Source: Candidatus Micrarchaeota archaeon
GTDB lineage: Archaea > Micrarchaeota > Micrarchaeia > Anstonellales > Bilamarchaeaceae
DNA length: 64,000 nt
Direction of reading: 5' to 3'
Assembly (NCBI GenBank): GCA_023129075.1
Contig: JAGMCT010000002.1
Coordinates: 67,077-131,076 of the forward strand
Shown here in pieces: positions 1-64,000 of this stretch (positions within the stretch are counted from its first letter, which is position 1; the number at the start of each line of letters is the position of its first letter). Position numbers and translations under genes: made by a program. A model generated the notes under the pieces. The model did not search any database. It was given only the letters and a program-made list of their open reading frames with translations, and had not been told where the DNA came from.

Positions 1-38
1 GTAAGTCCTTTACTTCCTGCATAAGGAGCATTATATTG

Positions 39-123
39 GAAAACCTTTTAAGCATTTATTGAGTAATTACCCCATGGCCAAATCCATAGTATTCAAACCA
101 AAAAAATCAAAGAACATCCTTCT
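39..123. repeat. Direct repeat copy A (~80 bp) spanning the promoter and first ~16 codons of the TPR gene; near-identical to 1649..1725
   Basis: 48-nt perfect identity (gaaaaccttttaagcatttattgagtaattaccccatggccaaatcca) plus a flanking near-identity, seen by eye at both sites. Confidence 0.8.
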
Positions 124-1618
124 TTCTTCCAAACCTAAAATTTTGGCCAAAAGAAAACCAGTTAGAAAATACAAAACAGCAGGGTCAAGGCGAATAGCAA
201 TAGAGCTGGAGGGACAACCCGAAAAAATAAAACAGTATACAAAGAAATGGAATGGATTGGTTGAAAAGATTGCTTCAATAGTTAAAGAGAATATAAAAGG
301 AGAGGTTTCCAGAAGAGAAAGAGAGCCAGCGTTCTTCCTTGAAGTGTGGGGGGTCTTTAAATCCAATTGCAAGTTAGCCCCCCCCAAAGGTCGTGATATT
401 CTCCTTTTATCAGATTCTTTGGATTCCAATAAATTTGATTGTGATACTTCTTCTTTTCTGATTTATGATGTTGCAAAGCATTTGGATATATACATGGAAA
501 TAGTCATTGGTAAGCATAGGCATCTAAGTGAAAATGACCATGTAGTTGTAAAAACAATCAATTTGTTTTTTGAAACAACTAATGGAAATATTTTTAGTCT
601 ATGGGAGTTGGAGAAGAGATATCCAATAAGGAATATACTCAGAACCGATGATGAAATACAATCAATCTCCTACAGAACCAGAGGTATTTTGCATTTTGAA
701 AAAGGAGACTACGACAAGGCAATAGCAGACTACACCAAATCCCTGGAACTCAATTCAAAAAATAGCGGAACTTACAATAACCTAGGTGTTGCTTACTCAA
801 GGAAGGGAAACCACCGCAAAGCAATGGTGAATTTCAACAAGGCAATAAAATTCGACCCAAGAGATGCCGATGTTTATTACAATAAAGCTGGAACTTACTC
901 AGATATAGGTGAATATGACAAAGCGATAGCAGACTACAACATATCCCTGAAGCTCAACCAAAAAATAAGAGGCGCCCATCTTAACAGAACGAAAATAGCA
1001 GAGATTTATCTTGGCATGGGTGCTGCCCATCTTGGAAAAGGAGACTACGACAAGGCAATAGCAGACTACACCAAATCCCTGGAACTCAATTCAAAAAATA
1101 GCGGAACTTACAATAACTTAGGTGTTGCTTACTCAAGGAAGGGAAACCACCGCAAAGCAATGGCGAATTTCAACAAGGCAATAAAACTCGACCCAAGAGA
1201 TGCCAATGCTTATTTTAGCAGAGCTGGAATTTACTCAAATAGGGGGGAATATGACAAAGCAATAGCAGATTACACCAAGTCCCTGAAGCTCAACCCAGAA
1301 ATAGCAGGTATTTACCTTAATAGGGGTAACGCTTATTATGAAAAAGGAGACTATGACAAGGCAATAGCAGATTACACCAAATTGATAAAACTCAGACCAA
1401 CATACGCAGGAGTTTACACCAACAGGGCTCTTGCTTATTCAATGTCAGGAAAATACAAAAAAGCCATACAAGATTATACAAAAGCTATAGAACTAGGTTC
1501 AGAGAATGCATTTACTTTTCATAACCGTGGTGTTACGTACCAAAGAATAGGAGAGGATAAAAAAGCTGAGAAGGATTTCGAAAAAGCAAAAGAACTTGAG
1601 AAGAAAACCAAAAAATGA
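74..1618 (+). CDS. TPR-repeat protein with a non-TPR N-terminal domain that may be transglutaminase-like (Cys/His). The ATG at 74 is preferred over the track's TTG at 59
   Basis: About 8 canonical TPR units (GDYDKAIADYTKSLELN..., NLGVAYSRKGNHRKA...). The N-terminal ~190 aa has FDCDTSSFL...HRHL...NDHVVV, reminiscent of a transglutaminase-like core. There is an internal ~170-bp near-identical duplication (720-870 vs 1045-1200). Confidence 0.8.
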   Translation: MAKSIVFKPKKSKNILLSSKPKILAKRKPVRKYKTAGSRRIAIELEGQPEKIKQYTKKWNGLVEKIASIVKENIKGEVSRREREPAFFLEVWGVFKSNCKLAPPKGRDILLLSDSLDSNKFDCDTSSFLIYDVAKHLDIYMEIVIGKHRHLSENDHVVVKTINLFFETTNGNIFSLWELEKRYPIRNILRTDDEIQSISYRTRGILHFEKGDYDKAIADYTKSLELNSKNSGTYNNLGVAYSRKGNHRKAMVNFNKAIKFDPRDADVYYNKAGTYSDIGEYDKAIADYNISLKLNQKIRGAHLNRTKIAEIYLGMGAAHLGKGDYDKAIADYTKSLELNSKNSGTYNNLGVAYSRKGNHRKAMANFNKAIKLDPRDANAYFSRAGIYSNRGEYDKAIADYTKSLKLNPEIAGIYLNRGNAYYEKGDYDKAIADYTKLIKLRPTYAGVYTNRALAYSMSGKYKKAIQDYTKAIELGSENAFTFHNRGVTYQRIGEDKKAEKDFEKAKELEKKTKK

Positions 1619-1648
1619 TTTTTGAAGATGTTCTTTTCTAGAAACTCA

Positions 1649-1725
1649 GAAAACCTTTTAAGCATTTATTGAGTAATTACCCCATGGCCAAATCCAGGGT
1701 ATTCAAATCAAAAAAATCAAAGACG
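1649..1725. repeat. Direct repeat copy B, which duplicates the promoter and first 11 codons of the TPR gene (MAKSRVFKSKK... remnant, stop at 1747)
   Basis: Sequence identity with 39..123. The in-frame remnant ORF 1684..1749 encodes MAKSRVFKSKKSKTVIPNGKN*. Confidence 0.8.
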
Positions 1726-1735
1726 GTGATTCCAA

Positions 1736-1888
1736 ATGGGAAAAACTAAAAAGACTCTTGGTAAAATATCCCAAAACATAAAGAGGCAAATAGCGGAACT
1801 TGAGGCAAAGGCAAGACGCGACCCTTTAAAGAAAAACGTTGCTCTTCACGACGAACTCAAAAAACTGAAGAAGAAGCTCCAAGACTAA
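1736..1888 (+). CDS. Small basic/helical hypothetical protein (50 aa) lying downstream of the duplicated promoter copy; below the ORF-track size cutoff
   Basis: ATG 1736 to TAA 1886-1888, MGKTKKTLGKISQNIKRQIAELEAKARRDPLKKNVALHDELKKLKKKLQD. Codon usage is typical of the locus. No family recognised. Confidence 0.25.
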   Translation: MGKTKKTLGKISQNIKRQIAELEAKARRDPLKKNVALHDELKKLKKKLQD

Positions 1889-1988
1889 ACCGCCATCGGA
1901 GCGTTCTTTTAATAAAATGCAGAAAAAACATTCACGGAAAATATTAGAAGATTTTTAAACTCATCCACTCACTTATTAGCGTGATAAA

Positions 1989-3527
1989 ATGAATAATGTT
2001 TATGTCTGCGATACAAGCGTAATTATAGATGGAAGAATCCTTGACCTGATAAAAAAGGAAAAGCTTACAGGAAAGATATACATTACAAATGCAACAATCG
2101 CAGAATTGGAGCATCAGGCAAATGAGCACAAGGAAATCGGGTTTGCGGGGTTCAAAACCATAAAGCACCTGAGGGAGCTTTCTGCTGAATGTGATATAGA
2201 GATTCTGGTTGAAGGAGAACGGCCTAAAAAGCACCATATAGAATATGCAGGGAAAGGAGGAATGGACGCCCTTATAAGGGATTTTGCAAAGCAAATCGGA
2301 GGAACTCTTATTACAGGCGACAAGGTTCAGCACGAGGCAGCCGAAGCCGAAGGAATCCAAACAACATACCTTAGAGCAGTGGAAGAGATAAAGGAGCTTC
2401 TTTTTGAAAACTATTTTACTCCGGAAACAATGTCTATCCATCTAAAGGAGAACTGCAAACCGCTTGGAAAAAGAGGAATGCCAGGTAGGTTTGAACTGAC
2501 GGAGCTTGGAAAAAAACTCACAATAACAGAATTAAGAAAGATGGGAGAGGAGATAGTTGAGCATACTGAAAGAAATAAGGAATATTCATTTGAAATAGAA
2601 AAGGAGGGTGCAAGTGTAATACAAATGGGCCTTTACCGCATTGTGATCTCCAAAAGGCCGTTTTCAGATGGTTTTGAAATTACTGTTGTAAAACCAATAA
2701 CAAAATTAGGCCTGGATGATTATGAAATAAGCTCAAAACTCATGCAAAGACTAGAAGAGAAAGCAGAGGGAATCGTTGTGTGCGGTCCCCCAGGCTCTGG
2801 AAAATCAACTTTTGCAACTGCCCTTGCAGAATATTACCATTCAAAGAAAAAAATCGTAAAAACAATGGAGAATCCAAGAGACATGAGAGTGATTGATGAG
2901 ATAACCCAATACACAGCTCTTGAAGGAAGTTTTGAAAACACAAAGGACGTGCTTCTTTTGGTAAGGCCGGATTATACATTTTATGATGAGATGCGCCAGA
3001 CAAGGGATTTCAGTGTTTTTGTGGACATGAGGCTTTCAGGGGTTGGTTTGGTTGGTGTTGTGCACGGAAGCAGGGCCATAGATGCAATCCAGAGATTTAT
3101 AGGCAAGGTTGATTTGGGAGTAATCCCCCAGGTTATTGACACAGTAATTCTGATTGACGGCGGAAGGATAGCAAAGGTTTACGAGCTTGAGCACCTTGTA
3201 AAGGTCCCAAGCGGAATGACAGAAAAGGACCTTGCAAGGCCTGTTGTTGAAGTAAGGGAGTTTGAGACAGGGAAAGTGGAATTTGAGATGTATAAATTCG
3301 GGGAGGAAACAATTGTTCTTCCCCTAAAGGAAAAGACACATACAAGAAAAACAGGAATAGAAGGAGAGCTTTCAAGACTTTTAAGAGGCGAATTTCATAT
3401 TGAAAAAAGAAAAGGAAAATATGTTCTTTCTGTAAGCAGCAAAGATGCAAATTATTTATTCAGAAACAGAAAAAGGCTGAGAAGGATTGAAAACAGGTAC
3501 GGACCTATAGAGATAGAGGAATTTTGA
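1989..3527 (+). CDS. PIN-domain ATPase (PilT/PhoH-like, COG1855-type) with a C-terminal KH-like region
   Basis: N-terminal PIN (VCDTSVIIDGRI...), Walker A VVCGPPGSGKSTFA, and the archaeal PIN+ATPase+KH architecture. Confidence 0.7.
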   Translation: MNNVYVCDTSVIIDGRILDLIKKEKLTGKIYITNATIAELEHQANEHKEIGFAGFKTIKHLRELSAECDIEILVEGERPKKHHIEYAGKGGMDALIRDFAKQIGGTLITGDKVQHEAAEAEGIQTTYLRAVEEIKELLFENYFTPETMSIHLKENCKPLGKRGMPGRFELTELGKKLTITELRKMGEEIVEHTERNKEYSFEIEKEGASVIQMGLYRIVISKRPFSDGFEITVVKPITKLGLDDYEISSKLMQRLEEKAEGIVVCGPPGSGKSTFATALAEYYHSKKKIVKTMENPRDMRVIDEITQYTALEGSFENTKDVLLLVRPDYTFYDEMRQTRDFSVFVDMRLSGVGLVGVVHGSRAIDAIQRFIGKVDLGVIPQVIDTVILIDGGRIAKVYELEHLVKVPSGMTEKDLARPVVEVREFETGKVEFEMYKFGEETIVLPLKEKTHTRKTGIEGELSRLLRGEFHIEKRKGKYVLSVSSKDANYLFRNRKRLRRIENRYGPIEIEEF

Positions 3528-4120
3528 TGAAGAAGAAGATTGTCTCGCTGGAAAAGGATTATAATGGGGCGGTCACCAGGTTGGAAAAGGTTTTGAAGGA
3601 AGGAGGAGTTGCCGTTTACCCAACCGATACCCTTTATGGCATTGGAGGAAATGCACTTGATTCAAAGGTTGTGAAAAGGGTATTAGAGATAAAGAAAAGA
3701 CCTGTTGATGTTGCACTTTCAGTAATTCTTGGAAATCTTGCAATGGTTGGAGAATACTGCATTCTTGATGATTATGATAGGATGAAGCTTGTGCATTATT
3801 TTCCGGGTCCATACACACTTATTTTTGAGGCAAGGAAGGACATTCCGGTTGTAAGGAACAGGAGAATAGGGATAAGGGTTTCTGAACACGTGTTGCTAAG
3901 GAAAATGTCCTTTAAATTAAAGATGCCAATAGTTTCCACAAGTGCTAATTTTCATGGAGGCAAACCCCCTGTTTCTATTCAGGATATTCCTAAAGAGATT
4001 CTTTCCGATGTTGACCTTGTTGTTGACGGGGGGACTACGATGTATGGAGAGTGTTCTACTGTAATAGATATGATTAAGAGAAAAATTGTGAGGCAGGGTG
4101 CAGGAAAACCAATATTCTAA
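3524..4120 (+). CDS. tsaC: L-threonylcarbamoyladenylate synthase (YrdC/Sua5 family, single-domain TsaC type)
   Basis: YrdC signature VYPTDTLYGIG and ~200 aa length. The 4-nt start/stop overlap with the upstream gene indicates an operon. Confidence 0.8.
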   Translation: MMKKKIVSLEKDYNGAVTRLEKVLKEGGVAVYPTDTLYGIGGNALDSKVVKRVLEIKKRPVDVALSVILGNLAMVGEYCILDDYDRMKLVHYFPGPYTLIFEARKDIPVVRNRRIGIRVSEHVLLRKMSFKLKMPIVSTSANFHGGKPPVSIQDIPKEILSDVDLVVDGGTTMYGECSTVIDMIKRKIVRQGAGKPIF

Positions 4121-4170
4121 AAACCAATGACAACCATTTTAATTTCTATCCTTCCATTCTTTCTTATTCT

Positions 4171-4911
4171 TTGAAAATAAAAAAAGGTGAAAGTGTGACA
4201 GAAGATATATCAAATATACAGGAAGAAAAAGTAGGGGAAAGCCCTGAAGAGAAACCAGAAGAAAAGATTGAGGAAAAAGCCGAGGAAAACCTTGAAGAGA
4301 AATCGGAAGAGATATCAGTAGAACAACCAACGGAGGAAACATCAGTAGAAACAGAAGAAACACCAGAGGAAAAACCAGAAGAAAACCCTGAAGAAAAGAC
4401 AGAAGAAACACCAGCAGAGCCAGTAGAAACACCAACGGAGGAAACATCAGTAGAAACAGAAGGAACAGAAGGAACAGAAGGAACATCAGAAGAAAAAGCT
4501 GAGGAAACACCAGAAACACCAGAAGAAAAACCAGAGGAAAAAGCTGAGGAAACACCAGCAGAAACACCAGAAACATCAGAAGAAAAACCAGAAGAAAAAG
4601 CCGAGGAAACACCAGAAACATCAGAAGAAAAACCAGAAGAAAAGATTGAAGAAAAAGCCGAGGAAACACCAGAAACACAAGAAACACCAGAGGAAAAACC
4701 AGAAGAAAGAAAAGATTTTGGGGGCATCCCTTGTCCTGTTAGAGTTGGTGACGAAGTAGAGGTAACCATTGAAGCAGTTGGTGCCAAAGGAGACGGCATT
4801 GCTAAGAAAGATGGTTTCGTTATTTTTGTTGCAAATGCACAAAAGGACGAGAATGTAAAGGTAAAAATTACAGAATTAAAAAGAACATTTGCCTTAGGTC
4901 AAAAACTCTGA
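4171..4911 (+). CDS. TRAM-domain protein with a long N-terminal acidic E/P/K/T-rich tandem-repeat region
   Basis: C-terminal TRAM fold motif GDEVEVTIEAVGAKGDGIAKKDGFVIFVANAQKDENVKVKITELKRTFALG. The N-terminus has EEKPEEKAEETPET repeats encoded by tandem DNA repeats. Confidence 0.7.
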   Translation: MKIKKGESVTEDISNIQEEKVGESPEEKPEEKIEEKAEENLEEKSEEISVEQPTEETSVETEETPEEKPEENPEEKTEETPAEPVETPTEETSVETEGTEGTEGTSEEKAEETPETPEEKPEEKAEETPAETPETSEEKPEEKAEETPETSEEKPEEKIEEKAEETPETQETPEEKPEERKDFGGIPCPVRVGDEVEVTIEAVGAKGDGIAKKDGFVIFVANAQKDENVKVKITELKRTFALGQKL

Positions 4912-4968
4912 TTTTTCAGGGTTATCCTTTTATTTTTTTCTATTTTTATATTATTTTGAGATGATATA

Positions 4969-5520
4969 ATGGGTATGTTAATGGATCCATATGATGAATT
5001 GGATAAGATAAGAAGAAGAATGAAGAAACTTTTTGGCTCTGAACACGAAGTCGGAATTCTTACAGCACACAGAGGTTTTGTTGCTCCTTCCGTGGAGATA
5101 AGTAAGAAAGGAGGAAAACTGATTGTTACTGCAAGATTACCAAAAGTAAGCGGAAAAGATATTGACATAAAGGTTACAGATGATGAGATTGTGATAAGAG
5201 GGGAAGAAAAAAAGACAAAAGCAGGAAAGAGTAAAGGAAAAATTTATTCGGAAACAAAAGAATCCATGTTTTATACTGCGATGTCTCTTCCTGAAAAGGT
5301 AGACCCAAAAACAGCCAGAGCGGAATTTAAGAACGGAATTTTGACTGTAACAATGAAACCAAAAAAGAAAACATTGGTTATGAAAGAGACTCCAAAAAGA
5401 AAAACAAAGAAAACCACAAAAAAGAGAGCAAAGAAAACCACAAAAAAGAGAGCAAAGAAAACCACAAAAAAGAGAGCAAAGAAAACCACAAAAAAGAGAA
5501 AAACAAGAAAAAAGAGATAA
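4969..5520 (+). CDS. Small heat-shock protein (Hsp20/alpha-crystallin) with a C-terminal basic KKTTKKRA tandem-repeat tail
   Basis: ACD motifs (PSVEISKKGGKLIVTARLPKV, AEFKNGILTVTMPKK). The tail consists of 4x KKTTKKRAK. Confidence 0.75.
   Translation: MGMLMDPYDELDKIRRRMKKLFGSEHEVGILTAHRGFVAPSVEISKKGGKLIVTARLPKVSGKDIDIKVTDDEIVIRGEEKKTKAGKSKGKIYSETKESMFYTAMSLPEKVDPKTARAEFKNGILTVTMKPKKKTLVMKETPKRKTKKTTKKRAKKTTKKRAKKTTKKRAKKTTKKRKTRKKR
5411..5505. repeat. 27-bp coding tandem repeat (~3.5 units) encoding KKTTKKRAK inside the sHSP gene
   Basis: The unit aaaccacaaaaaagagagcaaagaaaa repeats with a 27-nt period. Confidence 0.85.
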
Positions 5521-6357
5521 TTAAAGCCATTTCAAATATTCTTTTTTCATTTTTTTTGCATCTATTTCAAGGGCAGGGGTTTCACAAATTATCCTGCCTC
5601 CATAACCGTTCTCAGCAAGCATTTTCATAAGAGGTTTATACGGCGGTTCATTGTTGCTTCCCAATACAAGATGATTCCTTTCTCCTTTTTCCGTATAATT
5701 AATCTCTGAAAAATGTGAATGAAAGTTTTTTGTAATGCCCGGAAGTTCCCTTTCCACATACTCAAAGAATTTCAAATAATCATCTTTTTTCCTGAATCTC
5801 CAGTCTTCTCTTGCATGCATATGTGCAAAATCAAAAACCGGTTTTACAAAATTAAGCTCCTGCGCCATTTCTATATTTTCTTTTAAACTGCCGAACTGAC
5901 TTTTTTTTCCTACTGTTTCAGCACCAAGGATTATTTTAAGCTTCTTTTTGTCCAATTTTTCTTTTATTTCCGCAAGCAGTTTCTTTGTTCTCTTTAAACA
6001 GATTTTTGAATCCTGTTTTTGGTAATACCCTGGATGGAAAACAGTTATTGTTGCCCCTGCAAGTGCGCTTGCCTTTGCAGAAAGATAAAGATTTCTTATG
6101 CTTGTTTCCTGTTTCTTTTTTTCTTTTGAGCAGAAATTTATCCAGTAGGGTGCATGAGAAGAAAGATGGACATTCATTTTCTTTGCCAGTTTTTTCACTT
6201 CCTTTGTTTTATCCTCCTTGAGCCATATCCCCATTCCGAATTCCATTTCCATTGCTTTGAATCCTAATTCATTACAACATTCCACCCCTTCAAGGATACC
6301 TCCTTTGCACTGAAGCGGAATCCCTGCAGGTCCGAAAAATACCTTTTGTTTTTTCAT
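5521..6357 (-). CDS. nfo: Endonuclease IV (AP endonuclease family 2, TIM barrel)
   Basis: HAPYWINF (Nfo HxPYLINL), FHPGYY (Nfo FHPGSH), and metal-ligand-like FDFAHMHA. Length 278 aa. Confidence 0.7.
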   Translation of the reverse strand: MKKQKVFFGPAGIPLQCKGGILEGVECCNELGFKAMEMEFGMGIWLKEDKTKEVKKLAKKMNVHLSSHAPYWINFCSKEKKKQETSIRNLYLSAKASALAGATITVFHPGYYQKQDSKICLKRTKKLLAEIKEKLDKKKLKIILGAETVGKKSQFGSLKENIEMAQELNFVKPVFDFAHMHAREDWRFRKKDDYLKFFEYVERELPGITKNFHSHFSEINYTEKGERNHLVLGSNNEPPYKPLMKMLAENGYGGRIICETPALEIDAKKMKKEYLKWL

Positions 6358-6392
6358 ATATCAAATAAAAGAAGACAGAATAATTAAAAGAT

Positions 6393-6464
6393 TGAGCCCG
6401 GGAGGAATCGAACCCCCTATCTATACCATGTCAAGGTAGTGTCTTACCGGTCGACTACGGGCTC
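6393..6464 (-). tRNA. tRNA-Val (anticodon GAC)
   Basis: Reverse complement GAGCCCGTAGTCGACCGGTAAGACACTACCTTGACATGGTATAGATAGGGGGTTCGATTCCTCCCGGGCTCA. The acceptor stem is 7 bp, the T-arm is GGGGG-TTCGATT-CCTCC, and the anticodon loop is UUGACAU. Confidence 0.75.
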
Positions 6465-6522
6465 TGGATTTCTAATCTTTATACATAGGTTTTTTATTCT
6501 CTGCGGTATTTTCTTGCCCCCT

Positions 6523-7914
6523 CTAATTTTTCCAGAATTTAAACAGCATATAAGAGATAAAGAGAAAACTCATCCATAACCCAATTATGGTGCTTACCGG
6601 CCCCTGCTGTATAAATGGAAGATATACAAGGGCAGACACAACCGATAGCACCCTCTCAGTCCTTGTAATCCTTGGATAGTAATGCATCTTTATTTTCAGT
6701 GCAGATTTTAACCCGGAATACAATCTTGGGAATAAAAGTGAAAAGTTTAGAAGGTATGCAAGAAAGGACCTTGTTAGCGACTTTGAAAAGATATAAGAAA
6801 GTAAAACCAAGAATGTTATGTGCTGTATAAAATAAAGCAGAGCGGCAACCATACCTACTTGGTATCCCTGCACCAATATACTTAGTATAACTAGTGCAAA
6901 CAGCAATTGGACAACAGAAAGATAATGCAGACCGTACATTACCGTTCCCATAAGTATATTTTCAAATACCCCAAATAGCGGAAATCTCCGCATATATATA
7001 GGGATTAGTTCCGTGATACCATACATATATCTGCTGTGGCTTTTTGTGAATTCACTGAATCTTTCATAAGGCTTTCCTTTTGCATAGCTAATCTGCATAT
7101 GCAGACCTATTTTCTCTCTTAGCCGTAACCTAAAAGATGAAGAAACATCTTCTATGAGAGCCCTTGGAAAACCACCTATGGCTTTTAGGTCCTTTATTCT
7201 TAGAATACCGCACGAACCGCTGAATAAGGAAATACCATACCTTGTATTCACAGGTTGGACCAAATTGAAAAAGCCAGTATCTGTAATTGTTGCAGCATCC
7301 TGGAATAGGTCCCCCTTCCGAAAACCTTTATCTGTTTGGATGAATGCAACCTTTTCATTTTCAAAGTGCCCCATAGTATCCATAAGAAAATTGAAGTTTG
7401 TAACCTTTTCATCAGCATCAAATATTGCCAGGTATTCTTCTTTCGCAGTCTTTAGGAATTCATTTATTGCTCCGCCTTTGAAGCCTTCCCTGTTATTTCT
7501 TGTAAAATATCCAATTCCATTTTTTTTGCAGAATTCCTTCAGCACCTTATTTTTACCGTCATCTAACAAATAGATGTTCATCTCTCCGGGGTATTCTATC
7601 TTTTTTATTGATTCCAGGGTTTCCTTTACGATTTCAGGGTTCACCTTGTAGGTTGGTACAACAACAGCAACAGGTGAAAATTTTGTCGGCGGTTTTGGTT
7701 TCAGCTGATTCCTTCCGCATTCCCAGGAATAGATGCCCCCTATGACTGTGAAAAAGCTAGTTCCAATCATCAACAAAAAGAATACTATTGCATGCACCAG
7801 CTCAAACCAGCTCTGTTGCATAATGGAATAAACTATCCACCAGCCTGAAAAACCCACAGCAATAATGGTTATTATGGCAATAAAACTCAAGAGCAAGATA
7901 TTGTCAAATCTCAT
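6523..7914 (-). CDS. Membrane-embedded family-2 glycosyltransferase (cellulose/chitin-synthase-like processive GT2)
   Basis: GT2 core VAVVVPTYKVN...YLLDDGKN...AIFDADE (DxD), with multiple N- and C-terminal TM helices. Confidence 0.75.
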   Translation of the reverse strand: MRFDNILLLSFIAIITIIAVGFSGWWIVYSIMQQSWFELVHAIVFFLLMIGTSFFTVIGGIYSWECGRNQLKPKPPTKFSPVAVVVPTYKVNPEIVKETLESIKKIEYPGEMNIYLLDDGKNKVLKEFCKKNGIGYFTRNNREGFKGGAINEFLKTAKEEYLAIFDADEKVTNFNFLMDTMGHFENEKVAFIQTDKGFRKGDLFQDAATITDTGFFNLVQPVNTRYGISLFSGSCGILRIKDLKAIGGFPRALIEDVSSSFRLRLREKIGLHMQISYAKGKPYERFSEFTKSHSRYMYGITELIPIYMRRFPLFGVFENILMGTVMYGLHYLSVVQLLFALVILSILVQGYQVGMVAALLYFIQHITFLVLLSYIFSKSLTRSFLAYLLNFSLLFPRLYSGLKSALKIKMHYYPRITRTERVLSVVSALVYLPFIQQGPVSTIIGLWMSFLFISYMLFKFWKN

Positions 7915-7939
7915 GTTTTCTCCTTCTTTGAAAATGGAT

Positions 7940-8040
7940 GGGCCTGTGGAGATTTGAACTCCAGACCTTCGGCTGTCTTAGACCTATATTAGAGGAGGCC
8001 ATATAAGACCGGCGCTCTAACCAGCCTGAGCTACAGGCCC
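7940..8040 (-). tRNA. Intron-containing tRNA of Ile/Met type whose deduced spliced anticodon is UAU (tRNA-Ile(UAU)). The 27-nt intron lies at the canonical 37/38 position
   Basis: Reverse complement GGGCCTGTAGCTCAGGCTGGTTAGAGCGCCGGTCTTATA[TGGCCTCCTCTAATATAGGTCTAAGAC]AGCCGAAGGTCTGGAGTTCAAATCTCCACAGGCCCA. Acceptor and T arms are perfect. The anticodon stem is CCGGU/GCCGA with one C.A mismatch. The D-arm is near-identical to the CAU tRNA at 42251. Confidence 0.6.
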
Positions 8041-8175
8041 ATTATGGAATTTTATAAGCATGTGATGATTTAAAAAGCATTCGTCTTTTCCAACAGTCCA
8101 AGTTTTAGAAGAAGAAATCTGCACATTCTCCTTTTTTCCGATAGTTTTTTTAATTCCACGCAGTTATATTCTATT

Positions 8176-8583
8176 ATGGCATTCAATTTCAAGGCTTTCA
8201 CAAAAAAAGTCCTTTCTTTGTTAAAAGGAAAAATCAGTCCAGATGAGATTACCATACTTTCACATCTTTTTAATAAGACAAGCAAAAAGAACCGCATCCT
8301 TGCAACAGGAATTCTTTCTGTCTTGAAGGTTGGCGGTGCAACAAAAGACGATATCATGAAGTTTTCCACTATTCTTGATGAGGCAAACAATAGAATAATG
8401 CAGGAGAAGCTTCCGTTCACTAAGAAAGCTGAAAAAGAACTTGCAAAGATTTTCTCAAAAACAAAATTTCCTCAGAAGGCAAGGCGCACGTTCAAGCACG
8501 ACCTTGATATACCTCTTACCTCAGCAATAAACGAAAACATCCGAAGAAAAAAGAGAGTACCACGGAAAAAATTTTCCAAGTGA
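8176..8583 (+). CDS. Hypothetical protein (135 aa) with a basic C-terminus, immediately upstream of the LAGLIDADG gene
   Basis: Coding-like purine-rich composition. The overlapping minus-strand ORF 8070..8420 looks like an antisense artefact. Confidence 0.45.
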   Translation: MAFNFKAFTKKVLSLLKGKISPDEITILSHLFNKTSKKNRILATGILSVLKVGGATKDDIMKFSTILDEANNRIMQEKLPFTKKAEKELAKIFSKTKFPQKARRTFKHDLDIPLTSAINENIRRKKRVPRKKFSK

Positions 8584-8587
8584 GTCC

Positions 8588-9160
8588 ATGAAAATAAAGC
8601 TTACACCCGAACTCTCTTACATTATAGGATTATGGGGGCCGGTAAGAACAGAAGAAGGAATAGGGGTTGAAGGAGACGATGAACTTCTCTCAATTTTTTC
8701 ATCCGAAATTATAAAATTGGGTCTTGCCGAACCTAATAGAATCCAACATCGTGAAGGAAAGATTTTTTTCTATCATTCAGCGTACAGAAAGTTTTTTCAG
8801 GATGTGTTGAAAAATAAGGCAGACAGGTTTAAGTATAAGAATAAATACATGGCAAATTATCTTGCAGGCCTTTTTGATTCATGCGGTATGATAGATAGCA
8901 AAGGACTGGTTTTTTTCACCGTCAACGACCTTGTGCTGGAATCCATACTTGATGGAATAAATTTCAAGCCCAAGAAGAAAAAACAAGGTATAATGATAAG
9001 AGACCCATTGAAATTTCTTTCATTCATAAAACCGCTTCTTAAAAAAGATTACCCTTTACTAGATAAGATTTATGGAAAAGAGCAAGATACTAAAACAGGG
9101 ATTCGTCGAAGCAGAGGTAAGAACAAGCGGAATGCTCCAAAAAAGAAAATTCAGGATTGA
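8588..9160 (+). CDS. Free-standing LAGLIDADG-family homing-endonuclease-like protein (double-motif, I-DmoI-sized). The first motif is degenerate
   Basis: Motif 2 is ANYLAGLFDSCGMIDSKG. Motif 1 is LSYIIGLWGPV at residues ~9-19, about 80 aa upstream. The 190-aa length is typical of small archaeal LAGLIDADG enzymes. Confidence 0.5.
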   Translation: MKIKLTPELSYIIGLWGPVRTEEGIGVEGDDELLSIFSSEIIKLGLAEPNRIQHREGKIFFYHSAYRKFFQDVLKNKADRFKYKNKYMANYLAGLFDSCGMIDSKGLVFFTVNDLVLESILDGINFKPKKKKQGIMIRDPLKFLSFIKPLLKKDYPLLDKIYGKEQDTKTGIRRSRGKNKRNAPKKKIQD

Positions 9161-9323
9161 TTATGAGAATATTGTTTATGGAAAACTTCCTGTTGTAGTA
9201 ATAGACATAATTCTTCCGATGGGGGAGCTCATAGGATTAGCAGGTAAATTGGATATTGCGTTGAGGTCAGGTCCAAATCTTATAATACCTCCCGGAAGGA
9301 AGGAGAGAGAGCTGGTTGTATGA
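9072..9323 (+). CDS. Small hypothetical protein (likely start at M 9132) overlapping the LAGLIDADG gene end and the thyX start
   Basis: ORF with a hydrophobic core (KLPVVVIDIILPMGELIGLAGKLDIAL). A 4-nt overlap with thyX suggests translational coupling. No family recognised. Confidence 0.3.
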   Translation: MEKSKILKQGFVEAEVRTSGMLQKRKFRIDYENIVYGKLPVVVIDIILPMGELIGLAGKLDIALRSGPNLIIPPGRKERELVV

Positions 9324-10657
9324 AGAGGAGGGTCTATACTTTAGATGGTTATCCTGAAGAGCTTATTGCAGTTGCGTTTGCAAAAACCAGCAGAAGCCCT
9401 GAACCATTTGATAAAATTGTGGCAGAACTCAATGAGATAAAATCCAGGGAATTTCATGAGAAATGGGTTGTTGGCTATGGACATTCCAGCGTCGCTGAGC
9501 ATGCTGTTATCCATCTTGCGGTTGAGAATGTTTCAAGACTGGCGGTAGAGGTTATAGAAAGCACACGGCTTGCTTCTTTCACAGAGAAGTCAACAAGATA
9601 TCAAAAGATATCTTCAGAAGAATGTTATGTTCCTGCAGAGCTTTCCTCTTCAAAACAATCCTATCTTGAAGCAAAGGAATGTTTATTCTCAGTTTATGGA
9701 ATCCTAATGTCTGATTTGATAAATTATTATACCTCGCAAAATCCAGAATTAAAGAAAAGGGCTGTTGGAGTAAAGGCGATGGACAGCGCCAGATTTCTTC
9801 TTCCAAATGCAACCCTTGCTAATGCTGGGATTACAATAAATGCAAGGTCTCTTGAGCATCTTCTTGTAAAAATGCTTTCCAATCCATTGAGGGAAGTGCA
9901 GGAGGTTGGAGAAGAGATGAAACAAGCGGCTTTGAAGACAGCTCCAACGCTGATAAAATACGCAAACGAAAACCCATATTTAGTTTCGTTGGATAAAGAA
10001 TTCCCGCAGATGTTTTCAGGGCTTTCTTCAAGCGATAAAACAAAAGTAAAACTTATTTCTTATGATGAAGAAGGGGTTGAAAAGCTGATTGCCGCCCTTG
10101 TTTACAGGTACAGCAGTCTTTCCTATGAAGAAGCCCTTGCCTATTCAAAAGACCTTAATTCATCGGAAAAAAATAAAATCCTTGAAATAGGATTAGGAGG
10201 GAGGGGAAAGTACGACCATCCGGCAAGGGAATTTGAACATACTACCTTTACCTTTGATATTATCATGGACCAGGGTGCATATTATGAATTCAAGAGGCAC
10301 AGAATGCTTTCACTTTCCTGCAAAAAGCCGGATATTAGTTTGGGCTATAGAATTCCCGAGGACATAATAAAAATAGGAAAGGAAAAGGAATTCAAAGATG
10401 TACTGCAAGAAGCAGAAGATGCATTCAGGGAAATAGAAAATGAGAATCCTTATGCAGCAGGATATATAGCAACCAATGCGCATTACAGGAGGGTTCTTGT
10501 TAGCATGAATCTCAGGGAGCTATTCCATTTCATAAGACTGAGGAGAAAACCAAATGCACATTTTACTATAAGGGAGATAGCAGAATCCATGAGGGATGAG
10601 TTGAGAAGGGTTCATCCTGAGCTTGAAAGATATCTGCTCTTGGAGGGAGAAGAATGA
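9320..10657 (+). CDS. thyX: Flavin-dependent thymidylate synthase ThyX, a tandem-duplicated (fused pseudo-dimer) form
   Basis: Two ThyX-like halves. The first is HSSVAEHAVIHLAVENVSRLAVEVIESTRLASFTEKSTRY, with the RHR motif degenerate. The second has the canonical KRHRMLSLS (RHRx7S) motif. 445 aa versus ~220-250 aa for a canonical ThyX. Confidence 0.75.
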   Translation: MKRRVYTLDGYPEELIAVAFAKTSRSPEPFDKIVAELNEIKSREFHEKWVVGYGHSSVAEHAVIHLAVENVSRLAVEVIESTRLASFTEKSTRYQKISSEECYVPAELSSSKQSYLEAKECLFSVYGILMSDLINYYTSQNPELKKRAVGVKAMDSARFLLPNATLANAGITINARSLEHLLVKMLSNPLREVQEVGEEMKQAALKTAPTLIKYANENPYLVSLDKEFPQMFSGLSSSDKTKVKLISYDEEGVEKLIAALVYRYSSLSYEEALAYSKDLNSSEKNKILEIGLGGRGKYDHPAREFEHTTFTFDIIMDQGAYYEFKRHRMLSLSCKKPDISLGYRIPEDIIKIGKEKEFKDVLQEAEDAFREIENENPYAAGYIATNAHYRRVLVSMNLRELFHFIRLRRKPNAHFTIREIAESMRDELRRVHPELERYLLLEGEE

Positions 10658-11898
10658 AGATAAGTTGTTTTGGTGCAGGAAGAGAAGTAGGCAGAAGTGC
10701 ATTTCTTCTGCAGACAGATGTTAATATACTGCTGGACCATGGAATAAAGTTATTCGGAGCAAAAAGAGGAGCAGCATACCCTCTTCCTTTTCAGGTTTCT
10801 CTGGATGCAGTGATAATCTCACATGCACATCTTGACCACAGCGGTTTTCTTCCTTATCTTTATCCTCATCCAGTCTCCTTTAATTGGTTTGCAACAAAGC
10901 AGACAGTAGAAATCTCCGAGGTGTTGTGGAATGATTCCATGAAAATAATGGGGGATGAGCTTCCTTACTCCAGAAAGGAGAAGGATTTTGCATTAAAAGC
11001 ATTCGTGCCCATAGATTATAATCAAAAGGTTTTCATAGGAAAAACCTCCTTTTATATGACTGATGCAGGGCACATTCTGGGTGCTGGAATGACGCATCTT
11101 GAGCATGAAAAGAAAAGAATAACATATACAGGTGATTTTAAGATAGAGGAAACCCTATTGCATAAAGGCGCGGTTCCGGAAAAAACAGATGTCCTTATTA
11201 TAGAAACGACCTACAGCAATAGAGAGCATCCCAAAAGAGATGAAGCGGAAAAAACAATTATAGAAAAAGTGAAACAAACACTTGAAAAAGGAGGTTCTGT
11301 TTTGTTTCCTTCATTTGCTGTTGGAAGGTCTCAGGAATTAATAATGCTCATAAGGAAATATCTTCCTGATGTTCCTCTTTATCTTGATGGTATGGCAAGA
11401 ACAATAACCAACATCTATTCCAAAAATTCTTATCTTCTGAATGACGGGGAAAAATTCAAGGAGGATTTGCTTTCGGTAAATTTTATTGAGTCATCAGGAC
11501 AGAGGAGAAAGGCGGTTTCCAAGCCCTCCGTTATTATCTCAACAGCAGGCATGCTTCAGGGAGGTCCGGCACTAGGTTATCTCTTTAACATCAATGCTGA
11601 TTCAAGGATAATCTTTACTGGATATAATATTGAGGGGACCAACGGATGGAATCTCTTAAATCACGGGAAGGTTGAGATAGATGGAAACATGCTTGATGTT
11701 TCTCTTCCTGTGGATTACATAGATTTGAGCGCCCACGCAGGAAAAACAGACCTTTTGGATTACATTAAAAAAGCACAACCCTCAAAGATAATATTAAATC
11801 ATGGGGACAACCCCCAGGAATTCGGGCAGGAATTAAGGGAAAAAGGATATGATGCTGTTGCCCCGAAGATTGGTGACATTATCGAGGTGAATATATGA
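10654..11898 (+). CDS. Beta-CASP family metallo-beta-lactamase ribonuclease (aCPSF2/RNase J-like, no KH domains)
   Basis: Motifs HAHLDHSG, TDAGHILG, IIETTYS, HGDN and LSAHAG (beta-CASP motif B). Confidence 0.75.
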   Translation: MKISCFGAGREVGRSAFLLQTDVNILLDHGIKLFGAKRGAAYPLPFQVSLDAVIISHAHLDHSGFLPYLYPHPVSFNWFATKQTVEISEVLWNDSMKIMGDELPYSRKEKDFALKAFVPIDYNQKVFIGKTSFYMTDAGHILGAGMTHLEHEKKRITYTGDFKIEETLLHKGAVPEKTDVLIIETTYSNREHPKRDEAEKTIIEKVKQTLEKGGSVLFPSFAVGRSQELIMLIRKYLPDVPLYLDGMARTITNIYSKNSYLLNDGEKFKEDLLSVNFIESSGQRRKAVSKPSVIISTAGMLQGGPALGYLFNINADSRIIFTGYNIEGTNGWNLLNHGKVEIDGNMLDVSLPVDYIDLSAHAGKTDLLDYIKKAQPSKIILNHGDNPQEFGQELREKGYDAVAPKIGDIIEVNI

Positions 11899-13127
11899 AG
11901 GCGGTTATACTTGTAGGTGGAGAAGGAATTAGGATGAGGCCATTTACATTCACAAGGCCAAAAGGAATGCTTTATGCAGGAGGAAAGCCATTGCTTTATC
12001 ATTTACTAAAGCAGGTGAAAGGCGCAGGGATAAAAGAAGCAATAATAATTGTGAGAAGCAATAAGGAAAAGATAATAGATTATTTTTCAAAAAAGAAAAA
12101 TTCACCAGGGCTTAAAATTTCTTTTGTAACCCAGGGTAAAAAAACAGGCACTGCAGCCGCCCTGCTTTACGTGGAGAAAATGCTGGATTGCCCCTTTATT
12201 GTATTGGCTGGCGACACCTATATAGAAACAAAGGACATTTCTTCACTTATAAAAGCATATCATTCCTACAAGGACAAATGTCTTCTTGTAAAGGAGGCAG
12301 AGAACCCTTCACGCTATGGTGTTGTTGAAAAGAAAAAAGGAAAGGTTTTCAACATAATCGAAAAGCCAAAGAAGCCGAAATCAACTCTCGTGAGCCTTTC
12401 TTCTTATGTTTTTGACCCATGCATCTTCAACGAATTAAAAAAGATAAAGAAATCTGCAAGTGGAGAGTATGAGATTACTCCGGTTCTGAAAGGCGCAAGG
12501 GTTGTTCATCTGAAAGGGGTTTGGATAGATATAACATATCCATGGGACCTGTTCAGATTGAATGATTATCTTTTGAGAAGAATGAAGGCAAAGGCCGGGA
12601 AGATTGTAAATTCAACAATAAAAGGCAAGGTAATAATGGAGGAAGGAGCAGAGATAATTAATAGTTATGTTGATGGAAATTTATATATTGGAAAGAATTC
12701 AAGGGTCGGCCCGTTTTCCTATATAAGAGGTTCAGTATCTATCGGAGAAAACTGCGAAATCGGGGATTCCGCAACCATAAAAAATTCTATTCTTTTTGAC
12801 AATGTAAAGGCAAAACATCTTGTGTATATAGGAGACAGTATAATAGGAGACAATGTAAATTTTGGAGCAGGAACGCAGATTGCCAACTACCGTTTTGATT
12901 CCGGGAAGATAAATGTTTATACAGAAAAGGGATGGGCAAACAGCGGAACCGCAAAACTCGGCGCCTTCATAGGAGATAATGTAAAGTTCGGTGTTCTTTC
13001 CTGCACCATGCCAGGGAAGATAATAGAACCTGACTGCTGGATAAGTTCAGGTGTTGTGGTGAATAAGAACATCAAAAGAGGCTCAAAACTCTTCATAAAG
13101 CAGGAGATACATATTATGAAGGATTGA
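11895..13127 (+). CDS. Bifunctional sugar-1-phosphate nucleotidylyltransferase / hexapeptide acetyltransferase (GlmU-like, UDP-GlcNAc synthesis type)
   Basis: N-terminal NTP-transferase motif AVILVGGEGIRMRPFT...KPL. The C-terminus is a left-handed beta-helix of hexapeptide repeats (IGDSATIKNSILFDNVKA..., IGDNVNFGAGTQI). Confidence 0.7.
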   Translation: MKAVILVGGEGIRMRPFTFTRPKGMLYAGGKPLLYHLLKQVKGAGIKEAIIIVRSNKEKIIDYFSKKKNSPGLKISFVTQGKKTGTAAALLYVEKMLDCPFIVLAGDTYIETKDISSLIKAYHSYKDKCLLVKEAENPSRYGVVEKKKGKVFNIIEKPKKPKSTLVSLSSYVFDPCIFNELKKIKKSASGEYEITPVLKGARVVHLKGVWIDITYPWDLFRLNDYLLRRMKAKAGKIVNSTIKGKVIMEEGAEIINSYVDGNLYIGKNSRVGPFSYIRGSVSIGENCEIGDSATIKNSILFDNVKAKHLVYIGDSIIGDNVNFGAGTQIANYRFDSGKINVYTEKGWANSGTAKLGAFIGDNVKFGVLSCTMPGKIIEPDCWISSGVVVNKNIKRGSKLFIKQEIHIMKD

Positions 13128-13819
13128 GAGGTGTTTCAATATATCTTATAGTCGGGATAGACCCCGGAATAAAAACCGCATTCTGTGCTCTTAATCTTAA
13201 GGGAACAATAGTTGCAGAGGAATCCAAAAAAGAAATGGGTGAAGACAAGATAATCAGAAAAATAATGGAAATAGGAAACCCCTCTCTTGTTGCAACCGAT
13301 GTTTTTCCACCCCCTTCTTTTGTTTCAAAGGTTGCGGCAAGGTTTAATGTAAGGGTGTTTTACCCAAAAAAAAATCTTAAGCTTCTGCACAAGAAGGCTG
13401 TTTCACCTGGTTTGAAGGACCCGCACATAAGGGATGCAAGGGCCGCAGCCCTGAAAGCATTCCATTTTTATGAAAATAGATTAAGGCAGATTGAAGGGAT
13501 GAAGCATCCGGAAGCAGACCTTTTGAAGCACATGGTTATACAGGGCTTCCAGCTCAAAAGTGCATTGATTTCCCTTCAGAAAAAGCAGGAAGAGAAACCC
13601 AGCCCCAAAACAAAAAAGAAAAAATCCCTGAAAAAGGACAATGAAAGAGTCCTTGAGCTGGAAGAAGAGAACGCTTCCCTTAGAAAATACATAAACCAGC
13701 TGAAGATTAGGGTTCTCAACCTTGAAAAGGAATTAAAGAAAACAAGGAGTTCTGTTCATAGAGAGATATTAAGGGAAAAGGAGATAAGAAAACTAAAAAG
13801 AAAGCGAAGTCAGCATTAG
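13124..13819 (+). CDS. RNase-H-fold (YqgF/RuvC-like, DUF460-type) protein with a C-terminal basic coiled-coil
   Basis: N-terminal LIVGIDPGIKTAFCAL resembles the resolvase-like GIDxG motif. The C-terminal half is charged coiled-coil. Confidence 0.4.
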   Translation: MRGVSIYLIVGIDPGIKTAFCALNLKGTIVAEESKKEMGEDKIIRKIMEIGNPSLVATDVFPPPSFVSKVAARFNVRVFYPKKNLKLLHKKAVSPGLKDPHIRDARAAALKAFHFYENRLRQIEGMKHPEADLLKHMVIQGFQLKSALISLQKKQEEKPSPKTKKKKSLKKDNERVLELEEENASLRKYINQLKIRVLNLEKELKKTRSSVHREILREKEIRKLKRKRSQH

Positions 13820-13833
13820 GAGAGTGTTGTTGA

Positions 13834-13866
13834 GTATCGGATAAAACTAAATATGCTCTATCCGAT
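13834..13866. terminator. Perfect 9-bp inverted repeat (TATCGGATA / TATCCGATA, 15-nt loop) between convergent genes, followed by a T-run. Putative bidirectional terminator
   Basis: The palindrome is visible by eye in the 95-bp convergent intergenic region. tttatttttt follows. Confidence 0.5.
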
Positions 13867-13914
13867 ATAGAATGACCATGGCAATAAACGAAGTAGTAAT
13901 CTTTCCATCCACAT

Positions 13915-14946
13915 TTATTTTTTATTTTCCAAACCATCAACATTGAATTTCCTTATCTTTACCCCTGCTTCATTCAAAAGCCTGAATGCACCTTCTGTAA
14001 TGGAATACCTTGCATTGTAAACTACCTCTTTTATTCCTGCATTTATTATCATTCTTGTGCAGTAAAGGCATGGGGAAAAGGTGGTATATATTGTACCTCC
14101 ATTAATGGATATTCCATGATATGCTGCCTGCACTATTGAATTTTCCTCTGCATGCGAACAATAACATTCCTCAAGGTTTTTTCCGCTCTCAGCAAATGAA
14201 TTGCACCTTGGGCAGCCTCCTTCATTGCAGTTGGTTGTTCCCCTCGGAGTGCCGTTATATCCTGTTGATATAATTCTTTTATCTCTTACTATTATTGCTG
14301 CTATCTGCCTTTTCATGCAGTTGCTTCTTGTTGCAACCTGTTTTGCTATACTCATAAAGTATTCATCCCACCCAGGCCTCTCAGGGTTAATCTCTTTCAT
14401 AACCTCTTTTAGGATTTCATTAATTCCAGTATAAAGTTCCTCAAGAGTGCCGTTGTTTTCTATAATTAAATCTGCTTTTGAAAATGTTGCTTTGAGGTTT
14501 TGGGCATTCGGGTCATCGCTTTCCATTTCTTTTTTATCCATTTCTAAGAATCTTTCATAGGTTTCAGCATCCCCTTTTCTTTCCCTATTTTTCATTCTCT
14601 CAAATCTTATTTCCGGTTTTGCATCAACATGAAAAAGGAAAAAATTCATAAGCTTTGCAAGCTCATCAACCTCTGCAGGATGCCTTATGGAATCTACAAC
14701 ATAGTTCCTGTCATTGAGCAATAATTCTTTTACTTTTACTGCGCATGCTCCTGCCCCGAGTTTTTCTCTTAATTCATTCCCCGTTGCTACCATATTTTCT
14801 CTGGTTTTTTCCTTTCCTTCAAGGTCTAGTTCTCTTCTTATGACATCCGAGAGGGAAAGCGGATAAAATCCTCTTTTTTTAAGGTTTTCCAGAACCGTTC
14901 CTTTTCCTGCACAGTTTGTGCCTGTTAATCCTATTATAATCTGCAT
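13915..14946 (-). CDS. Fusion protein with an N-terminal P-loop NMP/dNMP-kinase-like (or dephospho-CoA-kinase-like) domain and a C-terminal dCMP deaminase (cytidine/deoxycytidylate deaminase zinc-binding fold)
   Basis: P-loop GLTGTNCAGKGT. Deaminase motifs HAEENSI and PCLYCTRMI (HAE...PCxxC). The start at M 14946 is preferred over the track's 14991. Confidence 0.7.
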   Translation of the reverse strand: MQIIIGLTGTNCAGKGTVLENLKKRGFYPLSLSDVIRRELDLEGKEKTRENMVATGNELREKLGAGACAVKVKELLLNDRNYVVDSIRHPAEVDELAKLMNFFLFHVDAKPEIRFERMKNRERKGDAETYERFLEMDKKEMESDDPNAQNLKATFSKADLIIENNGTLEELYTGINEILKEVMKEINPERPGWDEYFMSIAKQVATRSNCMKRQIAAIIVRDKRIISTGYNGTPRGTTNCNEGGCPRCNSFAESGKNLEECYCSHAEENSIVQAAYHGISINGGTIYTTFSPCLYCTRMIINAGIKEVVYNARYSITEGAFRLLNEAGVKIRKFNVDGLENKK

Positions 14947-15066
14947 TTTATCACCTTTAAAATATGTAAAATGTAAAATAATCGCACTCATTTTTTAAGG
15001 CTTGTTTTTTTATCCCCTTTTTCCTAAATCAGATAAGTTTTAAAACAATCTGTTGGAAATAGGAGT

Positions 15067-15879
15067 ATGCTCAGGCGTTTACTGTTAGGTTTACTTCTAC
15101 TCTCATTTGTTTCAGCTGATTTCATCCCAAGAAATCTTGATGTTTTTGTCACGGTAAATGAAGACGGCACGGCTTACATTGTCGAACAATTGGATTTTCT
15201 TGTGACCGGAAGTTACCATCTTTCTTTGTATGAAACAGGAATACCTAAGAACGACCTTGCTTCGTGGGCAACACTTACAGGACTTAATGATGTGAGATAC
15301 CATGTAGACAGCAGGGTAGTGGACATTCAGAATCAGGTTATAGGACCGCAGCCTCTTTCAAGATGCAATCCTATTGAGGATACATGCTATGGCCAGCTGA
15401 TAATTACTTATACTGCTGCACCGTATTATACTGATGAAGGAATTACTGAAGGTACAGGGGTTGTTTTCATTGATTCTTACAAACCAAGAACAAAACAATA
15501 TATACTTAACTCAAGGGCGTTTGTTTTTGAATTCAGCCAGAAAGAAGACATTATCCTAAGTGAGATAACAACACTCACACTTGAGGTTCCTGAAGGAAGT
15601 GTTGTTGTTGAGGTTAAACCTTTGCCAGAGGATTTTGGAGGGTTGAAACCTCCTTTCAAGGAAGTCTCTTACTCATGGTCTAATACAATTCTTCCTAATT
15701 TTTCCTTTATTTTTGAAAAGGAAGGAAGCCTTGACAGTGAAATCACTGCGTTTTTTCTTGGGTTCCAAGGCGAAGTTTTCTCCTGGCTTTCAGGGGAATA
15801 TGGATTGGCAATAATTATTCTTGTTGCCATACTGCTGGTTTCCTATTTTTATCTAACGAGGTCGCGGAAGGGTGTTTAG
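15067..15879 (+). CDS. Secreted protein with a C-terminal TM anchor and basic tail (surface-anchored hypothetical)
   Basis: N-terminal signal peptide MLRRLLLGLLLLSFVSA. C-terminal TM IIILVAILLVSYFYL followed by TRSRKGV. Confidence 0.5.
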   Translation: MLRRLLLGLLLLSFVSADFIPRNLDVFVTVNEDGTAYIVEQLDFLVTGSYHLSLYETGIPKNDLASWATLTGLNDVRYHVDSRVVDIQNQVIGPQPLSRCNPIEDTCYGQLIITYTAAPYYTDEGITEGTGVVFIDSYKPRTKQYILNSRAFVFEFSQKEDIILSEITTLTLEVPEGSVVVEVKPLPEDFGGLKPPFKEVSYSWSNTILPNFSFIFEKEGSLDSEITAFFLGFQGEVFSWLSGEYGLAIIILVAILLVSYFYLTRSRKGV

Positions 15880-17259
15880 ATGGGAGTCGAAGCTTATAAG
15901 GCAGAATTATTAAGCATTCTTAAGGAAAAACCCAGTTTCTCATCTTTGGATATGGCTACTGAAAAGAAGGACGGGTTGATGAGTGCTGCATTTTATCTTG
16001 AAAAAGAAGGGCTTGTTAAGATTGAAAAAAAAGAGCATACGGCCCATCCTCTAACCAAGGAAGGAAAGGAGTTTCTTGAGCACGGTTTTCCCGAATCACA
16101 ACTTCTTGAAAAGGATGGGGCAGAATTAAGCGAATTAACAGAAAAGCAGAAAAAAATAGGGATAATGTGGGCTAAACGCTATGGTTGGATTGCGATAAAG
16201 GATGGAAGAATTCATGTTCTTAAATCCAAGGAGGTGCACCCTCTGAAGGAAGCACTGAAAGCCCCCTCAAAGGCAAAGAAAGAGCATCTGGAATTTATTA
16301 AGAAAAGAGGCCTCATAAAAGAGACCTCTGAGATCGAATATAAGATATTTATCACAGAAAAAGGAAAACATACTGAGTTTGAAGAAAAAGGAGGAATAGG
16401 AAATCTTACACATTCTATTATTGTTTCCAAACAACCCGGAGAGCTTAGATTCAGGAGATATAACATCACGAAGGCGGAGCCTGCACGAATAGGAAAAATC
16501 CATCATCTTTCTGCATTTATTTATAAGGTTAAAAGGGTTTTTGAAGACCTTGGTTTTGAAGAGATGGAAGGCAATCTTGTTGAGAGCACCTTTTGGAATT
16601 TTGATGCACTTTTTCAGCCCCAGGACCATCCTGCAAGGGAACTTGCAGATACCTTTTATTTGGAGGGGGAATCCGAACTGCCGGAAGAAAAGCTCGTTGA
16701 AAGGGTTAAGAAAAGCCATGAAAAATACTGGGGATACGAATGGAGTGAAAAGGAAGCAAAAAGAACGGTTCTAAGGACACATACAACTCCAGTAAGCGGA
16801 AGATATCTGTCAAAGATAAAGAAAGGAGGAAAGAAGTATTTTTCAATCGGAAGCGTTTTCAGAAATGAAGCAACAGATTTCAAACATCTTGCAGAATTCC
16901 GCCAGGTTGAAGGAATAATTGCATGGGAAGGTGCAAACTTCAGGCACCTTTTAGGTATTCTCAAGGAGTTCTACAAAAGACTTGGATTTGAGAAGATTCG
17001 TTTCAGGCCAAGCTATTTTCCATACACTGAACCAAGCCTGGAGATAGAGGTTTTCTTTGAAGAGAGGAATGAGTGGATTGAGCTTGGAGGCGCAGGTATT
17101 TTCAGGCCAGAGATGACCAAGCCATTATGCGATATTTATCCTGTTCTTGCATGGGGCCTTAGTCTTGAGAGGCCCCTCATGCTTTTTGAGGACCTGAAGG
17201 ATATAAGGACATTTTACAAAAACGACCTTGATTGGTTGAACAAACCAGGTGTTATATAA
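15880..17259 (+). CDS. pheS: Phenylalanine--tRNA ligase alpha subunit (archaeal type)
   Basis: Class II aaRS motifs FRNEATDFKHLAEFRQVEG and GAGIFRPE. Archaeal N-terminal wH extension. Confidence 0.85.
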   Translation: MGVEAYKAELLSILKEKPSFSSLDMATEKKDGLMSAAFYLEKEGLVKIEKKEHTAHPLTKEGKEFLEHGFPESQLLEKDGAELSELTEKQKKIGIMWAKRYGWIAIKDGRIHVLKSKEVHPLKEALKAPSKAKKEHLEFIKKRGLIKETSEIEYKIFITEKGKHTEFEEKGGIGNLTHSIIVSKQPGELRFRRYNITKAEPARIGKIHHLSAFIYKVKRVFEDLGFEEMEGNLVESTFWNFDALFQPQDHPARELADTFYLEGESELPEEKLVERVKKSHEKYWGYEWSEKEAKRTVLRTHTTPVSGRYLSKIKKGGKKYFSIGSVFRNEATDFKHLAEFRQVEGIIAWEGANFRHLLGILKEFYKRLGFEKIRFRPSYFPYTEPSLEIEVFFEERNEWIELGGAGIFRPEMTKPLCDIYPVLAWGLSLERPLMLFEDLKDIRTFYKNDLDWLNKPGVI

Positions 17260-19157
17260 TGCGAATGAAGATATTTATCATATTCATGCTTATTGTGTTT
17301 GGCATAGTAGCATTTTTCCTTTTCCTTCCTTCAGGAGAAGAAATAGAGATAAAGACAGGAACAGCAGAGGTCCTTTCCTTTGGAAGGGCAGGAGATGAGG
17401 GATATGCGATTGTAAATCTTAATGGAACAGGGGCGTTTCGCATATTATCGCTTGAGGAAGCACCGAAAAGAAATCTATATATACTGAGTGAAGAAGGAGT
17501 CGGGATGGAAAGTTTTGATGAACTTATGGATTCAGTGTATGAATTGGAGGATTACGGGTTTCTTATCCAGATTGTGGGGAGGTCAAAACTACTTACTCTT
17601 AAACAGCAGATAATACTCATTCCAACCGGGGCAATGCCGGATTATATACTTGAAAATATAGATGAAATGGCCTCTGACAATAAGATTATTTATATAGGAA
17701 AAACCAACTTTATAAAGAAAAAAGACCTTAAAATGAGTTTTTGGGTGAATGAACTTGGTAACGGGACTGAAGAGAAATTGATAATCTACGATATGACGCT
17801 TGATGAATTCATAGATAAAGGAAATCTTGATGCTCTGTTTGATTCAATTGTTGAGAATTCCTGGGCTTTGAAAGATAAGATGAAATACTCATTTGAGGAT
17901 GTGATTGAAAAAAGGACATTATTTAGTTGGCTGCCAGAAACAGGATATGTTTCAGTAATATTTGATTCAGAGACAGAACATTTCCTTGTAGATTCAGGTT
18001 TCATAAGGCAGGATACAATAACTATAGATGCTGATGACTCAATCTTTCCATGGGAGATCTCAAACGTTGAGTTTTCCATTAATGAAAGTATAGGAAAGGC
18101 ATTTTATTCCCTTGAAAAAAACGGAGTTGTGCTCCTGACCGAGGAATTGGGCAGGATAAATGAGGAAAAGGCATTTTTCTTCCCGTTTGAATTTGATGCT
18201 CCCGGGGATTACATAATGAAGATTTATGACAGCGTTGGAGTCAGAGGAACAGAGAGAATACATGTAAAGGATATAGACATATCACTTGAAACAGCCGAGG
18301 ATGTGAGATATGTCTTTTTTGTCATGATTGATGATGTGCCTGTTGAATCAGGAATGGTTTATGTTTCTTTGAATGATGGAGAGGAAAGGGAATATGCAAT
18401 CTCACATGGATATGTTACTGTAAGCGCAAAGACGGAGAAGGGTATGAACATCTTTAAGATGAAATACCTTCAGTTCTATGAGGAGATATCTTATGAATCA
18501 AAAGCAGAGGATTGGATTGGTGCAATAATAAAATTCGGAATTCCAGGAATGATTGTGATACTAATAATATTTGCTTATGTATGGGCATCAAAAAAGCCGA
18601 TGTACAAACTTAGGCTGGAACATTCTTCATCTGAAAAGAGGAAAGAACTTCCTGTTAATGAAAAACAAATAATAGAAACATTTGAAGGTGTTGAGAAGCT
18701 TTTCAAGTGGAAACAAATTCCCCTTACCCCAAAGGAAATAATGATAGGGCTTAAGAAAAGGATTACGGATGGTGCGGATATATCCGATGGAAACCTTGAG
18801 AATATTCTTAAGAAGCTGATGGAAAAGGACCTTGTTGAGTCCCATCTGGAATATTATCAGCTTAATGGATGGGGAGATGTAAAGAAGAATGTTCTTCTGA
18901 GGATTATTCAGGACAAGCTTGTTGAGAAGGGAACAACGTTCAAAAGGGTTGAGGATGGTTTTCTTGTTGGCAACAGGGTGATAACGCCTGTTTATGACCA
19001 TAGAAAGAAGAAAACAATTGTTGTTTTTGAGGATGCTGAAGAGGTAAGGCGTTTTGTTAAGGGAATGAGTGAAGACGACAGGGCCGTTTTTGAATTGAAA
19101 AAAGAGAATGATATTCTCCAGATTACAACACTCTCCAGATTGGATGAGATATTATGA
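17259..19157 (+). CDS. Membrane protein with an N-terminal TM, a large extracytoplasmic domain, a second TM (~aa 530) and a ~90-aa cytoplasmic winged-helix-like C-terminal domain. It occupies the position where pheT is usually found
   Basis: Hydrophobic segments MKIFIIFMLIVFGIVAFFLFL and IPGMIVILIIFAYVWA. The ATG at 17259 overlaps the pheS stop (TAATG). Confidence 0.5.
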   Translation: MRMKIFIIFMLIVFGIVAFFLFLPSGEEIEIKTGTAEVLSFGRAGDEGYAIVNLNGTGAFRILSLEEAPKRNLYILSEEGVGMESFDELMDSVYELEDYGFLIQIVGRSKLLTLKQQIILIPTGAMPDYILENIDEMASDNKIIYIGKTNFIKKKDLKMSFWVNELGNGTEEKLIIYDMTLDEFIDKGNLDALFDSIVENSWALKDKMKYSFEDVIEKRTLFSWLPETGYVSVIFDSETEHFLVDSGFIRQDTITIDADDSIFPWEISNVEFSINESIGKAFYSLEKNGVVLLTEELGRINEEKAFFFPFEFDAPGDYIMKIYDSVGVRGTERIHVKDIDISLETAEDVRYVFFVMIDDVPVESGMVYVSLNDGEEREYAISHGYVTVSAKTEKGMNIFKMKYLQFYEEISYESKAEDWIGAIIKFGIPGMIVILIIFAYVWASKKPMYKLRLEHSSSEKRKELPVNEKQIIETFEGVEKLFKWKQIPLTPKEIMIGLKKRITDGADISDGNLENILKKLMEKDLVESHLEYYQLNGWGDVKKNVLLRIIQDKLVEKGTTFKRVEDGFLVGNRVITPVYDHRKKKTIVVFEDAEEVRRFVKGMSEDDRAVFELKKENDILQITTLSRLDEIL

Positions 19158-20347
19158 AGACTACTTTTATTTTTTTCCTATTTCTTACCCTTGTTTTTTC
19201 ATATTCCGAACCACCGGTTAATGAAACTATAATTCATAATACCCAGCTTGCCTCTTCCCTGATGGATTACTCAGGGGCTGTCCTTTCCTCTAACTGCTGG
19301 GATGATTGGAATACTGAGGGTGAAGAGGTTTGCATAGGAGCAGCAATATCCCTTATAAAACCCATTCCAACTGTTGATAATTTTACTTCACAGAATCCAA
19401 TTGGTTTTTTATGGATGTGGGGGTCTTCTTATCCGGTTTCAGCGAGTGCAGGGGAACATTCATCCTGCGAAGAGGTTACTCTTATGTTTTTGGATACCTC
19501 CCATTCAGGGAATGCAACGTTTATCTTTGAGAACATGAGCAAAACTGTTTCCCTTGATTTTGATGAAGGAATAATCCAGATTCCGTTTCCTCTGGACGGG
19601 AATACTACCAATATAACGCTTACTGTTCTTCTTAATGCAACGCTTAGATTTAATTATCTTAAATTGAGTGATTACATGGACGGGCCGTTCTGTAAGCAGG
19701 CCACAAGCCAGGTTTTTTTTGATGTCAAGCTCTCCGATGTCAGCTCTTCTTATTATGTTGAATCTGGAGAGCCGTTGTTTTTTACTTTAAGACCGGTTCT
19801 TAAGGAGCAATGGTACAAAAACAATAAGTTTGACAATCTTGCATTCAGCAGGAAGAGATTTTACAAGGCAGAGGTTTTTCTTGATAATGAATCCATATAC
19901 AAACAAAATCTTTATAATTTTACAATAGAAAACGATTCCTATGAGGTCTGGTATGTTCATTCGCACAAACTCAATAATTCCGAGTTTCTTGAGGTTAAGG
20001 AACAGAACAATGCCTCTTCCCTGTCAACCCTGAACCGAACATATTTCTATTCTTATTTCCTTAACTCAACTTACAATGCAACAGGCCTGCATTCCGTTCA
20101 GCTTATTTTGTATTCACTGTTTGCAGAAGAGCATAATCTTACGGTTCCAATAAAGAGCAGAAAGTTAACAGCATATAATTCCCTTTCTGAAACAGGAGAA
20201 GAAAAGGGAGATGAAGATTCTTACAGGCCTTCAGTTCCAATGCTTTCTTTTTCTGAATTGAAGATGGTTTATCTTGAGGGCGGGATGCTTGCTTTATTTC
20301 TAATCGTTTCTCTTGTATGGGTAGGGGTGAAGATTAGGTCTAGATAA
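19154..20347 (+). CDS. Secreted, N-glycosylation-sequon-rich surface protein with a C-terminal TM anchor
   Basis: Signal peptide MKTTFIFFLFLTLVFS. About 15 N-x-S/T sequons in 397 aa. C-terminal TM MLALFLIVSLVWVGV + KIRSR. Start overlaps the upstream gene. Confidence 0.55.
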   Translation: MKTTFIFFLFLTLVFSYSEPPVNETIIHNTQLASSLMDYSGAVLSSNCWDDWNTEGEEVCIGAAISLIKPIPTVDNFTSQNPIGFLWMWGSSYPVSASAGEHSSCEEVTLMFLDTSHSGNATFIFENMSKTVSLDFDEGIIQIPFPLDGNTTNITLTVLLNATLRFNYLKLSDYMDGPFCKQATSQVFFDVKLSDVSSSYYVESGEPLFFTLRPVLKEQWYKNNKFDNLAFSRKRFYKAEVFLDNESIYKQNLYNFTIENDSYEVWYVHSHKLNNSEFLEVKEQNNASSLSTLNRTYFYSYFLNSTYNATGLHSVQLILYSLFAEEHNLTVPIKSRKLTAYNSLSETGEEKGDEDSYRPSVPMLSFSELKMVYLEGGMLALFLIVSLVWVGVKIRSR

Positions 20348-21506
20348 ATTCATTTAGTCTGCTCTGTCCAAAAACCTCGCTCCTTTTTAGATATTCCAAG
20401 ATATTTACCCGCAACCTTTTTCCTGCTTCAGCAGCAGCCTCTTTAATCCCTGAGAATCCCTCCCATTTTTTCATTGCATCCCTGGTATTCTCTCTCACCT
20501 GGAATACCCCTACAGGTATTTGATATCCTTCATACACCTCTCTTATTGCAAGCACTGCAGCCTGTTTTCGTATTTTTCTCAGGTATTCTAGAACAGCCAG
20601 TTTTACTGCATAATATGCGCCGGCCTGTTTGTCTGCATACTTTGTTCTCCCTTTAAAGGATTCGTATTCCCTGTTTATTCTGAATTCCCTGCTGTTTTTT
20701 GTCCATATTGTGCTTGGAGCCCATGCCTCAAAGTTTTCGAATTCCCATTTGCGCGGAAGCAGTATAATCTCATAATGATTGTGCAGGGATTCATGATGGA
20801 ATACCCTTACCTGGTTTATTACAGGATATTCTTTTATCTCTTTCATGAGTATTTTTCCCAGCATGTCATCTGTTGCTGTTATGCTCCATCTTGTAGGCAC
20901 CATTCTTTTTGCCTTTTTTTCCCCAAGAAGTCCTGCCGAAAGCAGATTTGTAATATAATAGTTGTCAAGTTTCTTATGGTGCATCTCCTTTACCGACTCA
21001 ACCGCTTTGATATCCTCTCCTATGAGTTCATCCACTAATCTGGGTATTCTTGGGTTGCTGCACAGGTCAAGCCTCTTGAGCGGAGCACTACCTCCAACCG
21101 GTTGGCTTATCTCGGAGAAGGAGGGCCTCTTGAATATTGGTTTTCTTGTGAATCTTAATTCCATATCAACAGGTGTCAAAGAAAGGATGCTTTCCTTAAG
21201 GTTTTCTTCAACCCGTTTCCCAAACCTTTTTCCGACCACCACAGCACCCCGGTATTCTATTATTTTATCATATCCTGCTTCATAAAGTTCCCTGAATGTG
21301 CTGGAGTTTTCATACGGTACTGCAGGTCCGAAGCTTATGTCAGGGTAGCCGTAGCTGCCTACAAATATTTCATTACTTTCCCCAAAATAATGTTCATTTA
21401 TAGCCGGCGGTCTGGTCTTTATGGATGAGAGCAAAGGACACCGTTCAAGTCCGCAAAGTTTTTTTGCACCCTTGCAAAGAAGGCAGAGATTATCTGGTTT
21501 CATCAA
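20340..21506 (-). CDS. NreA-like archaeal DNA-repair-associated protein (DUF650/DUF651-type) with an N-terminal Cys4 cluster and a C-terminal PIP-box-like motif
   Basis: N-terminal CLLCKGAKKLCGLERCP. C-terminal QSRLNEFI matches Qxx[LIM]xxF[FYI] at the extreme C-terminus, as reported for NreA proteins. The family assignment is from memory only. Confidence 0.4.
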   Translation of the reverse strand: MMKPDNLCLLCKGAKKLCGLERCPLLSSIKTRPPAINEHYFGESNEIFVGSYGYPDISFGPAVPYENSSTFRELYEAGYDKIIEYRGAVVVGKRFGKRVEENLKESILSLTPVDMELRFTRKPIFKRPSFSEISQPVGGSAPLKRLDLCSNPRIPRLVDELIGEDIKAVESVKEMHHKKLDNYYITNLLSAGLLGEKKAKRMVPTRWSITATDDMLGKILMKEIKEYPVINQVRVFHHESLHNHYEIILLPRKWEFENFEAWAPSTIWTKNSREFRINREYESFKGRTKYADKQAGAYYAVKLAVLEYLRKIRKQAAVLAIREVYEGYQIPVGVFQVRENTRDAMKKWEGFSGIKEAAAEAGKRLRVNILEYLKRSEVFGQSRLNEFI

Positions 21507-21622
21507 TTAGTAATTTCATCATTTTCTTTTAAATTCCTATGCACATTTTATTACTTTTATTATAACCTATTAGCAAACATTTAAATACTTAAATTGCGTA
21601 ATTAGTACACTGGTGATGTTTT

Positions 21623-22636
21623 ATGGTTAAAAAAAGGAAACTGGTTAAAGGCAGGAGTCCGAAATCAGCACCGCGTACTGGTGCCTCTCAGCATTCGTCA
21701 CGTCCACCTTCTAAATCAGCAAAAAAAAGGTCTTCTATTTCCCCTAAAGCTGGAAAGATGCTGAAAAAGAAAATAAAGAGTAAGGTACTGGGAGCAGGAA
21801 AGGTTAAGAAAACCATTAAGAAAACCGTAAAGAAAGTAAAAACCACCAGGAAGATAAAAATAACATCACTCAAAAAGAAAGGAAAAACAGCAAAGAAGAT
21901 GGGGAGAGCAGGGAAAACAACAAAGAAACTAAAAAAAATAATAAAAAAAATAAAAAAAATAAAGAAATCTATAAAAAAAATAAAAACAGTAAAAAAATCA
22001 ATAAGAAAGCCAATAAAATCAAAGAGAATAAAGAAACTCAAGACTAAAAAACAAAGAAAGTCCATTGTAAAAAAACCAAAAATAAAAAAAATAACCAAGA
22101 AAAAGGCAAAGGAACTGCTAAAGAAAAAGGTTCCTAAGCCGAACCTTGAACTGCTGAAAAGACTTTCTGAACCAAAGGTAAGGGAAGCACTGGTGGAACA
22201 TGCGGGTGAGAATGCGCTTCCACTTCTTAAGTCTTTTGAAGGTTCTACAAGCGATGATGAGCTCTCCAAAACCTTGAAGATAAAGATAAGTGATGTTCGT
22301 GCAGCGCTTAACAAGTTGCATACTCTCGGCATAGTCCGCTATAATAGAACCAGAGATACTGAAACAGGGTGGTTTTCCTACTTCTGGACTATTAATTCGC
22401 AGAAGATGAATGAATGGTCGGAGACTGTGCAGGAAAAACATGAAAAAGAATTTGTACTTCCTGAAGGAGACCATTATTTCTGTCCAAAATGCAAAAGGGA
22501 TAGCATCCATAATTTTGACAGCGCTTCTGAGTATGGTTTTAGATGCCCTCTCTGCAGTTCTTCACTTGATTTCCTTGAGGAAAAGCATATCCCTAAGTTA
22601 TTTGGGGAGATTGTTCCTAAAAGGATGAGGTTATAA
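21623..22636 (+). CDS. tfe: Transcription factor E (TFE alpha, TFIIE-alpha homologue) fused to a ~170-aa N-terminal lysine-rich histone-H1/SPKK-like extension
   Basis: The C-terminal 165 aa has the TFE winged helix (ELSKTLKIKISDVRAALNKLHTLGIVRY) and a Zn ribbon (CPKCK...CPLC). The N-terminus has KKIKKIKKSIKKIK... and SPKS/SPKA motifs. Confidence 0.7.
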   Translation: MVKKRKLVKGRSPKSAPRTGASQHSSRPPSKSAKKRSSISPKAGKMLKKKIKSKVLGAGKVKKTIKKTVKKVKTTRKIKITSLKKKGKTAKKMGRAGKTTKKLKKIIKKIKKIKKSIKKIKTVKKSIRKPIKSKRIKKLKTKKQRKSIVKKPKIKKITKKKAKELLKKKVPKPNLELLKRLSEPKVREALVEHAGENALPLLKSFEGSTSDDELSKTLKIKISDVRAALNKLHTLGIVRYNRTRDTETGWFSYFWTINSQKMNEWSETVQEKHEKEFVLPEGDHYFCPKCKRDSIHNFDSASEYGFRCPLCSSSLDFLEEKHIPKLFGEIVPKRMRL

Positions 22637-22638
22637 TC

Positions 22639-23022
22639 GTGGCAAAGAAACCCGAACTGAATGTGTATACTGTTCCTTTTTTTAATGAAAAAATACTTGT
22701 TCTGAAAAGACATAATGGAATATGGGAGTTCCCAGGAGGGGGCGTTGTTTTCGGAGAAAAACCAGAACAGACTGCATTAAGGGAACTAAAGGAGGAAACA
22801 AGCCTAAGCGGAAAGAACCTTTCCTTCCTTGGGATTACCTCAGCAGTATACGAAAAGGATGAAAAGGAAAAGCACTCGGTATATTTAGTATATAAGTGCA
22901 GTGTTGATTCTGATGCTTATTCTACCTCTCTTGAGCATGAAGAAGGAAGATGGCTTACTATTAATGAATTGAAATATCTCAAATTAGGGCTTAATGTTGA
23001 ACCAATTCTGGATATGCTGTAA
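22639..23022 (+). CDS. Nudix hydrolase (GTG start)
   Basis: Nudix box GGGVVFGEKPEQTALRELKEETSL. Confidence 0.8.
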   Translation: MAKKPELNVYTVPFFNEKILVLKRHNGIWEFPGGGVVFGEKPEQTALRELKEETSLSGKNLSFLGITSAVYEKDEKEKHSVYLVYKCSVDSDAYSTSLEHEEGRWLTINELKYLKLGLNVEPILDML

Positions 23023-23078
23023 TTTTAAAATTCGAGTTTTGTAGAAAAAGAAAAGAAAAAAAGAAAATTTTTATTTCT

Positions 23079-23747
23079 TCACTGTAATTCAAGGAAGAAA
23101 TAATATGTTTCTGTATGACCTGCAGTATCTGTGGTTGGCACCATCAACTGATAATCTGCAACATGACCATCAAGAGCTGTTGCAGCTCCAGTAGTATCTA
23201 TCTTTACACAGAATGCAAAGTCAACTTCTGCACCATCGTTTCCATCATCTACTACACCGGTTTCCCAGCCCTGTACATCTGTTGCCGTCTCCACATTAGT
23301 AAGAGCTGCTCCTGCTATTTCATAGTTCTCAAAGGTTGTATATGTTGCTGTTGCATTGTCCTTTGCAGCTCCAAAGCTCCATACTGTGTTTAATGAACTG
23401 TTGGTTGCTGTTGAAACAGAGCTCCAGTCAAAGGATGCATCCTGAGATACACAAACCTCTCCACCATCTGCTTGGTCCCATGACCATGCAAACATTATAG
23501 AGGTGCTGTCAAGACCCAACACAAGGTTACCAGTTACGTTACCATAGTAACCTGCCCACTTCTGTGTGGATGTGTTACCAGTTAATACGATCCCGGTTAC
23601 GTTTCCTCCTTCTGTTAAGTCGGTTGCAGTTGTACCAGATGTATAACTACCCTCTCCTTTTGTTTCAATACTAGAAGCGTCCTGTATTGCAAACCCCAAT
23701 CCTACAAAAGTGAGCAATACTATTCCAAATACTATCGCCTTATTCAT
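23079..23747 (-). CDS. Secreted ~200-aa protein that is a stand-alone copy of the N-terminal domain of the 2238-aa giant protein
   Basis: N-terminal signal/anchor MNKAIVFGIVLLTFVGLGFA. The shared blocks are DLTEGGNVTGIVLTGNTSTQKWAGYYGNVTG (giant protein DLTEGGNITAVNLQGNDTTQRWAGFYGNISIG) and ADYQLMVP...YYFFLELQ (giant protein SDYQLILP...DYWLFADVQ). Confidence 0.6.
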   Translation of the reverse strand: MNKAIVFGIVLLTFVGLGFAIQDASSIETKGEGSYTSGTTATDLTEGGNVTGIVLTGNTSTQKWAGYYGNVTGNLVLGLDSTSIMFAWSWDQADGGEVCVSQDASFDWSSVSTATNSSLNTVWSFGAAKDNATATYTTFENYEIAGAALTNVETATDVQGWETGVVDDGNDGAEVDFAFCVKIDTTGAATALDGHVADYQLMVPTTDTAGHTETYYFFLELQ

Positions 23748-23811
23748 ATCTAATCACCAAGGAAAATAAGAAATGAAAGTATTTAAATACTTTTCTGAAT
23801 AAACTCTCGTT

Positions 23812-25500
23812 ATGAGACGATTTCTCACATTTTTAATGGGTTTAATGGTTTTAGTGAACCTCTCAAGCGCATTGGTTGTAGTAAACTCACAGGATGGACT
23901 GGACGTTTCCTCTGCAGCATTTTATGCTATACTTACAGAAGAAAAACTAGTGTTTTTCGCTCCAGGTTCCAGTGGAATTGCAGAGCTGGTTCTTATTGGA
24001 GAAGGTAAAGAAGTATATTACATAGAATCCAGCGATAATGCAGTTTACGTAGGTTTCAAGGGTTCTATGGAGCAGAAAGGCAATACTGTTGAACAGTATT
24101 CTTCAGAGGACCCGCTTTCAACAAATCGTTATCTTGCAGAAAAATCCGGAGCAGAGAATTTTATTCTTGCAGACCCTGCATACGGCACCACAATTGTTTC
24201 AACGATGCCGTATGGCAAACTCACAAACTCCTTTCTTTTGTTTGTGACCGAGGCAAATGCCGGCCAGGTTGCAGACTTCCTTAAGGGAAAAGGAGAGATC
24301 CTTGTTTACGGCTATGTTGATGATGCAGTTCTTGAATCGCTTGATGAAAATAATATAAATTATGACAGGATTTACAATGAGGATATCTATGAAGACAACC
24401 TTGCTCTGGTTGACAAATACTTTGAAATAAACCCGGATAAAAAGCAGGTTGTATTTGCAGGCGGTGAATACCTTGAAGACAGCATCATAACAGGAGAAGA
24501 CCCGATTATTCTTGCCTCAGAGGTTCTTCCTACTGCAGTTGAGAATTATATAAAAGAAAAAGCCAGGGAAGGACAAATAACAGTGGGAGTAATTATTGAT
24601 AATAGGTATACTGCTGCTTTGGGCAGTATTATGCGTAAGATAAATGAAGAAGCAGGAAACAAGATTTTTTCTTTATTCCTTAAGTTCGGCCAGACACTTC
24701 CAGGAGTAAACCAGGGAGTGAATCCGCTTGTTACATTTCCCCTTCCTCATGTTATCCTGAATCTGGTAGTAAAGAATATGGAATATAACACAGCAACAAA
24801 AACCCTTGACATAACCTATGAAAACAAAGGAAATGTTCCGATTTACTACAAATCAAGCATGAATCTGTTTTTGGACGGGGAATCCTTTAAATCAGTAGGA
24901 GATGAAGACGCAGAGACAATAGGAAAAGGAGGGATAACTGGTGTTTCCTATTCTCTTGAGGTAGAAGAAGGGGAGCTTACAACGAATATAACAGTGCTTT
25001 ACGGTTCCTCAAAGAATTCTTTTGAAAAAGGTTTTATACAGGATTGGAATATAGGGAGAATAGATTATATTGATATTTCTGAACTTAGCATGTCAGAAGC
25101 GGTTTACAATCCTGAAACCGATGAGCTCTCAATAAGGTTCACGAATTCAGGAGAAGAGAGTGTTTATTTCAAGGTTTCTTCTGCATATCTTATTGAAGGA
25201 ATCTCAACAGCTGTTGAAAGCGAAGGACAGTATGACCTTGAACCCAATAGTGCAAGGGTTGTAAAGCTCACCAGTCTCCTTGTTCCAAAGGACAAGCTTG
25301 AAGAGGTCGAGATGAAGGCTACAGCCAATTATGGGGGGAGGGAAGGTTTCCTTGTAAAGACAGCCGAAACCGATGTTGAGATAAAACAGCCGGAGATGGA
25401 CCTTACCATTCTGTGGATAGTGCTCGCGGTAATCCTGGTTTTGGTAGTTGCTTACTTCCTGTTTTCAGGAAAGGAGAAGAACAGAAGTGAGAAAAGATGA
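23812..25500 (+). CDS. Large secreted surface protein with a C-terminal TM anchor and basic tail (S-layer/surface-protein-like architecture)
   Basis: Signal peptide MRRFLTFLMGLMVLVNLSSA. C-terminal LTILWIVLAVILVLVVAYFLF + SGKEKNRSEKR. Confidence 0.55.
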   Translation: MRRFLTFLMGLMVLVNLSSALVVVNSQDGLDVSSAAFYAILTEEKLVFFAPGSSGIAELVLIGEGKEVYYIESSDNAVYVGFKGSMEQKGNTVEQYSSEDPLSTNRYLAEKSGAENFILADPAYGTTIVSTMPYGKLTNSFLLFVTEANAGQVADFLKGKGEILVYGYVDDAVLESLDENNINYDRIYNEDIYEDNLALVDKYFEINPDKKQVVFAGGEYLEDSIITGEDPIILASEVLPTAVENYIKEKAREGQITVGVIIDNRYTAALGSIMRKINEEAGNKIFSLFLKFGQTLPGVNQGVNPLVTFPLPHVILNLVVKNMEYNTATKTLDITYENKGNVPIYYKSSMNLFLDGESFKSVGDEDAETIGKGGITGVSYSLEVEEGELTTNITVLYGSSKNSFEKGFIQDWNIGRIDYIDISELSMSEAVYNPETDELSIRFTNSGEESVYFKVSSAYLIEGISTAVESEGQYDLEPNSARVVKLTSLLVPKDKLEEVEMKATANYGGREGFLVKTAETDVEIKQPEMDLTILWIVLAVILVLVVAYFLFSGKEKNRSEKR

Positions 25501-25988
25501 AAAAAAGAAGAGGGTTTGATGAGTTCTTTAGCATAAACAATGAATTCGAGGCAATGAAAGAGGAAATGGAGCAGATAATGGAACGCATGCTCTCAGATAT
25601 TCCCGAAGAGAAGTTAAGAAGACTCACAGAGATGCAAAGGCCGAATGTTTATGGTTTTTCAATCAAGGTTTCTTCGGATGGAAAACCAGAAGTAAAGGAG
25701 TTCGGGAACATAAAACCCGCCAAAAGAGAGAAAGGTTTTATTCACGATGAAAGAGAGCCTCTTATTGATGTTTTCAAAACAGAAAATGAGGTTATGGTTA
25801 TGGCCGAGGTTCCTGGAGCAGATGAAAAGGACATTCATATAACTAAAACCGATGGAGAATTAGAGATTATTGTTGATTCAGAAAAAAGGCAGTATTATAA
25901 GAGACTGAAGCTTCCAGCCGATGTTGATTTGGCCAAGATGAAAAAGAACTATAAAAATGGTGTGCTTGAACTGAGATTCCAACTTTGA
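25497..25988 (+). CDS. Small heat-shock protein (Hsp20 family), the second copy in the window
   Basis: ACD PLIDVFKTENEVMVMAEVPGADEKDIHI ... KNGVLELRF. Confidence 0.8.
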   Translation: MKKRRGFDEFFSINNEFEAMKEEMEQIMERMLSDIPEEKLRRLTEMQRPNVYGFSIKVSSDGKPEVKEFGNIKPAKREKGFIHDEREPLIDVFKTENEVMVMAEVPGADEKDIHITKTDGELEIIVDSEKRQYYKRLKLPADVDLAKMKKNYKNGVLELRFQL

Positions 25989-26037
25989 CATCCATTTAAA
26001 AAACAATCCCAATACAATAGATGTGTGGTGACTAATT

Positions 26038-26577
26038 ATGTACTACGTGGCAAAGATTGATGATAAGATAAGATTTCCCCCGTCTTACCTTACTATGAAA
26101 AAGGAGACTGCAGTAAAAAAGATTATTCAGGAGAAATATGAAAGAAGGATAAATAAGGAGCTGGGTCTTGTTCTTACGATAGGGGAAGTAGGAGTAAAGG
26201 GAGAAGGAAAGATAATCCCAGGGGATGGAGCAATTTATTATAATGTTAACTTCGAGGCATTGCTTTTCAAGCCGCAGATAAATGAGGTTTATGCTTCAGA
26301 TATCAAAGAGATTGTGGATTTCGGCGCCTTTGCATCTATAGGGCCCATAGATGGTTTGATACATCTTTCCCAGATAGGGCAGGAAAAGTATTTCTATGAT
26401 AAGAAGGCAAAGAAACTTACTTCAAAAAGGGGAAAATCATTGGGAAAAGGAGAGATGGTTATTGCAAAAATTTCAACCGTAAGCATTAAGGAAACAACCT
26501 CAGATACCAAGATAGGGTTGACTATGAGGGGGCCCGGATTGGGTTCTTTTAAAGAAAAGAAGAGGGAGAAAAAATGA
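26038..26577 (+). CDS. rpoE: DNA-directed RNA polymerase subunit E' (Rpo7; S1 domain)
   Basis: Rpo7 N-domain plus an S1-like C-domain (GEMVIAKISTVSIKE). A conserved rpoE'-spt4 gene pair follows. Confidence 0.75.
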   Translation: MYYVAKIDDKIRFPPSYLTMKKETAVKKIIQEKYERRINKELGLVLTIGEVGVKGEGKIIPGDGAIYYNVNFEALLFKPQINEVYASDIKEIVDFGAFASIGPIDGLIHLSQIGQEKYFYDKKAKKLTSKRGKSLGKGEMVIAKISTVSIKETTSDTKIGLTMRGPGLGSFKEKKREKK

Positions 26578-26759
26578 AGGCATGTGTTAACTGCGGTCTT
26601 ATTTCAGAAGAGGATGTGAAGGAATGTCCAAGGTGCAGTTCTTCTGAATTCACAGAAAAATATTCAGATATGCTTATCGTGATAAATGCGGATGAATCCG
26701 AGATTGCCAGGAATTTAGGTATTACAGGGATAGGGCAGTATGCCCTTAAGATGAGATAA
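26574..26759 (+). CDS. spt4: Transcription elongation factor Spt4 (RpoE'')
   Basis: 61 aa. Zn ribbon CVNCG...CPRCSS and the conserved C-terminal ...GQYALK. Start overlaps rpoE'. Confidence 0.75.
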   Translation: MKACVNCGLISEEDVKECPRCSSSEFTEKYSDMLIVINADESEIARNLGITGIGQYALKMR

Positions 26760-26770
26760 GAGGTAATAAA

Positions 26771-27022
26771 ATGGGAAAGAAAAGAAGAGGTAGAGACAGG
26801 CTTTTAACATGTGAAAGCTGTGGAAGAGCAGTTCCAAGAACTAAAGCAGTTGAATATTACAAGAGGCAGGTTTACAGCACTGACCTAAAAGGGGAAGAGA
26901 ATGTTACAACATTCACAGGCAGAAATGTTTATTATTGTATCAGCTGTGCAAAACACAGAAAAATATTCGAGAAAAATAAGGAAAGAGCCAGAAGAGAAAA
27001 GGAACGGGGGCAGAGACCATGA
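26771..27022 (+). CDS. rps26e: 30S ribosomal protein S26e
   Basis: KKRRGRDR..TCESCGRAVPRTKAV and YYCISCAKHRK match the eS26 pattern (KKRRN..RCTNCARCVPKDKAI / YCVSCAIHSK). Confidence 0.65.
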   Translation: MGKKRRGRDRLLTCESCGRAVPRTKAVEYYKRQVYSTDLKGEENVTTFTGRNVYYCISCAKHRKIFEKNKERARREKERGQRP

Positions 27023-27306
27023 AAAAGATATCTATTGATGGAAAAACATACCTTGGTTTTGATTATAAGCTTGGAAATCTCCCGATGATTTTGATAAAGG
27101 CAAAGAAAGGTTATGTTGCCTGCAGTTATCTTGCTCCTGAAACTGCAGAAAAGGTAGGAGATGTTGCTGCTTTTGTAACAGGTGTAAAAAATATTGAAGG
27201 TTTGTATAATGCAAAGATACGAAAGATAACCTCATGGGCTGAAGAGATTGGTATAAGAGAGGGAATGAGTGTAAGGAAAGCCCTTGAGATAATGGACTCT
27301 GATTAG
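27019..27306 (+). CDS. DUF1805 (YunC-like) domain protein
   Basis: Size and pattern (IDGKTYLGFDYKLGNLPMILIKAKKGYVACSYL...) are typical of the archaeal DUF1805 family. Assignment from memory. Confidence 0.45.
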   Translation: MKKISIDGKTYLGFDYKLGNLPMILIKAKKGYVACSYLAPETAEKVGDVAAFVTGVKNIEGLYNAKIRKITSWAEEIGIREGMSVRKALEIMDSD

Positions 27307-27743
27307 TTCCTTGAGATAATCAATAACAGGAATGGAAGAGAAAATAAGATAAATGAGATGCAGGCCGGGTTATCCCTTTTATATTCCTTTTCCCCTATCT
27401 CACTTAAACACATTGTCCGTGTTGTTTCATAATAATCCTTATCTTTATCTATTCCTCCCATAAATTCAGTTGTTATATGACTGCATATGGTTTTATCCAT
27501 TGAGATTATAGCGACTTTCTTAAGGCATTTTGCTATACTGTCTTCGTATTCTTTTGCATCTATCTCCAAACATGCCTGCTCTGCTTCTTCAGCCATTCCT
27601 TTGTAAGCATACCCTATAGCAACTTCTGAATAACAAGTAGGTTTTTCACCCGGCAAAAGCCCGCTGCAGTCTGCCTCTGTTTTGAAGCTGACACACCCAA
27701 TACTCAAAAAAATAATGATAATAATAAGAAATACAAATCTCAT
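27303..27743 (-). CDS. Small secreted Cys-rich protein (start preferred at M 27743; 4-nt overlap with the HD gene stop)
   Basis: Signal peptide MRFVFLIIIIIFLSIGCVSF. Six or more Cys. C-terminal hydrophobic segment. Confidence 0.4.
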   Translation of the reverse strand: MRFVFLIIIIIFLSIGCVSFKTEADCSGLLPGEKPTCYSEVAIGYAYKGMAEEAEQACLEIDAKEYEDSIAKCLKKVAIISMDKTICSHITTEFMGGIDKDKDYYETTRTMCLSEIGEKEYKRDNPACISFILFSLPFLLLIISRN

Positions 27744-28282
27744 TTTTTTCTCACCTTCATAAGCCATCCGAATGAATCAGTTCCAAGCGCTTTTTTGAGC
27801 ATTTTTTTTGCTGTTTTTGTTTTCAGTTTCTTTTCTGCGTTCTCTATCCAAGAATGCACATAAGGATTCCCCAAATCTTCATATTCCCTTGCCTGGAATA
27901 TCACTTCAAGGCAATCAGCATCCTTTATTATCTGCATGAGTTTTTTATTCTTGTATATCTTTTTAACCTCTTTTATTTTGAAATAAACATCATTCTGCAG
28001 TTTTTTTTCTTTAACAGAAACATATCTTTTTGCAACAAGGTGAAGGTCCCCTGTTCTCGTCTCCCCAAGGTCGTGAAGAAGCGTTCCAAGCATAATATCT
28101 TTCAGTTCCTTATCTTTAAGACCCTCTCCCTCCCCAAGAAAATAAGCGATTACTGCGCTTCTGTAGGAATGTTCAGCAACACTCTCTCCATCTTTAATTC
28201 CGATGGTTTCCCATCCGCTTCTTTTTACTCTTTTCAATGCACCAACTTCATAAATAAGGTCTGCATCCATATTATCTTTCAC
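27740..28282 (-). CDS. HD-domain phosphohydrolase (YfbR-like 5'-deoxynucleotidase family)
   Basis: HD motif LLHDLGETRTGDL plus an earlier H (AEHSYRSAV). Length 180 aa. Confidence 0.65.
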   Translation of the reverse strand: MKDNMDADLIYEVGALKRVKRSGWETIGIKDGESVAEHSYRSAVIAYFLGEGEGLKDKELKDIMLGTLLHDLGETRTGDLHLVAKRYVSVKEKKLQNDVYFKIKEVKKIYKNKKLMQIIKDADCLEVIFQAREYEDLGNPYVHSWIENAEKKLKTKTAKKMLKKALGTDSFGWLMKVRKK

Positions 28283-29439
28283 CTGTTGAATATCTTTTTA
28301 AGGTCCTTTATTATTTCATGCGGAGGGCTTGTAAGCATTATCAGCCTTGCCCTTCCTTTTATTCCCCTTCCGCTTTCAGTAGAGATTATGAATCCGAGCA
28401 TTTCCAAATCGTTGAGGTATTCTCTGAACCAGCGAGATGTTCTGGGGGTCTTCCCCACTTTATTGGACAAAGAACAGTATTCCTCATAAATCTCTCCTGA
28501 AAATAGATAACGGCTCCCTTCACTGCCGTCCAGCTTTACATATTTTTGATTGGAAAGGGTGAGTCTTGCAATGGCATAAAGTACAATAAGGTAATTTTCA
28601 GGAAGGGTTGTTAATGCCTCTTTTATTATGTTGACATCAACTATTTCAACTGCTTTTTTTACCTCCTTGTCCGTAATCTTTCCTGTTTTCTCTTCTTCGG
28701 CTATCTCTGCGGCCTGGGTTAGCAGTTTAAGGGCATATCTCGCATCTCCGCTTTCTCTTGCTGCAATCGCACCTGCAAGACTTAGTGCAGATAATTCAAT
28801 GCTTCCTTTTTTGAAGGCAAGTTCAGCCCTTTGCTCAAGAATCTTTTTCAGCTGAATTGCAGAATAAGGCGGAAAAACCATTTCCTTTTCGTGTAAACTA
28901 CTCTTGCTTCTGGGGTCCAGCTGGTTCTTGAATAATAATCTATTGGATATCCCTATAAGAGTAAGTCCCCCTGCTTCTGTATCATCATTTGACCTTGTTA
29001 GGGTATATATAAGCTCATCTACATCCTTAACCATATCTATTTCGTCAAGCACAACAAGAAGCTGTCTGTTGTCACTCATCCATTCCACTATTTTTTCATA
29101 AAGAGTTGGCAGTCCAAAACCGCTTTTATCAAATCCCTCCATCATACTCTTTACTATTTTCTGTATTACTCTATATCTTGTATTGTAAATTCTGCAGTTG
29201 AGGTATATATATTTTCCTTTTATCTTCCCCATTTTTTTGAGGATGTTTTTTACTATACATGTTTTTCCGGTTCCTGTTTTTCCATAGATTATTATATTTC
29301 TGGATTTTTGGTTTTTTATGAAGGGAGAAAGAACACTTTCCAGTCCCTTCATCTGCGCCTCTCTGAATTTTATTTCATCCGGGATATAATGAGGAGAAAG
29401 CACATCATTATTAATAATTATTAAGGATTTGTCTTCCAT
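28279..29439 (-). CDS. cdc6: Orc1/Cdc6 replication initiator (AAA+ with C-terminal winged helix)
   Basis: Walker A IIIYGKTGTGKTC. Walker B/sensor LLVVLDEID. Typical ~390 aa length. Confidence 0.85.
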   Translation of the reverse strand: MEDKSLIIINNDVLSPHYIPDEIKFREAQMKGLESVLSPFIKNQKSRNIIIYGKTGTGKTCIVKNILKKMGKIKGKYIYLNCRIYNTRYRVIQKIVKSMMEGFDKSGFGLPTLYEKIVEWMSDNRQLLVVLDEIDMVKDVDELIYTLTRSNDDTEAGGLTLIGISNRLLFKNQLDPRSKSSLHEKEMVFPPYSAIQLKKILEQRAELAFKKGSIELSALSLAGAIAARESGDARYALKLLTQAAEIAEEEKTGKITDKEVKKAVEIVDVNIIKEALTTLPENYLIVLYAIARLTLSNQKYVKLDGSEGSRYLFSGEIYEEYCSLSNKVGKTPRTSRWFREYLNDLEMLGFIISTESGRGIKGRARLIMLTSPPHEIIKDLKKIFNR

Positions 29440-29517
29440 TTTTCACACACATTAAACATTCTTTTCGTAGCATTTATTAAACCTTCCATATTAAAGGAGT
29501 ATTATAAAGGTGGTCAT

Positions 29518-29886
29518 GTGGGTTTTTTCGATAAAATTTTGGGGAAGGAACAGGAAGGAGATGCGCCGGACCTGGAAGAATATTTAGATGAGAGAGAAGG
29601 CGACATAATAAATCCTCCAGCAGATTTTTATGTAAAGAGAGTAGACCTTAGAAATGAGGGGGATGCTGCGCTTGCATTAAAGGAGCTCGCCGAAAAGAAT
29701 ATTATCATTCTTAACGTCAAACCGATAGTAAACCAGCCAAAGAGACTTAAGACGTTGATAGGTAAGCTGAAGGCAAATGCAGATAAGATAAATGGGGATA
29801 TTGCTCTTCTTACAACAGAACTTATTATTCTTACTCCGTCAAAAGTATTGATTGTCAAGAGCAAGAAACAGAAAAAGAAGTTATAG
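29518..29886 (+). CDS. sepF: SepF-like cell-division protein (FtsZ anchor)
   Basis: N-terminal MGFFDKILG (an amphipathic membrane-binding helix, typical of SepF). C-terminal domain NIIILNVKP...RLKTLIGKLKANADKINGDIALLTTELIILTP matches the SepF core. Confidence 0.6.
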   Translation: MGFFDKILGKEQEGDAPDLEEYLDEREGDIINPPADFYVKRVDLRNEGDAALALKELAEKNIIILNVKPIVNQPKRLKTLIGKLKANADKINGDIALLTTELIILTPSKVLIVKSKKQKKKL

Positions 29887-29887
29887 G

Positions 29888-30799
29888 ATGTTTGAATTAA
29901 CCTTTTTCGGCACCAGCGCCGCCGTGCCCTCCCTAAAAAGGGGCATGCCTGCTTTTTCCCTTCGTTTTAATGAACTTTTTTTATTTGACTGCGGAGAAGG
30001 AACACAGCGCCAGATGATGCGTTATGGGGTTGGTTTTGGAAGAATAAAGGCGGTTTTCATCTCCCACCTTCATCTTGACCATTTTCTTGGTTTTTTCGGG
30101 CTTGCCGAAACCCTTCATTTAAATGAAAGGGAGGAGCCGTTAACTGTTTTCGCTCCTAAGGGATTCGGGGAAATGATAAGGGCGATAAGTCCTGCATCCG
30201 ACTGGAAAGAGAATTATCTTGATTCAAATGAAATAAATGAAGGTGTTCTTTATGAAGGCCGTGATTTTTCTATTTCTGCTTTCAGGGTAAAACATTCCAA
30301 GGAGAGTTATGGTTTTATTTTTCAGGAAAAGGATAAGGTTAAATTCAATGAAAAAAAGGCCAAATCTCTTGGGATTAAGGGTGTTCTATTCAAAAAAATA
30401 GAAAAAGAAGGAAAGGTAACAGTCGATGGAAAGACCATTTCTCTCGGAGAGATTAGCTGGATAAGGAAGGGGAGAAAGATAGTTTATTCTGGGGATACAA
30501 GGTCCTGTCCTGCTGTTTACAGGGCTGCAGAAGGCGCAGACATTCTTATACACGAGTCTACATATGCAGAAGACAGGAAAGATGAGGCAGGGAGCAGAGG
30601 CCATTCTACAGCTGTAGAGGCTGCAGAAACAGCAAAAAAAGCAAGAGTTAAGCATCTTATTCTCACTCATATAAGCGGAAGATACAGCACTCCCTCAGTC
30701 CTTGAAAAAGAAGCAAAAAAAGTATTCAAGAACACAACAATAGCAAAGGACGGCTTGAGGGTTCTGCTCTCGCCTGATGGTGTTATAAAGATAGAATAA
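29888..30799 (+). CDS. rnz: Ribonuclease Z (tRNA 3'-processing endonuclease). The ATG at 29888 is preferred over the track's 29852
   Basis: HLHLDHFLG, GDT and HEST motifs. About 300 aa. Confidence 0.8.
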   Translation: MFELTFFGTSAAVPSLKRGMPAFSLRFNELFLFDCGEGTQRQMMRYGVGFGRIKAVFISHLHLDHFLGFFGLAETLHLNEREEPLTVFAPKGFGEMIRAISPASDWKENYLDSNEINEGVLYEGRDFSISAFRVKHSKESYGFIFQEKDKVKFNEKKAKSLGIKGVLFKKIEKEGKVTVDGKTISLGEISWIRKGRKIVYSGDTRSCPAVYRAAEGADILIHESTYAEDRKDEAGSRGHSTAVEAAETAKKARVKHLILTHISGRYSTPSVLEKEAKKVFKNTTIAKDGLRVLLSPDGVIKIE

Positions 30800-30875
30800 T
30801 AGTATTATAATAATATTGGACCTGAGATGGTGGAAAAGCTTTAAAAAATCTTTTCACTTTAACCTCCTTGTAAGA

Positions 30876-30946
30876 GCGGCCATAGTCTAGTGGTAGGATA
30901 CAAGATTGCCAATCTTGAGACCCGGGTTCGAGCCCCGGTGGCCGCA
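30876..30946 (+). tRNA. tRNA-Gly (anticodon GCC)
   Basis: GCGGCCATAGTCTAGTGGTAGGATACAAGATTGCCAATCTTGAGACCCGGGTTCGAGCCCCGGTGGCCGCA. All four arms fold. The anticodon loop is UUGCCAA. Confidence 0.85.
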
Positions 30947-31142
30947 TACTGAACCGCGGAGGGGGACACCCTCAGTTTCATGGTTCTCCTGACCCTCCCC
31001 CAAATTTTGAATATTATCCAAACGGAAGGGGTCCTGGAAATCCGTAGGATTTCTGAGAGGATTATCCTCGGGATAGTTTTATTGAGCCAAAGTTGTATCT
31101 TATGCACACATTTTTAAATATTTCTAAACATTATATTAGAGT

Positions 31143-34100
31143 ATGACTAATATTCAAAGAAAAGTTTCAGGTGATAAGGTAAGGGAGGGAGGCTCAACTA
31201 AGTCCCTTCAGATAATAAATGGAGGACGGCAGGGTTCATCCCAACAGAGGGACCCATTTGGAAGGAAAGCCTATAAATTGCTGGAAAATGCAGTAGGTTA
31301 TACCGGAAAGATTGGAACAACGGGTTTTTTCAAGAATATTCTCTTGGGGGGTGCAGGAGCAGGTCTCCTTTATGGTTCTTATCAGGGTCTTAAGGCTATT
31401 CCATCCAGCGCAGAACAAATTATTACAGGAATTAAAGCTACAACAATATCCGCAACCTCGTGGTTTGAGGAACTTACTTTAAGTTCTGCAATGAATGGCG
31501 CAAAAGGAGTAGCCGGGAAGGCGGTTGCCTATGCTTCAATGTCAAATATACTGACTGCAGCAGCTTATCCAGCATATGTGCTTACTCCGATAATTGCAGC
31601 AGGAAAGGTAACAAGAGACGTAAACAAGGCGATGGGAGAAAGAAGGCTGCTTGCAGAGAAACAAAAGAGGTCATTAACCGGCATAGGAGACATCGGAAGG
31701 ATTGGATGGGAGACAGTCAAAAGTGCTTCACTTTATTCAATGATTGCAGCAACTGTAATCTCAGTTCCGACCGTAATTGCTGTGGCTGTAGGAGCAACAA
31801 TTCCAGGGAGTGTTACTGCCCTTGGAATATTTGCTGTTTTGGCTGAAACCGCAGGTCCATTGTATGTAGGTATGAAAGGTGCTGAACTTGGAAGAGTGGT
31901 TCTTAAAAAGATAACTCCGAAGTGCCTGGAAAAATACCTTTCTGATAAAATAGATGAGCATTATTATGGAAACAGGCATTGGTTTTCTGCTGGAAGCAGA
32001 TGGGCAAGGGTTCAGGAAAAGATGTCCTTTTCTGGCTCTCAGAATAGGGTGCAGGTTAATGAAAGTGGTGATGGGCAGTCTTCTCAAGCCGAGGAACAGG
32101 CAGTTGAGCAGCACACAACCCCCATCTTTGGCGCCTTAAAACAAAAAATATTAAACAAACTAAAAGGTGTTTTTTCCAGAGGAAAAGAACAACAGACCAT
32201 TGGAAATTTTTTCGATACCTCTGAATCCTTGAAAAGTAGGATATTAAACAAAACAGGAGGCTTTTTTTCCAAAAGAAAAATCCTAAAGGCAAGCGACGAA
32301 AATCTGGTTGAACTCCACCAAGAGGCAAAAAAGGAGCTCAAAAGACTAAGAAAAACCCTAAAAAATGCTGAAAAAAATGTTGAGAAATCTGTTAGGAAGG
32401 GATATACAGATAACATAAAGAAGCTAGAAAAGGATATAGAGAGCCTAAGGGTTCAGATTACTTCGCTTGGAAAAGAAAAAACGACCTTCCAAACCCGTTT
32501 GGACGAAGAAATACAGCAGAAAGAGAATTTACTTGGAGAGATAACAAAACTTTCCGAAGAATACAATAAAAGCAGGGAAGAACTCAAAGTCAAAAATAAT
32601 TGCATCTCAGAATTAGAACAGCAGATGAAGGAAGTACAAGATACTTTTAACCAGTCCCTTGAGGATTCAAAGAAAGAGATAACTGATTTGAAAATTCAGT
32701 TGACTGAAGTAGAAAAACTGAAACAAACATTAACAGATGATGCAGACCAGCTCAAGAGCCTGCAAAAAGCCACCAGAAATACACTAATAACTAAGGAAAA
32801 AAAGATTTCAGAATTGGAAGACAAATTGCGTGATTTGGAGCTGGACATAGGAAATATCACCCACCTCTCTGATGGAAGAAACAGGAGAATTGAAGAGTTA
32901 AAATCACAGCTGGAAAAAGCGAACAGTGAGAAGGAAACTGCTGTTTTTGAATTAGATCTGTTCAATGCAAGATATGAAGCTGCACAGGAAGAGCTAAAAT
33001 ATGGACAGGAAAAGATTTCTGCATTGGAAATACAGGTAAGCGAATTGGAATTACAGAAAGGAACAGGGTTGTCTGCTGATGAAAAGGACAAGAAGATAGG
33101 AGAGTTAATAGAAAAATTGAAAGCCATGAAAGGTATAGTTAAGCTTGCACAAATTGATAAGCGTGAACTGGAGAAGAAAATTGATTCTCTGAATCAGAAA
33201 ATGGATAAGAAGGTTGAGAAAGCAGCAGGTGAATTGGTCTCTGAGCTGGACAGAACCAAGAAATTACTTGAAGAAACTGAATATCAAATAGTAACTCTTG
33301 CAAATGAAAAATTAGAATTACAAAAGGAAAATGAAAGATTAAAAACTCAGATAGGCCCAACAGATGAAGAGATTGCACGGCTTATAGCTCAGAATGCCTC
33401 AAAGAATGAAATAATTGCACAACTTCAAAAAGAGATGGATGACCTTAACCAGCAAATAGAAGATAAATATATGGAGCTTGATGAGGGGTCCTTTATAAGC
33501 GAGGAAAAGCTTCCTGAAAATGAGAACCTAAGCGAGGAAGAGCTTTCTGGAAATGAGAACCCCCCTTCACTTTCTGAAGCAGAAAAAGGAAATTTAATTG
33601 AGATGGACGACCTTAGGATGCAAATTAGTGAACTTGAAAAAAGCAAGGAGCAAAACACCGAGAAAATACAAGAGTTAGTAAGCAGGGAAAAGAAATACGG
33701 GGAGGAAGTCTCAAAACTTGAAGAACAGCTTAAAGATAAAGACATGGAATTCTCAAATATCCAAGCAGATTACAATTACCTTAATGATATGCTTAACCAG
33801 ATGACATGTCAAAATAAAGGAGGAAAAAAAGAACAATTAGCTAAAATATTGGAACTTACTAAACAGGTTAAAGAAAAAGAAAAAGAATTGTTAGATTTTG
33901 GTTCAAGAATGCTCAAACGGGAGAATGAGTTTAATCAAATCAAGCAGAAAAAAACAAAAATAGAGGAGCAATTGGAAGAAGCTAATAAAAAGATTGATGA
34001 GCTGAATTCCAAACTCTCCGAAACTAACTGCGAGGGAGAAAATTCCGGATGCAAAGACGAAAAAAATTGCGGGGAGAAGAAGAATTCAATCCTTTCTGAT

Positions 34101-34631
34101 AAGTCGAAAAGAACCAACGGCTCCTTTGATGGTAGGGATCCAAACGGGAACGAGAGTTTTACTGCTGAAGAGCTGAAACAATTTGACAGCATGAAGGAAG
34201 ATGTTCCTAAAAAAGAAACAAAGAATGTTGAAAATAAAAAACCCAACGAACCTTTTGTTGAAGGAATTATTGTTGATACGAGTAAAGAAGGAAATCAGGA
34301 TACTGAGAAAAAAGAGAAAGAAACCCAGAAACCAAAGAGAAATGGGGTGGAAACCCTTTTTGATGATAATGGAGGGGTACTTCCGGATGACCCTGTGGAA
34401 AGGCAAAAAATTCTTGACAAAGTAGGAGATGAACTTGGATTAGGCGACGACAATGTAGAGGTTACCCCTGAGAGCGTCGCAGAAGCACAAAAGGCTCTGG
34501 ATAAAGAAGACGAAGAGGAAGAAAAAAAGAAGAAAGAAGAAAAGAAACCGAAAAACGGAGAAGAGATGACAATTGAGGAAATATTTTCTGAGTTTAGAAA
34601 CCAAGGAGAAGAAGAGGACGAAGATACATAA
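31143..34631 (+). CDS. 1162-aa membrane-anchored coiled-coil protein. The N-terminal ~280 aa has several hydrophobic Gly/Ala-rich helices. It is followed by ~800 aa of continuous coiled coil and an acidic C-terminus, with no NTPase motif
   Basis: Hydrophobic segments (ILLGGAGAGLLYGSY..., IAATVISVPTVIAVAVGATIPGSVTALGIFAVLAETAG). Heptad-rich E/K/L/Q sequence from ~aa 330 to 1000. C-terminal EEEDEDT. Confidence 0.6.
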   Translation: MTNIQRKVSGDKVREGGSTKSLQIINGGRQGSSQQRDPFGRKAYKLLENAVGYTGKIGTTGFFKNILLGGAGAGLLYGSYQGLKAIPSSAEQIITGIKATTISATSWFEELTLSSAMNGAKGVAGKAVAYASMSNILTAAAYPAYVLTPIIAAGKVTRDVNKAMGERRLLAEKQKRSLTGIGDIGRIGWETVKSASLYSMIAATVISVPTVIAVAVGATIPGSVTALGIFAVLAETAGPLYVGMKGAELGRVVLKKITPKCLEKYLSDKIDEHYYGNRHWFSAGSRWARVQEKMSFSGSQNRVQVNESGDGQSSQAEEQAVEQHTTPIFGALKQKILNKLKGVFSRGKEQQTIGNFFDTSESLKSRILNKTGGFFSKRKILKASDENLVELHQEAKKELKRLRKTLKNAEKNVEKSVRKGYTDNIKKLEKDIESLRVQITSLGKEKTTFQTRLDEEIQQKENLLGEITKLSEEYNKSREELKVKNNCISELEQQMKEVQDTFNQSLEDSKKEITDLKIQLTEVEKLKQTLTDDADQLKSLQKATRNTLITKEKKISELEDKLRDLELDIGNITHLSDGRNRRIEELKSQLEKANSEKETAVFELDLFNARYEAAQEELKYGQEKISALEIQVSELELQKGTGLSADEKDKKIGELIEKLKAMKGIVKLAQIDKRELEKKIDSLNQKMDKKVEKAAGELVSELDRTKKLLEETEYQIVTLANEKLELQKENERLKTQIGPTDEEIARLIAQNASKNEIIAQLQKEMDDLNQQIEDKYMELDEGSFISEEKLPENENLSEEELSGNENPPSLSEAEKGNLIEMDDLRMQISELEKSKEQNTEKIQELVSREKKYGEEVSKLEEQLKDKDMEFSNIQADYNYLNDMLNQMTCQNKGGKKEQLAKILELTKQVKEKEKELLDFGSRMLKRENEFNQIKQKKTKIEEQLEEANKKIDELNSKLSETNCEGENSGCKDEKNCGEKKNSILSDKSKRTNGSFDGRDPNGNESFTAEELKQFDSMKEDVPKKETKNVENKKPNEPFVEGIIVDTSKEGNQDTEKKEKETQKPKRNGVETLFDDNGGVLPDDPVERQKILDKVGDELGLGDDNVEVTPESVAEAQKALDKEDEEEEKKKKEEKKPKNGEEMTIEEIFSEFRNQGEEEDEDT

Positions 34632-34663
34632 TCCATTTATTCTTTTCCTTTTGAATTTTATTC

Positions 34664-35719
34664 ATGGGTTTTGATGTTCATGTTGTAGGGGGGGGCCCCT
34701 CAGGGTCTATCTCAGCCATCTCTGCATTAAGAAATAATTTTAATGTGGTTGTCAGCGAGGAGCATGAAAGAAGCGGTTTTCCTGTCCGCTGTTCAGGTCT
34801 CATCTCAAAAAACGGCCTTGACTACCTTTCAAAATATGTGGACTACAAAAAACACATAATAAATTTTTTAAGAGGAGCAATAGTTTACGTTGGAAAGGAA
34901 CAGTTAATTTTTGATGCAAAAGAAACAAATGCCTATGTTGTTGACAGGGCTTCCTTTGACCAGGAGCTTATGTGGAATGCTGAAATTGAAGGGGCAAAAT
35001 TAGAATTCTCAAAAAGAATAACAAACAAATTCCAGGCAAGAAATATAATCGCTGCAGACGGCCCGCTTTCAACAATTGCAAGCAACCTTGGTTTTCCTTC
35101 AATAAAAAAGTATGCAGTAACCCTCCAGGCGTTTGTGAAAAGGAATGCAAGAAAAGATTTTGTTGAGGTTTTTATTTCAAGCAAAAATTATCCAGGACTT
35201 TTTGGATGGTATATCCCGCATAATGAGGAATACGGCGAGGTTGGTGTTGGCACCCTACTTCCAAATAACCCTTCCCTTGCTTTTAGGCATCTTATGAAGA
35301 GACTAAAGATTGTTAATTATCCCACGCCAACCGGTGCTCTTATTCCCTTGAGGCTAAGGAAAAAAACAGCCGTTAACGGAAAAAGAAATGTCCTGCTGGT
35401 TGGTGATGCTGCAGGCCAGGTCAAATCCTCTACAGGCGGGGGAGTTGTTATGGGAGGAAGGTGTGCAGAGATTGCAGGAAGGTTCGCAGATAATCCCGAG
35501 ATGTATGAAAGAGAATGGAAAGGAAAATACATGGCGGATTTTTTGATGCATAAATCCATACAATCCTTTATTTCTTTAAATCCAGACGTGGTTCTTGAAA
35601 AAACAGCTATCCTTTTCAGGAAGCTTGGCGGTATTTCTCTTCTTGAAGGGGCAAGGGAGATGGATATGCCAACAAGGATACTTCCATCATTGCTCACAGC
35701 AAAAAGAATGTTTAAATAG
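34664..35719 (+). CDS. FAD-dependent geranylgeranyl reductase family oxidoreductase (archaeal lipid saturation)
   Basis: FAD-binding VHVVGGGPSGS...E. The GGR-family RCSGL is present. Length 351 aa. Confidence 0.7.
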   Translation: MGFDVHVVGGGPSGSISAISALRNNFNVVVSEEHERSGFPVRCSGLISKNGLDYLSKYVDYKKHIINFLRGAIVYVGKEQLIFDAKETNAYVVDRASFDQELMWNAEIEGAKLEFSKRITNKFQARNIIAADGPLSTIASNLGFPSIKKYAVTLQAFVKRNARKDFVEVFISSKNYPGLFGWYIPHNEEYGEVGVGTLLPNNPSLAFRHLMKRLKIVNYPTPTGALIPLRLRKKTAVNGKRNVLLVGDAAGQVKSSTGGGVVMGGRCAEIAGRFADNPEMYEREWKGKYMADFLMHKSIQSFISLNPDVVLEKTAILFRKLGGISLLEGAREMDMPTRILPSLLTAKRMFK

Positions 35720-35722
35720 CCT

Positions 35723-36202
35723 TTGTTTATATGTTACTGCATGCTGAAACAAGAGGAACAGCAGATTGTTCCCCGCCTAAAAAAATTCAAAAGAGATGAG
35801 GCAGTTGTTCCTCTGCCCCATGAGCGCTATTCTTTTTTGGAGGAAGGTCATAAGGAAAGTTTGATTTATTCATATATTCCTGTACTTAGATACAAATTCA
35901 ATGGAGAATTTGAGCAGGTTCTCAACCTGGAAAAAGATGATAGATTCGCAGTTTATGAAGGAGTTATTCTCGGAGTGCATTCTTCTATTGTTGAGGGAAT
36001 AAATAAAATAAAAAAGAAAAAAACAAGAGGAAGGAGAAAGATAACGCGCGATGAAATTATTTCTCTTATTCTTTCCAATCCAAAAATAAAGGCAGAAGAC
36101 TTGATAGGCAAGGTTCCGCCCTCTTTATTCAGCAGGCTTATGCTTTTTGTTAAATACAGAGCGAACAACCAGGAATCTCTTCTTGAGTTCCTGAAGAAGT
36201 GA
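35723..36202 (+). CDS. Hypothetical protein (159 aa), possibly with a C-terminal winged-helix-like domain
   Basis: ORF with locus-typical composition. No recognisable motif. Confidence 0.4.
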   Translation: MFICYCMLKQEEQQIVPRLKKFKRDEAVVPLPHERYSFLEEGHKESLIYSYIPVLRYKFNGEFEQVLNLEKDDRFAVYEGVILGVHSSIVEGINKIKKKKTRGRRKITRDEIISLILSNPKIKAEDLIGKVPPSLFSRLMLFVKYRANNQESLLEFLKK

Positions 36203-36212
36203 GAGAGGGAAG

Positions 36213-36725
36213 ATGTTAATCGTTTTAAGACTGGGACACAGGCTTCCAAGAGATGAAAGAATAACCACACATGTCTGTCTTGTTGCAAGGGCTTTTGGTG
36301 CTGATGAGATTATTTATTCTGGACAGAAAGACAAAGGTCTTGAGAAATCAGTAAAAAAAATTGTTTCCGATTGGGGGGGAAATTTTAAGATTGGATACAC
36401 AGAAGACCCCGTTGGATTAATAAAAGAATTCAAGGAAAAAGATTTTTACATACTCCATCTTACGATGTATGGTTTTGGAATGGAAGAGATGAAAAAAGAG
36501 AAAGGCAGGAACACCCTCATAATCATAGGCGGAGGAAAGGTTCCTTCAGAGGTTTACGGACTTGCTGATTTTAATATTTCAATAACAAACCAGCCGCATT
36601 CCGAAGTTGCTGCTCTTGCAATTACGCTTGACCGTTTATTTAAAGGAAAAGAATTGAAATTAGAATTCAAGGGAAAGAAAAGAATAGTTCCCTCTGCGAG
36701 AGGGAAAAAGCTCACTGAATTTTGA
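36213..36725 (+). CDS. trm56: tRNA (cytidine56-2'-O)-methyltransferase aTrm56 (SPOUT)
   Basis: N-terminal LRLGHRLPRDERITTHVCLVARAFGADEIIY is the aTrm56 signature. About 170 aa. Confidence 0.8.
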   Translation: MLIVLRLGHRLPRDERITTHVCLVARAFGADEIIYSGQKDKGLEKSVKKIVSDWGGNFKIGYTEDPVGLIKEFKEKDFYILHLTMYGFGMEEMKKEKGRNTLIIIGGGKVPSEVYGLADFNISITNQPHSEVAALAITLDRLFKGKELKLEFKGKKRIVPSARGKKLTEF

Positions 36726-38109
36726 AGAAAGCAGCGAACAATACCATGAGCAATGCCCCTATTGGAACAGGACAAGCTGTTTTATGCCCCTCCACTTCAT
36801 TTGTTACTATGTCCTGATAATTCTGCTCTTCTTCATCTTCTTCTGGTTGTTCAGGCTCTTCCTGCTGTTCGGTTTTATTTTCTACAATAGGTTCCTCAGG
36901 TTCCTGCGGTTCTTCAATTTCTTTAGGTTCTTCTTCAATATAATCCCATGCATATCCACCCTGGGTTAATCCGGAAATGGTCATTAGGGACGTCTGGTCT
37001 GTGCACTGAAATTCTGCTTCTGTTTCTTCCCCTGCAAGTATTCCCACCCTTGTTTTTCCATCTTCTTTATAATACAGGGTATTGTAACAGCCAGGGAGTT
37101 CTGCTTGAATGGAAGCACTCTTGAACTTAAAACCCGGACCAAAATAAAAGAATCCTTCTCCATCCGTAAAACTCTCTTCGTTTAAGTAGTGTCCCTTTGA
37201 ACTCATTGGTATTGACAGGCTTGCACTAAGAATCAGTTCGTTATTGCCTGTTTTCATCAGAAGATTTGTTATGGTCAGCGGAATCCCCATTATTTTTATA
37301 TAGCCTGTCTGCTCATCTACTGTATTGTCCTTCAGGCTTGCTGAGCCTCCATTTGCAAGAACAGCGTATTCACCATTTGCCTTGAATTTATTATTTTCTA
37401 TTATATTGTTTTGGGAGAGAAACTTTAATCCATTTTTGTTTCTTTCTATGATATTATTTATTACCCTGCTTCCAGTTGCATCAGTCCACAATACAATTCC
37501 TTCCAGAGCATTTAGATTTATGTAATTTCCATCTACTTCACTCCCTTCCCCTTCAATTTCAATACCTATCGCATTCTGATAAACTTCATTATCCATTATT
37601 TTCGTTTCTTTTGCTCCTGATTTTATCCCAGTTCCGGTATTTTTGTACACTTTGTTATCATGAATACTGATGGTTTCTCCGAATTTGCCGTCTATATAGA
37701 TCCCTATTTCATTGCCGTATGTTTCGCTGTTTTTTATCTCAGCCCCAGCACCCTGGTTTAGGTCTATTCCATATCCGCATCCGTTTATCTTAACATCATC
37801 TATCTCAATGTTATAACCACTCACTTCTATCCCTTTTTCAAAATCGTTTATCTCACAATTAATTATTTTTATATTATCTTCAAGCACTTCTATTCCCGTT
37901 GCTATGTTTTTTCCATCACCAATTATTTTTCTTCCATTGCAGTCTATTGTAACATCATCAACTATTATTCGTATACACGAATCTTCCAAATTCCTTCTCA
38001 GGTCATCTGTCAATAGATAGGTCCCTTCTTCATCTATAACGACGCATTCCTCAATTTCCATCCCGATTATTAGGCTAAACAAAAGCAGAACAAATACAAT
38101 TTTTTTCAT
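36712..38109 (-). CDS. Secreted right-handed parallel beta-helix (PbH1/NosD-like) repeat protein with an acidic linker and a C-terminal hydrophobic anchor
   Basis: Signal peptide MKKIVFVLLLFSLIIG. Repeated GxxI...N/D beta-helix rungs. C-terminal PEEDEEEQ linker and TACPVPIGALLMVLFAAFF. Confidence 0.6.
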   Translation of the reverse strand: MKKIVFVLLLFSLIIGMEIEECVVIDEEGTYLLTDDLRRNLEDSCIRIIVDDVTIDCNGRKIIGDGKNIATGIEVLEDNIKIINCEINDFEKGIEVSGYNIEIDDVKINGCGYGIDLNQGAGAEIKNSETYGNEIGIYIDGKFGETISIHDNKVYKNTGTGIKSGAKETKIMDNEVYQNAIGIEIEGEGSEVDGNYINLNALEGIVLWTDATGSRVINNIIERNKNGLKFLSQNNIIENNKFKANGEYAVLANGGSASLKDNTVDEQTGYIKIMGIPLTITNLLMKTGNNELILSASLSIPMSSKGHYLNEESFTDGEGFFYFGPGFKFKSASIQAELPGCYNTLYYKEDGKTRVGILAGEETEAEFQCTDQTSLMTISGLTQGGYAWDYIEEEPKEIEEPQEPEEPIVENKTEQQEEPEQPEEDEEEQNYQDIVTNEVEGHKTACPVPIGALLMVLFAAFFKIQ

Positions 38110-38609
38110 ATTCTTACCTCTTTTTCTTCTTTTCCCTGTTCTTTGTTTTCATATAGGGCAAGTAGAAACAATAAATCCGAAAGCCTGTTTAGATAAATTA
38201 GTATATATTTTTTGGGATTGAGAGCAAGAGCTTTCCTCTCCACCCTTCTGCTTACTGTTCTTGCAACATGCAGAAAGGCAGAACCCTTTGAACCACCAGG
38301 AACTATAAAATGTCTGAGACTGCCAATGATTTTTTCCATTTCAGCTATTCTTTTTTCTATTTTTTTCACATACTCTTTTTTCATATCTTCCCCATTTATC
38401 ATCAGGGGGGGCACCATAAATAGTTCTTTTTGTATCTCTTCTATTATTGTTTTTACCTTTCTTTTATTTATGTAAAGAACTGCAAGGCCGAGATATGAAT
38501 TAAGTTCGTCCATTTCTCCAAAACATTCTATTTCCGGAGAGGTTTTTGGAACCCTTTTTCCACCTGGAAGAGTAGTTGTGCCGTCATCTCCAAGTCCTGT
38601 TGAAATCAT
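38106..38609 (-). CDS. ATP:cob(I)alamin adenosyltransferase, PduO/MMAB type
   Basis: N-terminal TGLGDDGTTTLPGGKRVPKTSPEIECFGEMDELNSYLG matches the PduO-type ATR signature. Confidence 0.7.
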   Translation of the reverse strand: MISTGLGDDGTTTLPGGKRVPKTSPEIECFGEMDELNSYLGLAVLYINKRKVKTIIEEIQKELFMVPPLMINGEDMKKEYVKKIEKRIAEMEKIIGSLRHFIVPGGSKGSAFLHVARTVSRRVERKALALNPKKYILIYLNRLSDLLFLLALYENKEQGKEEKEVRI

Positions 38610-38842
38610 ATTTCTCTTTCTCCGTTTTTTTCTATGTGAATGCAGTTTACGGGACAGGATGTTGCAGCCTCTTTTGAACAGCCGATATCTTCAACCTCTA
38701 GAATATGTTCTTTGCCTTCTTTTTTTGCTCCTTTAAGATTGACTTTTCCATCAGGGTCCATCTCCCAATGAAGAGGACAAATGACTGCACAGGCTCCGCA
38801 CCCTATACAAATATCCCTATCATGGATTATTTTGTTTGCCAT
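38606..38842 (-). CDS. 4Fe-4S ferredoxin
   Basis: CIGCGACAVICP ... CSKEAATSCPVNCI (two Cys clusters). Overlaps the ATR gene start (operon). Confidence 0.7.
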   Translation of the reverse strand: MANKIIHDRDICIGCGACAVICPLHWEMDPDGKVNLKGAKKEGKEHILEVEDIGCSKEAATSCPVNCIHIEKNGEREI

Positions 38843-38874
38843 AATATCACAACTTTGTTTTCTCAGAAAATAAT

Positions 38875-39576
38875 TTAAAAGGAGGGGTTTTTTAGAAATG
38901 AGAACTTCTCAGGGTTTTCTTTGAATTCCTTAAGCAAATCAGAAACAACAATTCCATATTTGTAAAGGGTTTCAGATGGTTTCATTTTTTTCATATCCTT
39001 TATTATATAATTCTGGTTTTGAACAAGCATTCTTTCATTTGTATAGTAGTATGCAGCACCGTTGTTCTTTTTATACTCCCCGTATTGGGATTCAAAACCA
39101 TCATAAACAAGATTGCCCATCACAAGAACTTCCTCAAGCGGATTTATGGAAACATGTCCGTAATCCGGAAGCATAAGAATGACATCCCCTTTTTCAGCCT
39201 GTACAATAACAACCTCTACGCTTTCATTGTTGTTTCTTTTCTGCATTATGAAAATCGCCCCTCCGCTGAGAATCTGGTAGAGTTCAGGATATTCCTTTCC
39301 GCTCTGGGATTTTGTATGGTAATGTCCGTAGGTTTTCACATATTCCTTCCCTACAATTCTCGGGGGGATTACAGTTATATCATATCTTATGTCATCTATT
39401 TTCATTATGTCTCTGTACATGAAGTAAAGCGCAGGGTCAAGCTCGTTTTTTGGAAAACTCATAAGAACATCCTTCATATCGCTTAATTTTCTTGTTGAGA
39501 ATGAGCGGGGATTTCCGTTAATGTAGATATTCCTCCCCAAAAGTTCCATTCTTAGAGGTTCTTCATAAAGGATCAT
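38875..39576 (-). CDS. pgiA: Cupin-type glucose-6-phosphate isomerase (archaeal cPGI)
   Basis: TYGHYH metal motif, GEYPELYQIL...GHVSIN cupin motifs. About 230 aa. Confidence 0.65.
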   Translation of the reverse strand: MILYEEPLRMELLGRNIYINGNPRSFSTRKLSDMKDVLMSFPKNELDPALYFMYRDIMKIDDIRYDITVIPPRIVGKEYVKTYGHYHTKSQSGKEYPELYQILSGGAIFIMQKRNNNESVEVVIVQAEKGDVILMLPDYGHVSINPLEEVLVMGNLVYDGFESQYGEYKKNNGAAYYYTNERMLVQNQNYIIKDMKKMKPSETLYKYGIVVSDLLKEFKENPEKFSFLKNPSF

Positions 39577-39998
39577 CTCATATCCTCCTTGTGTTTTTCA
39601 AATTCAAGCTGTTTTTCTTTTCTTTTTGATACTATTAATTTTTCTTTCCTCATTTTTATCAGAAGTATTCTTATAAATTTCAGGACTTCCTGCTTTTCCT
39701 CATTGTATTTCTCAAGTTTTTTTTCTATTTTTGGAACGAGTTTGCTCAGTTTCACATAAAAACCCGTGCTCAGTTCCGGCATCTTATCCGGGTGCTGAAG
39801 ATGCTCATAAAGAACCTGTTTTATCATCTTAAGACTTTTTGCTATTTTTTTTGTTTCTTTTTCTTCAGTAGAAAAGGTTATCTCAAGATTTCTGGCGATT
39901 GCTGCGAGTTCTTCCCAATCAAGATTTTCAATTTGCTTCTCTTCCATATATATCCTTTCCATCCGAATATTAATAATAGTATCCTTAGATGTTTTCAA
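39573..39998 (-). CDS. Hypothetical charged helical protein (possible start at M 39962)
   Basis: ORF overlapping pgiA by 4 nt. No motif recognised. Confidence 0.4.
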   Translation of the reverse strand: MKTSKDTIINIRMERIYMEEKQIENLDWEELAAIARNLEITFSTEEKETKKIAKSLKMIKQVLYEHLQHPDKMPELSTGFYVKLSKLVPKIEKKLEKYNEEKQEVLKFIRILLIKMRKEKLIVSKRKEKQLEFEKHKEDMR

Positions 39999-40101
39999 GA
40001 ATATAATTTTTGTTATTTTTTATTCCAGTTGCTGACACGCAGTTTGAGAGAAAAAACAAAAATCCGAATAGATATTAAAACCTTTACTTCAATATCTCTT
40101 C

Positions 40102-41385
40102 ATGCTTCTAAGCGTTAAGTATGCACCATCAAAACTTGATGAGATTATAGGAAATGTCAGTGTTAAAGAGGTTGTGCAGAAATGGATGCTTAATTGGATT
40201 AGGGGCAGGGTCCAGAAGCCGGTTTTGATTTACGGCCCCCCTGGAATAGGTAAAACAGCCATTGCCTATGCTCTGAAAAAAGAGCACGACCTTGAACTTA
40301 TTGAGATGAATGCAGGCGATTTCAGGAACAAAGAAAACATAAATCGTATCCTTAACAATTCTATGCTTGCTTCAACAATAAGCGGAAAGAAAAGATTTGT
40401 TTTGATAGATGATGTGGATGCTATGAGCAGGGAAGATGCCGGGGGAGTTTCGGCCATTGTTTCATTTCTTAAGAACAGCCCCCACCCCGTAATGCTGACA
40501 GCCATAGACGGATGGAACAGGAAGATAAGCTCTTTGAGGTCTCACTGCCAGCTGTTGGATATGAAGAGGCCTCCGAAACCCACTATTCTTAAATATTTGG
40601 AGAAGATTGCCAAGAAAGAAAAGATTGAGATTACTAATGAGCTTCTTCATGAAATTGTGGATTCTAATCATGGGGATGTCAGGGCTTGTCTTGTTGACCT
40701 TGAAGCAGGAATGAGTTTCAAAAGGGACAGGGATGAAAATATATTTGAGATAATGAGGAAGCTTTTTTCAGGCAGGGATTATTATGAGGTAAGAAACCTT
40801 ACATATGGAACCATTGACCATAATTATCTCAAGTTATGGATAGATGAGAATCTTCCTGCGCAGTATTCAGAAAGACAGCTTGCAGAAGCGTATGATGTTT
40901 TTTCCAGAGCGGATGTTTTTGACGGGCGTATAAGAAAAAGAAATTACTGGGGTTTTCTCAGGTATTCCAGTGATTTGATGACTTCTGGTGTTTCCTTTGT
41001 TGGATTTGAGAATCCACCAAAGTTCGTAAGATATTCATTTCCGAATTATCTAAGGAAGATGGGTGCAACAGTTTCTTCAAGAGCCAAGATGAAATCAATC
41101 CTAAAAAGGATTGCAGGGATTTCGCATACCTCCTCAAAAAGATGCAGGGATTATGTTTATGTTCTTGCAAACCTTGTTCATAAGCACGGAGAGAATGCAG
41201 TTGATTTTTACAGATTAGAAGAAAACGAGCTTGATTTTCTAAAATCTTTTTATAAAATACCTAAAAAACCCAAGAAAAAGCCAAAGAAAACAGAGAAAAA
41301 ATCTGAGAAAGCAGGGGAAAAGAAGAAAAGAGAACCTGAGAAAAAGAAATCCTTAGGGTCTTCTACTCTTCATGAGTTTTTCTGA
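40102..41385 (+). CDS. rfcL: Replication factor C large subunit
   Basis: AAA+ LIYGPPGIGKTAIAYALKKEH. The DEVD-type box is VLIDDVDAM. A C-terminal K-rich tail ends in the PIP-like STLHEFF. Confidence 0.85.
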   Translation: MLLSVKYAPSKLDEIIGNVSVKEVVQKWMLNWIRGRVQKPVLIYGPPGIGKTAIAYALKKEHDLELIEMNAGDFRNKENINRILNNSMLASTISGKKRFVLIDDVDAMSREDAGGVSAIVSFLKNSPHPVMLTAIDGWNRKISSLRSHCQLLDMKRPPKPTILKYLEKIAKKEKIEITNELLHEIVDSNHGDVRACLVDLEAGMSFKRDRDENIFEIMRKLFSGRDYYEVRNLTYGTIDHNYLKLWIDENLPAQYSERQLAEAYDVFSRADVFDGRIRKRNYWGFLRYSSDLMTSGVSFVGFENPPKFVRYSFPNYLRKMGATVSSRAKMKSILKRIAGISHTSSKRCRDYVYVLANLVHKHGENAVDFYRLEENELDFLKSFYKIPKKPKKKPKKTEKKSEKAGEKKKREPEKKKSLGSSTLHEFF

Positions 41386-41393
41386 GTGATAGG

Positions 41394-42155
41394 ATGGAAC
41401 TGGTCTTTTCAAGCATGAATATTGCAAGCATGAATATTGCTGAACATCTTTTTCAAAGGTTTGAGAAAAAGGAAGAGAACATCTGGGTTTACGGCAGTCA
41501 TAGGCTCATAGATTTAAAGGTAGACAGCATTTTGGACATCCCTGATTCGTTCAAAGGCCCTGTTCTTGTTCTTTCAACCCACAAAAGCGAAAAAAATTAT
41601 CCTGCATTTACCACCCACACTCCCGGAAACTGGTCTTCAGCTGATTTTGGTGGGGAGCCCAGAACCCTTAATATTGCCAACGGTTCGTTAATGGTTTCTC
41701 TTTTGAAGAATCTGCATAAAAACAATTCCCTAAACTGGAGTGTTAATCTTGAGGTGGACCATCACGGCCCGACTGTAAGTTACCCAATTACCTATGTTGA
41801 GATAGGCAGTTCGGAAAAGGAGTGGAGGAATAAAGATGCAGGAAGGATAGTTGCTGATTCGGTTTTAGCTTCTTTAGATCATGAGAGGGCAGAAGGTTCA
41901 TATCTTTGCGCCGGCGGGGGGCATTATGCTCCTTTGTTTACAAGGATGGTTCTTGAGAATGGCTTGGTGCCAGGCCATATGCTTCCAAAATATAAGGCCG
42001 GCGAGCTTGAGGAGGATACATTTATTCAGGCGGTTGAAAAGGTTGCTGAAAAAACAAAAGGAATTGTAATGGACAAGGATGGTCTCAACCTGATACAGAA
42101 GAATAAAATAAGGGATTTGGCATCTTCCTATGGGCTTGAGGTGCAGGCGGTTTAA
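41394..42155 (+). CDS. dtdA: D-aminoacyl-tRNA deacylase, archaeal type (DtdA/DTD2)
   Basis: Conserved blocks ASMNI, TTHTPGNW, HHGPT, VEIGSSEKEW, GGGHYAP and GHMLPKY. Confidence 0.8.
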   Translation: MELVFSSMNIASMNIAEHLFQRFEKKEENIWVYGSHRLIDLKVDSILDIPDSFKGPVLVLSTHKSEKNYPAFTTHTPGNWSSADFGGEPRTLNIANGSLMVSLLKNLHKNNSLNWSVNLEVDHHGPTVSYPITYVEIGSSEKEWRNKDAGRIVADSVLASLDHERAEGSYLCAGGGHYAPLFTRMVLENGLVPGHMLPKYKAGELEEDTFIQAVEKVAEKTKGIVMDKDGLNLIQKNKIRDLASSYGLEVQAV

Positions 42156-42250
42156 CTTTTAAAACTATTGTTGCGTATTCTTTTACATTCACACCAAGCC
42201 AAGGTCCATGTTTCCTTCGGAAACTGTTCCTCAGCGTTCGTTGCACTCAC

Positions 42251-42378
42251 GCCAAGGTAGCTCAGTCTGGTTAGAGCGCCAGACTCATAAGGGATTATGA
42301 GTTCTGAGGCAAATGCCTATGATTGAATAGGCGCTCTGAGTAATCTGGAGGTCGGGGGTTCGAAGCCCCCTCTTGGCA
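42251..42378 (+). tRNA. Intron-containing tRNA with anticodon CAU (elongator tRNA-Met, or tRNA-Ile2 if the UAU tRNA call is wrong). The intron is ~55 nt in the anticodon loop
   Basis: GCCAAGGTAGCTCAGTCTGGTTAGAGCGCCAGACTCATA[...intron...]ATCTGGAGGTCGGGGGTTCGAAGCCCCCTCTTGGCA. Anticodon stem CCAGA/UCUGG. T-arm GGGGG-TTCGAAG-CCCCC. No archaeal-initiator features (no A1:U72, no triple GC in the anticodon stem). Confidence 0.75.
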
Positions 42379-42531
42379 TCCAAAAGAAAAGAGGCAAAAT
42401 TCAGATTATTTTTCAGATAGTTTTCTCGGCAATTCTATGAATTTTCAAGATCCCACCTTTTTTCATCAAATTCTAGAGAGTTCAGTGAAATTTCTTATTT
42501 TTTCATCAAGAATTCCAAATAATATATCTTT

Positions 42532-42551
42532 TATGTAACTATGGTTACATA
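42532..42551. promoter_or_regulatory. 8-bp inverted repeat TATGTAAC-TATG-GTTACATA ~60 bp upstream of the PCNA start. Two TTTTTTCATCAA direct repeats (42457-42510) lie further upstream
   Basis: The palindrome and direct repeats are visible in the 230-bp AT-rich leader. Putative operator or binding site. Confidence 0.3.
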
Positions 42552-42607
42552 TAACCCCAACCTTTTTTAATCTTGTTTTAGAATTCCTTTTGGGAGAGAG
42601 TGAGCTT

Positions 42608-43351
42608 ATGAAAATCGTAATTGCAGAAGCAACCAGTTTAAGAGATGCAATAGAAGTTGTAGTAAACCTTGTTGAAGAAGGAACCTTTGAAATCTCAGAA
42701 GAAGGAATTAAGTTAAAAGCAATGGACCCTTCTCAGATTTCCATGGTCTCATTTTCTATGCCAAAGGACGTATTTTCCATTTACGAGGTCTCTGAACCCA
42801 GAAAAGTAGGAGTTGATATAGATAGATTAAGCAAGGTTCTCTCAAGAGGAACCAGAGGCGAAAGCGCAGAGCTTTCCTTTGAAGACAATAGGCTCAGCAT
42901 AAAATTCCTTAAAGAAAAAAGAAGCAGACATTTCAAGATACCTCTTCTTGAACTCAGCGCCGGGGTTGAAAAGGAGCCAAAGATTGAATATAAACAGGAA
43001 GTAGTGATGAGTTCAGAAACAATGAAAGAGATTTTGAAAGACGCAAAGCTCATAAGTTCGCACATCACATTCAGCCTCAATTCCAAAGGATTTTTTGTGC
43101 ATGTAAAAGGAGACAATGGAGAAATAGACGAAGAGTTTGGTGTGGGCACAGAAGAGATAAAAGAGGTAAAAGCAACTTCTGACTCAAGGGCAACATTCCC
43201 TCTCCAATACCTTGAAGACATAGTAAAGGCAAGTAAATCCTCCATAGATATAACGCTCCACCTTGAAACAGATAGACCCTTAAAACTCTCTTATAATGTA
43301 GAGGGTGCACAGGCAGTTTATTATCTTGCCCCAAGAATAGAGAGCATATAA
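42608..43351 (+). CDS. pcn: DNA polymerase sliding clamp PCNA (start preferred at MKIVIAEA)
   Basis: About 247 aa. PCNA pattern ...LRDAIEVVVNLVEEGTFEISEEGIKLKAMDPSQISMV... with both domain halves present. Confidence 0.8.
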   Translation: MKIVIAEATSLRDAIEVVVNLVEEGTFEISEEGIKLKAMDPSQISMVSFSMPKDVFSIYEVSEPRKVGVDIDRLSKVLSRGTRGESAELSFEDNRLSIKFLKEKRSRHFKIPLLELSAGVEKEPKIEYKQEVVMSSETMKEILKDAKLISSHITFSLNSKGFFVHVKGDNGEIDEEFGVGTEEIKEVKATSDSRATFPLQYLEDIVKASKSSIDITLHLETDRPLKLSYNVEGAQAVYYLAPRIESI

Positions 43352-43373
43352 TCCAACCAAGAGGAGAAGAAGA

Positions 43374-44336
43374 ATGAAATCCAAGATCATTAATCCATTC
43401 TTAGTCGTCCTAACCTTCTCATTCTTTTTAATCAGCGGATGCATAGATGATAGAACCGAAACCGGAGCTCCTGGCTGTGATGGCGGTGGATGGGTACCCA
43501 CAGGCTGTCTTGGCAAGTCCCTAATAAAGAACATAACTGTTGAGCCTGCTGTTGCGTGCCTGAAGGTGGATGCAAACAACTGCAACGGCGGCATACTGGG
43601 TATTGAAAATAAGTGCGATGTAGATTTTAAGATTGGCGGCCAAACAATTTATGCCCATTCCTACCAGACCGTTGAGTTTGTAAGAAATGCTGAAGGAGAG
43701 ATATTTGTTATTGAACCCCACGGAAATTTTGATTCCTACAATCCAGAAGATGAAGATTTCCTAAGTTTTAAAGGAACTCTTGGAGAAGAGGAGATTACAA
43801 TCTCCTATTTGAAGAAAAATGTTTGCGGAACTGCAAAAACACCAGACATTGGCGGTGTTTCCTTGGAGATGTTTAAGACCAATTTTGACCCCAGCGAGCC
43901 CGTCGAAGCCTTCGTTGAAGCCGACAAAATGTTTTTTACTGGTTTTCCTGCTTTTGAGGTTTACCAACTGATTGATGAAGAATGGCATTATGTTGATATC
44001 TACGACTTCTTCTGCGCTCTGCCCTGCTCAGCTAACATAAGCGAGATTTGCGGAGGACCGATAGCATGCGCCCCGCTCCCACTCCATTGCATGGATTTTG
44101 ATTTTCTTTCCGATAACTTTGAATGGGACCAGACAATCCTGAAAATCCGCACTATTGAATGCCCTGATTCAAACGAAACAGCGATTTGCTCTTTTGAAGA
44201 AAAGGCCGAACCAGGCACCTACAAATTTGTTTTCCAATATTCCACAAACTGTATTAATACCGAATTTTTCTATGCGGAAGAAAATAATGTTCAAACTATT
44301 GAAAAGACCTTTGAGATTACCCCCAGTGCAGAATAG
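43374..44336 (+). CDS. Secreted Cys-rich lipoprotein-like protein (lipobox-like LISGC)
   Basis: Signal peptide with FFLISGC. About 24 Cys in 320 aa. No known domain. Confidence 0.5.
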   Translation: MKSKIINPFLVVLTFSFFLISGCIDDRTETGAPGCDGGGWVPTGCLGKSLIKNITVEPAVACLKVDANNCNGGILGIENKCDVDFKIGGQTIYAHSYQTVEFVRNAEGEIFVIEPHGNFDSYNPEDEDFLSFKGTLGEEEITISYLKKNVCGTAKTPDIGGVSLEMFKTNFDPSEPVEAFVEADKMFFTGFPAFEVYQLIDEEWHYVDIYDFFCALPCSANISEICGGPIACAPLPLHCMDFDFLSDNFEWDQTILKIRTIECPDSNETAICSFEEKAEPGTYKFVFQYSTNCINTEFFYAEENNVQTIEKTFEITPSAE

Positions 44337-44359
44337 TGAAAGAGCGAATGAACAACTCT

Positions 44360-45673
44360 TTAATTCCGATAATCAAATCCAAATAACCCAACCAGCAAAA
44401 GAAATGCAAGAGGAATACTGCACACATCATTAAAATTGTTCAAATCAACACTACCTTCTCCTATCTTTTCAATAGCAATCTCACTTTTTGATTTTCCTTT
44501 TTTTTCTATAATTATACTTCCATCTATTTCATTGTAACCAGTTTTAATCATAAAAGGAATCGTATGTATAAAATTATCCTCAAGCGCACTCTCATTTATT
44601 TCATAATAAACTGTTTTTAGTTCTCCAGGATTCATGAGAATAAAACTGTAATCATTCCCGTGCACATTTTCATCTATTACAAGTTTCATACATACCGGCA
44701 GATATCTATTCTTTGTATTTTTCATATAAATTTCAAGTTTCTGTTCTGTTGATTCATACACAAAGTCTATATCTATTGGCCCGTCTCTTTCATAGCTGTT
44801 TAATTCTGTTATTTTAACATCACTTTCCATTTCGAACCTGCCTCCCCTTGCACTCATCTGGTCCCCCATCTTTTTCTGGTCTTCTGCATTTGCCATTGCA
44901 ATATGCTCCCCGCTTAGGATACCCATCTCAAAAAATGTTGGGTCAACCGAAATCCATTTTCCATCAATCTTTATTTCTGCCCATGAATGAGACTGCCATC
45001 CTTCCTCCCCTTTTACATATCCTGATACTACATTACCTTCAAATCCTATGCTCTTTGCAAGCGCCAGGAACAGGTGTGAATATTCAACACACACACCCTT
45101 CTTATCCTGAAAGATTTTTTCCGCAGATTCAAATGTTCCCCAATACCCAAGGTCATACTCAAGATTATTGTGCACCCACTCAATAAGTTTTCCTGCAGTA
45201 TCCACCTGCCCTTCTGCTTCCCTTGTTATCTCAATTGCTTTCTGCTGCATTTCCTCAGTATATAAAGTCAGACCGCTTCCATTTACCGGTTTTCCACCCA
45301 ATTCAGGATTCTGCTCAAATCCATCTTCATATTCAATCTCAACCAGACCCCATACCCAAACCTGTTTTTCATCTTCCACCTCTGGAATCTCAAAGATTAC
45401 TCTTATTTCTGTATTATTCCTTTCAAACCTGCATTCATCAGAACATTTCATTTCAATTACTTTTTGGTACGAGGTATTAAGCAAAAAAATAGCATCTATT
45501 TCTATATCACTGATTTTTTCATCAGTCTTTATATTTATTGTTTTATTTATTTCTGCTTTCATATATCCTGTGTTTGCCACTATTATTGTTATAACCAGAA
45601 AAAGCATGAGGACTCTTTTCATGACTTTCTTTTTTTCTTTTCTCCTTTTAATTCTTTCTTTTTCTTTCTCCAC
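44360..45673 (-). CDS. Secreted/membrane-anchored transglutaminase-like cysteine-protease-fold enzyme. An alternative start at M 45622 would give a 4-nt overlap with the giant-gene stop
   Basis: Catalytic-core pattern GVCVEYSHLFLALAKSIG...SHSWAEIKIDGKWISVDPT (Cys-His-Asp). N-terminal signal anchor. Confidence 0.65.
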   Translation of the reverse strand: MEKEKERIKRRKEKKKVMKRVLMLFLVITIIVANTGYMKAEINKTINIKTDEKISDIEIDAIFLLNTSYQKVIEMKCSDECRFERNNTEIRVIFEIPEVEDEKQVWVWGLVEIEYEDGFEQNPELGGKPVNGSGLTLYTEEMQQKAIEITREAEGQVDTAGKLIEWVHNNLEYDLGYWGTFESAEKIFQDKKGVCVEYSHLFLALAKSIGFEGNVVSGYVKGEEGWQSHSWAEIKIDGKWISVDPTFFEMGILSGEHIAMANAEDQKKMGDQMSARGGRFEMESDVKITELNSYERDGPIDIDFVYESTEQKLEIYMKNTKNRYLPVCMKLVIDENVHGNDYSFILMNPGELKTVYYEINESALEDNFIHTIPFMIKTGYNEIDGSIIIEKKGKSKSEIAIEKIGEGSVDLNNFNDVCSIPLAFLLLVGLFGFDYRN

Positions 45674-48600
45674 AACAACAGCACCATAAAAAATATTATT
45701 TCAACATCAAGCATTGAGCAGGGATTGAATATATTGCCTGCCAGCCAGTTTCCATACAAGCTCCATCCAAATAGGAACGGAAGCGAGAATAATATCGGAA
45801 TAAATAGAATACCAATTCCAAGCATGCGCCCTTTCTTTTTCTTGTATTTCCTGCCCAGCAGATGTAAATTGAGAATAAATAGAATAACCATAGCAGTCCA
45901 CAGAATCCATGCACTGCTTTTTGGTATGTTATACAGCCCAAGACACAAAGGCCCTGAGCACATTCTCTCAAACTCACCTATAGATAACCCCTCATCCATT
46001 ATTGCATATCCGTCTTTATGTGCCTGCACAAGGTATTCCCCAGGTTCGCTGAAAGTAAGATATATCTCTCCCTTTTCATTTGTCTGGTATTCAACCTTCC
46101 CAAGACACATAGGTCCGGTACAAATCTTTGCGGTTTCCAGTTTTCCTGCTTCATCTGTTACTATGTATCCTCCATACTCGTCAAGGGTTATATAAGCCCC
46201 TTCTTTCTCAAATGTGTACCCCACCCTGTTTATCACCACAACAGCATTTGGAATTGGATTTCCTTTACTGTCTACAATAACAATCCAGGTCCTTTCATTA
46301 AGATAAATTTCATCCTCTGTTTGCACAAAACCTTTTCTTATTATCTCAAAAATCTTTTTCAGATCAAGATAGTTCTCCTTTTCTACGATTATTTCTCCTT
46401 TATATGAAATTATTACCCTTGCAATTCCCCCCTCACCAGCATAAGTATCAGTATCTTCATTATAAACATGTGCAAAAGGAACAGGCTCCCCCCTATTATT
46501 TATAATCTCCATTATTACTGTTTTTCCTTCAATAAGCTCCCCTTCAATTATCTTTAAATCCATCTCCTTTGGAACGCATGAATTATTTATGCAGAATTCT
46601 GTTTCCTTACATTCATAACCAGGTATTCCTTCACAGCACTCGTATTCTCTGCAGTCGTGGTTAAGTATGATTCCGCAAGCACAATCTATCTCAATACACA
46701 TACCTTCATTACAGTATTCATTCCATTCACAATCTCCATTCTCCTCGCATTCTATACACACTTCATCACAGAGATTGCTTTTGCACATTGCATTCCTTTC
46801 GCAGTCCTCTTCCAGTTCTCTTTTCTCTTCGCATATTATACCATTACAAAATTCGTCCTCTGCACAATCACTGTCATTGTAGCACTGAGGTATTACCTCA
46901 AAATAAAATTCATAATAATCATCGGCCCTTCCATTATCTGCAAGAACCTTAATTAGATATTCCCCCAACTCAGTTGGATAAACACCAAGCGCAATCTCTC
47001 CACTCTCCTTCTTTTCTATTTCCTGTATGAGCCCATCGCTTCCTGTTATTGACGGCGGGGTTACAAGCTCAACAAATATATCTTTTTCATCATAATTCCC
47101 AGTATTTTCTATAACCACAGCAACCAAGGTATTCTTGTATATTATTCCTTCCTCCGGTTCCGCAGAAATTATCTCTATCTTATGCTTCTTTTTATGGTCT
47201 TCTTCCCCCCCTGCTTCCTCAAGCGTTACATACCATGTTTGGTTAACCTCTTCATAAAGCGTTTCCAGCACCACCACAATTTCATATTCCTGAAGCGCAA
47301 GTCCATCCACATTCCATGCATATGTGCTCGTATCATTGGTTCCTGATGTTTCATTGTACTCAGCACCATCTACATACCACCTAATTACTACTTCGCTTGA
47401 ATTTTCATAGGTGATTATGAAATCCTGCACATCTGAATTCTCTATTGTTATATTTATTGGCGTGTCTCTCTCATAATCTCTTGTCCCCATATTCTCATCA
47501 GGATAAACAGTCAATATTCTTACACTCAGCGGAATATCACAGCTGTCCTTATATCCATCATCATCCATATCTGCAAATAAGCAGGTCCACTTCTCTCCGT
47601 TCGTTCCGGTTCCCTGGGCCGTAAGATTTGCACACAGGAAGAACACTTTTGATGCTGAGCTTACCTCATCCCCTTCAGCATCCGTCACGTTAATATAAAG
47701 CTCATACATTTCATCCTGCGCAGGTGCATTTATGGTTCCAGAGCATTCTACTCTGTCTGTCCCCACAACCACTGCAGGCAGATTCCCTGCAAGCTGGTCT
47801 ACCCCCCCGCTTTTCTTATAATACACCTGGCAGTTCGCTATCACTGTTGAGTCATCCGTCCTAAACTGTGCACTCACATCAATTGTATCGCTTATATTAT
47901 ACCAGACATCACTCAGGCTGAATGAACCGCTTACATATGCAGGCTTCAAATCCACAACAAACGAAGTTGTATTCATAAGCCCATAATTCCCTGCAGGGTC
48001 TCTTGCCCTTACACTCACATAATAGGTTCCGTCATCCACCATACTCCCTATATTGAATTTACAATTAGAGTCATAGGTTTCTCCAATAGAATATCCCCCC
48101 GGCCCTGTTGCATTATAATAACACCCATAAATCTCCCCGTCATGGAAGTTCGTATTTGCAGTATCACTGTCATTTGCAAGAACCCCCATCCATACTGCTC
48201 CATTATACACAATTTCGTCCTTAACACCCGGTTCTGTAACTATCCTCGTTATATTCGGCGCATCATCATCCAATATTAAATAATACGGGAAATTCTCTGA
48301 TGTTGCTCCCCCAGGATTGATGCTGTGCGAATACTCAAATTTCTTATAACTCCCAACATCAGCATAGCTGTAAGCAGAGGTTGTTGGAATCCTTATCGTC
48401 ACATCAAACCCATTATAGGTTGTTCCCAGGTGGTCATCATCCCATAATTTAATTACAGCCTGCCCTGCATTATCCTCATAAGAAAATGTTTCAAATATTC
48501 CTGCATCCGGCCCTTCTTTTGTCATCCCGGCCAGGTTCAATCCCTGCCCGTGCGAAAGCCCAAACCCATTTTTATTTCCAATAAACATCTTCACCTGGTC

Positions 48601-51600
48601 AAAACTCTCTGTGCTTGTAAGCCTTATCAAAAAGTCATTTCCTGTCCGCACCCTTCTCGGATAAGTCATGGTTACCTGGTTCCCTGGGCCTCCATATGTC
48701 ACAGTAATATTCTGCTCATCATATAATGTCCCATGCAGTGTTGAATCCACCCTGCATACAACATCATTTACACAATCACCATCAACACAATCCACAACTC
48801 CATCCCCATCATTATCAACATCATCATTGCATGTTGCTTCTGCAGGATTTTCGCATGCTCCTATTCCATTACAGTTTGCGTCTGCACAATCCGCATTCCC
48901 ATCATTATCATTATCCGCCCCATCAGAACAGAAATATGCATTGTTCTCATTTCCTCCAGCCACACAAATATGTGCATCGTAATCCACCAGCCATCCTACA
49001 CAATTTGTATCTCCACAATCAGTTCCCCCGCCATCAAACCTATCATAATCATTATCAAAACTATCCGCACATGAATCCCAGCTCACATTCTCTTCATCCG
49101 GGCACGGTCCGCAGTAGTCAAACTGCTGCCAGCAGTCCAAGTCATCACAGTCCGCTTTCACAGGAGGATAGGTTCCTTTATAAACATCTGTCGGCAGTGG
49201 GTCATCGTCCACCCCATTCTCACAATACGTCCAGTTCCTAAGCAGATTGTTAAAGAAAGGAGTCGCCCCAGTCGGGTCATATTCCATGTCAAGACACATC
49301 TCAAACGGATTGTTCGGATTCTGAACCCCTGTACAATTCATATCCCCGCAGTCAACCCCTCCAGATGCATTCACAATCCACGGACCACCTCCCCAAAAGT
49401 TTGCAGGATTTGTCCATTTATATGCATCCATATCATTATCCACATCATCAAAACACCATGAATCCTGAACATTTTCAACTGCAGGAACCGCCCCATCAAA
49501 CTGGCAGTCATAATCATCATAATCTCCATCATTTACGTATACAATCCCATAATACGCCAGATAAGCAGAAGGATTGTTTCCCCATCCAGGATTCGGCATC
49601 CCGCCTGCATTCCCATCATAATCATTATCAAATCCATCATTACAGGTAAGCTCTCTGCTCAATTCACAGGTATTTCCGCCTCCCATTACCGTAGTGTTGC
49701 AATCCTCATCCGGATACCTGTCGCTTCCATACCCGTAATAACCTCCCCATTCACAATCCATTCCTGCCCCATAACTATTGTTTATTGCATACCCAAATAT
49801 TCCTGCTTCCAGCCATTTATCCCAGTCATTATCTACACCATCATCACACTGCACCCCAACTTCAGTAAATATAGTAAAGTTCTGCTGGCAGAAAAACCTG
49901 CAGTCATACTCTGCATCATTATATCCACCCCCTCCCTGCAATTGACAATCCAATAAATTATACATATCATTATCAAAATTGTCATCACACGTAAGTTCTC
50001 TTCCATACTCACACCTATGATAAGGAGGAGTAGGCTCTGTCACCAAGTTGCAGTCCAAATCCCTGCAGTCCACCAAACTCAATCCTGGATTCACATGCCC
50101 CCAATTCGAATCCTCCATAGCCCAGTCATTATTATACTCATCAAAACAACTCTCATTCCCCAGCAGTTCACTTGCATAACCGCACAGCCCATAGGTAAAT
50201 GCACCAATATAATCATTCCATGCAGAAGGCCCCCAGCTTGCATTACAATCCAAATCATAACAATCATAAGAAGACTCGTAAAAACAATTCTGCTCATTCC
50301 CTGCACAGTTCAGATAATCAAAGTCTGCATTCTCAGTATCGTTGCATGAGCCCCAGTTCACCCCCTCAACCCAGATATCATCCTCATGTTCATTTGTTGA
50401 GTTCCATTTTCCCCCAGGGCTTCCCCCATAGCTCTCATTATCAAAATAAATAGGCACACTAACTGTTTCAGAATATACTGTAATCCCCTGCACATATGTC
50501 ACAGTAATATTTATCTCATACCCCTGGCTCATATCTATTGAACCCGGGTCCGCAAAACTCAAGTTGAATGTTGTATCTATCTTTGCAATCGTCTGGTCAT
50601 TGTCAAATGATTTTAGTATAACCTCATTCTGCCTTGTGTTCGCAGGCCCAAGAGAATCTGTTAATATAGGATTACTATTCTTATCAATAAAATAAAGCAG
50701 TTTCCCTTCATTTGCTGTCGCTCCCGGCGCATACTTATTAACCTGCTCAATATCCGGGAACCCCTCAACATTTACTGTTGTAAGATAACTATTTCCTGCA
50801 TTTATCTGCCATGCCCTAATTCTCATCTTGAATGTTCCGTCCGGCATTGAATGCATAGTATACCATATATTAGTGCTGAATGTTACTGCAGTGCTCTGCT
50901 CCTTTCCAATATCCCCAGCAGGTATATTTACAGCCAGCGTTCCATGCGAACCCGAAGGAGAATAATACAAACTTGAATTAGCAAATGCCTGTTTCACCAA
51001 ACAAGAATATGTAATCCCCCTGCAGTCCGAATCAAAGCAGTCCACAAAGGTATCATCCTCAGCAAAATCCGCAAACCCAGGCGCCCCAATTGCAGAATCT
51101 ACCCCATCATTGCACCATTCCTCCACAGAAATCCCATTATATTTTGTAACAGAATAGGTAACATCCCCAGGCCCATCCGCCTTTACAGTATTCCTAAAAT
51201 ACTGCGCCTCAATACTCTTTCCGTTGAATGCATTTGCTATATCCGCAGAGCTCCAGTTCAAAGGATGCACATGTATTCTCCAGTTTGTCTTATAGCTCTC
51301 TTTTACTGTTCCCCCTCCATCTATTACCTCGCATTTATCTATCTCCCACGGCACATAAATAGAGGTATTCCCTCCCATGCTTGTATTTATGGAATCCGTT
51401 ATCTGCAGGGAATAATTAAGCGAAACATTCTCACTATTTATCCCCCCCGCCCCAATGGTTCTGTTCAGGAAAAATCTTGTGCAGCTGCTGTTGTAAGGAT
51501 GGTCCCCGCAGTCCGACTGATTTATCCAGCATCCAACTTTATCCCCGGCATTCGCAGTCATATTTTCCAATATAATAGTAAAATTATACTTCAACCCTTC

Positions 51601-52335
51601 TCCAGTATGCGGGTCCCCTGCATCATATGCATAATAAACTCCCTCAGGAAATGTTGTATTCTTTTCTATACATTCATACTGAACATCTGCAAAGAGCCAG
51701 TAATCCACTGTCTGCCCTGCAAGGCTTCCATTCACCGGAAGTATGAGCTGGTAATCGCTTGTTGTTCCGTTCCAATCCGGCTTATCATCCTCATATGTTG
51801 CAGAAAGCACAAACCTATTTTCTGCATCCTGTAGATATCCTGCCCTGAAAATACCTGGTTTGGTATATGCAGAGGGAACATTACTCACTTCCCCAAAGCT
51901 GAAATTAAATGTTGAGACAAAAGTAAATGTATTGCTCGCATTATCCGCATCTGTTCCCGCGTTCATAAAAGCATTAAGTGCAATGAGATTTCCTGCACTA
52001 AAAGGAGTTGCTGCACTGCTTTCATTTACTGCATAGATAGTAACATTAATTATATTATAACCTGTTATTACGCCCCCGACCGCAGGACAATCCGGCTCTT
52101 TTGCCGTCACATCCAAATAGGTTATGTTCTCTCCTTCAGCCAGCACATGATAGTAATCCGGCCCACCACCTATTGAGATATTCCCATAAAAACCAGCCCA
52201 TCTCTGCGTAGTATCATTTCCCTGAAGGTTTACTGCAGTTATATTTCCCCCCTCAGTCAAATCTACATTCGCCCCATAAAGTAGAGAACAGAGCAGCACA
52301 AACACCAATACAAATCGCATGCCTGCATATTGCAT
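45619..52335 (-). CDS. Giant (2238 aa) secreted cell-surface protein. It has an N-terminal shared domain, extensive Cys/Asp-rich TSP3-like putative Ca-binding repeats (CxDxxDNDxDG...DCxDxDC), a C-terminal Cys-rich EGF-like cluster, and 3-4 C-terminal TM helices plus a poly-K tail
   Basis: Single uninterrupted ORF. Signal peptide MRFVLVFVLLCSLLYGA. At least 9 CxDGxDNDxD repeats. C-terminal TMs (ILWTAMVILFILNLHLL, GIGILFIPILFSLPFLFGWSL, IIFFMVLLLW). Confidence 0.75.
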   Translation of the reverse strand: MQYAGMRFVLVFVLLCSLLYGANVDLTEGGNITAVNLQGNDTTQRWAGFYGNISIGGGPDYYHVLAEGENITYLDVTAKEPDCPAVGGVITGYNIINVTIYAVNESSAATPFSAGNLIALNAFMNAGTDADNASNTFTFVSTFNFSFGEVSNVPSAYTKPGIFRAGYLQDAENRFVLSATYEDDKPDWNGTTSDYQLILPVNGSLAGQTVDYWLFADVQYECIEKNTTFPEGVYYAYDAGDPHTGEGLKYNFTIILENMTANAGDKVGCWINQSDCGDHPYNSSCTRFFLNRTIGAGGINSENVSLNYSLQITDSINTSMGGNTSIYVPWEIDKCEVIDGGGTVKESYKTNWRIHVHPLNWSSADIANAFNGKSIEAQYFRNTVKADGPGDVTYSVTKYNGISVEEWCNDGVDSAIGAPGFADFAEDDTFVDCFDSDCRGITYSCLVKQAFANSSLYYSPSGSHGTLAVNIPAGDIGKEQSTAVTFSTNIWYTMHSMPDGTFKMRIRAWQINAGNSYLTTVNVEGFPDIEQVNKYAPGATANEGKLLYFIDKNSNPILTDSLGPANTRQNEVILKSFDNDQTIAKIDTTFNLSFADPGSIDMSQGYEINITVTYVQGITVYSETVSVPIYFDNESYGGSPGGKWNSTNEHEDDIWVEGVNWGSCNDTENADFDYLNCAGNEQNCFYESSYDCYDLDCNASWGPSAWNDYIGAFTYGLCGYASELLGNESCFDEYNNDWAMEDSNWGHVNPGLSLVDCRDLDCNLVTEPTPPYHRCEYGRELTCDDNFDNDMYNLLDCQLQGGGGYNDAEYDCRFFCQQNFTIFTEVGVQCDDGVDNDWDKWLEAGIFGYAINNSYGAGMDCEWGGYYGYGSDRYPDEDCNTTVMGGGNTCELSRELTCNDGFDNDYDGNAGGMPNPGWGNNPSAYLAYYGIVYVNDGDYDDYDCQFDGAVPAVENVQDSWCFDDVDNDMDAYKWTNPANFWGGGPWIVNASGGVDCGDMNCTGVQNPNNPFEMCLDMEYDPTGATPFFNNLLRNWTYCENGVDDDPLPTDVYKGTYPPVKADCDDLDCWQQFDYCGPCPDEENVSWDSCADSFDNDYDRFDGGGTDCGDTNCVGWLVDYDAHICVAGGNENNAYFCSDGADNDNDGNADCADANCNGIGACENPAEATCNDDVDNDGDGVVDCVDGDCVNDVVCRVDSTLHGTLYDEQNITVTYGGPGNQVTMTYPRRVRTGNDFLIRLTSTESFDQVKMFIGNKNGFGLSHGQGLNLAGMTKEGPDAGIFETFSYEDNAGQAVIKLWDDDHLGTTYNGFDVTIRIPTTSAYSYADVGSYKKFEYSHSINPGGATSENFPYYLILDDDAPNITRIVTEPGVKDEIVYNGAVWMGVLANDSDTANTNFHDGEIYGCYYNATGPGGYSIGETYDSNCKFNIGSMVDDGTYYVSVRARDPAGNYGLMNTTSFVVDLKPAYVSGSFSLSDVWYNISDTIDVSAQFRTDDSTVIANCQVYYKKSGGVDQLAGNLPAVVVGTDRVECSGTINAPAQDEMYELYINVTDAEGDEVSSASKVFFLCANLTAQGTGTNGEKWTCLFADMDDDGYKDSCDIPLSVRILTVYPDENMGTRDYERDTPINITIENSDVQDFIITYENSSEVVIRWYVDGAEYNETSGTNDTSTYAWNVDGLALQEYEIVVVLETLYEEVNQTWYVTLEEAGGEEDHKKKHKIEIISAEPEEGIIYKNTLVAVVIENTGNYDEKDIFVELVTPPSITGSDGLIQEIEKKESGEIALGVYPTELGEYLIKVLADNGRADDYYEFYFEVIPQCYNDSDCAEDEFCNGIICEEKRELEEDCERNAMCKSNLCDEVCIECEENGDCEWNEYCNEGMCIEIDCACGIILNHDCREYECCEGIPGYECKETEFCINNSCVPKEMDLKIIEGELIEGKTVIMEIINNRGEPVPFAHVYNEDTDTYAGEGGIARVIISYKGEIIVEKENYLDLKKIFEIIRKGFVQTEDEIYLNERTWIVIVDSKGNPIPNAVVVINRVGYTFEKEGAYITLDEYGGYIVTDEAGKLETAKICTGPMCLGKVEYQTNEKGEIYLTFSEPGEYLVQAHKDGYAIMDEGLSIGEFERMCSGPLCLGLYNIPKSSAWILWTAMVILFILNLHLLGRKYKKKKGRMLGIGILFIPILFSLPFLFGWSLYGNWLAGNIFNPCSMLDVEIIFFMVLLLWRKKKKELKGEKKKRKS

Positions 52336-52542
52336 AAATTCATTTAAACTAAGTCTCTTAAAAAAGGTTTCTAAAACACATTTTCATATTAAATAACAAA
52401 TAATTTAACAGCAAATAATTTATTTTGGAATTCATTTTAATAGAATATTAGTTCTATTTTATGTGTTTATACTGCTCTTTCTTATCTTTCCCAACAATAA
52501 ATAACCCTAACCTTTAAAACGCCCCTTGATATTACTTTAGTG

Positions 52543-55500
52543 ATGTTGGGTTCGAAAAGTGGCTTAGGATTAGCACTATTGCTATTCATTCTTGCTTTAC
52601 TCCAACCAATCTCCGACACCACTTTCACAAAAACAATAAACATTTCCTACTTCGAGAGTATGGAATCTGATTTCTCTAATCTGCAGGTTTTTTCGATTTC
52701 CGACGAAGGCGCAGAACCCCTTGTTTATACTATTCTGGAGTATTCCCCAGGAGAATGGGCGCTCCTGGAAATTTCAATCCCTTATGACAGCGAAAGATTA
52801 CTTTTCACCCATTTCTTACTGGATAATTACGAGCCGGTAACCATCAGCGGAAAAGAAGTAAAATACTATTTTGAGAAAATAAATGGAGCTGGATACATAA
52901 GATTAAAGGATTCTTTTATAGAAAACATCACGATCCACAATATCTCCGCTTCCTCAAACATAGAGATATTCAAAGACATTATTGTTTCCAATGATGAGCT
53001 TGAAAACCTAAGAGCATTTTCCTTTAACCCAAAGAATATAGAATCCGCAGAGATATCTATAATTGCAAAAGGTTATTTCCTTTTCAAATGCAAAGACTGG
53101 AATTACACCACCCAGTCCTGCCAAGGAGAATGGGAATACCAGTTCCCCATAACCCCTGGAAAACCCTACACAATCCACCTCAATTCTTTAGACCCCGGCT
53201 ATGCTGAATCAGGCCCGTTCATTGCTTTTGACGACCGCGGTCTAACCGTAACCTCCAATGTTTATTCTTCAGATAATGTTTATGCAAACAAAAAGGCCAG
53301 TATTAGTTATTGGGTAAACGGCACTTGGAACATGGACATTCTTGGAGACCTAAACAGCGCCAACTTCAAATGTGAATTAAAGGTAGATTTAGCAGCCTTA
53401 GGAACCCTTTACCATGAATGGTTCAACTCTTCCTCTTCTTCCTGGAAAACAATCTGCACAAAATCAACCACTATTCAAATTACAGATACCACTCATAGTT
53501 GTGATGTTTCTTCTGATTTGAATACATCTGAATCCTCCCATACTCTGAGATGCAGGATTGCTTTCCTTCTTTTAAAAGATATTTCAATAGATTATATTTC
53601 TCTTGATTCTGATTTCCAATGTGTAAACCTCTCCAATCCCTCAACCTATCAAAACAGAGTAGTAAACATGAGCGGAATCTACTACATAAACGATAACGTA
53701 ATCCTATGCACAGATAATTATTCAACCACTGATGATTTAATCCGAATAAATGCTTCTTCCATTACTTTAGATTGCGGAGGTTCAACATTAGATGGAGATG
53801 ATGCGGGGAGTGATTACGGGATAGATACACAGCAGAATAATTACTTAGAAATAAAAAATTGCATAATTACTGATTTCAGAAGCGGTATTTACACAGATGC
53901 TAATTACAGTAATTTCACCAACAACACTGTTTATTCTAATATTGAAGGTTTTTCTGTTGTATCCTCTTCAAACAACAGTTTCACAAACAATACTGCACAT
54001 AATAACCTTAAATGCGGTTTTTCCCTCTCATCATCCTTAAACAACACTCTCACAAACAATACGGCCAATTCCAATCAGGATGGTTTTCACCTTCAATCCT
54101 CCTCTATTTACAATACTCTCATAAACAACACAGCGCAGGAAAATCTTGGATGTGATTTAGTAATTGCAATTTCCACAGCAGGAGACTGCAACAATCTTAT
54201 TGAGAATAATACTGGTTCTGGCGGCAGGCCAATTTTGTACGCAAATGAATCAGTCACATGGAGCAATTTAGAAGCATCAGAGGTTATTCTATGCAATGCA
54301 GATTATTCAGTCATCACTAATGTAACTGTAAAGGGTTCTGATGCTTTAGATAACAATTATTTCTTACTCTACCATTCAGATAACCTTTCAATATCCGATT
54401 CAAGCTCCGTAAATAATCTTTATGGTTTTTACGCTAGTTATTGCTCGCATAACAATTTCACCAATAATACTGCCAATTCAAACAATAATTATGGCTTCTA
54501 CATTCGCTACGGTTCTAATAATGCTTTCACTAATAATACAGCCAATTACAATAATTATGGCTTCTATATTCGTTCTTCACCCAGCAACATTTTCACAAAT
54601 AATACTGCTGATTCAAATGATAACTATGGCATTTACCTTTATTCTACCTCCGACAATAAGCTGACTAATAACACTGCCAGCATGAACGGTCGGTGTGGTT
54701 TTACCCTTTACTCCTCTTCAAACTATAATACCCTGGCTAGCAACACTGTTAGCTCAAATGAAAGGTCTGGTTTCTATTTTTACTCTTCCTCAGGCAATAA
54801 TATATCCAACTCAATAATTATAAACAACTCACAGCGTGGAATGCACCTGTACGGAAATTCAGATAATAATACATTTGAAAATATAACACTACATGGTAAT
54901 GCCCAGTCTTCTTCTTATTATGAGATTTACTTTGACCGCAGCGGAGTAATTTACCCAGAATACAATACCTTTACAGATATAAAACTCTACAATTCCACAA
55001 GATACATTGGATTTGACGACCAAACCCATACAAACCAAAACAACTTCACCAACCTTTCCATATGCTACAATTCCACAATAGGCTGCATAAATTGGGACTT
55101 CCTTAATCTCACTTATGCAAACCTTGCAAATGCAACAACAATAATCCTTGACCCAGAATTCATTTCCCTAAACACCTCAAACACAGGAGCAGCCCAATTC
55201 AATTCCTCTGCAAACATAACTATTTATGCTGAGGACTGCGCACACCCAATTTACAAAGCTTCAAATTTTCCAGATTCAAGAGATTCAATTCTCTCTTCCG
55301 GCTCTAAAGTTAACCCCATATACAATACCTGTTCAAATAATATTGCAGTATTTTCCACAGTAAATGATTTCTCAGGATATACAAAAGGATATGTTGGCTG
55401 TGTAAACCTTTCCAATCCCTCAACCTACCAAAACAAAGTAGTAAACATGAGTGGAATCTATTACATAAATGATAATGTAACCCTATGCACAGATAATTAT

Positions 55501-58500
55501 TCAACAACTGATGATTTAATCCGAATAAACGCCTCTTCTATTACTTTAGACTGCAACGGTTCAACATTAGATGGAGATGATGCAGGGGATGATTATGGAA
55601 TAGATACACAAGGAAATGATTACCTGGAGATAAAAAATTGCATAATTACTGATTTTGAAAGTGCAATATCTGCAACAGGCACAACCTACAGCAATTTCAC
55701 CAATAACACAGCCATTTCAAATACTGATGGTTTTATTGCTTCTTCTTTTAATTTTAATATTCTCTTAAACAATACCGCTACTTCAAACACAAAACATGGT
55801 TTCCACATTTCTTCTTCTTCCAATAATATTTTCACCAACAACACAGCCCAGCATAATGGCTATGGTTTCGGCATCTATACCACATCCGAGTATAATACCT
55901 TCACTAACAACATAGCTTATAGCAATAATGCTGGCGGTTTTTATCTTCGCACTTCAACCTACAGCATTTTCACTAACAACACAGCCAGTTCAAATAGTAA
56001 TGGTTTTTATTTTTACTCATCTTCAAGCAATAATATATCCAACTCAATAATTATAAACAATTTAAATCGTGGAATATACCTGTACAGAAATTCAGATAAT
56101 AATACATTTGAAAATATAACACTACATGGCAATGCCCAATCTTCTTCTTATGAGATTTACTTTGACCGCAATCTTGCGGATTATCCTGAACACAACACCT
56201 TTACAGATATAAAACTCTACAATTCCACAAGATACATTGGATTTGACGACCAAACCCATACAAACCAAAATAATTTCACCAACCTTTCCATATGCTACAA
56301 TTCCACAATAGGCTGCATAAATTGGGACTTCCTCAACCTCACTTATGCAAACCTTGCAAATGCAACAACAATCATCCTTGACCCAGAATTCATTTCCCTA
56401 AACACCTCAAATGCCGGAGCAGTCCAGTTCAATTCCTCTGCAAACATAACCGTAGAGGTCGTTTCCTGCATAAAACCTGCCGAATTCATAATAAGAAGAT
56501 TAACAGAATTCCCGCAAAGCAAAAACATCATACTGACCAGCGGGCAGGATTATGATCCAACATCTATATCCTGCCCTTCTTCCACATCCATTAAGTTCAA
56601 TATTTCTTCCTTCTCAGGCTTTGCTCCATTGAAAGCAGGAATCACAGATTGCTATACCATAGCTCATCCCGGAGACTACTGGATAGTAGATGACATAGAC
56701 GCAAGCTCTGTAAATGAAGTTTCTGCACGCGCCTGCATAAATATATCTTCAAGTAATGTCAACCTCAACCTCAACGGCTTCTCAATAGCAAACGGTTCAA
56801 ACATAAGCGGCATCTTTGCAAACGGTTCAAGCTCATATCAGTATACTAATATAACCATCCGTGATGGAACAGTAACGAACTTCACCCACAACAGCACCAT
56901 CGGCCCGGCATATATCGGAGGAATCATATTTACTTATATAGAGAATTCAAGTCTCTCAAACCTATCAGTAAGCTATGCTTCAAAACAAACCCCTGCAAAG
57001 GTTTCCACATATGGAATATTCTTTGATGGGAGCTCTTATAACTCCATTCTCAACCTTACGGTGCACAACAACGAACAAAATGGAATTAGAATTGAATCCT
57101 ATTCAAACTACAATAATTTCTCAGATATAATATCCTTAAGTAACATAGGGACTGGAATCCGAATCTCCTCAAGCCTAAACAACAGAATAGACCAAAGCAC
57201 CATATACAGCAATTCAGGAAGAGGAATCCATCTAGACTCCTCAAATTACACCATGGTCTTAGATACCCTTACTTATGATAACAGCTATGGCATCTCCTTA
57301 ACCTCAACCTCAAACAACACCCTCACCAACATCACCAGCCACACTAATTCCAACGGCGGTTTTTACTCTTCTGCAAGCTCCGGAAACAACATAACAAATA
57401 TACTATCCTACAACAATACCCAAGAGGGTTTCTTCATCACAACCTCCCATTTCAATAAATTGGAAAACATAACAACCTACACTAATTCCAGAAGAGGTTT
57501 AGTGCTTTTTTTGAGTAATTACAACACTCTTGAAAATATCACTACATACAATAACCCCTGGTACGGCATTTTTATCTCTTCTGCCTCCAACAACAACCTC
57601 ATCAACATTACCTCCTATAACAATTCCCAACACAGCCTTTACATATACGCAAATTCAGACAATAATATATTCACAGATTTAACATTCTATGAGGATGGGA
57701 AATCTCCTTCCTATTATGAGGTTTACTTTGGCCGCAATGGAGTAATTTACCCGGAATACAATACCTTTACAGATATAAAACTCTACAATTCCACAAGATA
57801 CATTGGATTTGACGACCAAACCCATACAAACCAAAATAATTTCACCAACCTTTCCATATGCTACAATTCCACAATAGGCTGCATAAATTGGGACTTCCTC
57901 AACCTCACTTATGCAAACCTTGCAAATGCAACAACAATAATCCTTGACCCAGAATTCATTTCCCTAAACACCTCAAATGCCGGAGCAGTCCAGTTCAATT
58001 CCTCTGCAAACATAACTATTTATGCTGAGGACTGCGCACACCCAATTTACAAAGCCTCAAATTTCCCAGATTCAAGAGATTTAATTCTCTCTTCCGGCTC
58101 TAAAGTTAACCCCATATACAATACCTGTTCAAATAATATTGCAGTATTTTCCACAGTAAATGATTTCTCAGGATATACAAAAGGATATGCTGGCTGTGTA
58201 AACCTTTCCAATCCCTCAACCTATCAAAACAAAGTAGTAAACATGAGCGGAATCTATTACATAAATAATGACGTAATTCTATGCACAGATAATTATTCAA
58301 CAACTGATGATTTAATCCGAATAAACGCCTCTTTCATTACATTGGACTGCAATGATTCTATTCTTGATGGAGATAATGCAGGGGGTGATGAGGGTATAAA
58401 CACACAACAGAATAATTACTTAGAAATAAAAAATTGCATAATTACTGATTTTGAAAGAGGCATATATCTATTTAATTCTACATACAATAGAATAGACAAT

Positions 58501-61500
58501 AACAATATTAGTAATTGTATTAATGCCGGAATACTAATTTCAAAGTCTTCTAATAATACCAATATAACAAATAATTTTATAACTAATACTGGCGGGGATG
58601 CAATCAAAATCGATAATTCCATATATAACTGGGTCTATAACAATACTTTAAGTAATAGTAATGGAATGGGAGTAAATTGTCTGATTTCTCCATATACAAC
58701 TATTGAACAAAACACAATCAGCATCAGCCAAATAAACGGGATATGCATAGAAAATACTTCTTATATTAATGTGATTAATAATAATATTTCAGATTCAGGA
58801 TATTTGGATATTGTAGTTGCTTATGCTCATTATAATAACATAACTTCTAATGAAATTCATAGTTTAAACGACCCCGGAGTGTTTGGAGGAATAGTCATTA
58901 CTGCACAAAGTGAGAATAATACAATAGAAAACAATGTACTTAGTGGGGATTCTACTGAAAATGGAATTGCTTTAAGTAATACTAATTATCCTACTGAGCC
59001 GCAATATCTGAAAGATTTGGGTTCTGCAAATGTTCATAACAATATCATCAATAATACAATTACTAATTACAAGAAAGGGATTTATGTTTTCAATTCCACG
59101 TTCAATACCTTCATCAGCAATAAGGTAAGCTTGAACAACGACACTGGATTTTATCTCAATATCAGTCATAATAATTCAATCTATGATAATTATTTCGCTG
59201 ACAATAATAAAAGTGTCTTTGACAACGGAAACAACTCCTGGAATACTACATACAATTGTACAGGCCCGGCGAATATAATCGGAGGCTCCTGTAGAGGCGG
59301 TAATTTCTATTCAGATTACAGCGGAATGGACAACGGAATGTCCCTTGAGCCAGGCCACAACTATTCACTGGATGGAATAGGCGACCAACCACTAAATTAT
59401 ACAATTTTAGGGGGAAGCGCAGTTGATAACTTACCCCTATCAAATAATGCTTCTCTGTATTATCTGCATAAGTGCCGTGCGACGAGTTTTTGTGATGAGG
59501 GAACCTTGTCCCTCTCGCCTCTAACATCAGAACTGGAAGTGGCGCTTTGCAGTAATTTTGTGTCATTTAGAATGAGGGAGCCAGCACTTGAAAATACCAC
59601 AATTTATATTTCAAATATATATTATCACACTTGGTTCAGAGGATACAATAACAGCAATATATCCGTGGGTTGGCAGAAATATTATAATTGGAGCAATCAG
59701 ACAGATGCCTACTTTTACCCTACTGATAAACTTGTCTCTGAGTATCTTGGCTTTCATTTGTTATCGCACATTCAATCAGCCAATATTTCATATGCCAATC
59801 CTGGCGAGATAAATGGCAATTTTGCTATCAAATGGGCGAGGTATGAATATTCCCCAATAATATGGTCAAGGTATGACAGGCCTTCTTATATTATGCTTAA
59901 TTTGCCAAGCATTGCTGTTTTGCAAAATGGGGACTCAGATGGTGATGGTTTATCGAACTATGAGGAATTAATGAATGGAACTAATCCAGTAAGCAATGAC
60001 ACTGATAGTGATGGGTTAAGCGATTATAATGAGACTCACTGGGTGACTGACCCGAATAATCCAGATGTGGATAATGATGGCTTGGTTGACGGCTCTGACC
60101 CAATGCCATGTGATACACGATATAATACTACATATAATATGTCGGCAGAAAACGGAATTGTTGAAGTAACATGCAATGCTTCAAATTCTGGTTACATTTT
60201 CCAAGATTTGAATGTAGATAATGGCGACGACTTCACGATTAGAAACTGCAGGATATTATTTAATAGCACTGATAATTCACTTGGAGATCCAAGAGGTATA
60301 ACAGTGCTGAACGGCGGACGATTGCAGATTTATAACTCAACTATAGAAACTTACAATAGAACATATTCTTGGTTGTTTGAAGTAAATGGAACGACAACGC
60401 TGGAAGATTCCACATTATTTGAAATGGTAACGATTGGCCTCCATGATAGCTCAACTTCTATTGTTAATAATTGCACGATGGCAACATGGTCTGGAGATAA
60501 TATAATTAATGGAAAGGATGGTGGTAATGACATTATAACAAATAACACATTTATGTATTGCTCTAATGAAGGCACAGGATACCCACATAGGATAATTACA
60601 CTTAGTGACACCTATAACATTACTATTTCAAACAATAACTTTTTAGTGTCCTGCGGGAGTATTGGCGGAATTCAAATATCTGACAATTCACATGATAATA
60701 AAATTATAAACAACGTTGTGCAGAACACTGTTTGTTTTCTTGATGGACCTCATGCTAATAGTAATCTAAGTGATAACACAATAGCATATAACAACGTGTC
60801 AACCAGTCTTCTCGGTGCAGTAATATTATGGGGCGATAATACTAAAAGCAGAATAATTGGCAATAGACTTTCCGGAAGGATAGAAGCGAACTTTGCTGAT
60901 GATGCGGTTATAGAAAATAACACAATATATCATGATGGCACCTTCAATTATCGCGGGGTAACACTGGATCAGAGTGACAATGCCACCATTGTTGGCAATC
61001 ACATCTATGACAGAGATATCGCTATTATGGTTACTGAAAGCACCAACATGAACATAAAAAATAATAGAATTCATAATAATACGCAGCATGGTATTTATGT
61101 CTGGGATATAGATAACAGCTCGGTTACGAACAATACAATTCATAATAGCTCGATGGCAGGAATCTTTCTCAATGCAAGTTCCAATAACATCATCACTAAT
61201 AATAATATATCCCTAAATGAAGAAGATGGCATCTCGCTTATTAATAGTTCTTACAATAACATCACAGAAAATACACTCTTTGATAATTCAGATAATGGAA
61301 TAATACTTGAGGAAGAATCAGAGCATAACCTAATACAAAACAATGCAGTGAATGAATCAACCGTGGCCAATGTCATTATTGTAGGCAGCAACTATAATAA
61401 TATAATTAGTAATAATCTCTCTAACGCTAAAGTTGCTGAGATGATTGTAATATTCTCTGGGTGGATTACTATATCTGATAATGAGCTAGTTAGTTCTTCT

Positions 61501-64000
61501 TCTATGTTTGGCGGGATTATTCTCTCAGGTATGAGTTCCTATTGTACTATTAATAATAATAATATTTCAGGCAGTTTAAATGGAAATGGAATTAGCCTAA
61601 CGGAAATAAGGTCACCACCAGCATCAGATTATATTCCTTCATCATGTATGTACAATAATATCACCAACAACACAATTACTAATTATCAGAAAGGGATTGA
61701 TGTCTTCAATTCCACGTTCAACATTTTCACCAGCAATAATGTAAGCTTGAACAACGACACCGGATTTTATCTCAACATCAGCCATAATAATTCAATCTAT
61801 AATAATTATTTCGCTGATAATAATAAAAGCGTCTTTGACAACGGCAACAACTCCTGGAATACTACATACAATTGTACGATACTCGGCTACACCAATATAA
61901 TCGGCGGGAACTGCACGGGAGGGAATTACTGGAGTGATTATAATGGAACAGACAATACTGGTGACGGCATTGGCGATACCGAACTCCCTTGGCAGGGCTC
62001 TTCGTCCATTCAGAATGGCGGTGACTGGCTGCCTCTGGTGCCGGTTGCTGGACCATCTCCATTTCTTGTAAGATTCACACCCCCCACCCCGTCAAATGGC
62101 ACAACTGTCATGTCACCCCCCATAACAATAAATGTAAGCATATCAGGAGCCGCTGCTTTGAATGAAGTTAACTTTAGCTGGGATAATACAACTCATGGAA
62201 TGTACAATAGCAGTTTAATCCTCATGTATAATTTTGATAACATCCCAATCATAGGAGATAATAATACATACGTAAAAGACATAAGCAACAGCAGTTATGA
62301 TGGAGTTCTAATAGGAGATGCACATTATGTAACCGGAAGATACGGAGAGGCAATAAATTTTGATGGGGATGGAGATTATCTTGCCATCAAAAACTTACAC
62401 TTTGACACAACAGGAGAGATTGGAAATCTTACGGTATGCGTTTGGTTCAAGACTAAAGAATCAGGCGGAGGGACCTTTGATAACTGGGCGTTTGTAGATT
62501 TTGACCGAAGCGAATATTTCAATTTCTTTATCCGGCCAAACGGGCTTTTAGGCTTTGGAACGACCAGTTGCGGCGGTTGCACACATGACTTCTACGGAAG
62601 CACTCCTGCCAATGATGATGAATGGCATTTCGGCTGTGCTGTATTTGATTCTTTAGATACATATGACAAAAAATTATATTTAGATGGAAAGCTGGATAAT
62701 AAAGTTGATGCTTATTCAACAGGGATAACCTTAGGAACAGGAACTACCAGGTACGGATTTATTGGAGACGGTTCTGAAGCTGCAGTTTTCAATGGAACTA
62801 GAAACGAGTTGTACTATAACGGAACAATCGATGAAGTAAGAATTTGGAATATGAGTTTAAGCGCAGACCAAATACAACAACAGTATTTTTCCAATTTATA
62901 CAAATATGATGCAGATAAATGGCAGTTGTACATTGACCAAGAAGACTCAGACGGCACATATGATTATTATGCCTGCGCTTCTGACCTATCCAACGATTTT
63001 AATTGCACTGAAATAAGAACCATAACAATAGACATGTTCCCTCCTGTAATAACAATCATAAGCCCTGAAGCAAAAACATATATTGCAGATATGATAGACT
63101 TTAATGTAAGTTTAAATAAACCTGGAGACTGGTGCGGATACAGCTTGGACGGCCCTGAGAAATACAATGAAATGGTTGCATTCTGGAAGTTTGAAAAAAC
63201 TGCCAAAGATTTTGCAGGAAGCAATCATGGAACAGCCTATGGTGTTACAGATACCGCTGGATACAGCGGTTTTGCTTATAATTTTGACGGCGATGATTAC
63301 ATCAGCATACCCAATTCATATGATATCAACCTGGGAGTTCATGACAAGAGAACAATAAGCGCATGGTTCAAAGTAAATGATAAGGATTTAGATGCCAAGC
63401 AGGTAATATATGAAGAGGGAGCAACAGTAAGAGGATTGAATATATATGTATACAACGGCTCCCTTTATGTTGGAGGCTGGAATGAGCCAGCTGCTGAGAG
63501 CAATTGGGATGGAACCTGGATGAATACAAGCAGTATATCCAGCAACACCTGGCATCATGTAGTGGTGCGCCTTGATGGAACACCAGCAGTCCAAATTGAT
63601 GCACTAAAAGGCTATCTGGACGGCGCCAATTTTGCAAACGGCAGCGGTTCACAATTATGGTCCCACAGCGGTGACATCAGTATAGGAAGAAATGGAGATA
63701 CAAAATTCCATGATGGAGATGATGGCAGTTTAGGTGAATATTTCAATGGAACAATAGATGAGGTAATAATTTACAATGATGCGCTTACAGATACTCAAAT
63801 AGAAAACATATATAATAGTACATTGGTTTCAATGGACAAATACAGCAATACATATTTCAACTATACAAAAAACATGTCTGGTAAAGCACCTCATATTGTT
63901 GTATTCTACTGCAATGACACGCACGGAAATATGGGAAAATCCAATAAAAGATATTTTGCAGTAGATACTGTTCCGCCGGCAATTTCATTAGAAGCTCCCC
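52543..64000 (+). CDS. Second giant secreted surface protein (>3819 aa visible; no stop before the window end, hence missing from the ORF track). It has a signal peptide, many right-handed beta-helix (PbH1-like) NNT-rich rungs, TSP3/dockerin-like DxDxDG Ca-binding repeats (~59.9-60.1 kb) and two LamG/ConA-like jelly-roll domains (~62.3-63.8 kb)
   Basis: Frame 1 (pos mod 3 = 1) is open from ATG 52543 to 64000, checked by manual translation at nine separate points (52.5, 54.4, 56.5, 59.5-60.1, 61.0, 62.4, 64.0 kb). N-terminal MLGSKSGLGLALLLFILALLQPIS. Motifs IDEVRIWNMSLSADQI and IDEVIIYNDALTDTQI (LamG). DSDGDGLSNYEEL...DVDNDGLVDGSDP. Confidence 0.75.
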   Translation, partial: MLGSKSGLGLALLLFILALLQPISDTTFTKTINISYFESMESDFSNLQVFSISDEGAEPLVYTILEYSPGEWALLEISIPYDSERLLFTHFLLDNYEPVTISGKEVKYYFEKINGAGYIRLKDSFIENITIHNISASSNIEIFKDIIVSNDELENLRAFSFNPKNIESAEISIIAKGYFLFKCKDWNYTTQSCQGEWEYQFPITPGKPYTIHLNSLDPGYAESGPFIAFDDRGLTVTSNVYSSDNVYANKKASISYWVNGTWNMDILGDLNSANFKCELKVDLAALGTLYHEWFNSSSSSWKTICTKSTTIQITDTTHSCDVSSDLNTSESSHTLRCRIAFLLLKDISIDYISLDSDFQCVNLSNPSTYQNRVVNMSGIYYINDNVILCTDNYSTTDDLIRINASSITLDCGGSTLDGDDAGSDYGIDTQQNNYLEIKNCIITDFRSGIYTDANYSNFTNNTVYSNIEGFSVVSSSNNSFTNNTAHNNLKCGFSLSSSLNNTLTNNTANSNQDGFHLQSSSIYNTLINNTAQENLGCDLVIAISTAGDCNNLIENNTGSGGRPILYANESVTWSNLEASEVILCNADYSVITNVTVKGSDALDNNYFLLYHSDNLSISDSSSVNNLYGFYASYCSHNNFTNNTANSNNNYGFYIRYGSNNAFTNNTANYNNYGFYIRSSPSNIFTNNTADSNDNYGIYLYSTSDNKLTNNTASMNGRCGFTLYSSSNYNTLASNTVSSNERSGFYFYSSSGNNISNSIIINNSQRGMHLYGNSDNNTFENITLHGNAQSSSYYEIYFDRSGVIYPEYNTFTDIKLYNSTRYIGFDDQTHTNQNNFTNLSICYNSTIGCINWDFLNLTYANLANATTIILDPEFISLNTSNTGAAQFNSSANITIYAEDCAHPIYKASNFPDSRDSILSSGSKVNPIYNTCSNNIAVFSTVNDFSGYTKGYVGCVNLSNPSTYQNKVVNMSGIYYINDNVTLCTDNYSTTDDLIRINASSITLDCNGSTLDGDDAGDDYGIDTQGNDYLEIKNCIITDFESAISATGTTYSNFTNNTAISNTDGFIASSFNFNILLNNTATSNTKHGFHISSSSNNIFTNNTAQHNGYGFGIYTTSEYNTFTNNIAYSNNAGGFYLRTSTYSIFTNNTASSNSNGFYFYSSSSNNISNSIIINNLNRGIYLYRNSDNNTFENITLHGNAQSSSYEIYFDRNLADYPEHNTFTDIKLYNSTRYIGFDDQTHTNQNNFTNLSICYNSTIGCINWDFLNLTYANLANATTIILDPEFISLNTSNAGAVQFNSSANITVEVVSCIKPAEFIIRRLTEFPQSKNIILTSGQDYDPTSISCPSSTSIKFNISSFSGFAPLKAGITDCYTIAHPGDYWIVDDIDASSVNEVSARACINISSSNVNLNLNGFSIANGSNISGIFANGSSSYQYTNITIRDGTVTNFTHNSTIGPAYIGGIIFTYIENSSLSNLSVSYASKQTPAKVSTYGIFFDGSSYNSILNLTVHNNEQNGIRIESYSNYNNFSDIISLSNIGTGIRISSSLNNRIDQSTIYSNSGRGIHLDSSNYTMVLDTLTYDNSYGISLTSTSNNTLTNITSHTNSNGGFYSSASSGNNITNILSYNNTQEGFFITTSHFNKLENITTYTNSRRGLVLFLSNYNTLENITTYNNPWYGIFISSASNNNLINITSYNNSQHSLYIYANSDNNIFTDLTFYEDGKSPSYYEVYFGRNGVIYPEYNTFTDIKLYNSTRYIGFDDQTHTNQNNFTNLSICYNSTIGCINWDFLNLTYANLANATTIILDPEFISLNTSNAGAVQFNSSANITIYAEDCAHPIYKASNFPDSRDLILSSGSKVNPIYNTCSNNIAVFSTVNDFSGYTKGYAGCVNLSNPSTYQNKVVNMSGIYYINNDVILCTDNYSTTDDLIRINASFITLDCNDSILDGDNAGGDEGINTQQNNYLEIKNCIITDFERGIYLFNSTYNRIDNNNISNCINAGILISKSSNNTNITNNFITNTGGDAIKIDNSIYNWVYNNTLSNSNGMGVNCLISPYTTIEQNTISISQINGICIENTSYINVINNNISDSGYLDIVVAYAHYNNITSNEIHSLNDPGVFGGIVITAQSENNTIENNVLSGDSTENGIALSNTNYPTEPQYLKDLGSANVHNNIINNTITNYKKGIYVFNSTFNTFISNKVSLNNDTGFYLNISHNNSIYDNYFADNNKSVFDNGNNSWNTTYNCTGPANIIGGSCRGGNFYSDYSGMDNGMSLEPGHNYSLDGIGDQPLNYTILGGSAVDNLPLSNNASLYYLHKCRATSFCDEGTLSLSPLTSELEVALCSNFVSFRMREPALENTTIYISNIYYHTWFRGYNNSNISVGWQKYYNWSNQTDAYFYPTDKLVSEYLGFHLLSHIQSANISYANPGEINGNFAIKWARYEYSPIIWSRYDRPSYIMLNLPSIAVLQNGDSDGDGLSNYEELMNGTNPVSNDTDSDGLSDYNETHWVTDPNNPDVDNDGLVDGSDPMPCDTRYNTTYNMSAENGIVEVTCNASNSGYIFQDLNVDNGDDFTIRNCRILFNSTDNSLGDPRGITVLNGGRLQIYNSTIETYNRTYSWLFEVNGTTTLEDSTLFEMVTIGLHDSSTSIVNNCTMATWSGDNIINGKDGGNDIITNNTFMYCSNEGTGYPHRIITLSDTYNITISNNNFLVSCGSIGGIQISDNSHDNKIINNVVQNTVCFLDGPHANSNLSDNTIAYNNVSTSLLGAVILWGDNTKSRIIGNRLSGRIEANFADDAVIENNTIYHDGTFNYRGVTLDQSDNATIVGNHIYDRDIAIMVTESTNMNIKNNRIHNNTQHGIYVWDIDNSSVTNNTIHNSSMAGIFLNASSNNIITNNNISLNEEDGISLINSSYNNITENTLFDNSDNGIILEEESEHNLIQNNAVNESTVANVIIVGSNYNNIISNNLSNAKVAEMIVIFSGWITISDNELVSSSSMFGGIILSGMSSYCTINNNNISGSLNGNGISLTEIRSPPASDYIPSSCMYNNITNNTITNYQKGIDVFNSTFNIFTSNNVSLNNDTGFYLNISHNNSIYNNYFADNNKSVFDNGNNSWNTTYNCTILGYTNIIGGNCTGGNYWSDYNGTDNTGDGIGDTELPWQGSSSIQNGGDWLPLVPVAGPSPFLVRFTPPTPSNGTTVMSPPITINVSISGAAALNEVNFSWDNTTHGMYNSSLILMYNFDNIPIIGDNNTYVKDISNSSYDGVLIGDAHYVTGRYGEAINFDGDGDYLAIKNLHFDTTGEIGNLTVCVWFKTKESGGGTFDNWAFVDFDRSEYFNFFIRPNGLLGFGTTSCGGCTHDFYGSTPANDDEWHFGCAVFDSLDTYDKKLYLDGKLDNKVDAYSTGITLGTGTTRYGFIGDGSEAAVFNGTRNELYYNGTIDEVRIWNMSLSADQIQQQYFSNLYKYDADKWQLYIDQEDSDGTYDYYACASDLSNDFNCTEIRTITIDMFPPVITIISPEAKTYIADMIDFNVSLNKPGDWCGYSLDGPEKYNEMVAFWKFEKTAKDFAGSNHGTAYGVTDTAGYSGFAYNFDGDDYISIPNSYDINLGVHDKRTISAWFKVNDKDLDAKQVIYEEGATVRGLNIYVYNGSLYVGGWNEPAAESNWDGTWMNTSSISSNTWHHVVVRLDGTPAVQIDALKGYLDGANFANGSGSQLWSHSGDISIGRNGDTKFHDGDDGSLGEYFNGTIDEVIIYNDALTDTQIENIYNSTLVSMDKYSNTYFNYTKNMSGKAPHIVVFYCNDTHGNMGKSNKRYFAVDTVPPAISLEAP
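53628..53880. repeat. Partial (~250 bp) additional copy of the second half of the repeat module
   Basis: gtaaacctctccaatccctcaacctatcaaaacagagtagtaaacatgagcggaatctactacataaa... matches 55408.. and 58198.. Confidence 0.75.
54871..55680. repeat. About 0.8-kb intragenic repeat module, copy 1 (near-identical to 57661..58470)
   Basis: Long identical runs seen by eye (e.g. ctctacaattccacaagatacattggatttgacgaccaaacccatacaaaccaaaa..., ...gtaaacctttccaatccctcaacctaccaaaacaaagtagtaaacatgag...). Confidence 0.8.
56101..56450. repeat. Partial (~350 bp) third copy of the first half of the repeat module
   Basis: Same sequence as 54871-55220 and 57661-58010. Confidence 0.75.
57661..58470. repeat. About 0.8-kb intragenic repeat module, copy 2
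   Basis: See copy 1. About 95% identity by eye, including the encoded LYNSTRYIGFDDQTHTNQNNFTNLSICYNSTIGCINWDF... and CVNLSNPSTYQNKVVNMSGIYYIN... Confidence 0.8.

Follow-up and report, generated by a model that had tools for sequence, protein, structure and literature searches.

The 64-kb stretch of DNA analysed here (the window), from a Candidatus Micrarchaeota archaeon, carries an intron-containing tRNA gene on the minus strand at 7939..8040, whose anticodon after removal of the intron is UAU. Very probably this is a functional tRNA-Ile(UAU) gene of this DPANN archaeon, which reads AUA in place of the route that uses tRNA-Ile2(CAU) and TiaS. The gene is a further instance of a feature that has already been described for Micrarchaeota and is common across DPANN.

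Structure of the tRNA gene

At the Rfam gathering threshold, four tRNAs were found in the 64-kb window. The segment 7939..8040 was recognized as a tRNA by RF00005 with 53.7 bits (gathering score, 29; E = 9.6e-9 over the whole window). In the covariance-model alignment, model positions 1-71 were all matched from end to end in the canonical 75-nt form, and a 28-nt insert followed straight after CUUAUA, where 1 base is expected; this insert corresponds to a 27-nt intron plus A38. The gene and its candidate signals are as follows.

7939..8040, minus strand: whole pre-tRNA-Ile(UAU) gene, 102 nt, 75 nt when spliced (Rfam; cloverleaf with 16 of 17 stem pairs)
8002..8040, minus strand: 5′ exon, tRNA positions 1-37, ending in C32 U33 U34 A35 U36 A37 (covariance-model alignment and splice-site parse)
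8003..8005, minus strand: anticodon U34 A35 U36 (TAT on the minus strand; 8005, 8004, and 8003, respectively) (sequence, Rfam alignment, and parse)
7975..8001, minus strand: intron UGGCCUCCUCUAAUAUAGGUCUAAGAC, 27 nt, at the canonical position 37/38 (parsed by hand and by script)
7939..7974, minus strand: 3′ exon with A38, GCCGA (3′ strand of the anticodon stem), variable loop AGGUC, T arm, 3′ strand of the acceptor stem, and A73
8068..8076, minus strand: A/T-rich box TTTTTAAAT, candidate archaeal TATA box, its centre lying some 32 nt upstream of the first base of the mature tRNA
7931..7934, minus strand: TTTT run, candidate oligo-T terminator, 5 nt after the discriminator base

As read from the sequence, the acceptor stem GGGCCUG/CAGGCCC was paired at 7/7 positions. 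The D stem GCUC/GAGC (4/4) and the T stem UGGAG/CUCCA (5/5, loop UUCAAAU) were likewise fully paired. The mature anticodon loop, C-U-U-A-U-A-A, comprises 7 nt with U33 and A37, and the spliced loop thus gives the anticodon UAU. Both the Rfam alignment and the splice parse support what had been proposed from the sequence alone, an intron-containing tRNA with the spliced anticodon UAU and a 27-nt intron after position 37, and the perfect acceptor, D, and T arms claimed at the same time were also found. The anticodon stem had been given correctly as CCGGU/GCCGA; however, it is not perfect, since only 4/5 positions form pairs, and the C27.A43 mismatch and the U31.G39 wobble had gone unmentioned. 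The first pair is G1-C72 and the discriminator base is A73. CCA is not encoded in the gene, and UCCA follows A73.

The TTTTTAAAT box and the TTTT run are candidates for the promoter and the terminator of the gene, respectively. Were transcription to begin some 26 nt downstream of the box, the transcript would carry a leader of roughly 6 nt.

The 102-nt tRNA sequence recurred without change in another NCBI assembly (L123) and in the Logan assembly of SRR13892594 (L124). Since the same sequence occurs in three assemblies, C27.A43 is not peculiar to one assembler. The proteins of the window (MCK4319097-131, locus tags KAW38_) are listed at NCBI, with identical sequences, under Candidatus Micrarchaeota archaeon, and they are encoded also on contig DAOVQD010000005.1 of GCA_030628865.1.

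Bulge-helix-bulge motif at the splice junctions

In the canonical archaeal motif, position 32 pairs with the intron base located 3 nt upstream of the 3′ splice site, and there are a 4-bp central helix and two 3-nt bulges. The junctions of the window gene, which the sequence-only reading had singled out for inspection, form a strict hBHBh′ motif at 37/38. C32 U33 U34 A35 is fully paired with intron nucleotides 22-25 (UAAG) in the central helix, and the splice sites lie in the bulges U36 A37|U on the 5′ side and A C|A38 on the 3′ side. The outer helix is formed by intron nucleotides 2-6 (GGCCU) and 17-21 (AGGUC).

Free folding of the whole pre-tRNA by RNAfold without constraints did not give a cloverleaf (-40.4 vs -34.1 kcal/mol), nor did that of the mature tRNA. 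Unmodified tRNA sequences often miss the cloverleaf in free folding, and we gave this result little weight. Because of it, energies were compared only for the isolated anticodon arm plus intron. For this segment, the bulge-helix-bulge fold had a free energy of -9.5 kcal/mol against a minimum of -9.6 kcal/mol and was the second-best suboptimal structure.

To assess the conservation of the motif, 19 further archaeal UAU tRNA genes were parsed. Their 3′ exons were placed by maximising cloverleaf pairing alone, and the bulge-helix-bulge helices were not used in choosing the splice sites. In these genes, the insert occurred right after A37, and C32-A35 formed the central helix with TAAG, TGAG, TAGG, TGGG, or GAGG. 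Pairs were counted in a fixed 32-column alignment of the bulge-helix-bulge region of 20 DPANN UAU tRNAs, including that of the window. In this alignment, 91.2% of the cells were paired (n = 20), and shifting the 3′ partners by 1-3 columns lowered this share to 30-48%. The central helix was paired at 97.5% and the anticodon stem at 99%, and 8 pairs differed on both sides among the 20 homologues. On four of five measures, none of 500 shuffles reached the observed value, and on the fifth, 1/500 did. U31.G39 was kept as a wobble in 18/20 homologues.

One tRNA(UAU) of 149 nt from Aenigmatarchaeota (L100, 4694-4842) had 13/17 stem pairs under a parse with a single 37/38 intron; two or more introns, or one inserted at some site other than 37/38, may account for this.

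A box C/D guide RNA within the intron, as in euryarchaeal tRNA-Trp, was considered and rejected. The intron is only 27 nt long, and the UGA...CUAAG-like ends of the longer homologues fit the bulge-helix-bulge helices.

Probable isoleucine identity and demand for AUA decoding

With UAU as its spliced anticodon, the tRNA is most likely a decoder of AUA, an isoleucine codon. The mature tRNA was 83-89% identical to the UAU tRNAs of other DPANN archaea (89% to that of Woesearchaeota L073, 87% to Micrarchaeota L106, 85% to L048, and 84% to Iainarchaeum L111). Its identity with the tRNAs of the same window was 68% for tRNA(CAU), 51% for tRNA-Val, and 45% for tRNA-Gly. The body of the tRNA thus resembles those of other archaeal UAU tRNAs and fits tRNA-Ile, a probable assignment based on the anticodon and, indirectly, on A73, G1-C72, and this similarity.

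Among 24 genes of the window (12,451 codons), AUA accounted for 509 of the 950 isoleucine codons (53.6%; 40.9 per 1000 codons). It was the commonest isoleucine codon in the window and twice as frequent as AUG. This usage indicates that the organism needs an efficient AUA decoder.

TiaS and the companion tRNA(CAU)

The standard archaeal pair of tRNA-Ile2(CAU) and TiaS, which forms agmatidine, resembles the window gene in that AUA is read as isoleucine. However, tRNA-Ile2(CAU) has C34 and needs TiaS, whereas the window gene encodes U34 and no TiaS was found in the 64 kb. The TiaS Pfam families PF08489, PF22641, and PF23783 were absent from the 40 window ORFs scanned, and tblastn with TiaS of A. 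fulgidus gave no match in the 64-kb window or in any of the fetched loci. This query had been checked against PDB entries 4rvz and 3amt (100% over 420 residues). TiaS is predicted to be missing also from the rest of the genome beyond the 64 kb.

The same Pfam scan of 40 ORFs assigned housekeeping functions in the window, including PCNA, the RFC large subunit, Cdc6/Orc1, TFE alpha, Rpo7, PheRS alpha, DTD2, ThyX, tRNase Z, Trm56, and Sua5. No tRNA-splicing endonuclease, pseudouridine synthase, or Elp3-family protein was found among the window ORFs scanned. The genes related to tRNA and the two largest ORFs are as follows.

3524..4120, plus strand: Sua5/YrdC (t6A37 synthesis)
29852..30799, plus strand: tRNase Z-like metallo-beta-lactamase
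36213..36725, plus strand: Trm56 (Cm56)
41394..42155, plus strand: D-aminoacyl-tRNA deacylase DTD2
42251..42378, plus strand: tRNA(CAU), probably elongator tRNA-Met (Rfam, 54.5 bits; ARAGORN -i, Met(cat) with a 53-nt intron); 5′ exon 42251..42289, 53-nt intron 42290..42342 (37/38), 3′ exon 42343..42378
45619..52335, minus strand: ORF of 2238 aa, no Pfam match on record
52501..64000, plus strand: ORF open for at least 3833 aa and running off the end of the window

Giant surface proteins are often seen in DPANN genomes, and the two very large ORFs (45619..52335 and 52501..64000) may encode such proteins.

The central bulge-helix-bulge helix of tRNA(CAU) at 42251 was CUCA/UGAG when parsed by hand. 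For this tRNA, an initiator role is excluded by G1-C72 and by an anticodon stem, CCAGA/UCUGG, that lacks three consecutive G-C pairs. When its acceptor stem, GCCAAGG, is set against that of the UAU tRNA, 5/7 positions differ. Archaeal elongator tRNA-Met often begins with GCC, and isoleucine isoacceptors share a GGGCC-type stem. Its predicted assignment as the elongator tRNA-Met agrees with the sequence-only reading. The near identity of the two D arms that had been pointed out was also found (1 of 18 bases differs); however, it is no specific sign of a relationship between isoleucine and methionine isoacceptors, since this D-arm type is widespread.

A tRNA-Ile(UAU) that is real but exists alongside tiaS and a tRNA-Ile2(CAU) elsewhere in the genome would make AUA decoding redundant instead of agmatidine-independent. 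The region covered is 64 kb of the genome, the very heavy use of AUA could favour two decoders, and the database-wide set of TiaS homologues does not bear on Micrarchaeota, since the best 120 of 6639 were all from Archaeoglobales. However, in all the archaea for which we found the matter addressed in the literature (N. equitans, K. cryptofilum, and ARMAN-2, -4, and -5), a UAU tRNA goes together with the loss of both TiaS and tRNA-Ile(CAU) (PMC3239211, PMC3575796, PMC6000648), and the sole tRNA(CAU) in the window has an acceptor stem that is Met-like and not Ile-like. We therefore regard such coexistence as unlikely.

Possible decay of the gene and an alternative isotype

The pair 27-43 was standard in 19/19 of the other homologues, and the sole unpaired cell was the C.A of the window tRNA (window positions 8014 and 7969). 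Its anticodon stem is accordingly slightly weakened. From this lone non-standard pair among 20 homologues, it could be argued that this copy is decaying or works only weakly and that another AUA decoder takes its place. Yet all other stems are intact, the bulge-helix-bulge motif is perfect, the same sequence recurs in the three assemblies, and the dominance of AUA among the isoleucine codons places a strong demand on its decoder. Single mismatches at 27-43 are, moreover, tolerated in many tRNAs. Decay of the gene is thus very improbable.

ARAGORN, which had been suggested as a check, missed the gene in default mode. In -i mode it did find an intron-containing tRNA; however, it assigned the span c[7935,8041] to tRNA-Arg(UCU) and gave the intron a length of 22 nt. 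Although AGA is common in the window (17.6 per 1000 codons), this arginine isotype, in which the 22-nt intron starts earlier within the anticodon loop, is hardly credible. The structure drawn for it has an acceptor stem of 8 bp, lengthened by bases from the flanks, together with a G.A mismatch in the anticodon stem and an extended, irregular variable region, in a tRNA of 85 nt. Its junctions (GUCUU|AUAUGG...AUAGG|UCUAA) lie outside any bulge-helix-bulge motif. By contrast, the canonical 75-nt form is matched over its full length by the Rfam covariance model, and the UAU reading with a 37/38 bulge-helix-bulge motif fits all the homologues parsed. The arginine reading is also not conserved among homologues: at 23 homologous DPANN loci, ARAGORN -i reported Ile(tat) at 15 and Ser, Glu, Ala, or Tyr at the remaining 8. 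We rejected tRNA-Arg(UCU) on account of its non-canonical cloverleaf, the lack of the motif at its junctions, and this lack of conservation.

The inconsistent isotypes across the 23 loci indicate that intron placement by ARAGORN -i is unreliable. Its misplacement of bulge-helix-bulge introns calls for caution in the automated annotation of DPANN tRNAs.

Distribution of tRNA-Ile(UAU) and earlier records

Genomes representing species were scanned with the pattern TAGCTCAG-N(4-9)-AGAGC-N6-CTTATA, and at least 120 stretches matched. The source genome of the window was not among the matches listed. About one fifth of the matches listed were archaeal, and all of these with a phylum label belonged to DPANN. 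The DPANN UAU loci listed comprised at least 11 from Woesearchaeota, at least 3 from Pacearchaeota, and at least one each from Nanoarchaeota, Aenigmatarchaeota, Iainarchaeum, Nanohaloarchaea, and Micrarchaeota; several were labelled only "archaeon". The rest of the matches listed were mostly from CPR/Patescibacteria and Planctomycetes, with a few from Streptomyces.

According to general reviews, prokaryotes have no UAU tRNAs (PMC8007984, PMC8879553). In contrast, tRNA-Ile(UAU) is on record in Nanoarchaeum equitans and Korarchaeum cryptofilum (PMC6000648, PMC3575796) and in some tilS-less bacteria (PMC3575796). In 2011, Fujishima et al. described for ARMAN-2, -4, and -5 a tRNA-Ile(UAU) that has its intron at 37/38 within a strict hBHBh′ motif, together with the lack of TiaS and tRNA-Ile(CAU) (PMC3239211). 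The view of the sequence-only reading that an encoded UAU isoacceptor is confined to a few lineages (Nanoarchaeota and Korarchaeota) is therefore out of date, given the ARMAN genes of 2011 (PMC3239211) and the many DPANN phyla found in our scan. Having been described in the phylum in 2011 and being common in related tiny archaea, the gene of the window is ordinary for its lineage.

The closest known system is that of ARMAN-2 (Candidatus Micrarchaeum acidiphilum), the founding member of Micrarchaeota, which shares with the window gene the phylum, the UAU anticodon, the 37/38 intron (25 vs 27 nt), and the strict hBHBh′ motif (PMC3239211). Its pre-tRNA-Ile(UAU) with the 25-nt intron serves as the standard substrate for in vitro work on the epsilon2 splicing endonuclease (PMC3239211, PMC12397907) and was reused as a splicing substrate in 2025 (PMC12397907). 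The two differ in that the window comes from another organism, represented by a MAG (GCA_030628865.1) and a second assembly, and that its tRNA has C27.A43; the in vitro cleavage is that of the ARMAN-2 tRNA. N. equitans and Candidatus Korarchaeum cryptofilum likewise have archaeal UAU isoacceptors in genomes without tiaS, and in Korarchaeum the UAU gene has an intron while its GAU paralogue has none (PMC6000648, PMC3575796); their phyla differ from that of the window. The bacterial tRNA-Ile(UAU) of tilS-less Mycoplasma mobile and Bifidobacterium gives the same answer to AUA without a modified C34 (PMC3575796). However, the bacterial UAU genes are without a bulge-helix-bulge intron, and M. mobile, whose U34 carries no modification, owes its specificity to IleRS and the ribosome (PMC3575796).

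Several other features of these loci were observed. Among the matches listed (loci L003-L122), UAU tRNA genes with this D arm were abundant in CPR/Patescibacteria (Saccharibacteria, Parcubacteria, and others), and they occurred also in Planctomycetes, Chloroflexota, and some Streptomyces, including on plasmid NZ_CP108729.1. A tRNA-Glu(UUC) gene lay within a few kb of tRNA-Ile(UAU), at distances down to about 10 nt, at L022, L028, L033, L036, L043, L048, L056, L067, L080, L087, L107, L109, and L113, which suggests that this linkage is conserved in many loci of Woesearchaeota and Pacearchaeota. The tRNA nearest to the UAU gene of the window is instead tRNA-Val(GAC) at 6393..6464. At L071 (1183-1280), L064, and L014 (CPR, Actinomyces), the UAU tRNA was represented by a shortened 5′ half, with a different tRNA or a complete copy directly behind it; these halves may be partial duplications or assembly artefacts.

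Retention of the intron in the UAU isoacceptor

The 37/38 intron was present in 18/20 of the DPANN UAU tRNAs as compared with 0/18 of the remaining tRNAs at these loci (L022-L113; L028 5142-5263 and L109 5278-5407 are examples). These 18 other tRNAs were judged to be intronless because all were 71-75 nt long. The intron therefore appears to be specific to this isoacceptor, as it is in eukaryotes. Eukaryotic cytosolic tRNA-Ile(UAU) has the same anticodon and a 37/38 intron that pairs with it, and the intron is conserved in this isoacceptor (PMC11408192). In yeast, Psi34 and Psi36 are formed by Pus1 in an intron-dependent manner; in the window gene, the precondition for such a modification is present, in that U34 and A35 pair with the intron in the central helix.

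Speculatively, the 37/38 intron of archaeal tRNA-Ile(UAU) might be functionally required, such that its pairing with U34 and A35 directs or blocks modification of the wobble uridine. The modifications under such control could be pseudouridylation or the exclusion of an Elp3-type xm5U, so that UAU would read AUA without misreading AUG. We consider this rather doubtful. The presence of the intron also in ARMAN-2 and Korarchaeum (PMC3239211, PMC6000648) speaks for it in a correlative manner. Against it are the archaeal UAU genes in the sample that have no intron, L078, L106 (Micrarchaeota), and L119, as well as the phylogenetic clustering of the sampled genomes and the fact that the other intron-bearing tRNA in the window is tRNA(CAU). 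If the proposal were true, the intron-dependent Psi-A-Psi strategy of eukaryotes would have an archaeal counterpart or precursor in DPANN and Korarchaeota.

Proposed pathway of AUA decoding and its meaning

We propose the following pathway for the gene of the window as a functional tRNA-Ile(UAU). The transcript would fold so that C32-A35 pair with intron nucleotides 22-25 and the splice sites lie in the 3-nt bulges. The archaeal splicing endonuclease would then excise the intron between A37 and A38, the exons would be joined by an RNA ligase, and CCA would be added. A37 is presumably converted to t6A, and the window has a Sua5 gene at 3524..4120. After charging by IleRS, the tRNA would read AUA and replace the agmatidine route of tRNA-Ile2(CAU) and TiaS. 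Splicing and isoleucine charging of the window tRNA are thus predicted steps. For the way in which U34 may avoid AUG, there are three precedents: unmodified U34 with an adapted IleRS and ribosome, as in M. mobile (PMC3575796); cnm5U, as in haloarchaeal mutants (PMC3895270); or intron-dependent Psi34/Psi36, as in eukaryotes (PMC11408192).

The gene very likely adds one more genome of Micrarchaeota in which AUA is decoded by an encoded UAU and not by agmatidine, as is expected for the phylum. Perhaps more useful is the side result that UAU tRNAs are readily found across DPANN and CPR, contrary to what general reviews state. DPANN lineages could be used to address how an archaeal U34 avoids AUG.

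Follow-up and report, generated by a model that had tools for sequence, protein, structure and literature searches.

What is a gene with the look of a LAGLIDADG homing endonuclease doing just upstream of thyX in a micrarchaeal genome? Homing endonuclease genes often lie in or near thymidylate synthase genes, and Liu and Yang are said to have described, in 2004, a thyX that harbours both an intein and an intron. The original prediction for this locus followed the same line of thought, presenting the gene as a homing endonuclease gene tied to a thymidylate synthase locus. We have analyzed the surrounding stretch of 64,000 nucleotides, hereafter called the window, in which the four open reading frames that had been predicted are all present:

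8176 to 8583, plus strand: partner gene, 135 aa, of a Micrarchaeota-specific family
8588 to 9160, plus strand: open reading frame of 190 aa, taken from the ORF list
9072 to 9323, plus strand: orf83, a conserved small gene of 83 aa, recognized by tblastn and dN/dS
9320 to 10657, plus strand: tandem-fused ThyX, 445 aa, with Pfam Thy1 twice and TIGR02170

The answer that we consider probable is that the 190-aa reading frame encodes a domesticated, non-cleaving protein of LAGLIDADG fold that binds nucleic acids, is a core gene of Micrarchaeota and probably forms a complex with the product of the partner gene. The shape of an endonuclease without its cutting residues, stable inheritance, selection and the presence of a partner together point to a tamed nucleic-acid-binding protein rather than to a mobile element.

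The protein can be divided into two parts:

8588 to 9067, plus strand: LAGLIDADG-fold core, residues 1-160, defined by AF2, Foldseek, residue tallies and dN/dS
9068 to 9160, plus strand: C-terminal basic tail, residues 161-190, defined by pLDDT, dN/dS and the lengths of relatives

In the AF2 model of the 190-aa protein (pLDDT 84.9, pTM 0.78), two LAGLIDADG halves, each with its secondary structure in the order alpha-beta-beta-alpha-beta-beta-alpha, leave no room for anything else in the conserved core, which comprises about 160 aa. When this model was compared with the PDB by Foldseek, the top 50 matches all belonged to the LAGLIDADG group, at a probability of 1.00 and with TM values of 0.5-0.6; they included PI-PfuI (E 2.6e-4), many chains of I-DmoI (TM 0.50-0.56), E-DreI, I-Tsp061I and the bI3 maturase (2ab5, E 1e-3). 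Since a confident model retrieves LAGLIDADG structures only, the I-DmoI-like fold of the original prediction holds, and the protein is predicted to be of the monomeric type with two motifs. This fold is recognized by structure prediction only, because every direct sequence test remained without significant match: the window protein hits no Pfam model even at E ≤ 1, so that the Pfam LAGLIDADG check proposed earlier came out negative, and none in NCBIfam; when the PDB was searched with phmmer and with profiles, nothing significant emerged, and hhalign against I-DmoI gave E 0.35, namely no significant profile similarity. With the Pfam HMMs, sub-threshold matches to LAGLIDADG_3 are seen in 17 of 31 relatives (best E 8e-4).

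LAGLIDADG endonucleases bind their catalytic metal through an acid (D or E) that both motifs carry at position 8; in I-DmoI these residues are D21 and E117. The two predicted motif strings do occur in the window protein:

8618 to 8644, plus strand: motif helix 1, YIIGLWGPV, residues 11-19, without acidic residue at position 8
8858 to 8887, plus strand: motif helix 2, YLAGLFDSCG, residues 91-100, without acidic residue at position 8

Position 8 is taken by V19 in the first motif and by C99 in the second, residues that were mapped onto D21 and E117 of I-DmoI by motif register, using the verified I-DmoI sequence, together with the predicted helices. The second motif, originally called clear, is therefore present as a string but, reading L-A-G-L-F-D-S-C-G, has Cys in place of the catalytic acid. 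The spacing of the motifs, described as I-DmoI-like, is similar but not equal, with 80 residues (G14 to G94) vs 96 in I-DmoI (G16 to G112). In a tally of 258 family proteins, position 8 holds D or E in 6 of 238 first motifs and in 8 of 250 second motifs; as judged from these alignments, the metal-binding acids are shown to be absent from both motifs across the family. A nickase, the variant of activity that had been considered for a degenerate first motif, finds no support, given that the acid is missing from motif 2 as well.

A different possibility is that of a non-canonical nuclease, in which the Asp at position 6 of motif 2, other acids or residues contributed by the partner would restore catalysis, so that the pair would be a two-component endonuclease serving the cell. 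An acid (Asp or Glu) is indeed retained at position 6 of the second motif in 247 of 250 family proteins, family columns 117-118 hold a nearly invariant D-E pair and the partner is tightly coupled to the gene. However, Asp at position 6 belongs to the ordinary LAGLIDADG consensus and is not a metal ligand (compare D20 of I-CreI, and D21 and E117 of I-DmoI), the window protein itself has L-E instead of D-E, and its partner shows neither a nuclease-like motif nor a nuclease-like fold match. We regard a nuclease of this kind as quite improbable.

The distribution of the gene is that of a resident of the chromosome. At least 96 GTDB species representatives of Micrarchaeota carry it; the 80 loci that were retained come from 80 different assemblies, none of which has a second copy. 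PurM precedes the gene in 51 loci, and ThrRS lies downstream of it in 40. The family is a closed one: a set of 1.84 billion proteins contains no more than 124 representatives of it, each about 150-200 aa long. Its distant members also reside in archaeal chromosomes, near ribosomal-protein genes and without the partner gene. The reading frame is intact in every genome compared, 31 proteins of 40-50% identity share 34 columns without any variation, and the core has a dN/dS of 0.118 in the comparison with a relative at dS 0.38. Mean distances of 0.50 for the gene vs 0.45 for PurM indicate a similar, slow rate. It is a core gene of Micrarchaeota, kept in one copy under purifying selection and in conserved synteny, and we take it to be inherited vertically. 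NCBI names some family members 'LAGLIDADG family homing endonuclease', a label that would be an annotation error and would wrongly imply mobile DNA.

These data bear directly on the suggestion that the gene might be the decaying, non-functional remnant of an endonuclease. Its motifs are degenerate, its tail appears unconstrained (see below) and the window copy departs from several residues that are near-invariant in the family (WRK to WGP, DE to LE, RLGF to GINF); against this stand the intact reading frames, the low dN/dS of the core and the invariant columns, by which decay is refuted at the level of sequence comparison, and we give it next to no weight. The alternative of a domesticated protein, also raised in the original prediction, is instead supported by conservation, selection and loss of the acids.

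The C-terminal tail follows other rules. It is disordered in the AF2 model (pLDDT <50 for residues 170-184), most relatives stop near residue 165-175, and its dN/dS is about 1.6 (28 codons) vs 0.14 for the frame of orf83, with the start of which it shares 89 nt (9072-9160). The tail of the 190-aa frame therefore appears unconstrained. The overlapping orf83 had been taken for a small frame bridging into thyX; it does exist, but is a real conserved gene rather than a mere bridge. Homologs detected by tblastn (identity 28-34%, E 1e-9 to 1e-13) lie directly upstream of thyX in four related loci (L010, L042, L069 and L073) and were also detected in L075; orf83 is present in L084 as well, and its dN/dS is 0.14. 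Without any match in Pfam or the PDB, orf83 is nevertheless not spurious and is linked to thyX in the sub-clade of the window.

The bond between the LAGLIDADG-fold gene and thyX, to which the homing interpretation appealed, is not general among relatives. Of the 80 loci, only 4 have thyX within 6 kb of the gene; conversely, neither the gene nor its partner lies upstream of tandem thyX in any of 53 loci. In the nearest sub-clade (L010 and L069) the pair is separated from orf83 and thyX by a block of about 5.5 kb that is absent in the window and contains an NAD-kinase-like gene and a gene for a surface protein of about 1450 aa; outside this sub-clade and the lineage of the window, the gene has its place elsewhere in the genome, away from thyX. 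It follows that the adjacency is local to the lineage of the window, a lineage-specific rearrangement without demonstrated functional meaning. The question of an empty target site at thyX does not arise, for the gene is never polymorphic there. The housekeeping-like conservation which, according to the original prediction, would speak for a domesticated protein is observed, with the fixed position of the gene being beside its partner and not beside thyX.

An active, free-standing LAGLIDADG endonuclease or nickase that moves and has homed near thyX can be judged on this basis. The fold is that of such enzymes, the gene is free-standing, as had been predicted, homing genes frequently sit in or near thymidylate synthase genes, and Micrarchaeota are known to carry LAGLIDADG endonuclease genes in group I introns of their rRNA genes (PMC6125680). 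Yet the catalytic acids of both motifs are missing family-wide, the gene is single-copy and syntenic, it evolves under selection (dN/dS 0.12) at a rate similar to that of PurM, and thyX is rarely nearby. In all loci it is flanked by protein-coding genes, outside any intron or intein, and none of the traits of a mobile element, namely sporadic spread, location in an intron, intein or variable site, and empty sites, applies to it. PADLOC returned nothing and PHROG no meaningful match, which leads us to reject an origin from a defence system or a virus. The reading as an active mobile endonuclease is close to refuted and, in our estimate, has a very slight chance of being correct.

The near-constant neighbour of the gene is its partner: of 79 loci that could be evaluated, 76 have a homolog of it directly upstream and in the same orientation. 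Only 4 nt separate the two genes in the window, whereas the median gap across loci amounts to 21 nt. This near-obligate pairing is not strictly obligatory, since the partner is missing in three core loci and beside the distant family members. The 121 members of the partner family are all unannotated. The protein of the window is strongly basic (pI 10.6; the family median is 9.9) and predicted to be all-helical, with a disordered tail rich in K and R; the low-confidence AF2 model (pLDDT 60.6) contains six helices, and Foldseek with this model gave nothing below E=1. No significant match was obtained in Pfam, the PDB, PADLOC or PHROG. Two candidate identities were rejected as lying at chance level: thymidylate kinase, from a PDB profile match to 3hjn at E 0.02, and NNH6, matched by 10 of 32 members with a best value of 3e-4. 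The partner is itself conserved (dN/dS 0.16-0.17), and a mirror-tree comparison of gene and partner given PurM produced a partial r of 0.42, reached in 0 of 300 permutations, a signal that is modest and comes from 23-26 loci.

Upstream of the partner lies an element that probably represents the promoter of the transcription unit, to judge from its sequence and position:

8145 to 8154, plus strand: TATA-like box of putative archaeal type, TTTTTTTAAT, lying 22-31 nt before the partner ATG

In 72 related loci, boxes of the TTTATTAA and TTTAAAAAT type show enrichment between -30 and -37 relative to the start codon of the partner. A long conserved DNA site that could serve as an autoregulatory target was not found upstream of the operon, where only the TATA box and the coding start of PurM are enriched.

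From these elements a mechanism can be proposed. Partner and LAGLIDADG-fold gene would be co-transcribed from the TATA-box promoter, and the latter would produce a monomer of two pseudo-symmetric halves, like I-DmoI, catalytically inactive. Most likely, the saddle formed by the LAGLIDADG beta-sheets binds DNA or structured RNA without cleaving it, and the protein probably acts in complex with its small, basic and helical partner. Its cellular role may lie in chromatin or gene regulation, or else in the handling of RNA.

A more specific version of RNA handling would be that of a maturase or chaperone acting in trans, in which the non-cleaving scaffold, like the bI3 maturase of fungi, would help structured RNA (group I introns of rRNA genes, rRNA or tRNA) to fold or to be processed. 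The presence of this maturase among the structural matches is consistent with such a role, as are the frequency of group I introns in micrarchaeal rRNA genes (PMC6125680), the basic character of the family (median pI 9.4) with its many invariant aromatic residues in the segment YFYH..YRKFF, and the ribosomal-protein genes close to distant members. The gene is not intron-encoded, however, and the Rfam search of the window found tRNAs only. Almost every member of the clade has the protein, which contrasts with the sporadic occurrence of group I introns. Conserved synteny includes no RNA gene, and the neighbouring tRNA-Ile is not kept beside the pair in other loci. No result presented here distinguishes RNA binding from DNA binding, and we consider a maturase unlikely.

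The ThyX of the window is unusual in its own right. As predicted, its 445 aa are a tandem fusion, with two full-length Thy1 domains (PF02511) at residues 12-210 (E 2.3e-30) and 245-434 (E 7.5e-25), corresponding to half 1 at roughly 9320-9994 and half 2 at roughly 9995-10657; the TIGR02170 equivalog scores 117 bits vs a cut-off of 87.9. It had also been stated that only the second half retains RHRx7S, which is correct for RHR only. Aligned to H. pylori ThyX, half 2 reads R-H-R-x7-K-P-D-I, with Lys for Ser and D-I for R-Y, while half 1 reads S-T-R-x7-S-T-R-Y and so has lost RHR but kept Ser-x-Arg-Tyr. Neither domain contains the complete RHR-x7-S(-x-RY), and all 80 of the tandem relatives compared show the same complementary split. 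As in the homotetrameric ThyX of T. maritima, H. pylori, M. tuberculosis and PBCV-1, each half is a full Thy1 domain and, taken together, the two halves supply every conserved residue of the motif; unlike in those enzymes, the domains are fused in one chain and RHR-x7-S-x-RY is divided between them. Domain-duplicated ThyX has been noted, as uncharacterised, in Chloroflexi and a few other species (PMC3224940). The tandem form offers a natural experiment on the number of active sites that a ThyX assembly needs.

A bolder proposal, which we advance tentatively and hold to be possible rather than likely, is that the LAGLIDADG protein and its partner constitute an undescribed two-subunit module for nucleic-acid binding, core and probably essential, of the WhiA type but made of two polypeptides, which could for example bind chromatin or replication origins, control transcription or take part in rRNA or tRNA maturation, and that, separately, the tandem ThyX would be a natural pseudo-heterodimer, left with only half of the ancestral active sites because each domain has lost a different part of the motif. 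To our knowledge, domestication of homing-endonuclease scaffolds is limited to a few cases, such as WhiA, organellar maturases and HO-related proteins. The domesticated protein that we favour, if confirmed, would add a lineage-wide archaeal case in DPANN, the small genomes of which hold many conserved genes of unknown function, and its co-evolving partner provides an experimental handle.

Among known systems, I-DmoI, I-Tsp061I and the endonuclease domain of PI-PfuI share with the window protein the overall fold, a size of about 165-190 aa and the two motif helices that join the halves; archaeal origin and the faint LAGLIDADG_3 signal in relatives of the window protein also connect it with the I-DmoI group. 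It differs from I-DmoI in having no acid at the positions equivalent to D21 and E117, an inter-motif spacing that is 16 residues shorter and a dedicated partner gene, and from the whole group in being neither intron- nor intein-encoded but single-copy, syntenic and under purifying selection. WhiA is a regulator of Gram-positive bacteria built on a degenerate LAGLIDADG scaffold (PMC3781837). Like the present family, it is a conserved, lineage-wide and vertically inherited cellular protein in which an endonuclease scaffold has lost catalysis, and it acts by DNA binding. Unlike WhiA, which is bacterial and has a C-terminal helix-turn-helix domain, the family of the window is archaeal (DPANN), has no extra domain and comes instead with a helical protein encoded by a gene of its own; none of 31 members matches the WhiA models (WhiA_N, LAGLIDADG_WhiA and HTH_WhiA) at E ≤ 10. 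The yeast mitochondrial bI3 maturase (2ab5) resembles the modelled protein in structure and may exemplify the same reuse, for nucleic-acid binding, of a LAGLIDADG scaffold without DNA cleavage, but maturases are encoded inside the intron that they serve, whereas the gene of the window is free-standing in a housekeeping neighbourhood.

The gene originally predicted to encode an I-DmoI-like homing endonuclease beside thyX belongs to a run of five plus-strand ORFs packed closely between 8176 and 11898 in the window. By database sequence search, its 190-aa product is identical to a protein that NCBI lists as 'hypothetical protein' in a MAG of Candidatus Micrarchaeota, and both this set of ORFs and the two quoted motif strings were recovered, the latter at residues 11-19 and 91-100.

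Gene order around the LAGLIDADG-fold ORF (window coordinates)
8145-8154, plus strand: TATA-like box ahead of the partner gene, read in the sequence
8176-8583, plus strand: partner ORF, 135 aa, from ORF calling
8588-9160, plus strand: LAGLIDADG-fold ORF, 190 aa, starting 4 nt past the preceding stop codon
9072-9323, plus strand: orf83, 83 aa, overlapping the 190-aa ORF by 89 nt
9320-10657, plus strand: thyX, 445 aa, its start overlapping the orf83 stop codon
10654-11898, plus strand: gene for a beta-CASP/metallo-beta-lactamase protein, from domain search

Two intron-containing tRNAs missed by ARAGORN were matched by Rfam. The first (7939-8040, minus strand, intron of about 28 nt) has the anticodon loop CUUAUA, which indicates tRNA-Ile(UAU), an isoleucine tRNA that is uncommon among archaea; the second spans 128 nt (42251-42378, plus strand). 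GC skew, mostly positive upstream, falls to between -0.19 and -0.39 over about 14 kb (44000-58000), probably reflecting a long run of minus-strand genes.

Pfam searches of the 190-aa protein, including the LAGLIDADG check proposed for 8588-9160, and NCBIfam searches gave no match even at E ≤ 1; phmmer and the family profile found nothing significant among all PDB sequences, and hhalign of this profile against I-DmoI (sequence identical to 1b24_A) gave an E value of 0.35. Scanned singly, 17 of 31 relatives showed weak LAGLIDADG_3 matches (best E 8e-4), on account of which a few members are named 'LAGLIDADG family homing endonuclease' by NCBI. The AlphaFold2 model built from a 31-sequence alignment (pLDDT 84.9, pTM 0.78) consists of two alpha-beta-beta-alpha-beta-beta-alpha halves, and every one of its top 50 Foldseek hits in the PDB is a LAGLIDADG protein; they include PI-PfuI, E-DreI, bI3 maturase, I-Tsp061I and PI-SceI, with dozens of I-DmoI chains matched at TM 0.50-0.56. 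The description 'I-DmoI-like' is thus correct for the fold.

The catalytic metal ligands of I-DmoI, D21 (LLGLIIGDG) and E117 (IKGLYVAEG), occupy position 8 of each motif. In the I-DmoI register, as set by the motifs and predicted helices H7-19 and H86-99, the 190-aa protein reads IIGLWGPVR and LAGLFDSCG, which would place V19 and C99 at these positions. Among 258 family proteins tallied, D/E occupies position 8 of motif 1 in 6 of 238 (residues usually found there: R/S/A/C/N) and position 8 of motif 2 in 8 of 250 (usually V/C/S/A/R/T). Motif 2 retains its consensus Asp at position 6 in 247 of 250. Since both canonical catalytic residues are absent, double-strand cleavage and nicking by the canonical mechanism are excluded; the nickase reading, drawn from the degenerate first motif, founders on the loss of the acid from motif 2 as well. 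The window copy and its 88-90% relative carry changes (WRK to WGP, DE to LE, RLGF to GINF) at residues near-invariant elsewhere in the family, and form a divergent sub-lineage in which purifying selection persists.

A word-indexed search retrieved 276 relatives of 165-175 aa (45-54% identity), but when 1.84 billion representatives were searched exhaustively with the family profile, just 124 proteins emerged, each of much the same length; the family is small and closed, without gradation into ordinary LAGLIDADG enzymes. At least 96 genomes among GTDB species representatives encode the gene. We kept 80 loci from 80 different assemblies, labelled Micrarchaeota/Micrarchaeia/Bilamarchaeaceae (a few apparently Iainarchaeum), and a second copy is absent from every one of them. 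The neighbourhood is conserved and housekeeping: 51 loci have a divergent PurM-like AIRS gene upstream, and 40 have ThrRS downstream. The mean Kimura distance of the protein is 0.50 versus 0.45 for PurM, and the core (residues 1-160) has a dN/dS of 0.118 against its closest relative, L084 (dS 0.38). A mobile homing endonuclease is incompatible with single copy, conserved synteny, PurM-like rate and this dN/dS, which equally speaks against a decaying endonuclease: the gene is maintained by selection, neither decaying nor hopping.

The proposed link of a homing endonuclease to thyX is not sustained either. Within 6 kb of the LAGLIDADG-fold gene, thyX occurs in only 4 of the 80 loci (L010, L042, L045 and L069), about 6 kb downstream, and in a fifth (L073) orf83 alone is visible, at the far end; conversely, among 53 metagenomic tandem-thyX loci that extend 1.5 kb or more upstream, none has the gene or its partner in that region. 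The order in L010 and L069 is partner, LAGLIDADG-fold gene, NAD-kinase-like gene, opposite-strand gene of about 1450 aa, orf84 and thyX, and the compact order is already present in L084, the window's nearest relative. The adjacency is therefore a local rearrangement in the window's lineage. The middle genes of this nearest sub-clade (L010:1629-6640, L069:4789-9856), namely the NAD-kinase-like gene (about 235 aa, GGDGT motif) and the larger one, of surface-protein appearance, have no counterpart anywhere within the 64-kb window. The small ORF taken to bridge into thyX is a genuine gene, with a dN/dS of 0.14 and no Pfam or PDB match. Within the sub-clade a conserved copy directly precedes thyX (identity 28-34%, E as low as 4e-13), but of 71 tandem-thyX loci from further afield just 3 have it in that place. 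Residues 161-190 of the 190-aa ORF, overlapping the first 89 nt of orf83, are disordered in the model and look unconstrained (dN/dS about 1.6 on 28 codons).

ThyX itself does contain two fused folds, both full-length Thy1 domains. Compared with H. pylori ThyX (RHRIASLSVKSSRY), half 1 (STRLASFTEKSTRY) has lost R and H and kept Ser, Arg and Tyr (R...S-x-R-Y), whereas half 2 (RHRMLSLSCKKPDI) has kept RHR and lost Ser, Arg and Tyr; the claim that only the second half retains RHRx7S holds for RHR but not for the Ser, which half 1 keeps. All 80 full-length tandem relatives compared (L091-L170; 43-56% identity) show this complementary split, and 389 relatives were found in metagenomes. The motif pattern suggests that the protein is a pseudo-heterodimer with half as many active sites as its ancestor, two tandem chains likely pairing to give two complete sites rather than four. 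Domain-duplicated ThyX of Chloroflexi and a few other species was 'not characterized' as of 2009 (PMC3224940), and no later characterisation turned up in the literature searched.

In 76 of 79 evaluable loci, the gene immediately before the LAGLIDADG-fold gene and in the same orientation is a partner homolog (median gap 21 nt). Purifying selection acts on the partner (dN/dS 0.16-0.17), a very basic protein (median pI 9.9) whose family has 121 members, none annotated, and could be identified neither by profile searches nor by Foldseek; its poor model (pLDDT 60.6) predicts an all-helical protein ending in a disordered tail rich in K/R. The two proteins' distances co-vary beyond what those of PurM account for (partial r 0.42, reached by 0 of 300 permutations; converse control, 0.26), lending modest support to their co-evolution. 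Across loci a TATA-like box is enriched at -30 to -37 from the partner start codon and, given the box at 8145-8154 in the window, the pair has its own predicted promoter. Distant family members (profile E about 1e-11 to 1e-35) are found in archaeal chromosomal surroundings, close to ribosomal-protein genes, and lack the partner, so the pairing is a mark of the core clade rather than of the family at large. Several of the distant members (P0188, P0205, P0215, P0237) share a C-terminal (L)P-GNERDPR peptide lacking from the core clade, which might be a short interaction motif in place of the missing partner. One of the three core loci without partner, L024:4864-6474, has upstream in its place a 262-aa ORF resembling an HTH (XRE-type) protein; an LSU rRNA group I intron lies about 8 kb away on this contig, MNVE01000016.1 (PMC6125680).

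The original observation is thus largely real, right in the fold and wrong in its homing-endonuclease and thyX story: the gene represents a domesticated LAGLIDADG family, hitherto undescribed, that spans the lineage and has a partner dedicated to it. Most likely, a catalytically dead LAGLIDADG saddle has been kept for nucleic-acid binding and would be expressed together with, and probably bound to, its basic helical partner. Micrarchaeota rRNA group I introns carry LAGLIDADG genes (PMC6125680), which are a plausible source. The closest analogies are LAGLIDADG maturases (bI3) and WhiA, a regulator in bacteria that binds DNA and is built on a degenerate LAGLIDADG scaffold (PMC3781837), yet the family belongs to neither: unlike WhiA it lacks an HTH domain and matches none of the WhiA models, and unlike the maturases its gene is not intron-encoded.

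Follow-up and report, generated by a model that had tools for sequence, protein, structure and literature searches.

Polybasic N-terminal tails on transcription factor E across Micrarchaeota: charge is conserved, sequence is not, and a DNA-tethering role is plausible

Transcription factor E (TFE) and TFIIE are among the few initiation factors common to archaea and eukaryotes. The mechanism of TFE is known only from a handful of cultured Euryarchaeota and Crenarchaeota. Characterised TFE-alphas (1Q1H, 6PLN/6XJF, 6KF4 chain G and the M. jannaschii TFE) are composed of an extended winged helix and a four-Cys zinc ribbon. The winged helix is placed at the non-template strand and the upstream edge of the bubble (PMC13502027, PMC7704642). 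The P. furiosus TFE-alpha (6pln_A) has a short basic C-terminal tail, which ends ...KPKKATRRKKSRSGKK. The C-terminal tail of T. kodakarensis TFE is disordered in cryo-EM (PMC7704642). No function was found assigned to the C-terminal tail of Thermococcales TFE-alpha in the literature consulted. TFE-beta adds DNA contacts and stabilises the pre-initiation complex beside TFE-alpha/TFIIE-alpha (PMC4495717). An Arg/Lys-rich patch of TFIIE-beta has been modelled on DNA (PMC11293857).

The TFE gene described here is located in a stretch of 64,000 nucleotides (the window; contig JAGMCT010000002.1 of assembly GCA_023129075.1). G + C content of the window is 38.5%. Typical archaeal genes are present: Nre, Cdc6/Orc1, Rpo7/E', an RFC-large-like AAA protein and ribosomal protein S26e. 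The last 11.5 kb, seemingly free of open reading frames, are occupied by a giant frame running past the window end. The exact TFE protein is annotated in a Candidatus Micrarchaeota metagenome-assembled genome. It is found, as an identical 337-aa protein, on four contigs of separate assemblies, and the gene order Nre-TFE-NUDIX is likewise the same on those four contigs. The gene and its domains are as follows.

21623..22636, + strand: complete TFE gene, ATG start, 337 aa and stop codon
21623..22147, + strand: polybasic N-terminal extension, aa 1-175, recognised by composition, predicted disorder and open frame
22148..22417, + strand: TFE-alpha extended winged-helix domain, aa 176-265, recognised by PF02002, PDB sequence matches and pLDDT >90
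22472..22567, + strand: zinc ribbon, aa 284-315, with Cys287, Cys290, Cys308 and Cys311, recognised by alignment to the ribbons of T. kodakarensis (6kf4_G) and P. furiosus (6pln_A)

The product is the TFE-alpha orthologue of a Micrarchaeota archaeon. A sequence-only reading of the window had named it TFE, with a winged helix and a zinc ribbon, and the core (aa 176-337) is of exactly this build. PF02002 (TFIIE_alpha) is matched at aa 187-264 with E=1.1e-14 and 54.6 bits, the gathering score in Pfam being 22.9. The NCBIfam models TIGR00373 and PRK06266, both 'transcription factor E', are matched at aa 179-323 with E about 1e-25. The cut-offs of the curated equivalog models are not reached (TIGR00373, 90.1 vs 149.5 bits; NF004910, 88.3 vs 180 bits). 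Since the models are covered over their full length with E-values of about 1e-25, the protein is regarded as a divergent orthologue and not as a member of a different family. Sequence matches of the core in the PDB are T. kodakarensis 6kf4_G (8e-17), P. furiosus 6pln/6xjf and S. solfataricus 1q1h. Identity to characterised TFE-alphas is 26-30% in structural and sequence alignments. An AlphaFold2 model, computed with an alignment of 23 relatives as input, has pLDDT >90 across aa ~170-330 and strands at aa 284-297 in the zinc ribbon. Searched against the PDB with Foldseek, the model is most similar to 6kf4_G, 6xjf and 6pln, all TFE-alpha, and then to yeast and human TFIIE-alpha. None of the four ribbon cysteines varies among the 23 aligned relatives.

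In each of the four solved TFEs, the first residue aligns to aa 176-178 of the window protein, which sets the boundary between tail and core at about aa 175/176. Characterised TFEs thus begin where the core begins, and the window protein has 175 extra residues. The earlier statements that canonical TFE has no such extension, and that a polycationic domain is fused in frame to this one, are both borne out.

Lys makes up 39% and Arg 6% of the tail (aa 1-175), which has 79 basic residues, 1 acidic residue and a net charge of +78. It is rich in Ile, Thr, Ser and Val; Ile accounts for 10%, Ala and Pro for 5% each. It is predicted to be disordered, with AlphaFold2 pLDDT mostly <50 over aa 1-160. The sequence-only reading is right on the motifs SPKS (aa 12) and SPKA (aa 40). 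They are no clear excess of [ST]P[KR] over what chance gives at matched composition (P=0.05 for aa 1-50, P=0.14 for aa 1-175), and strict SPKK-type motifs, [ST]P[KR][KR], number zero in aa 1-175. With aa 1-175 alone as the query, Pfam returns only noise at E<=10, with no linker-histone and no other family. The GH1 winged helix (PF00538) is not matched by the full protein or by aa 1-175, even at E<=10. The label 'histone-H1-like, SPKK-containing' is therefore reduced to a likeness of composition.

The start of the gene is marked by the following elements.

21580..21587, + strand: TATA-box-like TTTAAATA, 36 nt upstream of the start codon, by direct reading
21595..21603, + strand: conserved TGCGTAAT-type element, located after the TATA box and before the Shine-Dalgarno sequence, by pattern search
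21612..21617, + strand: Shine-Dalgarno sequence GGTGAT, 5 nt before the ATG at 21623, complementary to the archaeal 16S 3' end

No signal comparable to these upstream elements of Met1 is found at Met46 or Met93. The most conservative choice of start, Met93, would still leave an 83-residue K-rich tail. No in-frame ATG, GTG or TTG is present between codons 93 and 191. The next candidate is the GTG at codon 191, about 15 residues inside the TFE homology. Core-only TFE is therefore impossible by canonical initiation in this gene, and separate translation of tail and TFE, raised earlier as a possibility, is excluded for it. Over the 525 nt of the tail, the coding frame is free of stop codons and the two alternative frames of the + strand contain 21 and 9, so A-richness of the DNA does not by chance account for the open frame. 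The choice of Lys codons is not unusual: AAA makes up 64% of them in the tail, compared with 60% across ten further genes of the window. Occurrence of the same frame on four contigs of separate assemblies argues against a homopolymer frameshift artefact. Read from its frame and start signals, the tail is translated as one protein with the core. It is an obligatory part of the TFE protein in this lineage.

A box of the form TTTAAATA/TTTATATA is located upstream of the distal, tail-encoding start in most Micrarchaeota TFE loci. The compound pattern TATA-N7/8-(T)G(C/A)G(C/T)(A/T)AAT precedes TFE in 18 of 80 loci and in the window, and occurs nowhere else in the 258 kb of those loci. In the window, GCGTAAT occurs only 4 times. 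The TGCGTAAT-type element is a possible candidate for a TFE-specific promoter or operator element.

Relatives were collected with the core only (aa 176-337). A homology search with the full-length protein had been biased by K-rich 5-mer words and was discarded for estimates of tail frequency. With HMMER, 1.84 billion cluster representatives (50% identity) gave 684 relatives at E<=1e-3, of which the best 150 were classed. An N-terminal tail was defined as an extension outside the core of >=30 aa with a net charge of >= +10. Among the 45 closest representatives (>=120 bits), an N-terminal tail is present in 41, a C-terminal tail in 1 and no tail in 3. Within the best 150 of the 684, the fraction with N-terminal tails becomes smaller in more distant relatives: it is 18/26, 19/31 and 19/48 in the bands of lower score, where canonical TFEs of 170-190 aa become dominant. 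These counts depend on the start codons chosen by gene callers, a dependence partly controlled by direct analysis of DNA.

For that analysis, species-representative genomes of GTDB were scanned. Of 578 TFE loci found, the best 80 are all from Micrarchaeota and from 80 different genomes, no genome being represented twice; they include Micrarchaeia, Bilamarchaeaceae, Anstonellaceae and the complete genome of Ca. Fermentimicrarchaeum limneticum. Direct reading of the DNA shows the frame open for 50-264 codons upstream of the core at about 70 of 79 of the best loci. These frames are 25-50% K+R, with a net charge of about +15 to +105; the other two frames over the same spans contain 2-20 stops. The fusion, for which a search among relatives had been recommended, is thus usual in Micrarchaeota. 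Tail-less TFEs are also found in Micrarchaeia (L061, L068, L069, L071, L073), so the tail is not indispensable.

Tail length in relatives ranges from about 25 to 260 residues. Tails cannot be aligned between subclades, and composition is kept (alignment of 23 relatives); across about 70 species, likewise, charge is kept and sequences do not align. All that the window tail has in common with the nearest clade is a short junction motif, PKPN-L/T-ELL. In some clades tails are rich in Arg, Ala, Ser and Pro rather than Lys (e.g., P0002, L066). A strongly positive charge with hardly any acidic residues is constant. Disorder, high net charge and composition kept without sequence are all found, as in the class of polycationic disordered tails. 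Across the loci and cluster representatives compared, the polybasic N-terminal tail of TFE is shown to be a phylum-wide trait of Micrarchaeota, in which charge is conserved and sequence and length are not; the single gene of the window is ordinary for its phylum.

Many relatives retain an in-frame ATG some 2 codons ahead of the core, at the place where translation of a canonical TFE would start. This proximal Met is probably the ancestral start. A GGTGA Shine-Dalgarno sequence is found at such core-adjacent starts in 1 of 54 cases. At most loci GGTGA(T) or GGTGG lies 3-6 nt ahead of the distal start, which is often TTG or GTG, and a TATA box is found another 25-35 nt or so upstream. The proximal Met has been lost from the window gene and its closest relatives. 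In relatives that retain it, a leaderless transcript starting internally may yield a short isoform. Gene callers with a preference for ATG would truncate TFE at L016, L037, L039, L042 and L054, among others, and counts of 'no extension' in databases are therefore likely overestimates.

More distant relatives have a K-rich C-terminal tail of 50-140 residues instead. Among them, P0038 carries the NCBI label Nanoarchaeia. Over 190 cores, the tail is N-terminal in 133, C-terminal in 16 and absent in 41, and parsimony requires at least 30 changes of state on a neighbour-joining tree that is crude and whose no-tail state is partly a gene-calling artefact. C-terminal tails occur at several separate places in this tree. 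The nearest neighbour of P0191 (C-terminal tail, KKAP-type) is P0151 (N-terminal tail, 46% K). The pattern indicates recurrent gain or relocation of tails. Such lability of position suggests that charge matters, not a particular sequence.

Two further features are located within the tail.

21914..22008, + strand: A-rich tandem DNA repeat, period 9 and 30, AAAAAAAAT, by Tandem Repeats Finder
21920..22003, + strand: amphipathic K/I segment, aa 100-127, TKKLKKIIKKIKKIKKSIKKIKTVKKSI, by hydrophobic moment

The tail DNA also contains 9 homopolymer runs of A>=7; together with the repeat they fit growth of the tail by replication slippage. The segment aa 100-127 has a hydrophobic moment of 0.68 at 110 degrees per residue, compared with 0.22 +/- 0.11 in shuffles (P about 0.0005), and AlphaFold2 places a low-confidence helix at aa 100-118. 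As to origin, an upstream start codon would have been captured first, followed by slippage growth in A-rich repeats. The proximal Met retained in relatives and the A-rich repeat in the window tail fit this sequence of events, by which the tail probably arose.

DNA tethering is the most plausible function of the tail, and a putative one. The tail leaves the N-terminus of the winged helix near the bubble edge, so that the arm would be close to promoter DNA. It would act as a non-specific nucleic-acid-binding arm, an electrostatic tether. About +78 charges could hold TFE on the nucleoid, raise its local concentration at promoters and speed its delivery there. By gripping flanking promoter DNA, the tail could stabilise the pre-initiation complex in its closed and open forms, and such contacts would resemble the extra DNA contacts made by TFE-beta/TFIIE-beta in other lineages. 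Charge and geometry, on which this reading is built, make a non-specific DNA tether of TFE somewhat probable. A wider version is tentative and on balance doubtful: the polycationic tail would be a selected adaptation, acquired several times at one end of TFE or the other in ultra-small DPANN archaea, that makes TFE nucleoid-resident and provides in cis the promoter grip given elsewhere in trans by TFE-beta/TFIIE-beta. If this were true, initiation in such lineages would depend on the electrostatic tether.

Alternatively, the tail may be a non-adaptive low-complexity expansion, a tolerated by-product of slippage in A-rich DNA, its basic charge a mere consequence of AAA and AAG codons. The tandem repeats and nine A runs are what such growth would leave, and wide differences in tail length and sequence between relatives, as well as the tail-less TFEs of some Micrarchaeia, agree with it. 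Charged low-complexity tails are also observed on other proteins of the window. The HSP20 protein (sHSP) bears a (KKTTKKRAK)x4 tail and the TRAM protein an acidic extension. A search with the sHSP core found one relative, also K-tailed, which is too few for generalisation. With a K-rich tail on sHSP, the lineage may simply tolerate or generate tails, and not specifically on DNA-binding proteins. The sequence-only reading had grouped these proteins with TFE as a lineage-specific elaboration; their charged tails are confirmed. The TFE extension is no oddity of one gene, being usual across Micrarchaeota. Expansion without selection is nevertheless rather unlikely. The frame has remained open, strongly positive and nearly free of acidic residues throughout a phylum in which identity between TFE cores is down to about 35%. 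Charge is kept even where codons are not A-rich, in the Arg-rich, lower-Lys tails of P0002 and L066. Tails have been gained repeatedly at either terminus, and the Shine-Dalgarno sequence is kept at the distal start. Such conservation of charge and reading frame suggests that the clade-wide tail is selected.

It is improbable that TFE serves as an H1-like architectural protein, moonlighting in nucleoid compaction and replacing missing chromatin proteins in a reduced genome. A Lys content of 39% is comparable with that of the C-terminal domain of histone H1, the net charge is high, and K/A/P-type repeats occur in some relatives, e.g., in the tail of P0191. No linker-histone globular domain or H1-like family is matched, strict SPKK is lacking, and Ala and Pro are scarce. 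A basal initiation factor would not be expected to be abundant enough for coating of the genome. The earlier suggestion that the tail substitutes for missing chromatin proteins is weak, since histones as well as Alba are reported from Micrarchaeota (PMC6136690), coiled-coil histones being included among the former (PMC6136690, PMC11390915).

A target other than DNA is equally improbable. By way of the amphipathic K/I helix, the tail could bind anionic membrane lipids or RNA and ribosomes, or could promote self-association into condensates. Segments that are both polybasic and hydrophobic are classic membrane or RNA binders, aa 100-127 is significantly amphipathic with a weakly predicted helix, and sHSP, which is not DNA-binding, bears a similar tail. 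The amphipathic segment is particular to the window protein, however, and is not conserved in the tails of relatives. The neighbouring genes, Nre and NUDIX, give no hint of a membrane or ribosome function. Known partners of TFE are RNAP and promoter DNA (PMC13502027, PMC7704642).

That the fusion is a misassembled or frameshifted join of a K-rich frame to TFE, or that TFE is made from an internal start, is essentially refuted for the window gene: homopolymer A runs are prone to sequencing error and many relatives have an in-frame Met just before the core, but the identical 337-aa frame is found on four contigs of separate assemblies, the same in-frame architecture recurs in about 70 other species, the window gene is without an internal start, and the proximal Met of relatives, unlike the distal start, is almost never preceded by a Shine-Dalgarno sequence.

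DNA tethering is the favoured role of the tail. A whole DPANN phylum apparently transcribes with a TFE that is tailed by 50-260 residues of +15 to +105 net charge, and other lineages place a similar tail at the opposite end of TFE. The tail points to an unstudied, apparently selected, electrostatic part of promoter engagement in tiny cells with reduced genomes. If it were neutral, it would be a clear case of charge-constrained low-complexity drift in an essential factor. The role is readily testable by adding the tail to, or removing it from, a tractable TFE. For annotation, internal Met codons are sometimes chosen by gene callers and tailed TFEs are truncated. No earlier description of a polybasic TFE extension in Micrarchaeota or DPANN was found in the open-access literature searched, and a basal initiation factor with a tail that is phylum-wide, labile in position and conserved in charge appears to be undescribed so far.

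The Micrarchaeota TFE is distinguished from known systems as follows. With characterised TFE-alphas it shares the winged helix and four-Cys zinc ribbon; it differs in the N-terminal extension. The tail of Thermococcales TFE is about 40 aa long, moderately charged and C-terminal, whereas that of the window protein is long and N-terminal. TFE-beta is a separate folded protein with a winged helix and an FeS cluster; the tail is predicted to be disordered, is covalently part of TFE-alpha and has no homology to TFE-beta. The C-terminal domain of histone H1 is very Lys-rich, disordered and polycationic, with charge-based binding of DNA expected, and in these properties the tail is alike. The H1 domain is Ala/Pro-rich, whereas the tail is Ala/Pro-poor and free of strict SPKK; judged by composition and profile searches, the resemblance is analogy, not homology. 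H1-like lysine-rich tails, low-complexity and polycationic, are also part of, or make up the whole of, bacterial DNA-binding proteins: mycobacterial HupB, chlamydial Hc1/Hc2 and Pseudomonas AlgP. In these, charge is conserved rather than sequence, and repeats are typically K/A/P-based. HupB, Hc1/Hc2 and AlgP are nucleoid proteins or regulators, whereas the protein that bears the tail in Micrarchaeota is a basal initiation factor.

The window's gene for the transcription factor TFE, which has a polybasic N-terminal extension, is preceded by a short element placed between the TATA box and the Shine-Dalgarno sequence. A second arrangement of this type is found in the window, within ORF 36213-36725.

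21595-21603, upstream of TFE: TGCGTAAT-type element
36644-36621, minus strand: second arrangement, TTTAAATA-N9-GCGTAAT

The element is located 7-8 nt downstream of the TATA box. The pattern TATA-N7/8-(T)G(C/A)G(C/T)(A/T)AAT is present upstream of TFE in 18 of the best 80 of 578 loci, all from Micrarchaeota (handles within L005-L056), and has no other occurrence in the 258 kb of these 80 loci. The element may act as a promoter or operator element specific to TFE.

In seven Micrarchaeota genomes (loci L016, L027, L037, L039, L042, L054 and L057, upstream of position 1501) the K-rich extension starts with TTG or GTG, preceded by a GGTGAT Shine-Dalgarno sequence, and an ATG adjoins the TFE core (winged helix and zinc ribbon). 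Gene callers that prefer ATG would annotate a truncated TFE of canonical length.

Downstream of TFE lies one close neighbour.

22639-23022, plus strand: NUDIX hydrolase gene, GTG start

Its start is 3 nt past the TFE stop codon, and from this spacing the two genes are probably co-transcribed. The gene order Nre-TFE-NUDIX is the same in a second assembly.

Charged tails or stretches are carried by other proteins of the window.

4171-4911, plus strand: TRAM-domain protein (TRAM domain aa 190-245)
4969-5520, plus strand: HSP20-family small heat-shock protein (HSP20 domain aa 46-135)
40102-41385, plus strand: RFC-large-subunit-like AAA+ protein

The TRAM-domain protein has an acidic N-terminal extension of ~190 aa with PEEK/ETPE-type repeats, net charge -53. 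Directly downstream is the gene of the heat-shock protein, which ends in a C-terminal tandem-repeat tail, (KKTTKKRAK)x4; its sole relative found (69% identity) has a K-rich end too, of different sequence. Towards its C-terminus the AAA+ protein is K/E-rich over one stretch (KKPKKKPKKTEKKSEKAGEKKKREPEKKK), after which it closes with a PIP-box-like ending (STLHEFF).

Two Rfam tRNA matches, absent from the ARAGORN output for the window, are probably intron-containing archaeal tRNAs.

7939-8040, minus strand: tRNA match, 102 nt
42251-42378, plus strand: tRNA match, 128 nt

Two giant genes are present.

45619-52335, minus strand: 2,238-aa protein
52543 to beyond 64000, plus strand: ORF of >3,800 aa

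The former product is very acidic, net charge -232. The latter, missing from ORF lists because it extends past the window end, has a signal peptide, and its repeats, each 22-23 aa long, are N/S/T-rich and beta-helix-like. Both look like giant surface proteins of the DPANN type.

Follow-up and report, generated by a model that had tools for sequence, protein, structure and literature searches.

What does an unannotated domain do at the surface of an archaeal cell when one and the same genome encodes it both as a small secreted protein and as part of a giant one? The question is raised by a stretch of 64,000 nt of DNA from Candidatus Micrarchaeota archaeon (the window), in which a 222-aa protein is encoded at 23079..23747 and a 2238-aa surface protein at 45619..52335, both on the minus strand. 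DPANN archaea live attached to hosts and encode many giant surface proteins. The original prediction held that the small protein and the N-terminus of the giant share a domain of ~200 aa, here called the TEGGN domain after one of its motifs. We favour, with moderate confidence, the view that this domain serves the components of a conserved cell-surface cassette in common, as their assembly or anchoring module.

The product of the smaller gene is identical to the NCBI hypothetical protein KAW38_00885 (Candidatus Micrarchaeota archaeon) and matches the family profile at E=1e-79. Its N-terminus looks like a Sec/SPase I signal: by eye, MNK is followed by a hydrophobic stretch and GFA, then by I, and a putative Sec-type signal peptide (residues 1-21, MNKAIVFGIVLLTFVGLGFA, with cleavage before I; 23685..23747, minus strand) contains a hydrophobic segment at residues 1-19. 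The cleavage site was placed from the sequence; the Ala at its -1 position is kept in 90% of 431 non-redundant members, and in the family alignment polar residues come after a conserved A-x-A-like -3/-1 site. Judged from the sequence alone, that is from the hydrophobic N-terminus and the conserved -1 Ala, the small protein is probably secreted and extracellular. Inspection of the alignment by eye indicates that the signal is not of class III, and an identity as a type IV pilin or archaellin-like protein was rejected on this ground. The predicted mature protein (~21 kDa, pI ~4.05, five N-x-S/T sequons, two Cys) falls into two parts. A conserved N-terminal arm, delimited by conservation (residues 22-61; 23565..23684, minus strand), contains in order a short I-x-x-A-x-[VI], a semi-conserved [RK]-[WY] and TEGGN[VI][ST]. 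The predicted folded core (residues 62-222; 23082..23564, minus strand; AlphaFold pLDDT ~85-98, pTM 0.81) starts at WAGYYGN, carries a Cys99-Cys180 pair whose columns co-vary as the top MI-APC pair, and finishes with an aromatic strand, YYFFLEL, that stops one residue short of the stop codon.

The relationship to the giant is well supported. With composition-based statistics, BLASTP aligns residues 43-222 of the small protein with residues 25-219 of the giant at 28% identity (E=9e-13), every other segment pair having E>1, so that the similarity expected within giant residues 1-220 is indeed significant. A profile built from 30 small-protein homologues, from which the giant was withheld to avoid circularity, still finds it at E=3.3e-19; the match consists of two blocks, TEGGN..WAG.YGN and the C-terminal half, and the middle 'GEVC' strand region of the giant's domain has diverged. 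All three motif strings quoted in the original prediction are present as written, and the motif W[QA]G[YF][YF]G[ND][VI][TS] is specific rather than ubiquitous, 397 of its 425 matches in 185,579 species genomes (93%) encoding relatives of the small protein. No other ORF of the window matches the family profile. A chance or compositional resemblance between two Thr/Gly/Asn-rich surface proteins, which their common acidity, their many N-x-S/T sequons and the low identity of 28% might suggest, is excluded by the composition-corrected BLASTP value, by the giant-free profile (E=3e-19), by the 340 of 455 family domains that the giant's domain matches at E<1e-3 and by the 93% of genomic motif matches that encode family members. 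The 222-aa ORF encodes a free copy of the ~200-residue domain.

What does not hold is the notion of a close paralogue pair. The giant's domain is 28.8% identical to the small protein of its own genome, which is no closer than to others, its identity to essentially every family member lying at ~23-32%; it is an old, divergent member and not a recent duplicate. Used as a query, giant residues 1-240 give no match at E<=1e-3 in an index of 5.8 billion proteins, and proteins that, like the giant, bear the domain near their N-terminus (the N-terminal class) were found via genomic loci instead.

The giant (~245 kDa, pI ~4.07, 51 sequons, 83 Cys) is composed, in order, of a signal peptide, the N-terminal TEGGN domain, Cys-rich acidic double-disulfide repeats, Ig-like/CARDB/CarboxypepD_reg-like domains and three C-terminal hydrophobic segments. 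Its TEGGN domain (residues 25-219; 51679..52263, minus strand), delimited by BLASTP, the profile and the class alignment, has its motif 4-5 residues past the putative signal-peptide cleavage site; it is without the first ~20 arm residues and the Cys pair, and the chain runs on beyond the domain's last strand. A hydropathy scan places a C-terminal membrane-anchor region at 45676..45927 (minus strand), with hydrophobic segments at residues 2137-2155, 2169-2187 and 2202-2220 followed by a Lys-rich tail. Because the predicted membrane-spanning segments are at the C-terminus, the TEGGN copy of the giant would lie at its membrane-distal end. A second giant ORF, a beta-helix/LamG one of >=3819 aa starting at about 52543, runs off the end of the window, and two public contigs likewise stop inside it; as its composition matches that of proteins with a C-terminal TEGGN domain, it is predicted to end in one too.

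The TEGGN domain represents a large archaeal family without a Pfam, NCBIfam or PDB match, and the claim that it was uncharacterised is confirmed. An exhaustive HMMER search of 1.84 billion cluster representatives finds 1444 proteins at E<=1e-3 and 300 at E<=1e-30. According to source names and genome records, the family occurs in Micrarchaeota, Woesearchaeota, Pacearchaeota, Nanoarchaeota and Nanobdellota, and also in Methanoperedens, ANME-2, Methanosarcinaceae and the cultured Methanogenium cariaci JCM 10550. Some 'uncultured Methanosarcinales' labels of metagenome-assembled genomes are unreliable, the protein of locus L039 being assigned to Woesearchaeota in another record; the named methanogen records stand. 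Across the 431 non-redundant members, W64 and G69 of WAGYYG are conserved in 100% and G48 of TEGGN in 99%, the other top-conserved positions being L77, D130, the T of a D.DS..NTF block and the YYF of the last strand. The sequons GGN[VI][ST] and YGN[VI][ST] are found in 79% and 84% of members, respectively. Three alternative, co-varying Cys pairs, each used by different subfamilies, are recovered by MI-APC on the 431 sequences and are as expected of an extracellular domain. The same analysis also links the T/A that opens TEGGN to the A/Q of WAG, a coupling that is inseparable from subfamily structure and does not distinguish packing of the arm within a molecule from packing between molecules.

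Searches against known families and structures set the domain apart. The small protein matches no Pfam-A or NCBIfam family at E<=1, no Pfam or NCBIfam family recurs among 121 members scanned individually, nine multidomain members have no Pfam match over their C-terminal ~200 aa, and hmmsearch with the family profile against 177,635 distinct PDB sequences returns no match at E<=10. A literature search found no description of the motif, domain or family. Two AlphaFold models, one from 31 sequences (pLDDT 77) and one of the mature protein from 121 sequences (pLDDT 85.4, pTM 0.81), agree on a confident core of ~10 beta strands and two short helices. Neither gives the arm any secondary structure; its pLDDT is <50 over residues 21-60 in the first and 54-70 over mature residues 1-40 in the second. 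The TEGGN segment is among the most conserved of the domain, yet is modelled at a pLDDT of only ~35-58 in both.

Foldseek finds no analogue of either model in the PDB (best E=0.76 with TM<=0.23 for the first, best E=0.59 with TM<=0.25 for the second), no pilin being among the matches (none at E<0.5), and the best match in BFVD has E=0.26. The PDB holds chaperone-usher pilins, type V pilins, TasA, archaeal threads, bundling pili and cannulae, and the domain, with no Foldseek analogue among them, is therefore distinct from Ig-like pilins, from the jelly rolls of cannulae, threads and TasA, and from DUF1608/PF05123 S-layer domains. A donor-strand-exchange pilin fold (Ig-like/jelly-roll) was rejected as no solved pilin was matched, and the archaeal S-layer type PF05123/DUF1608 (MSTP-like) as neither Pfam nor Foldseek gives a match. 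The small protein was also considered as the Micrarchaeota S-layer subunit. The S-layer protein of Micrarchaeota, SLP_Mh, is a secreted, glycosylated protein of ~101 kDa and PF05123 type (bioRxiv 10.1101/2021.04.28.441871). It has the phylum and a surface location in common with the small protein, but differs in size and family: there is no profile match, none of the 121 TEGGN members scanned is matched by a Pfam family of S-layer proteins, and an identity of the small protein with the known S-layer subunit was rejected.

The proteins that carry the domain fall into three architectures. Among the best 172 members, 119 are stand-alone (~206-280 aa) and the other 53 are multidomain proteins of 350-5626 aa, all of which have the domain at their extreme C-terminus. 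In 83 fetched loci together with the window, 201 copies comprise 159 stand-alone proteins (~79%), 27 with a C-terminal domain (~13%), 12 with an N-terminal domain (~6%) and three partial ones. The domain is accordingly modular and, as far as sequence can tell, extracellular, as had been proposed, occurring in free, C-terminal and N-terminal forms; the description of it as characteristically N-terminal has to be given up, with only 12 of 201 copies in that position and 53 of the 53 best multidomain proteins carrying it at the other end. In 426 of 438 copies (97%) the domain ends no more than two residues from the C-terminus of the protein, the exceptions being N-terminal-class proteins, and no protein with two copies was seen among the best 172 members or in the fetched loci. 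C-terminal-class proteins are anchorless and bear Laminin_G_3, FBA, Beta_helix/NosD and Big_7 (Ig-like) modules. In the N-terminal class, of which the giant is an oversized member, an xGGN motif lies a few residues past the putative signal-peptide cleavage site, the first ~20 arm residues are missing, and in 9 of the 12 proteins a transmembrane segment is predicted beyond the domain. Those stand-alone and N-terminal-class proteins that were examined begin with a hydrophobic stretch resembling a signal.

The gene next to the small one in the window offers a partner. This gene, S (23812..25500, plus strand; 562 aa), was recognised through homologues next to small TEGGN genes, and its product is composed of a signal peptide, three CWB2-like repeats (~20-290), a CARDB/Ig-like beta-sandwich (~310-520), one C-terminal transmembrane helix (526-544) and a short basic tail. 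It matches the copy in locus L001 at E=3e-75, and homologues lie beside small TEGGN genes in Micrarchaeota, Woesearchaeota and methanogens. The S-family profile matches the triple CWB2 module of Clostridioides difficile Cwp6 (5j72) over ~155 columns at E=2.3e-9. Pfam detects CW_binding_2 (PF04122) in 5 of 18 S members (best E=8.5e-7), CARDB in three and a cytoplasmic zinc ribbon in six; in the window's own S, scanned alone, CW_binding_2 stays below threshold. By these profile matches S is homologous to the tandem CWB2 repeats, which in Firmicutes serve as an anchoring module. S and the TEGGN domain are unrelated to each other, hhalign giving a probability of 16%.

A homologue of S lies within 10 kb in 40 of 84 loci, which is a lower bound because numerous contigs break off close by. 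Directly upstream of S, on the same strand, 31 of these 40 have a small TEGGN gene, with a gap of <400 bp in 23, and small genes are probably co-transcribed with S; in five of the 40 the two genes diverge, as they do in the window. The recurrent order, found in Micrarchaeota, Methanoperedens and Methanogenium, is an optional C-terminal-class gene, a small gene, S, and an optional N-terminal-class or C-terminal-class gene; the full four-gene order is present in loci L031 and L041, and small gene, S and N-terminal-class gene follow one another in L008, L011 and L033. Small paralogues are clustered, with up to six in 20 kb. Many Woesearchaeota loci have four to six of them and no S nearby, which implies that S is not obligatory in cis. 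In the present genome the giant lies 20 kb from the small/S pair. No chaperone, usher, sortase, dedicated protease, translocon or ATPase recurs in the fetched neighbourhoods.

How might these parts work together? A constant domain ends otherwise variable C-terminal-class proteins and tips membrane-anchored chains, and its free copies adjoin S; it is from this arrangement that a role in assembly or anchoring is read. Among the roles listed in the original prediction, architecture and conserved gene neighbourhood best support assembly (or anchoring), and receptor binding and sorting fare less well. The proposed cassette would comprise one or more small free TEGGN proteins; S, predicted to cross the membrane once and bearing three CWB2-like repeats together with Ig-like domains; anchorless lectin, beta-helix or Ig proteins with a TEGGN domain at their very C-terminus; and N-terminal TEGGN proteins, mostly with a downstream transmembrane anchor, of which the giant would be an oversized example. 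TEGGN domains would bind one another, the CWB2-like membrane protein S, or both, and variable adhesin-type modules would thereby be kept at the cell surface. The likely contact elements are the conserved but unplaced N-terminal arm and the free C-terminal strand, and the conservation of the TEGGN segment together with its low pLDDT fits a predicted element that becomes ordered only upon binding a partner.

Each of these elements could be explained otherwise. The low confidence of the arm could reflect merely a glycosylated flexible linker, in or beside which there are two conserved N-x-S/T sequons, and the constraint at the C-terminus could be purely structural, for example through a buried last strand, and not a matter of intermolecular contact. 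About half of the loci show no S within 10 kb, and the giant's domain is divergent and remote from the small/S pair; both observations weigh against the assembly or anchoring role, which we put at somewhat better than an even chance.

The alternative that survives best casts the domain as the subunit of a polar strand-exchange filament, in which small proteins polymerise head-to-tail by donating a terminal strand, either the arm or the aromatic C-terminal one. We regard such polymerisation as unlikely, and find it similarly doubtful that the C-terminal class would supply tip adhesins, that the N-terminal class, including the giant, would form the membrane-anchored base, and that S would act as the assembly or anchoring factor. 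The attraction is that the three architectures map onto tip, shaft and base, that the C-terminus is free in 97% of copies with the exceptions confined to the N-terminal class, most of whose members have a transmembrane anchor, that this class is without the first part of the arm, and that the arm is conserved and unplaced in the monomer model. The clustering of small paralogues and the lack of tandem copies within one chain would also suit a polymer. Against it, Foldseek brings up no solved pilin at E<0.5, the AlphaFold monomer takes in the C-terminal strand (pLDDT ~85-89), genes for a chaperone, usher, sortase or dedicated protease do not recur in the neighbourhood, and the TEGGN genes are not known to be linked to any filament. 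A wider proposal would make the domain the building block of an archaeal surface appendage that has so far gone unrecognised and has a novel fold. Tip, shaft and base subunits would be joined via their conserved terminal segments, with S as co-anchor or assembly factor. This proposal is to be treated as a tentative one with the chances against it; were it true, the system would be common to DPANN symbionts, Methanosarcinales and Methanomicrobiales.

A lectin-like binding domain that recognises a glycan or a host-surface molecule is somewhat less probable still. The predicted position of the domain at the membrane-distal end of the giant would be apt for such a head, a binding or Ca2+ site could be built from the invariant polar and aromatic residues (G48, W64, G69 and D130, with the D.DS..NTF block), and the partner S carries CWB2-like repeats, which in C. 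difficile bind polysaccharide. On the same reading, and with equally poor prospects, the small protein would act as a lectin, either soluble or associated with the S-layer, and the same head would be displayed at the giant's distal tip. In C-terminal-class proteins, however, the TEGGN domain is constant while the bona fide lectin modules (LamG, FBA) vary; neither a C-terminus that is free in 97% of copies nor tight synteny with a membrane anchor protein is expected of a binding head, and Foldseek finds no fold similarity to any lectin.

A C-terminal secretion or sorting domain akin to the type IX CTD of Bacteroidota, read by dedicated machinery and possibly removed later, is very improbable. 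The likeness is that numerous large cargo proteins, unrelated to one another, all end in one constant domain, the type IX CTD likewise being carried by beta-helix, lectin and Ig cargo. Type IX CTDs are roughly 80-100 aa long; the TEGGN domain, by contrast, has ~200 aa, much more than known sorting domains, is archaeal, mostly stand-alone (~79% of copies are without cargo) and in 6% N-terminal, that is at the wrong end for such a signal. The stand-alone and N-terminal-class proteins examined already have N-terminal signal-like segments, and no type IX components lie nearby, no translocon, ATPase, sortase-like or other machinery gene recurring in the neighbourhood; on these counts the domain does not belong with type IX CTD-like sorting domains. 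Both the binding-head and the sorting-signal explanations fit fewer of the facts than an assembly or anchoring module does.

Several known systems resemble the proposed assembly or anchoring cassette in part. The CWB2 proteins of C. difficile (SlpA, the Cwp paralogues, and Cwp6, 5j72) come nearest in logic and likewise place one constant module across variable surface proteins; in the archaeal cassette, however, the constant module is the TEGGN domain, which is unrelated to the CWB2-like S, and the CWB2-like repeats are on S, a separate, predicted membrane-anchored protein. Unlike C. difficile, these archaea are not known to have a PSII-type wall polymer. Chaperone-usher and type V pili, threads, bundling pili and cannulae share with the cassette small secreted subunits with paralogues, large adhesins with a subunit-like C-terminal domain, a membrane-anchored member and conserved terminal segments, but the TEGGN domain has no fold similarity to solved pilins, and its cassette is without chaperone, usher, protease or sortase. 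By sequence and by fold, the TEGGN domain is not a member of the CWB2/Cwp or pilus families.

A comparable description in the literature is that of the DPANN dark-matter cluster cls.004306/NEQ255, a secreted protein beside an Ig-like predicted S-layer protein, arCOG02487, which was reported to be DPANN-only (PMC6393860, PMC5898192). A small secreted DPANN protein adjoining an Ig-like surface protein is reminiscent of the small/S pair, and cls.004306/NEQ255 may, by description, be the same gene pair; the comparison is of descriptions only, and the TEGGN family differs in being present also in Methanosarcinales and Methanomicrobiales.

One unannotated domain thus ties together small secreted proteins, anchorless adhesin-like giants and membrane-anchored giants, with a CWB2-like partner in S, and the family deserves at minimum a curated domain model. 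If the role in assembly or anchoring is true, the domain would help to predict the sets of large proteins that are displayed jointly, and would provide a concrete, testable candidate for a new archaeal surface structure. The cultured methanogen Methanogenium cariaci JCM 10550 also has the cassette, as small gene, S and N-terminal-class gene in locus L048, so that experiments are feasible.

Some further features of the neighbourhood may be recorded. Second to S in frequency among the neighbours comes an ArsR/HTH_20-type protein (~200 aa), which occurs in 25 loci. Secreted proteins of ~305/313 aa follow TEGGN pairs in one Woesearchaeota locus and have no counterpart in the window or in loci L001-L003. 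In the window, the spacer between the small gene and S measures 64 bp, from the ATG at 23747 (minus strand) to the ATG at 23812 (plus strand). The archaeal TATA element usually lies at about -26 from the transcription start. Within the spacer a palindromic TATA-like element, GTATTTAAATAC (23779..23790, no strand), can be read, and from its position it could be a shared bidirectional archaeal promoter for the two divergent genes.

The 2238-aa giant surface protein (window 45619-52335, minus strand), which carries the TEGGN domain, an unannotated archaeal surface domain, at its N-terminus, is followed on the same strand by a gene for a 437-aa protein (44360-45673) with a match to the transglutaminase-core domain (PF01841) and a faint match to DUF553. 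The start of this gene overlaps the stop of the giant by about 55 nt, an arrangement which suggests that the two are co-transcribed, and the 437-aa product is a possible protease or cross-linking enzyme with the giant as its substrate. The giant itself contains 83 cysteines in total, with cysteine-rich acidic stretches at residues ~640-1200 and 1810-1920; NF033662, the NCBIfam model for the 'acidic double-disulfide repeat', matches them in four stretches (E=8.6e-10, just below the model cutoff), and weak matches to Big_13, CARDB and CarboxypepD_reg are also found along the protein.

Divergent to the giant lies a second giant ORF (52501-63999, plus strand), which is open at the window end and encodes at least 3819 aa, a lower bound since the window and two public contigs all end inside the ORF, before its C-terminus. 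Its N-terminus is hydrophobic, and the product contains 13-15 NosD/Beta_helix stretches, two Laminin_G_3 domains and one TSP3 repeat. This domain make-up matches that of the C-terminal-class TEGGN proteins, anchorless lectin/beta-helix proteins bearing the TEGGN domain at their extreme C-terminus, and segments of the ORF are 25-37% identical to several members of this class. A further large ORF of the window (31143-34631, plus strand) encodes 1162 aa. The N-terminal third of this protein is hydrophobic and a long stretch of it is coiled coil; its only matches, of the SMC/Rad50 type, are sub-threshold, and it appears unrelated to the TEGGN finding.

The spacer between the small gene, which encodes the stand-alone 222-aa TEGGN protein, and its divergent neighbour S, which encodes a CWB2-like single-pass membrane protein, contains a perfect 12-bp palindrome, GTATTTAAATAC (23779-23790). 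The palindrome lies upstream of both start codons, its centre about 27 nt from the ATG of S and about 37 nt from that of the small gene on the other strand. Judged by its sequence and position, it resembles a TATA box that would serve the two genes in both directions; the S mRNA would then have almost no leader, and GGTGAT would be a Shine-Dalgarno-like element of the small gene.

Of the 83 related TEGGN loci, 25 encode a protein of ArsR/HTH_20 type and about 200 aa (for example L058, 11286-11894, and L004, 7459-8004), which ranks third in frequency among the neighbours of TEGGN genes. Locus L004, on Woesearchaeota contig JAPPOH010000014.1 (2183-15946), harbours six TEGGN paralogues in 16.7 kb, arranged in pairs. 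Behind each pair comes a secreted, sequon-rich protein of 305 or 313 aa with NGTVIFQAEAS at its C-terminus, and these proteins are paralogues of one another; no member of this 305/313-aa family was found in the loci compared, namely the window and L001-L003. ArsR-like HTH genes precede some of the L004 genes, and a single S homologue lies at the end of the cluster. The frequency of the ArsR/HTH_20-type neighbour, together with the overlap in L004 between its stop and a TEGGN start codon, suggests that individual paralogue sets are under dedicated regulation.

Some TPA MAGs that carry the family have unreliable taxon labels: two records of one protein (encoded in locus L039, and P0240) name different organisms, 'uncultured Methanosarcinales archaeon' and 'Candidatus Woesearchaeota archaeon', with a contig of 70,369 bp in both and a locus GC of 23%. 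In 6 of the 18 S proteins aligned from related loci, a zinc-ribbon domain follows the transmembrane helix on the cytoplasmic side, whereas the window copy has a short basic tail only.
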